Assembly (NCBI GenBank): GCA_900115795.1 | Contig: FOXT01000004.1 | Coordinates: forward strand, 319,616-343,615 | Direction: 5' to 3' | Source: Lachnospiraceae bacterium XBB1006 | GTDB taxonomy: Bacteria; Bacillota; Clostridia; Lachnospirales; Lachnospiraceae | DNA length: 24,000 nucleotides | In this document: one piece after another, positions 1 to 24,000 of the stretch | How positions within the stretch are numbered: position 1 is the stretch's first letter | How the letters are laid out: every line of letters begins with the position of its first letter | Notes under the pieces: model-generated | The model's database searches: none | Seen by the model: only the letters and a program-made list of their open reading frames with translations | What the model was told of the DNA's origin: nothing | Translations under genes and position numbers: made by a program

Positions 1-1154
1 AACGAACATAATGTACTCTTACCCGCTCCGGATGCGCCAACCAGTGCTACATACTCTCCCGGCTGCACCGACAAATTCAAATGATTCAAAACCATTTGTT
101 CATTCTGTTCATAGGCAAACGAAACATCTTCAAAAGAAATCGCTCCTTTCACCGCATCCATAACAACGGCATCTTCCCGGTCCTGAATATCCGGTTCAAT
201 GGCCATAATCTCGCAAAAGCGCTCGTATCCGGAATAACCATTCAAAAAGGTTTCCACAAAATTAATCAACTTTCTTACCGGCTCTGTATACGTAGATATG
301 TAGAGCAAAAAGGTAATCAAATCTTCAATTCTCACCTGACCACCTGTAATAAAGATGGTACCACCCACAACCACCAGAACCTGAATTAACGTAACAAACG
401 CATTCATTCCGGAATTAAATCCTGCCATATAACGATAGCTATCTTTCTTTGCAGACAAAAAACCATCGTTGCCTTCCTTGAACTTCTTCATTTCTTCCGA
501 TTCGTTGGCAAAGGATTTCACAACACGAATACCTGATAGATTATCTTCTATCTGGCTGTTAATTGCAGCAATTTTCACACGATTATTCTTATACGCGCGT
601 TTCATTCGATTCTTAAAAAAATAGGCATACAAAAGCATCACCGGCACCAGTGCAAACGCAATTAGGCACAAGCGTACATTGATATGGAACAGGATGATAA
701 AAGAGCCGATAATCTTAATTACGGAAATCACAATATCTTCCGGTCCATGATGCAATAACTCTGTAATATCAAACAAATCATTGGTGATACGACTCATAAG
801 CTGACCAACCTTCTGATTATCAAAGAAATTAAAAGACAGCTTCTGATAATGTCCAAATATGGCACGCCGCATATCGTACTCTATCTTGGCTCCCATCACG
901 TGTCCGTAATAGGTGATAAAATAATTACAGTAAATCTCAATGCCCACCAACACAATCATAACAGCGCCAAGCTTAAGCACCGTTCCCGTGGCCTGTGTTG
1001 CATCCAGATGGATTACATGGTGGGTGATGTAACGAATAATTAGCGGCAATACAAGTGCAATTCCGGCACCAAGCATCGCAAAAAACATATCCGCAAAAAA
1101 AACACCCTTGTAAGGTTTATAATACCTTGCAAGATTCTTTAAATTCTTCCACAT
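1..1154 (-). CDS. ABC transporter, fused permease/ATPase (type I exporter, MsbA/LmrA-like); C-terminal part cut by window edge
   Basis: Absent from the ORF track because it runs off the left edge. My reverse-strand translation from ATG 1154-1152 (GGAGGG 5 nt upstream) stays open to nt 3. It reads MWKNLKNLARYYKPYKGVFF..., then a hydrophobic ABC-exporter membrane domain, then ...LSVQPGEYVALVGASGAGKSTLCS (Walker A) at the left edge. Confidence 0.85.
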   Translation of the reverse strand, partial: MWKNLKNLARYYKPYKGVFFADMFFAMLGAGIALVLPLIIRYITHHVIHLDATQATGTVLKLGAVMIVLVGIEIYCNYFITYYGHVMGAKIEYDMRRAIFGHYQKLSFNFFDNQKVGQLMSRITNDLFDITELLHHGPEDIVISVIKIIGSFIILFHINVRLCLIAFALVPVMLLYAYFFKNRMKRAYKNNRVKIAAINSQIEDNLSGIRVVKSFANESEEMKKFKEGNDGFLSAKKDSYRYMAGFNSGMNAFVTLIQVLVVVGGTIFITGGQVRIEDLITFLLYISTYTEPVRKLINFVETFLNGYSGYERFCEIMAIEPDIQDREDAVVMDAVKGAISFEDVSFAYEQNEQMVLNHLNLSVQPGEYVALVGASGAGKSTLCS

Positions 1155-1201
1155 CGTTTCCCTCCGCCTTTCTCATTTGTACACCATTCTCTATTATAAC
1201 A

Positions 1202-2095
1202 CTAATCTCTTTCTTTGCAAGCAAACACTTTGCGACAAAGTAATTTTGCGGTGGTAGTATTGGCAAGTCCTCCCTCTGCCGTTTCCTTTAAGGAAACGTC
1301 CATCTTATTTCCAACTTCTGCCATTGCCTCAATTACTTCATCCACAGGAATTGCACTTTTCACCCCACAAAGCACCAATTCTGCCGCCACAATCGCATTG
1401 GCAACACCGGAGGAATTCCGTTTCACACATGGAATTTCCACCAAGCCCGCAACCGGATCGCACACCAATCCCATAATATTCTTAAGCGCAATGGCAACTG
1501 CATGTGCGCATTGCGTTGGTGTTCCACCGGAAAGTTCTACAATCGCTGCCGCTGCCATTGCCGATGCCGCACCACACTCTGCCTGACATCCGCCTTCCGC
1601 TCCGGCAATGCTTGCGTTATTGGCAATTACCATTCCCACTGCAGAAGCTGTCAAAAGTGCACGCACACAATCTTCTTCGCTCACGCCTTTTTCTTCTTCC
1701 ATGGTAATGAGCGCTGCAGGCAAAATTCCACATGAACCTGCCGTAGGCGCCGCAACAATCTTTCCCATGGCTGCATTATATTCAGAAATCGCCGTTGCAC
1801 GCATCAGCGCTCCTGCCAAAAAAGGACCGCTCAATGTACGATTCTCTTCCATCGCCTTTTTGATTTTATAGGCATCTCCACCGGTAAGACCACTGGTGGA
1901 TTTCACATCTTTTTCCTGTCCACGCAATTCTGCATTTTTCATAACTGCATATTGCTCACTCATTCGATCCAAAACATCTTTCTGTGAGCACTCTAGTACA
2001 TTGGCCTGTTCCATCAAAACCAAATCAGAAAGCCGCATGCCGCGATTTTCCGCCATTTCTACGATTTCTTGTAAAGAGTGATACGAAAACTCCAT
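1202..2095 (-). CDS. sdaAA: L-serine dehydratase (iron-sulfur dependent), alpha subunit
   Basis: 297-aa ORF with ...VAAPTAGSCGILPAAL... and a Gly/Ala-rich core typical of SdaAA. Starts 1 nt after the stop of the beta-subunit gene. Confidence 0.9.
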   Translation of the reverse strand: MEFSYHSLQEIVEMAENRGMRLSDLVLMEQANVLECSQKDVLDRMSEQYAVMKNAELRGQEKDVKSTSGLTGGDAYKIKKAMEENRTLSGPFLAGALMRATAISEYNAAMGKIVAAPTAGSCGILPAALITMEEEKGVSEEDCVRALLTASAVGMVIANNASIAGAEGGCQAECGAASAMAAAAIVELSGGTPTQCAHAVAIALKNIMGLVCDPVAGLVEIPCVKRNSSGVANAIVAAELVLCGVKSAIPVDEVIEAMAEVGNKMDVSLKETAEGGLANTTTAKLLCRKVFACKERD

Positions 2096-2096
2096 G

Positions 2097-2762
2097 TTAC
2101 TTTCCTCCTGCTAACAACATAATACAACGATTTACACCAACAAACCGATCGATGTAAGATGTTACATCTAAATCCGTATGTCCATCAATGGCAATACATA
2201 AAATCGCCTGCCCCCCCTTTGTTTCACGGGATAAGGCCATGTTACATACATTAATTCCACAGTTTCCAAGAAACTCTGCCACTTTTCCCACAATTCCCGG
2301 CATATCCTGATGCACCACAATGAGTGTGTCATTCTGTCCATTAATCGATACTTCCATACCGTCAATTTGTGAAATGTAAATATTTCCACCACCAATGGAA
2401 GCCCCCGTCACCGTTACACTGCTCCCCTTCTCGCCTTTCAAGGTAATGGTTGCAGAGTTGGGATGTTTTGCCGGTCTTGAAGATTCGCGGATAAAAATCT
2501 GAACCTCTTGCTCTTTCGCAATTTCCAGACTGTTTCGAATTCGTTCATCATCCGGATTCATTCCCAGAATACCGCCAACCAATGCCTTATCGGTACCATG
2601 ACCTTTGTAGGTTTTCGCAAACGAGCCGAATAGCTCTACATCTGCCTGTACAATTTTCTCTTTCATCAGTAAGCTCGCAATTTTCCCGATTCGCGCTGCT
2701 CCTGCGGTATGAGAACTGGAGGGTCCTATCATCACCGGACCAATCATATCAAAAATATTCAT
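2097..2762 (-). CDS. sdaAB: L-serine dehydratase (iron-sulfur dependent), beta subunit with C-terminal ACT-like domain
   Basis: MNIFDMIGPVMIGPSSSHTAGAARIG... is the conserved SdaAB N-terminus. I prefer ATG 2762 (GAGGGTG 6 nt upstream) over the GTG at 2777 used by the ORF track. Confidence 0.88.
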   Translation of the reverse strand: MNIFDMIGPVMIGPSSSHTAGAARIGKIASLLMKEKIVQADVELFGSFAKTYKGHGTDKALVGGILGMNPDDERIRNSLEIAKEQEVQIFIRESSRPAKHPNSATITLKGEKGSSVTVTGASIGGGNIYISQIDGMEVSINGQNDTLIVVHQDMPGIVGKVAEFLGNCGINVCNMALSRETKGGQAILCIAIDGHTDLDVTSYIDRFVGVNRCIMLLAGGK

Positions 2763-2780
2763 CGCATTCACCCTCACATT

Positions 2781-2807
2781 GCAAAGGTCGGGGCTAATAC
2801 CCCGACC
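2781..2807 (-). terminator. Stem-loop downstream of argS (weak intrinsic terminator or mRNA-stabilising hairpin)
   Basis: GGTCGGGG (2786-2793) / CCCCGACC (2800-2807), perfect 8-bp GC-rich stem with a 6-nt loop. On the minus strand it is followed only by TTTGC, so the U-tract is weak. It lies 19 nt after the argS stop and 24 nt before the sdaAB start. Confidence 0.5.
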
Positions 2808-2825
2808 CCAATTATCTGTTACATT

Positions 2826-4592
2826 CTACATTCTTTCCGGTGCTTCAAATCCAAGCAAATCAATACAAGTTTCCATAACACCCTTTGTTAACTCTAACAG
2901 GCGAATATAACTTCCCTGCACGGCTTCATCTTCTTCACTCATAATCTTTGTTTCATGATAAAAGTGATTGAATTTATTAGCCAATTCATAAATATATGCG
3001 CATACCTTATGTGGTGCATATTCCTCTGCTGCATTTTCAATCATTCCCTGGAAGTTCGCAAGAGCAAGCATTAATTCCTTCTCACTCTTATTCTTTGGTG
3101 GAAGTATTTCATAGCTTGCTGCATTCTTTCCACTCTCTGCATATTTTGCCAAAATAGACTTAATACGCACAATGGAGTAAAGAAGATATGGGCCGGTGTT
3201 TCCTTCGAAAGAAGTGAAACGTTCCATATCAAACACATAGTCTTTGGATGCCTGGTTTGATAAATCTCCGTATTTCAAAGCTGCCAATCCCACAATCTTT
3301 GCCGTCTTCCTTGCTTCTTCCGGATCCACGGTATGATTCTCGGTAATCTTCTTATACATCTCATCTTCAATGTCAGAAATCATATTTTCAAGACGCATAA
3401 CACCACCATCACGTGTCTTAAACGGTTTGCCGTCTTTACCGTTCATCGTACCAAAACCGATATGTGTCAGTTCCACATCATCTCTTACAAGGCCGGCTCT
3501 TCTGGTTGTTCTGAATACCTGTACAAAATGAAGTTCCTGACGTTTGTCTACCACATAAATGATTGCATCCGGATTCTGTTCTTCCCGACGCATAATAATC
3601 GTTCCAAGGTCTGTGGTGGCGTACAACGCTGCTCCATCGGATTTCTGAATGATACATGGCGGAATGTCACGTTTGTCATCCTCTTTTGCCACTTTTACAA
3701 TCAATGCTCCATCACTTTCTTCCGCAATGCCACGCTTCTTCATATCTTCAATCATGGCCGGAATGTATGGTTGCGCGTCCGATTCACCCTTCCACAAATC
3801 AAAGATAACATTCAAGTTAGCATAATTCTTCTTTAAATCCGCATGGGACAACGTCAAAATGTGTTTCAGAATTGCGGTGTATGCAGGATGACCATTCTGA
3901 AGTTCGTTAGTAATCTCAAGTGCTTCTTTCTTATATTCCGCATTCTTCTTACTTTCTGCGCTGGCAGCCGGATAAATTTCTTCCAGATCCGACAATGTAA
4001 ATGGTGGCTCTGTTGGATATTCTCCGGTAAAGTCCTTATCAAAGTATGGAAGCTCCGGTTGACGACGTTTTAATTCCGTAATAATCAAACCAATCTGAAG
4101 TCCCCAGTCTCCCAAATGTACATCACCGTAAACAGTGTTTCCGGTATAACGCAAAATACGTTTAATACTCTCTCCAATGATGGCCGGACGTAAATGTCCA
4201 ACGTGAAGTGGCTTTGCAACATTGGCTCCACCGTAATCGATAACGATGGTTCTTGGATTCTTTGCCTCTTCCACGCCAAAGCGTTCTTCTGACAACATCG
4301 TTTTCATATAATTTGCCATATAATCCGGCGACATTTTCAAGTTTAAAAATCCTGGTTTTACAGAATCCACTGTTTCAAACATTGTTTCTTTATCGAGTAC
4401 CGCTTTGATTTCATCCGCAATCATAAACGGTGCCTTATGTGCCTGCTTTGCACAAGCCATTGCACCATTGCACTGGAATTCGCAAAGGTCCGGTCGATTA
4501 CTTACTGTCACCTTACCATATTTCTCATCGTATCCACATGCTTGAAACGCATTGGAAACTACTTCGCTAATATCATCTAGTATCTTTTTCAT
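2826..4592 (-). CDS. argS: Arginine--tRNA ligase
   Basis: 588-aa ORF. Has the N-terminal ArgRS additional domain, the class-I HIGH signature (AKPLHVGHLRPAIIG), a DALR-type anticodon-binding C-terminal region, and ends ...GFEAPERM, typical of ArgRS. Confidence 0.95.
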   Translation of the reverse strand: MKKILDDISEVVSNAFQACGYDEKYGKVTVSNRPDLCEFQCNGAMACAKQAHKAPFMIADEIKAVLDKETMFETVDSVKPGFLNLKMSPDYMANYMKTMLSEERFGVEEAKNPRTIVIDYGGANVAKPLHVGHLRPAIIGESIKRILRYTGNTVYGDVHLGDWGLQIGLIITELKRRQPELPYFDKDFTGEYPTEPPFTLSDLEEIYPAASAESKKNAEYKKEALEITNELQNGHPAYTAILKHILTLSHADLKKNYANLNVIFDLWKGESDAQPYIPAMIEDMKKRGIAEESDGALIVKVAKEDDKRDIPPCIIQKSDGAALYATTDLGTIIMRREEQNPDAIIYVVDKRQELHFVQVFRTTRRAGLVRDDVELTHIGFGTMNGKDGKPFKTRDGGVMRLENMISDIEDEMYKKITENHTVDPEEARKTAKIVGLAALKYGDLSNQASKDYVFDMERFTSFEGNTGPYLLYSIVRIKSILAKYAESGKNAASYEILPPKNKSEKELMLALANFQGMIENAAEEYAPHKVCAYIYELANKFNHFYHETKIMSEEDEAVQGSYIRLLELTKGVMETCIDLLGFEAPERM

Positions 4593-4624
4593 GATTCTAT
4601 CTTTCCTTCCTTACTCTATTCTCA

Positions 4625-5470
4625 CTATGCAAAAAACGCGTCACTTAGCATCATCATCCCCACGCTGTCGACGCTTCCTGTCATAATAATCTCATCTTGA
4701 TCATTCAGCTCTACGGTTAAAACTCCTCCCGGCTGACTCACCTCAACTTTGCGTTTTGTAAGTCCAAGCCGCACCGTCACTGCTGCTGCTGCACATGCAC
4801 TGGTTCCGGATGCTAACGTATAGCCGGCACCACGCTCATATACTTCAATCTCTACATGTTCTTCATCAATCACGTGAAGCAGCATAAAATTCATACGGTT
4901 TGGAAAATACTCGGAGCTTTCTACAATTGGACCTAATTCCATAACCCGCTTATAATTAACTTCCCGTGAAAGCAACGCACAATGCGGGTTACCCACGCTT
5001 AAACAAGTCACCTCATAAGGCTTACCCCCAAAGTACATAGCCTCATTAATCACTTCGCGTTCCTCACCAATGACCGGTATTGCTGATGCATGAAAATCAG
5101 CCTTTCCAATTCGGGCACGCACAAGTGTTGCATCCTCATTCAGGAATTCCACTTCTGCTTTACCACTTGCCGTGTAAAAAATCACACGTTCTTCCTTTGC
5201 ATAACCTTCATCTTTTAAATATTTGGCAAAAATACGAATGCCGGTACCGGTATTTGTTGCTTCACTTGCATCCGGGTTAAAACATCGGACATGGATCTTC
5301 CCATCTTTTTCAATTGGTCCGTACAAAATACCATCTGCACCAATGCCAAAATTTCGCTTACATAATTTGCGAATGTGGCCTTCTTGCAGCTCTACATCAT
5401 TCTTGTTCGGATCAATTACCAGATAGTCGTTCCCAAGCCCATGATACTTCTTAATCATAAATGAACCCAA
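4625..5470 (-). CDS. dapF: Diaminopimelate epimerase family protein, atypical (both catalytic Cys positions substituted)
   Basis: DapF hallmarks are present: HGLGNDY, FNPD.SE, SVGNPHC, YERGAGYT...ACAAA. The Cys73-equivalent reads NTGTG (Thr, codon 5249-5251) and the Cys217-equivalent reads LASGTS (Ser, codon 4808-4810). The start is either TTG 5470 (AGGAGG 10 nt upstream) or ATG 5458. Confidence 0.8.
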   Translation of the reverse strand: MGSFMIKKYHGLGNDYLVIDPNKNDVELQEGHIRKLCKRNFGIGADGILYGPIEKDGKIHVRCFNPDASEATNTGTGIRIFAKYLKDEGYAKEERVIFYTASGKAEVEFLNEDATLVRARIGKADFHASAIPVIGEEREVINEAMYFGGKPYEVTCLSVGNPHCALLSREVNYKRVMELGPIVESSEYFPNRMNFMLLHVIDEEHVEIEVYERGAGYTLASGTSACAAAAVTVRLGLTKRKVEVSQPGGVLTVELNDQDEIIMTGSVDSVGMMMLSDAFFA

Positions 5471-5517
5471 TTGTCTAGTTCCTCCTGCTTGTTCACTCCA
5501 ATTTTTACAGAATCGCG

Positions 5518-5937
5518 CTAGTCTACCTGATTCTGACTGATTAGAGCAGCTAGGCTATCCGCCTTCTCTCCTAATATATTCGCAGCCAGATCCTTTGTTT
5601 CCTCCGAAACGTTACCTTTTCCATAAGCACCGGAATACGAACCCGTGGTTGCATTGTAATCGCTATCGTTCACTTCTTGTTCCTGTGAAAGCTTCGCAAT
5701 CCATTCTGCTTCCTTCGCCTTCTCATCCGCCTCTGCCTCTCTTTGTAATCGTTCGAAGATTTCGTTAGCCTGTGCCAACGCTTCCGCGTCTTCCCCGCTT
5801 TCAGTGGCCGATTGTTCTTCGTCCTCCTGTGGCGTAGGCATATAACGAACGCGACTGCGCTTCACGATGGCGTGCTTTAATTCGTCGTTGAAATTGCGGA
5901 CATCAATTTTATCCGTGATTGGTGCTCTTAATTTCAA
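5518..5937 (-). CDS. Hypothetical acidic, low-complexity protein (139 aa)
   Basis: ORF with a TTG start preceded by GGGGGTG at 6-nt spacing, lying just downstream of a near-consensus sigma-A promoter. The central region is Glu/Ala/Asp-rich. I recognise no family. Confidence 0.55.
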   Translation of the reverse strand: MKLRAPITDKIDVRNFNDELKHAIVKRSRVRYMPTPQEDEEQSATESGEDAEALAQANEIFERLQREAEADEKAKEAEWIAKLSQEQEVNDSDYNATTGSYSGAYGKGNVSEETKDLAANILGEKADSLAALISQNQVD

Positions 5938-6025
5938 TTCCTACACCCCCTAACCGTATGTATTCCTCTTTTTCAATTCCTACATACACACAAAACGGCA
6001 GTTTGATGATTCTGATATAGTGTTA

Positions 6026-6054
6026 ATTATACTTGTAGAACGAAAAAAAGTCAA
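6026..6054 (-). promoter_or_regulatory. Sigma-A type promoter for the hypothetical-dapF-like-argS transcription unit
   Basis: On the minus strand: TTGACT (6054-6049), 17-nt spacer, TATAAT (6031-6026). It sits about 90 nt upstream of the TTG start at 5937. Confidence 0.65.
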
Positions 6055-6134
6055 ACTGACAAGCGTGTTTTAACTGTTTTTTCAATCTTCTTTTTTCTCT
6101 TCCGGCTTCTCCATGAATAAGAAAAGAAAGCAGA

Positions 6135-6169
6135 GGCTTGCGAAGATCCTTCCATCCTCTTCGCAAGCC
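6135..6169 (-). terminator. Intrinsic terminator after hydF (hairpin has T-runs on both sides, potentially bidirectional)
   Basis: GGCTTGCGAAGA (6135-6146) / TCTTCGCAAGCC (6158-6169), perfect 12-bp stem with an 11-nt loop. The minus strand continues TCTGCTTTCTTTTCTT and the plus strand continues CCCCTTTTTC. It is 37 nt downstream of the hydF stop. Confidence 0.75.
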
Positions 6170-6205
6170 CCCTTTTTCATGACTTGATACTGCGTGTATC
6201 ATTCT

Positions 6206-7432
6206 TTAAAATAAATATTTCTTTTCCTCAAAAAGTGCTAAGCTTCGCTCTAATATGCCGTTCATATAGGCAATGGCTACCCCGTAATTGGTCATTGGCA
6301 CACCTTGCTGCTGTGCCTGTGCCAGACGATATTTCATCTCTTTTTCATTGAGCATGCATCCACCGCAATGAATAATCAAGTCATAGGTTGACAAGTCTTT
6401 TTCAAAGCCGGTGCCGCTGGTAAAGGCCAACTGCAATTGTTTTCCTGTATACTTCTTAAGAAGTTTTGGCAACTTCTCTGTCCCAATGTCGCCGCACTGT
6501 CGATGGTGGGTGCAGCCTTCCGAAATCAATACCTTTGCCCCATCCTGCAACCTTCCAATAGCGGCTGCTCCCTGAATCTGTTGTTTGAGATTTCCTTTTA
6601 ATCTTGCAAACAGAATAGAAAACGAAGTAAGTGGCACCTCCGCCGGAGTCAGTTTGTCCACAGTCTTAAATGCCTGGCTATCCGTTACTACCATTTTCGG
6701 CGGATTTTTCAGGCTTGCCAAGGTCTGTGGCAACGTCGTTTCCTTCGTAACCATACAGATTGCATTCCCATCTAAAATATCCCGTATGGTCTGTTGCTGT
6801 GGCAAAATCATACGTCCCTTCGGTGCCGCAGCATCAATTGGTGTTACCAATACCACCACATCCTCCGGAGCTAACAAATCCTTAATCAGATCACGTTCTG
6901 CCGTTTCCTTCATGCCTTTGGCTATGAAACTGCGTAATTCGTCTACGCCCTCTTTGGTTATAGCGCTCACAAATCGATAGGGATATTCGTTTGCCCACGA
7001 AGATTGTACAATCATTTTCTTCTGTGCTTCTACCATGGTATCCATCTTATTGATTACAATCACAAACGGCAATTTCTTATCCGTTAATTCTTGCAAAAGA
7101 CGCTTTTCCGCCGCAGATAGCCGGGCATCCTGACCATCTAATACCACAATGGCATAATCAATTCTACGCAGCACTTCAAAGCTTTTCTCAATTCGCTTCT
7201 GCCCCAATTCTCCTTCATCATCCAGTCCCGGAGTATCAATAAATACTACCGGGCCAAGTGGCAAAAGCTCCATCGCCTTCGTTACCGGATCGGTAGTGGT
7301 TCCCTTCACATCAGAAACCACCGCTAATTCCTGCCCGGTTATGGCATTTAATAAACTCGATTTTCCCGCATTCCGATTGCCAAAAATTCCGATGTGCAAC
7401 CGATTTGCGCTTGGTGTTTCGTTTAAACCCAT
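6206..7432 (-). CDS. hydF: [FeFe] hydrogenase H-cluster maturation GTPase HydF
   Basis: GIFGNRNAGKSSLLNA (G1), DTPGLDD (G3), NKMD (G4), and the C-terminal cluster-binding pattern EGCTHH...HCGGCMLN. AGGAGG overlaps the hydG stop. Confidence 0.93.
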   Translation of the reverse strand: MGLNETPSANRLHIGIFGNRNAGKSSLLNAITGQELAVVSDVKGTTTDPVTKAMELLPLGPVVFIDTPGLDDEGELGQKRIEKSFEVLRRIDYAIVVLDGQDARLSAAEKRLLQELTDKKLPFVIVINKMDTMVEAQKKMIVQSSWANEYPYRFVSAITKEGVDELRSFIAKGMKETAERDLIKDLLAPEDVVVLVTPIDAAAPKGRMILPQQQTIRDILDGNAICMVTKETTLPQTLASLKNPPKMVVTDSQAFKTVDKLTPAEVPLTSFSILFARLKGNLKQQIQGAAAIGRLQDGAKVLISEGCTHHRQCGDIGTEKLPKLLKKYTGKQLQLAFTSGTGFEKDLSTYDLIIHCGGCMLNEKEMKYRLAQAQQQGVPMTNYGVAIAYMNGILERSLALFEEKKYLF

Positions 7433-7441
7433 TTTTTCCTC

Positions 7442-8860
7442 CTAGAAACGGAAATCACGCTCACCGGCATCGATGCTGTGAATGTATTTCTTTGCCGTTT
7501 CTTTTACTTTTGGATTTGGAATTTTCTCAAGTTCTGCTTCAATCATCTTCTTACCTGCTGCTTTTACCTCATCCGAAGCATAGTCATCCAGATACTCATT
7601 TAATGTCATAAGCGCATTTGGATGGCAGCAGTTCTGAATCTGGCCGGATTTCAATAACGACATAAAGCGATCGCCGGTTCTTCCTTCACGATAGCATGCG
7701 GTACAGAACGACGGCACATAGCCCATGTCAATCAGCCAGCCTACCACTTCATCAAGGCTACGATTGTCGGATACATCAAACTGGGCAGAGTTGTCATCTT
7801 CCGCTTCTTCCTCAACATAGCCACCTACACTGGTTCTTGATCCTCCGGAAATCTGGGATACACCCAGTTCTAATACCCGTTCTCTTGTTTCTTTGGTCTC
7901 TCTCGTGGAGATAATCATTCCGGTGTACGGAACGGCTACACGGATACAAGCAACAATTTTTGCAAATATGTCATCACTAATTCCATTATCAAACGCATCC
8001 GGATCGATATCATCTGCCCGGCGTACACGTGGTACGGAAATGGTATGTGGTCCACATCCTTTATACTGTTCCAAATGCTCGGCATGCATCAATAAACCAA
8101 CAAAATCATAACGGTATAAATTCAGTCCGAATAATACACCGATTCCAACATCGTCAATGCCTCCATCCATGGCTCTGTCCATGGCTTCCGTATGATATAC
8201 GTAATTGGACTTTGGTCCTGTTGGATGCAACTTTTCATACTGTTCTTTGTTATAGGTTTCCTGGAAGAGAATATAGGTTCCAATTCCTGCTTCCTTTAAC
8301 TTACGATAGTTTTCTACTGTTGTTGCTGCAATGTTGACATTTACACGACGGATTGCGCCGTTTTTATGCTTAATGCTATAAATGGTCTTAATGCTCTCCA
8401 AAATGTACTCTAACGGATTATTTACCGGGTCTTCTCCTGCTTCTAATGCTAATCGTTTGTGTCCCATATCCTGAAGTGCAATCACTTCCTGACGAATTTC
8501 TTCCTGCGTCAGTTTTTTTCTTGCAATGTGTTTGTTTTTTAAGTGGTATGGACAATACTCACATCCATTTACACAATAGTTTGACAAATACAGTGGTGCA
8601 AACATAACGATACGATTTCCATAAAAATCTAGCTTAATCTGTTTTGCCAATGCATAAATTTCCTGGTTTTTTTCCTCGATATCGCAATCAAGAAGCACTA
8701 GCGCTTCTCTATGAGTAAGTCCCTTTCTTAATTTTGCTTTTTCAATGATTTCACTAATTAACTTCTCATTGTGCTTATTTTCTTCGGCATACTTTAGTGT
8801 TTCAAGAATTTCTTCATGATTGATGAATTCCTCTGCGTTTGGTGACATTACATTGTACAT
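7442..8860 (-). CDS. hydG: [FeFe] hydrogenase H-cluster radical SAM maturase HydG
   Basis: 472 aa. Radical-SAM CVNGCEYCPY motif and a C-terminal auxiliary-cluster region (SFCTACYREGRTGDRFM...CHPNALMTL), typical of HydG (ThiH-like). Confidence 0.93.
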   Translation of the reverse strand: MYNVMSPNAEEFINHEEILETLKYAEENKHNEKLISEIIEKAKLRKGLTHREALVLLDCDIEEKNQEIYALAKQIKLDFYGNRIVMFAPLYLSNYCVNGCEYCPYHLKNKHIARKKLTQEEIRQEVIALQDMGHKRLALEAGEDPVNNPLEYILESIKTIYSIKHKNGAIRRVNVNIAATTVENYRKLKEAGIGTYILFQETYNKEQYEKLHPTGPKSNYVYHTEAMDRAMDGGIDDVGIGVLFGLNLYRYDFVGLLMHAEHLEQYKGCGPHTISVPRVRRADDIDPDAFDNGISDDIFAKIVACIRVAVPYTGMIISTRETKETRERVLELGVSQISGGSRTSVGGYVEEEAEDDNSAQFDVSDNRSLDEVVGWLIDMGYVPSFCTACYREGRTGDRFMSLLKSGQIQNCCHPNALMTLNEYLDDYASDEVKAAGKKMIEAELEKIPNPKVKETAKKYIHSIDAGERDFRF

Positions 8861-8872
8861 AGTTCTTTCTCC

Positions 8873-9919
8873 TTATCTTTTATCTTTTTGCGGATCTCCG
8901 CGATCTACTACAAGTTCATATCCGATGCTTTGCATTCGGTTATTTAAACAATTTCGACATTCTGCTGCTTCATCCCCCGTGCAAATCTTATTGTCGTATA
9001 ATTCATACTTCTTCCGCACGTTTGTAGGTGACAGATTCGGCATTACTACATTGGCGCCGGCCAACATTCCTTTTTCTCTTCCTCTTGGGTCGATGGTTCC
9101 AAGTGCGGTAGTTGCCGGTAAAAGCAGGTTCGGTTTTAGCAAGCGCAGCAGCGACAATAAATACAACGTCTGGTTTACGGTTCCACCTTTTTCTTTCGCA
9201 AACGGTGTATCATGATGCGGTACAAACGGTCCGATTCCCACCATGTCCGGCTGCAGTGCTTCAATAAATTTCATATCTTTCGCCAGCGTTTTTGCCGTCT
9301 GTCCGGGAGAACCTACCATAAATCCACATCCCACCTGATAACCAATTTCCTTCAAATCCCATAGGCACTTCATACGATGCTTTAAGGACAATTCTTTCGG
9401 ATGCAGTGTTTCATAATGTGCCTCCTCCGCAGTCTCATGCCGCAGCAAATAGCGGTCTGCTCCCGCTTCAAAAAATCGTTGGTAACTTTCCTTTTCTTTC
9501 TCTCCAACAGACAAGGTCAGTGCACATTCCGGGTAGCCTTCCTTGATTTTACGGATAATGGAAACCATTCGCTCATCGGTATAGTATCCGTCTTCTCCTC
9601 CTTGTAAAACAAAGGTACGAAATCCTAATTCATAGCCCTGGCGGCAGCAGTCCAAAATCTGTTCCTCTGTTAATCGATATCGATTCGCATTTCCATTGCT
9701 TCGACGAATGCCACAATAAAGACAATCATTCTTGCAGTAATTGGTAAACTCAATGAGGCCTCTGGTAAACACCTGCTTTCCATAGATTTGTTCTCTAAGA
9801 TTCTTTGCCCGTTCTGCCGCATACGCACTTAATTCCTCTGTCTGTCCTGCAATTAACTCCTCCCACTGATTTTCTGTCAGCGATTCGCCCGCTGCTACCA
9901 TGTCAATTAACCTTTTCAT
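8873..9919 (-). CDS. hydE: [FeFe] hydrogenase H-cluster radical SAM maturase HydE
   Basis: CKNDCLYCGIRRSN radical-SAM motif in a BioB-like protein located in the hyd maturase operon. The ORF track starts at GTG 9925; I prefer ATG 9919 (GAAGGA 9 nt upstream). Confidence 0.9.
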   Translation of the reverse strand: MKRLIDMVAAGESLTENQWEELIAGQTEELSAYAAERAKNLREQIYGKQVFTRGLIEFTNYCKNDCLYCGIRRSNGNANRYRLTEEQILDCCRQGYELGFRTFVLQGGEDGYYTDERMVSIIRKIKEGYPECALTLSVGEKEKESYQRFFEAGADRYLLRHETAEEAHYETLHPKELSLKHRMKCLWDLKEIGYQVGCGFMVGSPGQTAKTLAKDMKFIEALQPDMVGIGPFVPHHDTPFAKEKGGTVNQTLYLLSLLRLLKPNLLLPATTALGTIDPRGREKGMLAGANVVMPNLSPTNVRKKYELYDNKICTGDEAAECRNCLNNRMQSIGYELVVDRGDPQKDKR

Positions 9920-9933
9920 TCCCACTGTTCCTT

Positions 9934-10182
9934 CTATACCTTTAGATACGAGGTCTTGACCTCAACTTCACTTAGCTTTCCTATCTTTCCGGACAACGTA
10001 CTCACTTCATCCTGCGTGGTATCTAAAATCACCGTTATAATGCTGATTCCACGTTCCTGGTACGGAATTCCGTTTCTTGCAATTATATGTTGTCCATAGG
10101 TATGCAAAATTTCATTTACCTGCATCGCTTTTTCTCTGTCCTTAACCGCAATGGCAAGAACTGCAACGCGTGTTTCTTCCAT
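9934..10182 (-). CDS. TM1266-family putative iron-only hydrogenase system regulator (small ACT/NikR-C-like protein)
   Basis: 82-aa ORF (MEETRVAVLAIAVKDREKAMQVNEILH...) immediately upstream of hydE. Size, position and sequence style match the TM1266 family that accompanies hydEGF. Confidence 0.7.
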   Translation of the reverse strand: MEETRVAVLAIAVKDREKAMQVNEILHTYGQHIIARNGIPYQERGISIITVILDTTQDEVSTLSGKIGKLSEVEVKTSYLKV

Positions 10183-10223
10183 ATGCTTCCCCTTTCTGCG
10201 TCATATCGACTCTGTTTTCTTAC

Positions 10224-10255
10224 AAAAAAAGAGTACACCTATCACGGCATACTCT
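10224..10255 (-). terminator. Terminator-like hairpin plus U7 inside the leader of the hyd maturation operon (candidate attenuator, or second terminator of the upstream gene)
   Basis: The minus strand reads AGAGTATGCC-GTGATA-GGTGTACTCT followed by TTTTTTG. This is a 6-bp stem, a 2x2 internal loop, then 2 GC pairs. It ends about 41 nt upstream of the ATG at 10182. Confidence 0.5.
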
Positions 10256-10360
10256 AGCTTGTTCTTTCCTCACTCCTTCTTTGCCGTCAGTATTACTTTC
10301 AACTTAGAACCTATTCTTATATTGCTTATGGTCAGATTCTTCTTTCCACTCGCTAACTAC

Positions 10361-10369
10361 ATTATAACA
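10361..10369 (-). promoter_or_regulatory. Extended -10 promoter element (TGTTATAAT), candidate promoter of the hyd maturation operon
   Basis: The minus strand reads TGTTATAAT. The -35 region (TAGCGT) is poor. The element sits between the two hairpins at 10373-10406 and 10224-10255. Confidence 0.35.
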
Positions 10370-10372
10370 AAC

Positions 10373-10406
10373 ATGGTGCTCATACGCTATCCGTAAAAAG
10401 CACCAT
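10373..10406 (-). terminator. Hairpin downstream of the SPKTG-protein gene
   Basis: ATGGTGCT (10373-10380) / AGCACCAT (10399-10406), with inner TACG/CGTA pairing. The minus strand continues GTTTGTT. It lies 48 nt after the stop at 10454. Confidence 0.45.
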
Positions 10407-10453
10407 TCTTTCATTCTGTTATTTATTCAACATGCACAAATCACGCTGTTCAA

Positions 10454-11074
10454 CTATTCTTCAAGGACTTTGCGATAATAAAAAATACATCCTGCCGCAG
10501 ACACTACATCAATCCAAACCCATGCAACGGGAAAATTATCTCCGGTCTTTGGACTTGTCACAACCAGTGCTTGCTTTTCAACCTTCTGTGCCGCAGGCGC
10601 TTCCTTCGCTTGCTTCTCTTTCTCTCTTAGCAGTCTTTTCTCTGCATCTCCCACGTCCTTTGGCTTTTCGTTTAACTCCTCTGTTTTCGTCTTCGGTCGC
10701 TCCAGCGTTGTTTCTTTCTCTTTCACCGGATCATCTGCTATAGGAACCGGCTCTTCCTCAATAGTGGTTAAATCCGATGCATCATATTCTTCACCGGTCT
10801 CCTCATCCACTACCACCTGTTCCGAACCCGGTTCTTCCTTCTTCTCTTCCGTCACCATTTCCACATTCGATGTCTCTGTAACCACGGGCTCCTCTTCGAT
10901 TGGCGCAAATAGCGAAACCTTTGCATCCAGGTCAGAGGCCGTACCTGCATCCAATACTTCTACCAACGGTTCTGCACCTGTCTTCGTTCCTGCATGCGCC
11001 GACATTGGCAGCAAAACCAACATCATAAGTACAACTCCCCCTAAAAATAATCCGCTTTCTTTCGTCAATCTCAT
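10454..11074 (-). CDS. Secreted acidic surface protein with C-terminal SPKTG sortase sorting signal
   Basis: N-terminal signal peptide (LFLGGVVLMMLVLLPMSAHA), a Glu/Thr/Val/Pro/Lys-rich body, then SPKTG (10541-10555), a hydrophobic stretch (FPVAWVWIDVVSAAGCIFYY) and an RK-containing tail. AAGGAGA lies 7 nt upstream of the ATG. Confidence 0.75.
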   Translation of the reverse strand: MRLTKESGLFLGGVVLMMLVLLPMSAHAGTKTGAEPLVEVLDAGTASDLDAKVSLFAPIEEEPVVTETSNVEMVTEEKKEEPGSEQVVVDEETGEEYDASDLTTIEEEPVPIADDPVKEKETTLERPKTKTEELNEKPKDVGDAEKRLLREKEKQAKEAPAAQKVEKQALVVTSPKTGDNFPVAWVWIDVVSAAGCIFYYRKVLEE

Positions 11075-11115
11075 TATGAAGTCTCCTTAAAATCATATTG
11101 GTCATTGTATCACAC

Positions 11116-11138
11116 TTTGGTTACATATTTGGTTACAT
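11116..11138. repeat. Tandem direct repeat TTTGGTTACAT x2 (12-nt period, third partial copy follows) in the promoter region of the SPKTG-protein gene
   Basis: Copies at 11116-11126 and 11128-11138 are identical, with a partial third copy TTTGGAATTA at 11139. They sit immediately upstream of an extended -10 (minus strand TGATACAAT, 11112-11104) and overlap the stop codon of the AlkD-like gene. Confidence 0.6.
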
Positions 11139-11837
11139 TTTGGAATTATTTTTCACTTTCAACGTTTTTAAATGAGTCTTCTGTTCTTTGGTAATCCGAT
11201 CGCTTTCCACCGCTTTTTGAATGGCCTTATTATGTGTCCAATCATCCAACCGCCTTTCTTCAAGAAACGGCAATATATGCTCGTACTGTTTGGCCAATGC
11301 AGTGGCAAAATACCAGGCAATCATCATGTTCACATAGTATTCCTTCGACCGGATTTTCGCAACCATTTCCGGATAGTCTACTTCAAATGCCTCTTCAAGA
11401 AAATGGTCCATTAGCATTTTTATTCCAAAACGCACCGTATAAGGATGTTCGTTTCCAATCCACTGCTGAATGTACGGCAGCAATTCTTTTCGATATTTCT
11501 TAAAAATCGCAGGCGACAGCTGGTCGCAAGTTGCCCAATTATTCACGTAGGGTAAAAATGCTTGTACCTCTTTGATGCAGACTACATAGTCTTTTCTACT
11601 CGCAATGATAAATGCATGAAGTTGGTTTTCTTCAAAATAGCTATGTGGCAGAGCCGTCAAAAAAACGTCTCCGCCCTCCTTTTTTTCCAGATTCTTCGCC
11701 ATTGCACGAAGAATCGGCGTTCGCACACCAATAATACATTCCGGATTAATCCCCGGAATAATCTTTCTCTGAAATGCCTGATACTGCAAATCCTGTTTTT
11801 CAAACAATTCCCTTTGTATTCTCTCCACTATTTCCAT
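11133..11837 (-). CDS. DNA alkylation repair protein (AlkD/AlkC-like HEAT-repeat family)
   Basis: ...IGVRTPILRAMAK...FEENQLHAFII...NNWATCDQL...YTVRFGIKMLM...YYVNMMIAWYFATAL... match the PF08713-type family as I recall it. I place the start at ATG 11837 (MEIVERIQ...), 5 nt after the kinase stop, not at 11885, which overlaps the kinase gene. Confidence 0.75.
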   Translation of the reverse strand: MEIVERIQRELFEKQDLQYQAFQRKIIPGINPECIIGVRTPILRAMAKNLEKKEGGDVFLTALPHSYFEENQLHAFIIASRKDYVVCIKEVQAFLPYVNNWATCDQLSPAIFKKYRKELLPYIQQWIGNEHPYTVRFGIKMLMDHFLEEAFEVDYPEMVAKIRSKEYYVNMMIAWYFATALAKQYEHILPFLEERRLDDWTHNKAIQKAVESDRITKEQKTHLKTLKVKNNSKM

Positions 11838-11842
11838 AGAAT

Positions 11843-14644
11843 CTACTTGCTCACTTCCTGAAGGATTTCTTTCAATCCTTCCCAATCCAGTCTTTTTAAT
11901 CGTGCTTGCATACGGGATACCCGATCTTGATCTTCCTCCGGCATCCGATACTGCTCCACCGTATCAAAAACCATTTCAATCAATTCATAATCCTCCGTTT
12001 CGATCAAATCCACCAGCGAATGATACATATCCTCTAGCATATCCTGCTCTATATCCGGCAGATTCTCTGAAGCACTCGTAGGTGAAATCGGAGCTAACCG
12101 ATTCTTATATGCTCGATAAAGCGTTAGCAACGCCTCGGTATTATCCGTAATAAAATCCCTATCTTCCTCATTTCCCGCCTCTTCCAAACGCTTGGCTTTT
12201 TCCGACAGTTCCATGGCGCCAATAATACGGGCAGAAGATTTCAGTGCATGTACCTTGACCGTATAATTTCGAATATCATCAGCCTCTAAGTAGTCCTCAA
12301 TTTCTTTTGCCAATTCCTCGATGGTTTCATAAAACGTCTCCAATACAGATAAATACGTCTGTAGATCTCCGCAATTCTTGATGCCGGATGTAAGATCAAT
12401 GCCCTCGCAAGTCCATAGCCACTGCGGAAAATCCGAAGTCTCCTCTTCCGCCGGTTCCTCACAGCAATCCGTCATCTGTATCATTTGTTTAGGGAGATAT
12501 GTTACTAACATTTCTTCAAGTTTATCTGCAACCAACGGTTTTGTCAAATAGTCATCAAATCCAGCCGCCAGATATTTTTCCCTGGCACCGGAGATTGCGT
12601 TTGCTGTCAAGCAAATAACCGCTGTTTCCCGGTTTTTGTTTTCTTCATCCGCCCGCAAACATGCCAGCGTTTCAATTCCATCCATTTCCGGCATCATATG
12701 GTCCAAAAAGATGGCGTCATATTTCTTTTCTCTCGTAAGGGCAATTGCTTCTTTTCCACTTTCAGCCGTGTCGATTTGCACCTGCGTATTCTTTAAAAGG
12801 TTTACAAATACCGTCAGATTCATCTCCGTATCATCTACCGCAAGAATGATTGCATCCTTCGCAGTAAACCGTTCTTTATACTCCGTGCGTCGTCCACTAA
12901 CTGCCTCCCGGTAAGCACTTTCATAGTCCCCAAGAGCCTCCCATTTTACAACCTTTTGTTTTAATGCAAAAGAAAACGTAGTCCCTTCGCCATATCGGCT
13001 TTTTACATCCAGTGTGGTTCCCATCATTTCCAAGAGTCGCTTCGTAATATTCATGCCGAGTCCGGTTCCTTCTATCGTTCGATTCCGCTTTTCCTCAATG
13101 CGTTCGAATTCCGAGAACAGTTTTTCCATGTCCTCCTGCTTTATTCCGATTCCGGTATCTTTCACCGTAAAATCAAGCCATACCGCGTCAGTCTCATTTT
13201 CCACCTCACGATAACGAATGCCAAATGAGACCTCTCCCTCATTGGTGTATTTTACTGCATTGGTCAGCAGGTTGGTTACCACCTGTTTGATACGAATTTC
13301 ATCTCCATACAGTAATTTAGGAATCCCTGCATCAAAATCAAGCTTTAATGCCAATCCCTTACTATCTGCCTTTACCTGAATCATATTGACCAAATCATTA
13401 ATCACTGACGACAAATCATACTCCACCGGAATAATTTCCATTTTTCCTGCTTCAATTTTAGAGAAGTCCAAAATATCATTCACTATCCCCAAAAGCGTAT
13501 TTCCTGCCGTATGAATACTTTCCGAATATTCCAAAACATTCTGTTCCTTGCTTTCCCGCAAAACCATTTCATTCATTCCCAAAATGGCATTAATCGGCGT
13601 CCGAATCTCATGCGACATATTGGACAAAAACGCAGATTTCGCCTCACTCGCAGCAATCGCCTGCTTTGTCTTCTCATGTAACTCACTAACAGCCTGCGCC
13701 CGCTTGTTAAGCCGAATCATAATTATAACCTGCATTCCAACAACAATAATTGCAGCAAAAATGGTTACCGTCAACATATTCTTTAGTTGTCCCAGCGCAG
13801 AGGTAGCATCAAACACTGACAAACACACCCAGTCATTTGCCACCTTGGTACTGTAGACAATGTATTCTGCCCCTCCGTATTTCAACGAAAAATAGTTGGT
13901 ATCCGAAACACGCATGGCTTTCACCAACGCATTTCCCAACCCCTGCTTCTCCTGCATATAATTTTTTCCAATTTCGTTTTTGTCTACAGAGTTGGCAATC
14001 ACCTGATATTTTCGGTCTACAATTATTTCCATATCTGCTTCTTCTTCCGAAGCCAGTTCCTCAATAATTTCCTGCAATTCTTCCATAGAAAAATCCATGG
14101 CCGCAACGCTCTTCGCATCACAAAGGGTTTTTGATAATGCAAGCATCATACGGTGTGACTCCATATCCACATATGGATCTACGACTGCAACCCGTCCTAT
14201 GCATGCTCTTGCATCAATATACCAGGGACGTTTTACCGCATCATACGCTTTGTCCGGTACCCACCCGGTTCCATCCAAATATTCCCCATTAATGTAGCCA
14301 TACAATCCATCCGAACTGCCATCGGTAATATTGACAACTGCCACGGATTGATTTTTTAAAAAATCATCTATTTCTTTTTGGCTTCTGCCATCACGAATCA
14401 TATTATCTAGCGTATAACATGCCAGCTCAATGGTATGAATTCCGGTTGAAAGATAGGCATTAATTTTTTCTGCAGATGTCTCTGCACTTAATTCGCCACT
14501 CTTTATAATTTTTTCCTTCGTTTCCGCATACAAGAGCGAATAATACATAATAATAACCGCAATAAAAAGTAGCACAATCCCGCCGGACATAAGCAACCGC
14601 TTTCCCTGTGGGTTTATTTTGCTAACTTCGTTCTTCATACACAA
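11843..14644 (-). CDS. Hybrid sensor histidine kinase (TM-Cache-TM-HisKA-HATPase-REC-HPt)
   Basis: Two TM segments flank an extracytoplasmic domain of about 250 aa. H-box SHEIRTPINAILGM; N/G boxes (LTNAVKYT, DTGIGI, GTGLGM); receiver (ILAVDDTEMN...FLDHMMPEMDG...TKPL); C-terminal HPt (VHALKSSARIIGA). The start is TTG 14644 or ATG 14638. Confidence 0.9.
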   Translation of the reverse strand: MCMKNEVSKINPQGKRLLMSGGIVLLFIAVIIMYYSLLYAETKEKIIKSGELSAETSAEKINAYLSTGIHTIELACYTLDNMIRDGRSQKEIDDFLKNQSVAVVNITDGSSDGLYGYINGEYLDGTGWVPDKAYDAVKRPWYIDARACIGRVAVVDPYVDMESHRMMLALSKTLCDAKSVAAMDFSMEELQEIIEELASEEEADMEIIVDRKYQVIANSVDKNEIGKNYMQEKQGLGNALVKAMRVSDTNYFSLKYGGAEYIVYSTKVANDWVCLSVFDATSALGQLKNMLTVTIFAAIIVVGMQVIIMIRLNKRAQAVSELHEKTKQAIAASEAKSAFLSNMSHEIRTPINAILGMNEMVLRESKEQNVLEYSESIHTAGNTLLGIVNDILDFSKIEAGKMEIIPVEYDLSSVINDLVNMIQVKADSKGLALKLDFDAGIPKLLYGDEIRIKQVVTNLLTNAVKYTNEGEVSFGIRYREVENETDAVWLDFTVKDTGIGIKQEDMEKLFSEFERIEEKRNRTIEGTGLGMNITKRLLEMMGTTLDVKSRYGEGTTFSFALKQKVVKWEALGDYESAYREAVSGRRTEYKERFTAKDAIILAVDDTEMNLTVFVNLLKNTQVQIDTAESGKEAIALTREKKYDAIFLDHMMPEMDGIETLACLRADEENKNRETAVICLTANAISGAREKYLAAGFDDYLTKPLVADKLEEMLVTYLPKQMIQMTDCCEEPAEEETSDFPQWLWTCEGIDLTSGIKNCGDLQTYLSVLETFYETIEELAKEIEDYLEADDIRNYTVKVHALKSSARIIGAMELSEKAKRLEEAGNEEDRDFITDNTEALLTLYRAYKNRLAPISPTSASENLPDIEQDMLEDMYHSLVDLIETEDYELIEMVFDTVEQYRMPEEDQDRVSRMQARLKRLDWEGLKEILQEVSK

Positions 14645-14662
14645 CTGCTTCCCCTTTCCGCA

Positions 14663-15478
14663 TTATTTTACAATGGTAATATCGCTTCCAAACCATTTTG
14701 TGGAAATCTCTCCTAAGGTTCCATCTTCTTTCATCATCCCCAGAATTTTCTGAATCTGATCCCGCAGACTCTTGTCGCCCTTTCGAAATCCAATCGCGTA
14801 CTCCTCTTCTCCTAAACTCTCCGGTAAAACATAATAGGTTTCCTCGTTGGAAAAAACAAAATAATACGCCACCACGGAATCAATAAGTACCGCATCTACC
14901 GAACGAATCCGTAAACCCTCCAATAACTGAAGATTATCCTCATAAGGAACAATTTTTACATCCAGGTTTTTCTTCTCTAAATCAGCCTTTGCCGTAGAAC
15001 CGACCTGCACTCCCACCTTTTTCCCTTTCAAATCCGTAATTCCCTTTGCCGTACTCTCTCCCGGGACAACGAAAATCAATTCGTTTTTCATATAAGGCTC
15101 CGAAAGCGTCATATTTTCAGCCCGTTCCGGAGTAATGGACATTCCATTCCAAATGCAGTCAATAATTCTGTTGTTTAACGCTATCTCTTTGCTTTTCCAA
15201 TCAATCGGCTGTTTTTCCAATTTGATTCCCATCCGGTTGCACACTTCCTGCGCCACATCAATATCAAATCCTTCTAAGCGTCCTTCTCTCGTGAGGAACC
15301 CCATGGGTGGAAATCCGTTATCTAACCCCAACACCAACGTTCCCGAGTCGAGAATCTTCTGTAACGATGTATCCTGTTTATTTTCCGTATTCTGTTGGTT
15401 TTCACAACCCATAACGGAACATAAAAGCGTGACCACTAGTGCACCAAGTAACAAACCTCTACCTAATCTATTTTCCAT
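14663..15478 (-). CDS. Amino-acid ABC-type substrate-binding lipoprotein (SBP family 3)
   Basis: Start MENRLGRGLLLGALVVTLLCSVMGC (lipobox-like VMGC) with AGGAGG 5 nt upstream of ATG 15478. The body (GLDNGFPPMGF..., DCIWNGMSITPER, GVQVGST, IDSVVA) is typical of polar amino-acid binding proteins. The upstream 24 codons in the ORF track cover a terminator and are rejected. Confidence 0.85.
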   Translation of the reverse strand: MENRLGRGLLLGALVVTLLCSVMGCENQQNTENKQDTSLQKILDSGTLVLGLDNGFPPMGFLTREGRLEGFDIDVAQEVCNRMGIKLEKQPIDWKSKEIALNNRIIDCIWNGMSITPERAENMTLSEPYMKNELIFVVPGESTAKGITDLKGKKVGVQVGSTAKADLEKKNLDVKIVPYEDNLQLLEGLRIRSVDAVLIDSVVAYYFVFSNEETYYVLPESLGEEEYAIGFRKGDKSLRDQIQKILGMMKEDGTLGEISTKWFGSDITIVK

Positions 15479-15493
15479 GGACCCTCCTAAAAC

Positions 15494-15531
15494 AAAAAAT
15501 ACTCTCAGGGTAATTATATCAAACCTGAGAG
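15494..15531 (-). terminator. Intrinsic terminator of the prd operon, with an extended -10 box in its loop
   Basis: Minus strand: CTCTCAGG-TTTGATATAATTAC-CCTGAGAG followed by TATTTTTTG. The loop contains TGATATAAT (15521-15513), a candidate promoter for the binding-protein/kinase operon. Confidence 0.6.
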
Positions 15532-15609
15532 CACTCTTTTCTTCGGGCACGTGAAAAAATAACGAACACTTTATGAAATATCAACGTTGAAGCAATTTGT
15601 AACGGCATC

Positions 15610-16809
15610 CTACAAAAGAGAATGAATTACGCCATCCCTGCACTGATTCGGGGTAATGCCATAAGGCAGATTCTTAGAATCCATCATATTATGCGCACCC
15701 AAAAATCCCCCAGGCTCAAATGGAAACATGGCCGTATCATACATATTCCCAAGACCGGAAACGATTTTTACAAGGACTACCTTGCGCTTACCGTAACGAC
15801 GAATATTGTGAAAAACGTTTACGGAAGCAGGTTCTACTTCCAACGCCAGAAGCACCTTGCGCAACTTTCCTGCCACACGATCTGCGAAGCGATGTGCCTC
15901 CATGATTCCTTCTGCGCTACGTCCATGACCTTCCTGAAAGGTAACATCCACGTGGATTAGATAATCGGTAGTCGCCGGTATTCCTGCCCTGTCAAACACC
16001 ACCTGATTTTTCAAAAGGCCCTCGGAAGAACCAATATTACTTGGTTGAAAGCCCCCTTCTTCTGCACCGGTCACCATCATGGTTACCCCCGTCATAAGTC
16101 TGGTAATACCTTCTCCTAATTCCCCTTCTTCCTTTGCCGCAATAGGGAAAAAGTCCAAATTAGAGTTTACAAAAAGATGAGTTTGCCCGGGGTCAAGAAC
16201 CGTTACCTTTACCTCTTTAAGGTACGTTTCATCATAAGGAACGTCCAAAATATCCGCAGGTAATAAATCCGGTGAAAACGGATATCGCTTTTGTATCAAT
16301 GTTCCCACTATCTGTTCCGCAATCGTTTCCGAAGTAACCTCTTTACCGGCACGCTTTAATTTCAGTTTTACCAATCCTACCGCTTTTTTGGCATCATAAT
16401 CCGTCAGGTTATTATCGCCTACCACACAGGATTCGTAACCACTTACATTTTTGTTAAAATCCACGATGCAATCCACATAGTCATTATCACAGACTAACCG
16501 TCCCTGCTGACCGATATAGCTTAAGCCGACTGCCGGAATTCCACGACGACCTAATTCCTCAATTACAGAAACAAAATCCACATGATGATTTCCCCAGCCA
16601 TCAATGGCAACCACCGCCGCGTCTGCCTGCATGAGCCTTGCCAAATCCGCGGTGCGTTTTGCTGTGTATTCTTTATCATCGCAAACCTCCGATACCCCGT
16701 CTATGATAATACCGGTAAATTCCAAATCTTTATCTTCTGACAACGCTTTTGTCATCGGGCAGAAAAAATGATGCTTCGTCGTCATTTTGATACTTGGTCC
16801 TAGTCCCAT
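15610..16809 (-). CDS. PrdA-paralogous protein: PrdE-like (alpha-like) domain fused N-terminal to PrdD-like (beta-core-like) domain
   Basis: Start at ATG 16809 with AGGAGG 6 nt upstream, giving 399 aa. The N-terminal half aligns by eye with the PrdA C-terminal fragment, and the C-terminal half aligns with the PrdA segment preceding the cleavage site (see findings). The longer ORF-track start at 17061 overlaps prdB and is rejected. Confidence 0.8.
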   Translation of the reverse strand: MGLGPSIKMTTKHHFFCPMTKALSEDKDLEFTGIIIDGVSEVCDDKEYTAKRTADLARLMQADAAVVAIDGWGNHHVDFVSVIEELGRRGIPAVGLSYIGQQGRLVCDNDYVDCIVDFNKNVSGYESCVVGDNNLTDYDAKKAVGLVKLKLKRAGKEVTSETIAEQIVGTLIQKRYPFSPDLLPADILDVPYDETYLKEVKVTVLDPGQTHLFVNSNLDFFPIAAKEEGELGEGITRLMTGVTMMVTGAEEGGFQPSNIGSSEGLLKNQVVFDRAGIPATTDYLIHVDVTFQEGHGRSAEGIMEAHRFADRVAGKLRKVLLALEVEPASVNVFHNIRRYGKRKVVLVKIVSGLGNMYDTAMFPFEPGGFLGAHNMMDSKNLPYGITPNQCRDGVIHSLL

Positions 16810-16833
16810 AACCATCCTCCTTTTGAAAAATGC

Positions 16834-16872
16834 AAAAAATCGAGCGCGAGAACCCCGCAAGGAGTTCTCCGC
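16834..16872 (-). terminator. Intra-operon intrinsic terminator/attenuator between prdB and the PrdE/D-like gene
   Basis: Minus strand: GCGGAGAACTCC-TTGC-GGGGTTCTC(G)CGC, about 12 bp and GC-rich with a tetraloop, followed by TCGATTTTTTGCA. It lies 20 nt after the prdB stop and about 25 nt before the next RBS. Confidence 0.6.
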
Positions 16873-16891
16873 CCGAAATTTTATCATTACC

Positions 16892-17614
16892 TTATACGTT
16901 ATGTCTGTACTCGTACGGTAATACCTTTGTCTGGTTGTAGCTTGGGCAATCACGAACCCACTCAAGAGATTCTTTGATGATTGCTGTCTGCATGGCTTTA
17001 TTGTTTGGCTCACCGGCATTGGATCCGATTGGCACATGTGGTGCTGTGATACGAGGTGCACCCTGCTGTCTTGCGATTGGAGGTAAAGCAGCGATAACTA
17101 CGCAGCTCATACCAGCTTCTTCACAGCAACGGGTTACGATGGTTGCAGAACGATGACAGGTTCCACATCCTCCGGTACAAAGAACGATATCAACGCCTTG
17201 TGCTTTTAATTTCTTAGCAATTTCCGGACCGGTTTCGTTGGTGAACTTCTCAACATTTCCGCCGCCACCCATGAAGGTGTAGGTTTCATCGGAAAGAGAA
17301 CCAATGAATCCCTCGTCTACCAATTCATGAAGACGATCGATTGGGAACATTGCATTTACGTCCTTGTTGATATCGGAGTTATCAAATCCACCATGTGTAA
17401 CCATCAAATTATCGGATGGAGTATTAAACTCGATGGTACGATAGGAGAAATCTCCGGATGTGTTAAATGGTGTCTGATCTTTTTTATGAATACCACCAGC
17501 AGTGATAAAAGCAACTTTACACTCGCTTAATGGTTTCTTTAATTCTGTAAATACCGGCTTTGGTACAACCGGTACAAAAATTTCGGATTGCATTCCTTCT
17601 TTGGTTGTAAGCAT
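16892..17614 (-). CDS. prdB: D-proline reductase subunit PrdB, Cys-containing (non-selenoprotein) form
   Basis: The 240-aa product matches PrdB throughout as I recall it (EIFVP..., MVTHGGFDNSDINKD.N.MFPIDRLHEL, FMGGGGN, IAALPP..R..G.PR...P.VP.G.NAGEPNN). The redox motif reads CTGGCGTCHRS, with TGT (17165-17167) where PrdB selenoproteins carry UGA. Confidence 0.88.
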   Translation of the reverse strand: MLTTKEGMQSEIFVPVVPKPVFTELKKPLSECKVAFITAGGIHKKDQTPFNTSGDFSYRTIEFNTPSDNLMVTHGGFDNSDINKDVNAMFPIDRLHELVDEGFIGSLSDETYTFMGGGGNVEKFTNETGPEIAKKLKAQGVDIVLCTGGCGTCHRSATIVTRCCEEAGMSCVVIAALPPIARQQGAPRITAPHVPIGSNAGEPNNKAMQTAIIKESLEWVRDCPSYNQTKVLPYEYRHNV

Positions 17615-17627
17615 TTATGTATCCTCC

Positions 17628-18068
17628 TTAAATTGACTCTACTGGAATGTCGCGTTTTCCTACGGCATTCATACAACTGAAATAAAACTGAACGTCCTGT
17701 CCAACTTCTAATGCCACCGGCGTAAACATCCATCGACGCGGAACCGCAATGGTTCCCATGTCGTTCATAATGGCAATTTTCGCAGCCGTGTCGTTTACTT
17801 CAATTATTTTTCCACCCAACAAGCATGGGCTGATTTCATGGCTTGTCACCATATCGCCACTATCGTAGTCATATGGATTTTCCATCACTTCGATATAGCT
17901 AAAGTAAAATTCCATCTCCGTACCCGGTTCTATTGGTTCATCGAATTTTATCAGTTTCTCAGGTACGCAAATTACTCCGAGTCGACCGTGCAGATGGACT
18001 TTAATCATGCCATTCGATACCTCTTTTACCAGGCCGCCCATTTTGATTGGGTTAATCATATATTCCAT
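17628..18068 (-). CDS. Small prd-operon protein with two tandem homologous domains (probably the CBO2463/CBO2479-domain family found between prdA and prdB)
   Basis: 146 aa. Its ATG overlaps the prdA stop (TAATG at 18070-18066). Two roughly 55-aa repeats are visible (GGLVKEV...GVICVP...GTEMEFYFS and GGKIIEV...GTIAVP...GQDVQFYFS). The family name is from memory. Confidence 0.6.
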   Translation of the reverse strand: MEYMINPIKMGGLVKEVSNGMIKVHLHGRLGVICVPEKLIKFDEPIEPGTEMEFYFSYIEVMENPYDYDSGDMVTSHEISPCLLGGKIIEVNDTAAKIAIMNDMGTIAVPRRWMFTPVALEVGQDVQFYFSCMNAVGKRDIPVESI

Positions 18069-19876
18069 TAGTGTAAGGTTCCGTTATCCAATAATACTGT
18101 TTCCGGAAGTCCTAATAACTTGTTATTTGCATTGATAACATCGTTATTCCATTTCTTTTCAGCTGGTTTGATTTCTACACCTGCCATCTTGTTCTTCAAC
18201 ATCTGAATTGCACGGGCTGCAACCTCTTTTGTTACACAAGAACATCCTGCAACGTTATTCTCAAATCCACCCTTATCCATATTTTCTTCTACCATGGCAG
18301 TTGCATACTTGTTTCCAACTACAAGCTGTCCCTGGTAAGCACAGAAGGATACACCAACAACCGGGATACCACGTTTTCCAGCCTGTCCAATGTGCTGTAC
18401 AAAATCGATATGGTTATTTCCAAATCCTTCGGTTGTAATGATACATCCATCGATATCAAGAGACTCAAGTAAGAATCCAAGTCTTTCGGATACCCATAAT
18501 TTTTCATCATTTACCTGTGGGCTTCCTACACATACAACACCGATTAAGTCAAGTTCGGAATCTGCTGCAAGTCCTTCTACGAGCGGCTCACGAATATAAT
18601 GACGGGTCATTTCTTTTGTAGCCGGTCCAATACAGGTTAAAGCATGGATAGAACCGTCTCTTACCTGGTTTGGTGTTAACATAATTGGCACGTTTCCGCA
18701 GTCAACGTTCTTCTGTCCACCAAGGATTCCACATGGCTCATTCGGGCAGATTACGTTATCATGCATAGCACCCTGTCCCATGATTTCTTTTACTAATACA
18801 ACACGTGGGTTACCTGCTCTACGTACGTCTTCACATACTTCTTCACGAACAACTTCACCTTCGTAATTCTTTAATACTTCACGAATTGCCTGGATGATGT
18901 AATCCTGACATTTGTGTGCTGCAAATGGGCCAGGTCTGGTCATACCGGTTAATCTTTCGATTACCGCATGGCAACGAATAATAATATCGTTTTCATCTGC
19001 ACATCCCGGATGTCCAAAATACATCTTCTCATCTAAGTATCCTTCAGATGATCCAAACTCATGTACCTGTACGCCGTCTTCATCAACACCTGTTAACATG
19101 AATACAACACCATCAAGTACTTTGGTTACACCTTCACCAAGCTCTCCCTCTACTTTTGTAGCGATTGGGCAAACGTCCATAATGGTTTCTGTGTAAATGT
19201 GTCTCTTGTCCGGATAGATTACATCAAGCTCTAAGGATTTACATAATGCGTCTTCCAAAACCGCTTTATCTGTCAACTTCTTGTCGATAGTTAATTTTCC
19301 ATCTTTCAAAGATGTTTCGTTTCCGATTTCTACGTCGGTAATCTTAATATGTTTTTTCAGTAATGTACGAATTACTTTCTTTTCTCCTGTTGGTAATGCT
19401 TTTTCTGCAGTTGTTGCTTCTGCAGGCATTCCCTCTGTGCAAACTGCACCATTTACTGCTCCAACCGGAACATCCAGTCTTAAGCCCTCAATCTTATCGG
19501 CTTTATCAATTTCAATATGAATCATGCCATTTCCTCCTACGGTTGTCTTAACCTTTGGTGCAATCACATTCTTTGGTGTGCTTGCAACTTCCGGTGCTGC
19601 CTGTTTTGGTGCTGCCTCGGTTTCATTTACCTTATCAAGCACTTCTCTGGTAATTGGTGTTAACGCCTCAACGTCTGTCAAAAGCGTACTTCCAAGTACC
19701 TGTTCAATCTTAAGTCCATCTGGACTTAATGTAAGAAGACCAGCCTCTACCATATCATCAAAAAGACTTGGATCTTCTAAGTCTGCAGCACTGATAACCA
19801 ATCCTTTTTCTCTTCTGCAGCAGAAAATTGCAGGATCTTTCAAGTGCTGTTGTAATGTCTCATTTGTAATTGACAT
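18068..19876 (-). CDS. prdA: D-proline reductase proprotein PrdA (pyruvoyl enzyme precursor)
   Basis: The N-terminus MSITNETLQQHLKDPAIFCCR resembles C. sticklandii/C. difficile PrdA. Has the conserved EGELGEG core. The putative self-cleavage site ...DGSIHALT|CIGPATKE has Cys415 (TGT, 18632-18634), leaving a 188-aa alpha fragment. Confidence 0.9.
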   Translation of the reverse strand: MSITNETLQQHLKDPAIFCCRREKGLVISAADLEDPSLFDDMVEAGLLTLSPDGLKIEQVLGSTLLTDVEALTPITREVLDKVNETEAAPKQAAPEVASTPKNVIAPKVKTTVGGNGMIHIEIDKADKIEGLRLDVPVGAVNGAVCTEGMPAEATTAEKALPTGEKKVIRTLLKKHIKITDVEIGNETSLKDGKLTIDKKLTDKAVLEDALCKSLELDVIYPDKRHIYTETIMDVCPIATKVEGELGEGVTKVLDGVVFMLTGVDEDGVQVHEFGSSEGYLDEKMYFGHPGCADENDIIIRCHAVIERLTGMTRPGPFAAHKCQDYIIQAIREVLKNYEGEVVREEVCEDVRRAGNPRVVLVKEIMGQGAMHDNVICPNEPCGILGGQKNVDCGNVPIMLTPNQVRDGSIHALTCIGPATKEMTRHYIREPLVEGLAADSELDLIGVVCVGSPQVNDEKLWVSERLGFLLESLDIDGCIITTEGFGNNHIDFVQHIGQAGKRGIPVVGVSFCAYQGQLVVGNKYATAMVEENMDKGGFENNVAGCSCVTKEVAARAIQMLKNKMAGVEIKPAEKKWNNDVINANNKLLGLPETVLLDNGTLH

Positions 19877-19895
19877 CCCTTTTTCCTCCTTTTTT

Positions 19896-21203
19896 TTATT
19901 TTTTTATTGCTCTAACGATTTTGTGGTTCACTGCACGCAACGCGCCATCTGTGCAGTGATAAACCGGTAATCCCATTTTTGGAGCGCAAGACATAACGGT
20001 GTTGGAACAATCTGTACAATTTCCAATCAAAACTGCCTGTGCACCGGCTTTCTTCAATGCCATGACCTTCTGTACCTGACCCGGGCATCTTCCCGGATTC
20101 TCGCATTTCAAGTTTCCATTTACTTCCTTTGCCTGCTTACAGCATTCAACTCCTACAACCTTTGAACCAAGGCTTTCTGCCAACTGATGCATACGCTCTT
20201 TGTTTGCACCGCAAGCACAAACCAAAAGTCCAATTTTTTCCGGTCCTTTCGGGAAACATTCTGCAGCAATTAAGCCTCCGGTTGTCTTCACAACCACATC
20301 TTCCATGGTCGTTCTCTTTCCGGTAAACGGTCCACCCATAATAAGTTCGCCGCAATCCGGATTAACGCCCCCTGCACGGTCAAACATGGTTTGCACCGGT
20401 GTTCCAATTGCTACATCCATGAAAACCTGTACCAACTTATCCTGCGCATTTCCGGCAATTTTACCACCCACGGTCATATCCTTGTCGATCAACGGTTTCT
20501 TCTCATCTACCGCTTCTGCTATTCTACATGCCGTTTCTGCATTGATTACAATGGCATTTGCCTCAAGCGGAAGTGCCGTTACCGGCAAAACCTCACCAAA
20601 TACTTCACGAATAATCGCACGCTCTTCCCCCATTGGATACATATCAATTAATGGAACAATTCGCATTCCTTTATAATTTCCAAGGATTTTTCTCAACGCA
20701 TCGATTGCTTCCTTATGGTACTCTTTGATGGCCACCACGCCGTTTGTTGCCCCCGCTACTTCCATAGCAATTTCAAGTCCACGTAAGAGCTGTTCCGGTC
20801 TTTTCTCTATACGCGCAATATTATGAGAAAGAATCGGTTCGCACTCCGCTGCATTGATAATAACGGTTCCTTTTTCGCCTAATGGTTTTGAAAACTTTGC
20901 ATACGTCGGGAATCCCGCGCCACCAAGTCCAACCAAACCCGCCTCTTCAATCAGCTCAAGCGGTTTCTTCTTTTTCAGCTTTACATAGCCGGCACTCTGC
21001 TTTTCATCCGGGTCCACAACAATTTCTGTTTCATTCACAGAAACAACGGTACCTGCGATACTGGAAAAAATATTGGCCCCCAAGCCATCCTGCGGCTTTG
21101 CCGCTATCATCTCTCCACGTTTCACCTTTGCTCCGGTCTGTATTACAGCAACCGACGGCTTTCCTATACACTGTTTCAGAGGAAAACGGTAAAGTTCTGA
21201 CAT
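19896..21203 (-). CDS. prdC: Proline reductase-associated electron transfer protein PrdC (RnfC-like)
   Basis: 435 aa. RnfC/NuoF-like LVGLGGAGFPTYAKF...IINAAECEPIL region, Cys-rich C-terminus, located directly upstream of prdA. GGAGGAG lies 6 nt upstream of the ATG. Confidence 0.85.
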   Translation of the reverse strand: MSELYRFPLKQCIGKPSVAVIQTGAKVKRGEMIAAKPQDGLGANIFSSIAGTVVSVNETEIVVDPDEKQSAGYVKLKKKKPLELIEEAGLVGLGGAGFPTYAKFSKPLGEKGTVIINAAECEPILSHNIARIEKRPEQLLRGLEIAMEVAGATNGVVAIKEYHKEAIDALRKILGNYKGMRIVPLIDMYPMGEERAIIREVFGEVLPVTALPLEANAIVINAETACRIAEAVDEKKPLIDKDMTVGGKIAGNAQDKLVQVFMDVAIGTPVQTMFDRAGGVNPDCGELIMGGPFTGKRTTMEDVVVKTTGGLIAAECFPKGPEKIGLLVCACGANKERMHQLAESLGSKVVGVECCKQAKEVNGNLKCENPGRCPGQVQKVMALKKAGAQAVLIGNCTDCSNTVMSCAPKMGLPVYHCTDGALRAVNHKIVRAIKK

Positions 21204-21249
21204 CTTTTTCTCCTCCTTTCCGAAATGTATTCATTTCACTTGCATTTAG

Positions 21250-21278
21250 AGTATAACTTGGTGTAAGATATTTGAAAA
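21250..21278 (-). promoter_or_regulatory. Candidate sigma-A promoter for prdC
   Basis: Minus strand: TTTTCA (21278-21273), 17 nt, TATACT (21255-21250). This would give a leader of about 40 nt containing the palindrome GAAATG-N4-CATTTC (21222-21237). Confidence 0.3.
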
Positions 21279-21328
21279 GCGACATTTTTTTCATTCAGAT
21301 ATGTCAAAAATTACTATCAGGAGTTTTT

Positions 21329-22207
21329 ATGGATAATCTAGTTAAATACAAATTGTTTTCTATTACCGCCCAAACCGGTAATATTTCCAAAACTGCAGAA
21401 ATGACAGGCTATACCCAATCCGGGGTCAGTCACACCCTCAAGCGCTTAGAAGAGGAAGTAAATATGCAGCTATTTATTCGAGACCGCTATGGTGTGCGTC
21501 TTACTCCGGTGGGGAAAGAATTTCTACGCTATGTAAACAGTCTCCTCTCCGAAGAGGAAAAATTACGCCAATTCGTTTACGATACCAATGGCATCGAATA
21601 TGGCACACTAACCATCGGCACCTATACCAGTATCTGTACCCATCTACTTCCTACGTTGTTAAATGACTTCCACGAGGACCATCCCGGCATTCAGATTAAG
21701 CTTCGAGAAGGTGGAATCAAAGAATTGGAGAATTGGCTAAATCGCCGGGAAGTTGACATGATTTTTTGCAGTCGGCAGGACAATGCCAATTATTCCTTTC
21801 ATCCGTTGAAGAAAGACGCATTCATGGCCGTATTGCCGAAAGATTATGAGATTGAAAAGGATACGTTTCCCATTGTTTCCTTCCAGAATACCCCCTCGAT
21901 TCTCCCGGAAGCAGAAGTGGATTCTGACATCTATACACTATTAAAGGAGCAGCATGTCACTCCGCAGATTCGTTACACCGCCAAGGAAAACCTTACCATC
22001 CTTGCAATGGTGGATAAACACTTGGGTATCTCCATAATCCCTGCTCTGGCACTTGAGAATTCCCCCTGGGATATCCATGCACTGCCACTTCACCCTCCTT
22101 ACGCCAGGGAACTTGGAATCGGCTATTTGGACGATGAAAGCCTTTCTCCCATCGGGAAAAAATTTCTTTGGTTTGTACAGGAATATTTTCCCTGCAAAGA
22201 AGAATAA
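21329..22207 (+). CDS. LysR-family transcriptional regulator, divergent from the prd operon
   Basis: MDNLVKYKLFSITAQTGNISKTAEMTGYTQSGVSHTLKRLEEE is a LysR-type HTH, followed by a substrate-binding domain. I place the start at ATG 21329 (CAGGAG 5 nt upstream) rather than TTG 21272. Confidence 0.88.
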   Translation: MDNLVKYKLFSITAQTGNISKTAEMTGYTQSGVSHTLKRLEEEVNMQLFIRDRYGVRLTPVGKEFLRYVNSLLSEEEKLRQFVYDTNGIEYGTLTIGTYTSICTHLLPTLLNDFHEDHPGIQIKLREGGIKELENWLNRREVDMIFCSRQDNANYSFHPLKKDAFMAVLPKDYEIEKDTFPIVSFQNTPSILPEAEVDSDIYTLLKEQHVTPQIRYTAKENLTILAMVDKHLGISIIPALALENSPWDIHALPLHPPYARELGIGYLDDESLSPIGKKFLWFVQEYFPCKEE

Positions 22208-22231
22208 TACACGGCAAAATTGGGCATCCTA
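22202..22231 (+). promoter_or_regulatory. Forespore-type (sigma-G/sigma-F-like) promoter candidate for sigG
   Basis: GAATA (22202-22206), 18 nt, CATCCTA (22225-22231). This fits the B. subtilis sigma-G consensus GHATR-N18-CATXHTA as I recall it. The -35 overlaps the LysR stop codon. Confidence 0.4.
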
Positions 22232-22263
22232 TTTTCAAAGAATCGAAAAGGGGATGTCTTTTT
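22222..22263 (+). terminator. Hairpin plus T5 after the LysR gene whose 3' arm contains the sigG Shine-Dalgarno
   Basis: GGGCATCC-TA-TTTTC (22222-22236) pairs with GAAAA-GG-GGATGTC (22245-22258), one G-U pair, 8-nt loop. This is followed by TTTTT and then the sigG ATG at 22264. Confidence 0.5.
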
Positions 22264-23037
22264 ATGTCAGTATATAAAGTTGATCTCTGTGGCGTAAACA
22301 CTGCCACCTTACCCCTATTGAATGATGACGAAAAAAAGGTACTATTCGATAAAATCAAAGACGGCGACACCGAAGCAAAAGAAACTTACATTCGAGGAAA
22401 TCTACGATTGGTACTCAGTGTCATCAAACGCTTTTCCTCTTCCGGTGAAAACGCAGATGATTTATTTCAAATTGGTTGCATTGGGCTTCTAAAATCCATC
22501 AATAATTTCGACCCTACCTTAGGCGTTAAATTTTCAACCTATGCCGTTCCCATGATTATTGGGGAAATTCGACGTTATTTACGAGATAATAATACAATTC
22601 GCGTTAGCCGCTCTCTAAAGGATCGCGCCTACAAAATCATGGTTGCCAAAGAGGCTTTTCGTAAAGAACATCAAAAAGAACCTACCTTTGCCGAACTTTC
22701 TTCCCTCACAGGCTTTACCGAAGATGAAATTCTTTACTGCCTCGATGCCATGCAAAATCCTCTAAGCCTCTACGACCCCGTTTATAACGATGGGGACGAT
22801 ACCCTCTACGTCATGGACCAGGTACGCGACAAAAAGAATACGGAAGATCACTGGCTGTTAAACCTATCGCTAAAAGAGGCACTTGAACAATTAAATGATC
22901 GTCAGCAGGATATTATAACCAAGCGCTTTTTGCAAGGAAAGACCCAGATGGAAGTTGCCGAAGAAATTCATATTTCTCAGGCACAAGTATCCCGCCTCGA
23001 AAAGAGTGCATTAAAAAGCATGAGAGCCCATCTTTAG
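22264..23037 (+). CDS. sigG: Sporulation sigma factor SigG (forespore, late)
   Basis: [20 protein letters not shown]...[13 protein letters not shown]...[31 protein letters not shown]...[23 protein letters not shown] is nearly collinear with B. subtilis SigG. Start at ATG 22264, not 22168. Confidence 0.9.
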
Positions 23038-23753
23038 CTCTCATGCTTCACCATATCCTTATGCAATTGCCGTATGATTCGCTTTTCAATGCGCGAAATA
23101 TAGGATTGCGAAATTCCTAACTCATCTGCAACCTCTTTTTGCGTTCGCGGTTCTTTTCCGGTTAATCCATAACGCAATTCAATGATAAACCGTTCTCTTT
23201 TGTTCAAGTTGTGAAGCGCTTCATTCAAAAGGGTTCGTTCTGCTTCCTGCTCCATCCCTTTTTCCACTACATCCTCACCGGTTCCCAGTATATCAGACAA
23301 AAGAAGCTCATTTCCATCCCAATCTACATTTAGCGGTTCATCAATGGATACCTCCAACTTATGTTTACTCGCTCTTCTTAAATACATCAAAATCTCGTTT
23401 TCAATGCAGCGTGAAGCATAGGTAGCCAGTTTAATCTGTTTTTCCGGATTATAGGTATCGACCGCCTTCATAAGACCAATGGTGCCAATAGATATCAAAT
23501 CCTCTACCCCAATTCCGGTGTTATCAAATTTCTTGGCTATGTAAACCACCAACCGTAAATTATGTTCAATCAGACAGATTTTCGCATCCGGATCCTTTTT
23601 TTCGTAAAGCAATCGAATGCAATCCGCTTCTTTTCTCGCGTCCAACGGCGGTGGCAGTACCTCTGCACCCCCAATATAGTGAATCTGTGCCTGTCGCTTA
23701 ATAAACAGTCCCCGTATCTTTGGTAAAACACTTCTTGCTACGATTTTTTGCAT
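23034..23753 (-). CDS. sigE: Sporulation sigma factor SigE (pro-sigma-E, mother cell, early)
   Basis: ...[12 protein letters not shown]...[13 protein letters not shown]...[20 protein letters not shown]...[23 protein letters not shown]...[15 protein letters not shown] match B. subtilis SigE, including an N-terminal pro-sequence. Start at ATG 23753 (AGGAGGAG upstream). Confidence 0.9.
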
Positions 23754-23776
23754 AATTACTCCTCCTAACATTCTTT

Positions 23777-24000
23777 CTATCCTGTATGCACATGCTTTTG
23801 ATGCAATAAAACCCGACAGGCCGGCTCCTTGAATGTCCATCGCTTGCTAATGCCAATCCTCGGTTTCGGATATGTATACCACTGCCCATTTACATAAACC
23901 GATACCCCATCCACCTTAATGGTATCCATTACCTCATTTGCAGCCATCGTGGTAAAACATACCGGATACTTTGGTTTTTTATAAATCTGCAAAATCGGTT
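23777..24000 (-). CDS. spoIIGA: Sigma-E processing peptidase SpoIIGA, C-terminal end (5' part outside window)
   Basis: The reading frame is open to the right edge, ends 23 nt upstream of sigE, and its tail (...RIGIS...[11 protein letters not shown]) resembles the SpoIIGA C-terminus. Synteny with sigE supports the call. Confidence 0.6.

Follow-up and report, generated by a model that had tools for sequence, protein, structure and literature searches.

A DapF-family protein with threonine and serine at the two catalytic cysteine positions, within an apparently undescribed hydroxyl-pair branch of the family

The window, which is the whole 24,000-nucleotide stretch of DNA analysed, encodes a homologue of diaminopimelate epimerase (DapF) that carries hydroxyl residues at both catalytic positions (Table 1). 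The gene is read from a TTG start at 5470 that is preceded by a ribosome-binding site, with an alternative ATG at 5458. It adjoins argS, and in the window it adjoins no dap gene. The order of small ORF, dapF and argS is conserved among relatives, and the DapF homologue and ArgRS diverge at similar rates. The first-pass annotation had described the gene as expressed and co-transcribed with argS from a near-consensus promoter. Expression is very probable from the short 32 nt gap and the conserved gene order. One strong promoter-like site is indeed present, but it lies upstream of the 139-aa ORF and not of dapF itself, and it is suggestive only, since such sites are no more numerous there than shuffling predicts. 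An Rfam scan of the window detected neither a lysine riboswitch nor a T-box, and no second dapF was found in the window or in any of 117 fetched loci. The Grd-like genes at 15610-19876, checked for selenocysteine read-through, contain no in-frame TGA joining ORFs.

Table 1. Positions of the dapF-like gene, its diagnostic codons and its neighbours in the window
Feature	Positions	Strand	Basis
argS, arginyl-tRNA synthetase, conserved partner	2826..4592	(-)	start 32 nt past dapF stop
DapF-family CDS, hydroxyl-pair (Thr74/Ser221) type, 281 aa	4625..5470	(-)	ORF, profile and model matches
Codon 224 AGT, Ser, class-specific; Gly220 in Cys/Cys	4799..4801	(-)	class comparison
Codon 221 TCC, Ser, at catalytic Cys217 position	4808..4810	(-)	gap-free alignment
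Codon 76 ACC, Thr, in place of Asn75	5243..5245	(-)	clade alignment
Codon 74 ACC, Thr, at catalytic Cys73 position	5249..5251	(-)	gap-free alignment
Codon 16 TAT, Tyr of GNDY, hydroxyl-pair-specific; Phe in Cys/Cys	5423..5425	(-)	class comparison
AGGAGG ribosome-binding site, 10 nt before TTG	5481..5486	(-)	read from sequence
139-aa acidic ORF, kept just upstream of dapF in Lachnospiraceae	5518..5937	(-)	ORF, conserved position
Promoter-like TTGACT-17-TATAAT, 11/12 matches, upstream of 139-aa ORF	6026..6054	(-)	suggestive only

The gene product matches Pfam DAP_epimerase (PF01678) with an E-value of 1.1e-50 and scores 219.8 bits on the TIGR00652 DapF model, for which the cutoff is 114.65. The motifs HGLGNDY, FNPDASE, GNPHC, ERGAGYT and SACAAA were all found, which bears out the DapF scaffold proposed earlier. 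AlphaFold prediction of the protein (pLDDT 94.6, pTM 0.91) provided a model with the two homologous alpha/beta domains of the family, and its top fold match was Anabaena DapF (9MRO, TM 0.90). No match at E <= 0.01 was obtained to Pro_racemase (PF05544), there is no Cys at either site, and the fold matches of proline racemase type were distant, at 11-16% identity. PhzF (PF02567), the family with a catalytic Glu45, was likewise not matched, and the PhzF fold matches shared only 11-12% identity.

The catalytic thiol pair Cys73/Cys217 is absent from this protein. The phmmer alignments with the E. coli DapF chains 6d13, 4ik0 and 5ygu contain no gaps across both motifs and pair Thr74 with Cys73 and Ser221 with Cys217. 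The helices of the model begin at residues 75 and 222, so Thr74 and Ser221 are located just before the active-site helices, as the DapF cysteines are. The columns in the alignments to Pfam and to reference DapF structures are therefore those given in the first-pass annotation, and the replacement of both catalytic cysteines stands. A local shift that would restore a cysteine was rejected on the gap-free motifs and on the placement of Thr74 and Ser221 in the model. A relocated catalytic cysteine was also rejected because C37, C164 and C226 are equally conserved in Cys/Cys DapFs and so are no substitutes.

Three further changes, F13Y, C79I and G220S, distinguish Ser/Ser from Cys/Cys proteins. 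Position 13 is Tyr in 95% of Ser/Ser sequences and Phe in 93% of Cys/Cys sequences. In the AlphaFold model Tyr16 is found two residues past Asn14 on the same strand, so its side chain should face the same side as that of Asn14. The sub-clade of the window protein additionally has a remodelled first catalytic loop: residue 75 (E. coli numbering) is Thr in 28/28 of its members, and Asn in all 347 main Ser/Ser and all 16 Cys/Cys sequences. The hydroxyl-pair signature GNDY ... (S/T)G(N/T)GxR(I/M) ... ERGxGYTxxSG(S/T) is present in the window protein as GNDY, TGTGIRI and ERGAGYTLASGTS, with S74T and N76T as deviations. On the Ser/Ser profile the protein reaches 335 bits, compared with 283 on the Cys/Cys profile.

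Comparison with close relatives gave dN/dS values of 0.027-0.035, and both catalytic codons exhibit synonymous turnover. Because the Thr and Ser substitutions are common to the 28-member sub-clade, in a gene with a dN/dS of about 0.03 and with this turnover, they are not noise. Codon 74 is ACT, ACC, ACG, ACA or TCC in close relatives and AGC in other Lachnospiraceae, and codon 221 is TCC, TCT, TCG or TCA. Within the clade as a whole Ser or Thr occupies both sites in about 99% of members, with first-site codons distributed as AGY 76, TCN 16 and ACN (Thr) 8 and second-site codons as TCN 84, AGC 15 and TGC 1. The first-site codons fit a path from AGC through ACC to TCC on which a hydroxyl would have been retained throughout. 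It is hardly credible that the gene is decaying or that faulty sequencing or assembly produced the substitutions: the ORF is intact and under this constraint, its structure model is of high confidence, and 11 independent MAG loci as well as many metagenome proteins carry the same residues.

The Thr/Ser pair is best read as a local variant within a widespread Ser/Ser family. Neither cysteine is present in any of the 120 nearest homologues, and Ser/Ser was found in 117 of the best 150 cluster representatives (50% clusters), in all 120 Ser/Ser profile matches listed and in 80/80 metagenome loci. Neighbour-joining after masking of both catalytic columns placed 136 of 137 hydroxyl-pair sequences in one clade of 145 leaves, which contains the window protein and zero Cys/Cys sequences. 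Named Ser/Ser taxa include Lachnospiraceae, Negativicutes, Spirochaetes, Planctomycetes, Deltaproteobacteria and WOR-3, together with Nostoc, Leclercia and a Midichloriaceae MAG, and a scan of genome contigs yielded 11 close Lachnospiraceae MAG loci. Among the best 120 of 8000 matches to the Cys/Cys profile, the named ones belong to Atribacteria, Armatimonadota, Halanaerobiales, Peptococcaceae and unclassified Clostridia MAGs, and none to Lachnospiraceae. No description of a natural Ser/Ser DapF was found in the literature searched, and this very large branch is apparently undescribed.

The substrate pocket of the family is retained. Residues N14, N65, N161, N194, E212, R213 and T223 match the DAP- or aziDAP-binding residues of known DapFs, as described for the Anabaena (PMC12039745) and C. 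glutamicum (PMC5296763) enzymes, and the DAP-binding set N11, N64, N157, N190, E208, R209 and S/T219 is complete. Every DAP-contacting side chain of the solved DapF structures is kept in the window protein and in the clade. In E. coli numbering N11, N64, N157, H159, N190, E208 and R209 are at least 90% conserved in Ser/Ser and Cys/Cys sequences alike, among them the helper residues H159 and E208. One carboxylate ligand, the backbone NH of Asn75, is contributed by a residue that is Thr76 in the window protein. The N85A variant of C. glutamicum DapF, the equivalent of Asn75, is nearly inactive (PMC5296763).

The clade is linked to genes for DAP, lysine and peptidoglycan synthesis; in the window the link is to argS, without a lysine riboswitch. 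LysA-DapF(Ser/Ser) fusions are represented by P0170 and P0208, with respective TIGR01048 scores of 360 and 410 bits (cutoff 297.9), and a DapF(Ser/Ser)-MurE fusion (P0165) occurs on two independent contigs. Two loci (L025 and L026) encode a dapB-dapA-dapF(Ser/Ser)-DAP-type aminotransferase operon with overlapping stops and starts. In L112 the gene immediately upstream of the Ser/Ser dapF is a dapL, with 639 bits on the equivalog NF004937 against a cutoff of 585; the order dapF-dapA-dapB is found in L065, L082 and L083, and alr-dapF in L086. The collection of homologues and neighbourhoods proposed in the first-pass annotation thus returned nearest relatives that are all thiol-free, and relatives in dap, lys and mur contexts.

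Location of the Ser/Ser branch in lysine and cell-wall gene clusters suggests that it may perform its chemistry without thiols. There is about an even chance that members of the branch still accommodate 2,6-diaminopimelate in the canonical pocket and still convert LL-DAP and meso-DAP into each other in lysine and peptidoglycan synthesis. The window protein itself most likely epimerises LL- and meso-DAP without thiols, or at least handles DAP in some way. The full reading, to which we give a probability of roughly 0.45, is that these proteins form a large, ancient and unrecognised clade of cofactor-independent DAP epimerases that would use Ser/Ser (here Thr/Ser), probably with a Tyr relay, for 1,1-proton transfer. 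Ser or Thr at the N-termini of the two active-site helices would serve as the acid/base pair in a closed, desolvated site, probably assisted by the class-specific Tyr16 (GNDY for GNDF) and Ser224. Both the catalytic competence of the clade and this mechanism are predicted from sequence features. Changed or weakened activity is conceivable, especially in the window sub-clade with its replaced Asn75. A disulfide between the two catalytic cysteines inactivates canonical DapF (PMC5296763); a thiol-free site would be immune to such a switch-off, which, speculatively, may be a selective advantage.

Several points stand against catalysis by hydroxyls alone. To our knowledge no cofactor-independent amino-acid racemase has an O/O acid/base pair. 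Engineered Cys-to-Ser substitutions in racemases of the DapF fold hinder catalysis and trap inactive open forms (PMC11602996; PMC12039745), and C. glutamicum DapF loses nearly all activity upon Cys-to-Ala mutation (PMC5296763). The hindered Cys-to-Ser mutants also favour a rather unlikely alternative, in which the Ser/Ser proteins are non-catalytic or very slow DAP-binding paralogues acting as a sensor, a regulator or a DAP-holding partner subunit, while epimerisation is performed by a second, canonical DapF or by DapF2, or is bypassed through meso-DAP dehydrogenase (Ddh). In Nostoc, Leclercia and Sporomusa a Ser/Ser copy occurs alongside canonical DapF at the level of the taxon. Nostoc should have a canonical enzyme because Anabaena DapF is Cys/Cys, the enterobacterium Leclercia should also carry one, and one Sporomusa protein is named 'dapF 1'; where a canonical DapF is expected too, the Ser/Ser copy need not be the working epimerase. 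Many gut Lachnospiraceae have one or two DapF genes, often plus Ddh, in curated reconstructions. In E. coli, DapF also acts non-enzymatically by partnering RppH (PDB 6D13), and the window gene is linked to argS and not to dap genes. Deletion of E. coli dapF causes no growth defect (bioRxiv 10.1101/2024.10.14.618325), so weak activity might suffice. Binding alone, however, needs no hydroxyl pair, whereas about 99% of members, from different phyla, have retained Ser or Thr at both sites through codon-family switches. The dapB-dapA-dapF-aminotransferase operon, the dapL-dapF pair and the LysA and MurE fusions are what is expected of a pathway enzyme, and the conserved helper residues H159 and E208 also speak against a binding protein. 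The pseudoenzyme suggested in the first-pass annotation is accordingly not favoured, given a huge monophyletic clade that keeps both the hydroxyls and the DAP pocket and exhibits fusions or operons with lysA, murE, dapA, dapB and dapL.

It is quite improbable that the protein catalyses another reaction on DAP or a closely related compound, such as one-directional stereoinversion of the kind performed by EcL-DER, elimination, isomerisation or a reaction on acyl-DAP, as in the changed reaction suggested by the first-pass annotation. Both acid/base residues are changed along with the class-specific F13Y, C79I and G220S, and the first catalytic loop of the window sub-clade is remodelled with N75T. 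Translational coupling to a GNAT acetyltransferase gene is seen in about 10 of 65 environmental Ser/Ser loci; in Lucifera butyrica a GNAT gene lies upstream, and there is also a GNAT-DapF fusion. In other loci the coupled gene is a Peptidase_S51 with MR_MLE fragments, or the neighbours are a YkfC-like endopeptidase and Opp-type transporters, and related folds have diverged in function (HisR, CntK, DcsC, PhzF and hydroxyproline dehydratase). Against such a reaction, all side chains in contact with DAP are unchanged, so that free DAP is the favoured ligand, and the strongest contexts (dapA, dapB, dapL, lysA and murE) need plain LL-to-meso epimerisation. DAP offers no beta leaving group for dehydratase-type chemistry. 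The earlier analogy with hydroxyproline dehydratases also fails because those enzymes keep one Cys as base, of which none is left here, and Pro_racemase is not matched. The Cys/Thr-type trans-3-hydroxy-L-proline dehydratase shares a distant superfamily fold (TM ~0.74, ~11% identity) and an altered chemistry upon Cys-to-Thr replacement; unlike the window protein it belongs to Pfam Pro_racemase, retains one Cys base and acts on a substrate with a beta-OH leaving group.

DapF is a textbook case of racemisation by two thiols without a cofactor. It is also an antibiotic target, against which the best inhibitors work by alkylating the catalytic cysteines. Should the clade be active as a thiol-free DAP epimerase, the requirement for a thiol/thiolate pair would not be general, and the clade would provide a natural system for carbon-acid deprotonation by alkoxide or tyrosinate bases. 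DAP and lysine synthesis would then be intrinsically insensitive to oxidative switch-off and to thiol-directed DapF inhibitors in a large share of anaerobic bacteria, gut and rumen Lachnospiraceae included. If the clade is inactive, thousands of 'diaminopimelate epimerase' genes would be mis-annotated, since Ser/Ser genes pass the TIGR00652 equivalog cutoff, and reconstructions of the lysine pathway in the gut and rumen would need another epimerase or the Ddh route.

Canonical DapF (EC 5.1.1.7) of E. coli, H. influenzae, Anabaena and C. glutamicum shares with the window protein the two-domain fold (TM 0.80-0.90, ~34% identity), the DAP-binding residues and passage of the TIGR00652 cutoff, as well as relatives in dap, lys and mur contexts. 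The window protein differs in Cys73 to Thr74, Cys217 to Ser221, Cys79 to Ile, Phe13 to Tyr and Gly220 to Ser, and with its sub-clade in Asn75 to Thr, and its active site cannot form the inactivating disulfide. The C73S and C217S forms of H. influenzae DapF are single laboratory substitutions that cripple the enzyme. Their structures (PDB 2Q9H and 2Q9J), with Ser at a catalytic position, are among the best fold matches, whereas the window protein has natural hydroxyl residues at both sites, which co-vary with further changes and are conserved clade-wide. A natural catalytic Cys-to-Thr replacement in a cofactor-independent amino-acid racemase is found in EcL-DER, a Thr/Cys aspartate/glutamate racemase that is still active, in one direction only (PMC8142540); its fold is that of the Asp/Glu racemase superfamily and one Cys is kept. 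The histidine racemases HisR and CntK and the O-ureidoserine racemase DcsC are paralogues of the DapF fold with diverged function that keep Cys/Cys and have a changed substrate pocket, the reverse of the window protein.

DapF2 is a PLP-dependent, Alr-like DAP epimerase (Ashniev 2022, PMC9026213; GapMind 2026 preprint). It is of an unrelated fold and needs a cofactor, but it also epimerises DAP without thiols and indicates that DapF is functionally replaceable. Its relevance lies in the Alr-DapF(Ser/Ser) fusion proteins that were also observed, whose Alr-like part could itself be a PLP-dependent DAP epimerase like DapF2.

The dapF-family ORF carries an AGGAGG motif 10 nt ahead of its TTG start (5470), with an ATG at 5458 as an alternative start. 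The gene product matches Pfam DAP_epimerase (E = 1.1e-50), and its score of 219.8 bits clears the 114.65 cutoff of TIGR00652, the NCBIfam equivalog model for DapF. Both catalytic motifs align without gaps to solved E. coli DapF chains by phmmer, FNPDASEATNTGTGIRI of the window protein pairing with FNADGSEVAQCGNGARC and ERGAGYTLASGTSACAAA with ERGAGETQACGSGACAAV, which places Thr74 at the position of catalytic Cys73 and Ser221 at that of Cys217. In the AlphaFold model (pLDDT 94.6, pTM 0.91) helices begin at residues 75 and 222, so that Thr74 and Ser221 immediately precede the active-site helices, like the DapF cysteines. A structural search with this model gave Anabaena DapF 9MRO as the top match (TM 0.90), and every leading match was a DapF. 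No PDB entry scored as a member of the Ser/Ser family (serine at both catalytic positions), the closest being canonical DapFs of approximately 34% identity. The Pfam, TIGR00652 and structure alignments bear out the first-pass annotation of a DapF homologue with both cysteines replaced, and its coordinates and residues for the two substitutions proved exact when the ORF was re-read and compared with the alignments and model; an artefact is extremely improbable.

Features of the window around the dapF-family ORF
Feature	Position	Strand	Remark
dapF-family ORF, 281 aa	4625-5470	-	start TTG 5470
Ser221, TCC codon	4808-4810	-	at Cys217 position; gap-free phmmer alignment
Thr74, ACC codon	5249-5251	-	at Cys73 position; gap-free phmmer alignment
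139-aa acidic ORF	5518-5937	-	directly upstream of dapF; no Pfam/NCBIfam match
Promoter-like site TTGACT-17-TATAAT	6054-6026	-	ahead of 139-aa ORF; only strong one
hydF, hydG, hydE, [FeFe]-hydrogenase maturation	6206-9925	-	immediately upstream of small-ORF-dapF-argS unit
Glycine/sarcosine/betaine-reductase-like (GrdB, component B) genes and RnfC-like gene	15610-21203	-	
Two sigma-70-family factor genes	22168-23037; 23034-23840	+; -	convergent, 4-nt overlap

None of the 120 closest homologues, which are 51-95% identical and come mostly from Lachnospiraceae MAGs, has either cysteine; they comprise 99 Ser/Ser proteins, 20 Thr/Ser proteins with a window-like TGTG loop and one Gly/Ser protein. The best 150 representatives from an exhaustive search over 1.84 billion cluster representatives include 117 Ser/Ser proteins, 15 ordinary Cys/Cys DapFs and a few mixed types (P0214 S/C, P0217 T/C and P0245 C/S). 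A search profile combining 44 diverse Ser/Ser proteins picked up another 120 proteins, 120/120 with the Ser/Ser signature, from sources including Sporomusa, Lucifera, Anaerosporomusa, Veillonellales, Spirochaetes, WOR-3, Planctomycetes, Deltaproteobacteria and Nostoc. Further hydroxyl-pair members (Ser or Thr at both positions) occur in Leclercia adecarboxylata and a Candidatus Midichloriaceae MAG. In a neighbour-joining tree computed after removal of both catalytic columns, one 145-leaf clade without Cys/Cys proteins holds 136 of the 137 hydroxyl-pair sequences, and the mixed types are nested within it. These counts and the tree place the Thr/Ser window protein, as a local variant, in a Ser/Ser branch that is old and broad; natural Ser/Ser DapF proteins were not found described in a literature search. 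Members with one Cys and one Ser/Thr are rare inside the clade (the three mixed proteins and loci L023 and L024) and may be reversions or intermediates; they would serve as natural controls for biochemistry.

The window protein is proposed to be a thiol-independent DAP epimerase of this large undescribed clade, with a probability of about 0.5. DAP would be taken up in the conserved pocket, followed by domain closure, and the hydroxyls of Thr74 and Ser221, each at the N-terminus of a helix (75-87 and 222-234), would then lie on either side of the alpha-carbon, one acting as alkoxide base and the other as proton donor. The alkoxide would most obviously be generated or relayed by Tyr16. In the AlphaFold model it lies two residues past Asn14 on the same beta-strand, and the counterpart of Asn14 contacts the substrate alpha-amine next to Cys73 in the Anabaena DapF structure (PMC12039745), so Tyr16 should face the same side as this Asn. 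On oxidation, canonical DapF is reversibly inactivated by a Cys-Cys disulfide (PMC5296763); a thiol-free site would be immune to this, a plausible advantage.

The Ser/Ser proteins differ from their Cys/Cys relatives by class-specific changes (E. coli numbering): C73S, C79I, C217S, G220S and F13 to Y, with Tyr in 95% of Ser/Ser versus Phe in 93% of Cys/Cys proteins. Position 192 is Q in Ser/Ser, Glu in most Cys/Cys relatives and Gly in E. coli. No replacement catalytic Cys was gained, as C37, C164 and C226 of the window protein are also conserved in Cys/Cys enzymes. The DAP-contact residues, defined by the Anabaena (PMC12039745) and C. glutamicum (PMC5296763) DapF structures, are conserved in both classes (N14, N65, N161, N194, E212, R213 and T223 in the window protein; N11, N64, N157, N190, E208, R209 and S/T219 in E. 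coli numbering). The DapF-fold racemases HisR, CntK and DcsC keep the cysteines and have an altered pocket, whereas the Ser/Ser branch keeps the pocket and has altered cysteines.

Compared with its three closest relatives, the window gene has a dN/dS of 0.027-0.035 with dS near saturation. Codon 74 varies among ACT, ACC, ACG, ACA and TCC in the closest relatives, and codon 221 among TCC, TCT, TCG and TCA. Across 100 distinct Ser/Ser genes with DNA, the first catalytic site is AGY in 76, TCN in 16 and Thr ACN in 8, and the second is TCN in 84, AGC in 15 and TGC in 1. A switch between AGY and TCN serine codons takes two nucleotide steps, via Thr or Cys. The first-site codon is AGC in other Lachnospiraceae and ACN or TCC in the window clade, which fits an AGC to ACC to TCC route with the hydroxyl retained throughout. 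Selection therefore acts on the hydroxyl itself, which a dead active site would not readily explain.

Collecting homologues and inspecting their neighbourhoods, as proposed in the first-pass annotation, uncovered DAP, lysine and peptidoglycan contexts as well as the large Ser/Ser branch. Ser/Ser DapF is fused to diaminopimelate decarboxylase in P0170 and P0208 (360 and 410 bits on TIGR01048 lysA, cutoff 297.9), to a partial decarboxylase domain in P0248, to MurE in P0165 (451 bits on TIGR01085, two independent contigs) and to an alanine-racemase-like domain in P0131 and P0160; other partners are a GGACT domain, a methyltransferase and GNAT. Loci L025 and L026 encode a dapB-dapA-dapF(Ser/Ser)-aminotransferase operon with overlapping stops and starts, in which dapA and dapB exceed their equivalog cutoffs and the aminotransferase best matches LL-DAP aminotransferase models, yet under their cutoffs. 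The metagenome loci are Ser/Ser in 80/80 cases. An equivalog-level dapL (639 bits vs 585) lies directly upstream of dapF in L112, dapA-dapB lie downstream in L065, L082 and L083, and alr lies 28 nt upstream in L086. Together, these arrangements embed the branch in DAP, lysine and peptidoglycan metabolism. The earlier reading of a pseudoenzyme or dehydratase-like enzyme therefore stands only in part: both thiols are replaced, but the hydroxyls are under selection, the DAP pocket is kept and the branch is linked to dap, lys and mur genes. A changed reaction is quite unlikely.

A small GNAT acetyltransferase gene is translationally coupled to dapF in approximately 10 of the 65 metagenome loci with a callable dapF ORF. 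The coupled cases include L034, L037, L039, L042, L043, L044, L050 and L087, with gaps mostly of -52 to +30 nt. GNAT also occurs at L028 (6508-6945), upstream of the dapF gene in Lucifera butyrica and, as a fusion with the DapF domain, in P0222. In L030-L032 (7001-10187) the Ser/Ser dapF and a Peptidase_S51 gene overlap, with MR_MLE (dipeptide-epimerase-like) fragments after the latter. In L017 (8001-11113) the neighbours of the LysA-DapF(Ser/Ser) fusion are a YkfC-like NlpC/P60 endopeptidase and oligopeptide transporters of the Opp type, which suggests murein-peptide salvage; salvage of murein peptides or DAP is hinted at by both contexts.

Several observations weigh against activity; the alternative of a DAP-binding or slow paralogue is rather unlikely. 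A canonical DapF is also to be expected in several of the taxa that carry a Ser/Ser copy; Leclercia is an enterobacterium, and the Sporomusa profile match is labelled 'dapF 1'. The Ser/Ser dapF of Leclercia adecarboxylata (L012, 10001-10861) adjoins an MFS transporter gene and that of Nostoc sp. FACHB-152 (L027, 7001-7858) a Uma2-family gene, neighbours that mark both as accessory paralogues. The window sub-clade (28 members) departs further from the family through G67 to A, E to T72, Q to M196 and, in 68%, S to T74, while 28/28 have Thr in place of Asn75, a residue that is otherwise invariant; Thr, as Asn, is a good helix-capping residue. The N85A mutant of C. glutamicum DapF, at the counterpart of Asn75, is almost inactive (PMC5296763), and in the Anabaena structure this counterpart touches the carboxylate by its backbone NH only (PMC12039745). 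Anabaena DapF is itself Cys/Cys (PMC12039745), which bears on the Nostoc copy. Cys-to-Ser mutants of the DapF fold were chosen because catalysis is hindered (PMC11602996, PMC12039745), and C. glutamicum Cys-to-Ala mutants are nearly inactive (PMC5296763). No second dapF was found in the window or in the flanks of the compared loci. A curated gut-genome reconstruction assigns one or two DapF genes, Ser/Ser or otherwise, to Lachnospiraceae such as Anaerostipes, Blautia and Butyrivibrio crossotus, often with Ddh (meso-DAP dehydrogenase), and one DapF beside dapL, without Ddh, to 'Bacteroides' pectinophilus. As for the Alr-like fusion partners, these could themselves epimerise DAP with PLP, in the manner of the recently confirmed DapF2.

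The minus-strand order in the window is hydE-hydG-hydF, the 139-aa ORF, dapF, argS, sdaAB and sdaAA, with 32 nt between the dapF end and argS. Promoter-like sites are no more numerous in the region than expected by chance, and no riboswitch or T-box was found with Rfam. The small-ORF-dapF-argS order is kept across Lachnospiraceae from 95% to approximately 50% DapF identity, DapF diverges at about the rate of ArgRS, and the window dapF behaves like a core gene passed on by vertical inheritance. Over the same range, an ORF of approximately 140-170 aa occupies the equivalent place (L001-L011; L113-L117) and evolves fast (41-92% identity). The linkage of the hyd genes to this unit is retained in the closest relatives. 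Two ORFs of the Grd-like cluster overlap (15610-17061 and 16892-17614), and a selenocysteine check of the cluster found no in-frame TGA connecting ORFs. A sigma factor gene lies near dapF-argS in other Lachnospiraceae as well (L014, L113).

Follow-up and report, generated by a model that had tools for sequence, protein, structure and literature searches.

A fused PrdE-PrdD protein arranged as a circular permutation of PrdA in a selenium-free proline-reductase operon

The last gene of a proline-reductase operon encodes, in a single chain, a PrdE-like half followed by a PrdD-like half. Judged by its sequence, the product is homologous to PrdA but circularly permuted: PrdA is matched by two segments that do not overlap and stand in swapped order, and both termini fall at one point of PrdA. 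The gene lies in a stretch of 24,000 nucleotides, the whole of which was analysed and which we call the window. This fused PrdE-PrdD gene, hereafter ED, occupies positions 15610..16809 on the minus strand and encodes 399 amino acids plus a stop codon; it is defined by its open reading frame, start codon, ribosome-binding site, PrdA matches and homologues. The sequence-only reading that preceded this work had the coordinates and the length right but omitted the strand.

The reading frame of ED is single and uninterrupted in the window sequence. It starts at the ATG at 16809-16807, and a Shine-Dalgarno sequence, AAGGAGG, read directly at 16816..16822 on the minus strand, stands 6 nt upstream. 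Two other starts were rejected. An in-frame ATG at 16815 lies directly against the Shine-Dalgarno sequence, and the homologues all begin at MGLGPS; a GTG at 17061, which would give a 483-aa frame, overlaps prdB and lacks a ribosome-binding site, and no homologue reaches upstream of MGLGPS.

Swapped matches to PrdA and the position of the chain ends

The PrdA proprotein of the window (18068..19876, minus strand) has 602 aa, scores 894 bits against TIGR04480 (cutoff 700) and carries the cleavage motif HALT-CIGPAT, cut between T414 and C415. Aligned to it, residues 3-158 of ED, which lie in the PrdE-like or PrdA-alpha-like half (residues 1-158; 16336..16809, minus strand), match PrdA 416-569 with 35% identity (E 5e-29). 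Residues 193-398, in the PrdD-like or PrdA-beta-like half (residues 193-399; 15613..16233, minus strand), match PrdA 208-413 without a gap and with 37% identity (E 1e-43). Both matches are far beyond chance, their order is swapped relative to PrdA, and together the homology covers about 360 residues. The register fixes the ends exactly. L3 of ED aligns with I416 of PrdA, so G2 stands where PrdA has its pyruvoyl precursor, C415, and M1 serves as initiator only; L398 aligns with L413, so the last residue, L399, corresponds to T414, the end of the PrdA beta chain. Nothing in ED corresponds to PrdA residues 1-170 or to the PrdA C-terminal tail (about 570-602). The earlier proposals of an alpha-like half placed before a beta-like one, of chain ends exactly at the cleavage site, of glycine in place of the pyruvoyl-forming cysteine and of a missing PrdA N-terminal region are thus all borne out.

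Profile searches give the same domain order. The Pfam Gly_reductase family (PF09338), which also houses GrdE and GrdG, matches residues 6-101 of ED at profile positions 246-345 with 61.8 bits (cutoff 22.2) and places ED in this superfamily; because the halves are swapped, a linear profile is unable to span both of them. The PrdA equivalog TIGR04480 matches in two separate stretches with 306.9 bits, below its cutoff of 700, and the PrdD equivalog TIGR04482 matches residues 191-398 at model positions 37-245 with 220.3 bits, below its cutoff of 320. By these models ED is neither a PrdA nor a PrdD. It shares the C-terminal end position of PrdD but not its stand-alone form of ~250 aa; likewise, it shows homology to PrdE and the PrdE N-terminus MG[ILV]GPS, but fused, whereas PrdE is a separate protein of ~155 aa. 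Our profile scans turned up no dedicated PrdE model in NCBIfam or Pfam.

Pyruvoyl enzymes of this kind carry an internal Cys or Ser after the beta chain, and cleavage there leaves a pyruvoyl group at the new N-terminus; the equivalent residue of ED is Gly2, right behind the initiator Met. Among 25 diverse ED family members compared, 23 have Gly at this position and 2 have Ser, and before that Ser there is no chain that could be cut off.

The two halves are joined by a connector (residues 159-192; 16234..16335, minus strand), in which a strand is predicted at about residues 165-177. In the clade of the window's ED (P0001-P0003), the connector lacks 16 aa that most members have, an in-frame gap relative to P0006-P0118. 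The connector is what remains of the opening strands of the PrdD-like domain, which the PrdD model picks up only from its position 37. AlphaFold predicts one compact fold for ED (pTM 0.84), and its confidence is low only at both termini and in the loops bearing the most conserved motifs. A search for a solved structure of the ED/PrdA-type fold found none.

Operon context, distribution and conservation

Upstream of ED on the minus strand lie prdC, prdA, a prdH-like gene and prdB. PrdC (19896..21203) is an electron-transfer protein in its Cys form (CPGQ) and scores 614.9 bits against TIGR04481 (cutoff 490). The PrdH-like maturation factor (17628..18068) has 146 aa and two tandem CBO2463 domains, matched by NF041553 in two stretches, and its two halves are 32% identical (E 2e-10); PrdH of C. 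difficile is a 92-aa homodimer (PMC11229817). PrdB (16892..17614; TIGR04483, 453.9 bits against a cutoff of 300) is of the Cys type, with Cys150 (in CTGGCGTC) in place of selenocysteine and no in-frame TGA. A divergent LysR-type regulator (21329..22207, plus strand), a homologue of which adjoins the operon in 29 related loci, replaces at this operon the sigma-54 activator PrdR of C. difficile.

The spacer between prdB and ED contains a strong stem-loop followed by a U-run (16826..16883, minus strand). Folding and shuffling gave a minimum free energy of -35.3 kcal/mol with a z-score of -5.06, and none of 200 shuffles was as stable. Related prdB-ED spacers have z-scores below -2 in 34 of 35 cases (median -4.7), and the same structured spacer is found before prdD in Sec-type operons. 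The element looks like an intrinsic terminator or a stabiliser of the mRNA 3' end. A scan of the window gave no Rfam match; the hairpin belongs to no described RNA family. Standing before ED, it suggests that ED may be made in smaller amounts than PrdA, PrdH and PrdB.

ED has about 130 full-length homologues, all of which begin MG(L)GPS and stop six residues past a conserved DG; the independent assemblies L001 (97% identity) and L002 (85%) give the same single frame. Among 120 close homologues, 113 begin with MGLGPS and the others are longer gene calls containing it; 115 end in IHSLL. Across ten clusters formed at 50% identity, reaching down to 38% identity, the chains still start with M-[GS] and end six residues past DG. 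An ED-seeded scan found the fusion in 62 species genomes. Among the genomes that carry it, those of Clostridium scatologenes, C. drakei and Extibacter muris are complete, and it is also encoded on a plasmid of Enterococcus gilvus. Both on that plasmid and at most of the 62 genome loci, prdC-prdA-prdH-prdB accompanies ED, the usual order being prdC-prdA-prdH-prdB-ED and the other ED-prdC-prdA-prdH-prdB, which makes ED a member of the prd operon; a few ED genes are orphans.

The fused order is no oddity: it defines a large, old family carried under generic names. A literature search for a described PrdE-PrdD fusion found nothing relevant. RefSeq calls ED 'glycine/sarcosine/betaine reductase component B subunit', and stand-alone PrdE is likewise given a generic 'component B subunit' name. 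ED would merit dedicated annotation instead.

The family is under purifying selection. ED keeps 80 of the 140 PrdA positions whose conservation reaches 95% or more, mostly Gly, Pro and core residues. Polar residues invariant in PrdA are replaced in ED by others that are equally conserved: C415G, E273N (99%), H372Y (99%), Q368L, E422M and N488H. Taken together, the residue pattern resembles that of a pseudoenzyme.

The form of the accessory gene goes with the type of PrdB. In a PrdA-seeded metagenome sample, counted by lineage, fused ED accompanies Cys-type (selenium-free) PrdB in 13 lineages and Sec-type PrdB in 1, whereas split prdD-prdE accompanies Sec-type PrdB in 6 lineages and Cys-type in 0. 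This association of the fusion with selenium-free PrdB is new here. It is not a strict rule: the L119 locus pairs a TGA-type PrdB with fused ED, and although ED is found in cis in 13 of the 26 Cys-PrdB prd lineages of the sample, 12 have none within several kb. These 12 lineages and the orphan ED genes imply that ED acts in trans or is dispensable.

ED is widespread in gut and oral anaerobes, mostly beside the selenium-free form of the enzyme. Its link to operons with Cys-type PrdB points to a distinct, selenium-independent reductase class with representatives in Dorea, Extibacter, Muricomes, Peptostreptococcus, Johnsonella, Gemella and Enterococcus. Competition with C. difficile for proline has been reported for some commensal Clostridia (PMC7918557).

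Origin of the permutation

The closest known counterparts of ED are PrdD and PrdE (with PrdE2) of Clostridioides difficile, Acetoanaerobium (Clostridium) sticklandii, Terrisporobacter and Ligilactobacillus salivarius. Kabisch et al., in 1999, are said to have been the first to note PrdD and PrdE, on sequencing the prd genes of C. sticklandii. PrdD corresponds to the central (beta) portion of PrdA and PrdE to its C-terminal (alpha) portion, the end of the one and the start of the other falling exactly at the cleavage position, with Cys replaced by Gly. Like ED, the pair lacks the PrdA N-terminal region and C-terminal tail and is encoded downstream of prdB, past a structured spacer, and the E-halves of ED cluster with PrdE, not with PrdA alpha. 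ED differs in being one polypeptide, E then D, which falls below the PrdD equivalog cutoff; in its own invariant motifs, GFQPSNIGSSEG, SGLGNMYD and a C-terminal HSLL; and in its mostly Cys-type, not Sec-type, PrdB partner. The order prdD then prdE, given in the earlier reading for the described operons, is correct: it is given in the literature (PMC3091704, PMC11229817, PMC13463711) and in the annotated Terrisporobacter and Ligilactobacillus plasmids.

Stand-alone PrdE begins MG[ILV]GPS and stand-alone PrdD ends ...DGA[LI]RALT, at the same positions as the ED termini. The exact ends of ED were therefore not created by the fusion, since PrdD and PrdE already end and begin there. One locus, L113, has unfused prdE followed by prdD, the intermediate gene order. 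The processing site of a PrdA paralogue would first have become the boundary between two genes, prdD and prdE; their order would then have been swapped to prdE-prdD, and thereafter the two would have fused into ED. Because the termini pre-exist in PrdD and PrdE and L113 has the swapped order, the permutation most probably arose by this route of gene-order swap and fusion. An origin by duplication and deletion is less likely: no tandem PrdA-PrdA intermediates were found, whereas intermediates of fission and fusion exist.

Circular permutation by gene fission and fusion is a general evolutionary mechanism. ED offers a clean example in which every arrangement is extant: contiguous PrdA (D-E), split prdD-prdE, split prdE-prdD (L113) and fused ED. 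Its peculiarity is that the break point is a natural autoprocessing site, so that the permuted protein has its ends where the two chains of the mature enzyme have theirs.

Proposed role and alternative readings

We consider it fairly probable that ED (which could be named PrdED) is a single-chain paralogue of the PrdA core, circularly permuted and without catalytic activity, that serves as an accessory pseudoenzyme partner of the reductase. It would consist of PrdE as the alpha-like unit, a short connector and PrdD as the beta-like unit. ED can neither be cleaved nor carry a pyruvoyl group, because its ends sit at the PrdA cut and Gly replaces Cys. The initiator Met is expected to be removed before Gly, leaving a free glycyl N-terminus that would, with the C-terminus, be placed like the pyruvoyl group and the beta-chain end of mature PrdA. 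The chain would fold like processed PrdA, and it is reasonable to infer that ED is a mimic of it. In prd operons, mostly those with Cys-PrdB, it would be the counterpart of PrdD plus PrdE, probably produced at a lower level than the catalytic subunits if the stem-loop acts as its form suggests. The existence of a natural single-chain form favours the view that PrdD and PrdE act jointly as one unit shaped like cleaved PrdA; such a chain also lends itself more readily to expression, structure determination and pull-downs.

Such a partner would bind the PrdA/PrdB reductase and stabilise or modulate it. A stabilising role has been suggested for PrdD and PrdE by analogy with GrdE fragments and GrdB (PMC3091704). 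In C. difficile PrdA, the N-terminal region is needed for oligomerisation and a conserved W-x3-V-x3-N tail for PrdB binding (PMC11229817). ED differs from PrdA in having neither residues 1-170 nor this tail, besides the permutation, the lost cysteine and the replaced polar residues; lacking the tail, it must make any contact with PrdB differently. Recombinant PrdA, PrdB and PrdH alone form an active enzyme in vitro (PMC11229817), so neither catalysis nor cleavage strictly depends on an accessory protein.

The nearest functional analogy is the AdoMetDC 'prozyme' (ADL) of trypanosomatids, likewise a conserved, uncleaved paralogue of a pyruvoyl enzyme, no longer capable of self-processing or catalysis; the Trypanosoma prozyme heterodimerises with active AdoMetDC and activates it about 1200-fold (PMC3686867). 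The likeness is one of function, since fold and pathway are unrelated, the prozyme is not permuted and its binding to a partner has been demonstrated.

ED might instead be a sub-stoichiometric assembly or maturation chaperone, a product-shaped mimic that holds PrdB or displaces PrdH from newly cleaved PrdA and is absent from the final complex. The lower expression suggested by the terminator-like stem-loop before ED, and before prdD in Sec-type operons, would suit this, as would the reports that PrdA is freed by PrdH only after cleavage, that assembly requires prior processing and that the purified enzyme contains only PrdA-derived chains and PrdB (PMC11229817). Yet processing and activity in vitro need just PrdA, PrdB and PrdH (PMC11229817), and the stem-loop could serve merely to stabilise the upstream mRNA; we regard the chaperone reading as unlikely.

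Rather less likely, by the same prozyme analogy, ED could be a required, specific partner of the Cys-PrdB reductase, forming a PrdA-core heterodimer that tunes or activates an enzyme lacking selenocysteine reactivity. If so, permuting the chain where PrdA is processed would be a natural means of building in the 'cleaved' conformation with no chemistry involved, and ED would mark a distinct, widespread selenium-independent class of Stickland reductase in gut commensals.

Equally doubtful is a ligand-binding subunit instead of an inert scaffold: the preserved pocket, its free glycyl amine standing in for the pyruvoyl carbonyl, would bind D-proline or 5-aminovalerate non-covalently, and ED would sense substrate or product or act as a delivery subunit of the reductase. 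The cleavage and active-site motifs of PrdA are mostly kept or invariantly replaced (GP-K-T-HH, G[FW]GN-H-DF, GSSEG, G-G-M-D, DG-IH-L), the position of the termini is invariant and a regulator lies near the operon; but the polar PrdA-invariant residues likeliest to contact substrate are changed (E273N, H372Y, E422M), and Pfam and NCBIfam scans of ED detected no DNA-binding or signalling domain.

That the fusion is a sequencing or assembly artefact, a frameshift or misread stop merging separate genes such as the prdE and prdD that L113 has in the same order, has almost no chance of being right: no frameshift or stop is present, the uninterrupted frame has its own ribosome-binding site and start, and isolates and assemblies independent of one another yield the same single frame in about 130 full-length proteins, with the connector conserved in frame.

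Six cysteines (C17, C43, C107, C114, C128 and C390) are 81-95% conserved in the main ED clade. We considered an ED-specific metal or redox site and rejected it, as distant EDs lack them. The set appears to be a feature of the clade and not of the family; in the clade that goes with the highly conserved Cys-PrdB, C17 and C128 are the only two still retained.

Architecture of PrdED and its operon

The gene for the fused product, PrdED, is read directly from the window as one unbroken frame of 399 codons and a stop (15610..16809), lying on the minus strand, a detail that the earlier description had not included. In BLASTP comparisons with the PrdA of the window, PrdED residues 3-158 match PrdA 416-569 (35% identity, E 5e-29) and residues 193-398 match PrdA 208-413 (37% identity, no gaps, E 1e-43), the two segments standing in swapped order relative to PrdA. 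Family-model scans agree on this domain order: the PrdA model matches in two stretches, the PrdD model covers residues 191-398, and Pfam Gly_reductase covers residues 6-101. In the alignment register, Gly2 lies opposite Cys415 of PrdA, the pyruvoyl precursor, with Met1 serving as initiator only, and the last residue, Leu399, lies opposite Thr414, the final residue of the PrdA beta chain. PrdED has no counterpart of PrdA residues 1-170 or of the PrdA tail (about 570-602), which carries a W-x3-V-x3-N motif conserved among aligned PrdA proteins. The sequence-only reading had described a PrdE-like half followed by a PrdD-like half, termini exactly at the PrdA cleavage position, replacement of the pyruvoyl-forming Cys by Gly and loss of the PrdA N-terminal region; alignment and family models bear out this architecture in every detail.

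Since only the initiator Met precedes Gly2, PrdED is unable to form a pyruvoyl group. By the respective defining tests it is neither an equivalog of PrdA or PrdD nor a pyruvoyl enzyme, and it belongs to the known Gly_reductase/PrdA superfamily as a fused, reordered form of the known PrdD and PrdE. In the alignment, the PrdD-like unit has lost 16 residues in frame from its first hairpin, as it has in the closest relatives of the window protein (proteins P0001-P0003, loci L001 and L002); this accounts for a length of 399 aa rather than about 415 aa, and for a PrdD-model match that starts only at position 37.

PrdED is encoded by the final gene of a minus-strand prd operon, comprising prdC (19896-21203; TIGR04481, 615 bits), prdA (18068-19876; TIGR04480, 894 bits; cleavage motif HALT/CIGPAT, between T414 and C415), a prdH-like gene for a CBO2463-domain protein (17628-18068) and prdB (16892-17614; TIGR04483, 454 bits). 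Its start codon, ATG 16809, follows AAGGAGG (16822-16816) after a gap of 6 nt; another in-frame ATG, two codons further 5', directly abuts this Shine-Dalgarno sequence. A 483-aa reading frame from GTG 17061 was rejected as the gene, as it overlaps prdB and all homologs start at MGLGPS. Downstream lie genes for a solute-binding protein and a hybrid histidine kinase, both unrelated to prd. The PrdR of Clostridioides difficile is a sigma-54-dependent regulator, whereas a LysR-type regulator gene (21329-22207, plus strand) is divergent from prdC here and adjoins operons of this type, likewise divergently, in 29 related loci. The window contains neither a sigma-54 PrdR nor a proline racemase gene (prdF); the latter lies 3' of prdED in some related loci only. 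Upstream in the window, HydF, HydG-like and HydE-like radical-SAM genes (6206-9925, minus strand) are judged from their Pfam domains to be probable [FeFe]-hydrogenase maturation genes, and appear unrelated to the prd operon.

Spread of the family and its link to PrdB type

A search of 5.8 billion proteins gave 342 relatives, the best 120 of which are all full-length (371-435 aa), and alignments of the homologs show an identical N-terminus (MGLGPSIKMTT) and C-terminus (IHSLL). With an unbroken frame and full-length homologs, an artefactual fusion is excluded. Among 50%-identity representatives, we found ten full-length E-then-D clusters, down to 38% identity, together with PrdA-type proteins (D-then-E, 550-670 aa) and stand-alone PrdD-type (about 245-265 aa) and PrdE-type (about 153-173 aa) proteins. 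The most distant clusters start M-[GS]-x-[GS]-P-S-x-K and end exactly six residues past a conserved DG. A survey for E-D fusions, with one genome per species, found 62 loci, with hosts in the Lachnospiraceae (including Dorea, Muricomes, Extibacter, Johnsonella, Lachnoanaerobaculum and Mediterraneibacter), in Clostridium (including drakei, aromativorans and lapidicellarium), and in Peptostreptococcus anaerobius, P. russellii, Gemella, Anaerotignum propionicum, Aedoeadaptatus, Mogibacterium and others; the gene is also found on an Enterococcus gilvus megaplasmid. The rarity that the sequence-only reading implied is not borne out by these numbers. RefSeq and UniProt list the family under generic labels ('glycine/sarcosine/betaine reductase component B subunit', 'proline reductase' and 'D-proline reductase'), and it appears to be undescribed in the searchable literature, full-text searches having returned no description of a PrdE-PrdD fusion.

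The operon of the window is selenium-free throughout: its PrdB carries Cys (TGC) in place of selenocysteine, and its PrdC reads CPGQ. The usual arrangement in genome loci seeded on PrdED is prdC-prdA-prdH-prdB-prdED; less often, prdED precedes prdC in the order prdED-prdC-prdA-prdH-prdB or is divergent from the operon. PrdB carries Cys (TGC or TGT) in 52 of the 52 loci with a linked prdB, and is 82-100% identical to the window PrdB across distant taxa of Firmicutes. The sole TGA-type PrdB in this set belongs to the second cluster of one genome and is followed by a classical PrdD. The E. gilvus plasmid combines PrdED with a Cys-type PrdB; a Ligilactobacillus salivarius plasmid has prdD-prdE-prdF, with selA and selB nearby and a TGA-type PrdB.

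Since this first set was seeded on PrdED, a second sample of 80 metagenomic loci was seeded on PrdA and dereplicated at 90% PrdA identity to give lineage counts. Lineages with Cys-type PrdB had the fused gene in cis in 13 cases, unfused prdE-prdD in one, prdD-prdE in none and no accessory gene within several kb in 12; the corresponding counts for TGA-type PrdB were one (locus L119), none, six and one. A hypergeometric calculation on the two-by-two table of fused against prdD-prdE genes by PrdB type gives a probability of about 2e-4 when phylogenetic dependence is left aside. The association of the fused gene with Cys-type PrdB, and of split prdD-prdE with TGA-type PrdB, is strong but not absolute, L119 being the exception. 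Orphan genes (at about 8001-9248 or equivalent) occur in loci L004, L013, L039, L060 and L061, in unrelated neighborhoods where neither prdA nor prdB lies within 8 kb. The gene for PrdED may often stand apart from the operon, with such orphans serving operons that lack it in cis.

Origin of the fusion and other fused Prd proteins

Stand-alone PrdE begins MG[ILV]GPS and stand-alone PrdD ends DGA[LI]RALT, at the same cleavage-equivalent positions as in PrdED. The exact termini were therefore not created by fusion, in which a PrdE was linked through its C-terminus to the start of a PrdD. The order prdD then prdE, known from the described C. sticklandii and C. difficile operons, was seen on annotated Terrisporobacter and L. 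salivarius plasmids. In the metagenomic locus L113 (4699-6104), separate prdE and prdD genes in different reading frames follow a Cys-type prdB in E-then-D order, the PrdE starting MGIGPS; this is possibly an intermediate toward the fusion, or else a secondary split of it. In rough neighbor-joining trees, which are indicative only, the E-halves group with PrdE and not with PrdA alpha; the D-halves make up a clade of their own, with a few stand-alone PrdD-like proteins (P0137, P0144 and P0145) lying among them. As contiguous PrdA, prdD-prdE, prdE-prdD and the fused gene are all extant, fission and fusion are the simplest origin of the permutation.

The PrdH-like maturation factor of the window (146 aa) has two tandem CBO2463 domains in one chain, its halves sharing 32% identity (E 2e-10), whereas the characterized C. 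difficile PrdH is a 92-residue homodimer (PMC11229817). In this operon type PrdH is thus a pseudo-dimer made by fusion, in parallel with the fusion of PrdE and PrdD. Four PrdA-like representatives (P0135, P0138, P0139 and P0142), three of them without the PrdA N-terminal region, run straight into PrdB-like sequence in the alignment and end with LT[GA]G, at the point expected for the selenocysteine codon; they look like PrdA-PrdB fusion selenoproteins with gene calls truncated at UGA.

Signs of function and regulatory context

Purifying selection acts on PrdED and shows a signature specific to it. Among 78 PrdA sequences, 140 positions mappable onto PrdED reach 95% conservation or more; PrdED keeps 80 of them, mainly Gly, Pro and core residues, and differs at 60, often by another, equally conserved residue (E273 to N258 and H372 to Y357, both 99%; Q368 to L353, E422 to M9, N488 to H75 and C415 to G2). 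This is the pattern of a pseudoenzyme, with the fold kept and the chemistry lost. In C. difficile PrdA, experiments tied residues 1-148 to higher-order oligomerization, and a short stretch near the C-terminus, lying between residues 584 and 612, to PrdB binding (PMC11229817); PrdED lacks both regions.

We propose that PrdED corresponds to PrdD plus PrdE in a single chain: a copy of the processed PrdA core that is never cleaved, carries no pyruvoyl group and would act as a non-catalytic partner of the reductase. Removal of Met would leave a free glycyl N-terminus at the pyruvoyl position, with a free C-terminus at the beta-chain end. An accessory, non-catalytic role is very probable, and the proposal as a whole is moderately so; that it works through binding PrdA/PrdB is a more tentative suggestion. 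The best precedent for a catalytically dead partner is the AdoMetDC prozyme, an uncleaved paralog of another pyruvoyl enzyme that forms heterodimers with its active counterpart and raises the activity of the latter (PMC3686867). For PrdD and PrdE, a protein-stabilizing role has been suggested by analogy with GrdE fragments and GrdB (PMC3091704).

With a 69-sequence alignment, AlphaFold2 predicts a single compact fold (mean pLDDT 79, pTM 0.84; a 14-sequence run was poorer), and structure comparison found no solved structures resembling the model. Confidence is low at residues 1-7, 101-107, 257-260, 352-378 and 397-399, covering the two chain ends and the loops that bear the best-conserved motifs; this might weakly hint that these elements take on order only when a partner or ligand is bound. 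Rivals to the proposed partner role are a ligand-binding or sensor role and a transient role in assembly or maturation. Two points count against any essential role: PrdA, PrdB and PrdH are enough to yield active enzyme in vitro (PMC11229817), and PrdED is missing in cis from half of the Cys-type lineages.

The prdB-prdED spacer of the window contains a GC-rich hairpin of 16 bp with a U-run behind it (16826-16883, minus strand; z -5.06). Strong structure is found in 34 of 35 related junctions (median z -4.7), compared with median z values of -0.05 for prdH-prdB and -1.7 for prdC-prdA spacers; apart from the post-prdB junction, the spacers between the operon's genes are unstructured. A structured spacer also precedes prdD in Sec-type operons (loci L117, L123, L124 and L135), and the post-prdB stem-loop, often with a U-run and with no Rfam match, is present in nearly all operons of both PrdB types. 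In regulatory terms, the fused gene thus takes the place of prdD and prdE. This suggests that PrdED may be made at a lower level than the catalytic subunits, and the stem-loop may be a partial terminator or mRNA stabilizer setting the ratio of catalytic to accessory protein.

New here are the link to selenium-free PrdB, the extant fission/fusion intermediates and the conserved post-prdB hairpin. The find is unlikely to astonish a Stickland specialist; it makes the long-open question of the role of PrdD and PrdE more tractable. Six cysteines (residues 17, 43, 107, 114, 128 and 390) are 81-95% conserved in the main PrdED clade, four of them at invariant non-Cys positions of PrdA; only C17 and C128 are kept throughout the clade linked to the highly conserved Cys-type PrdB, and the distant clusters lack both.
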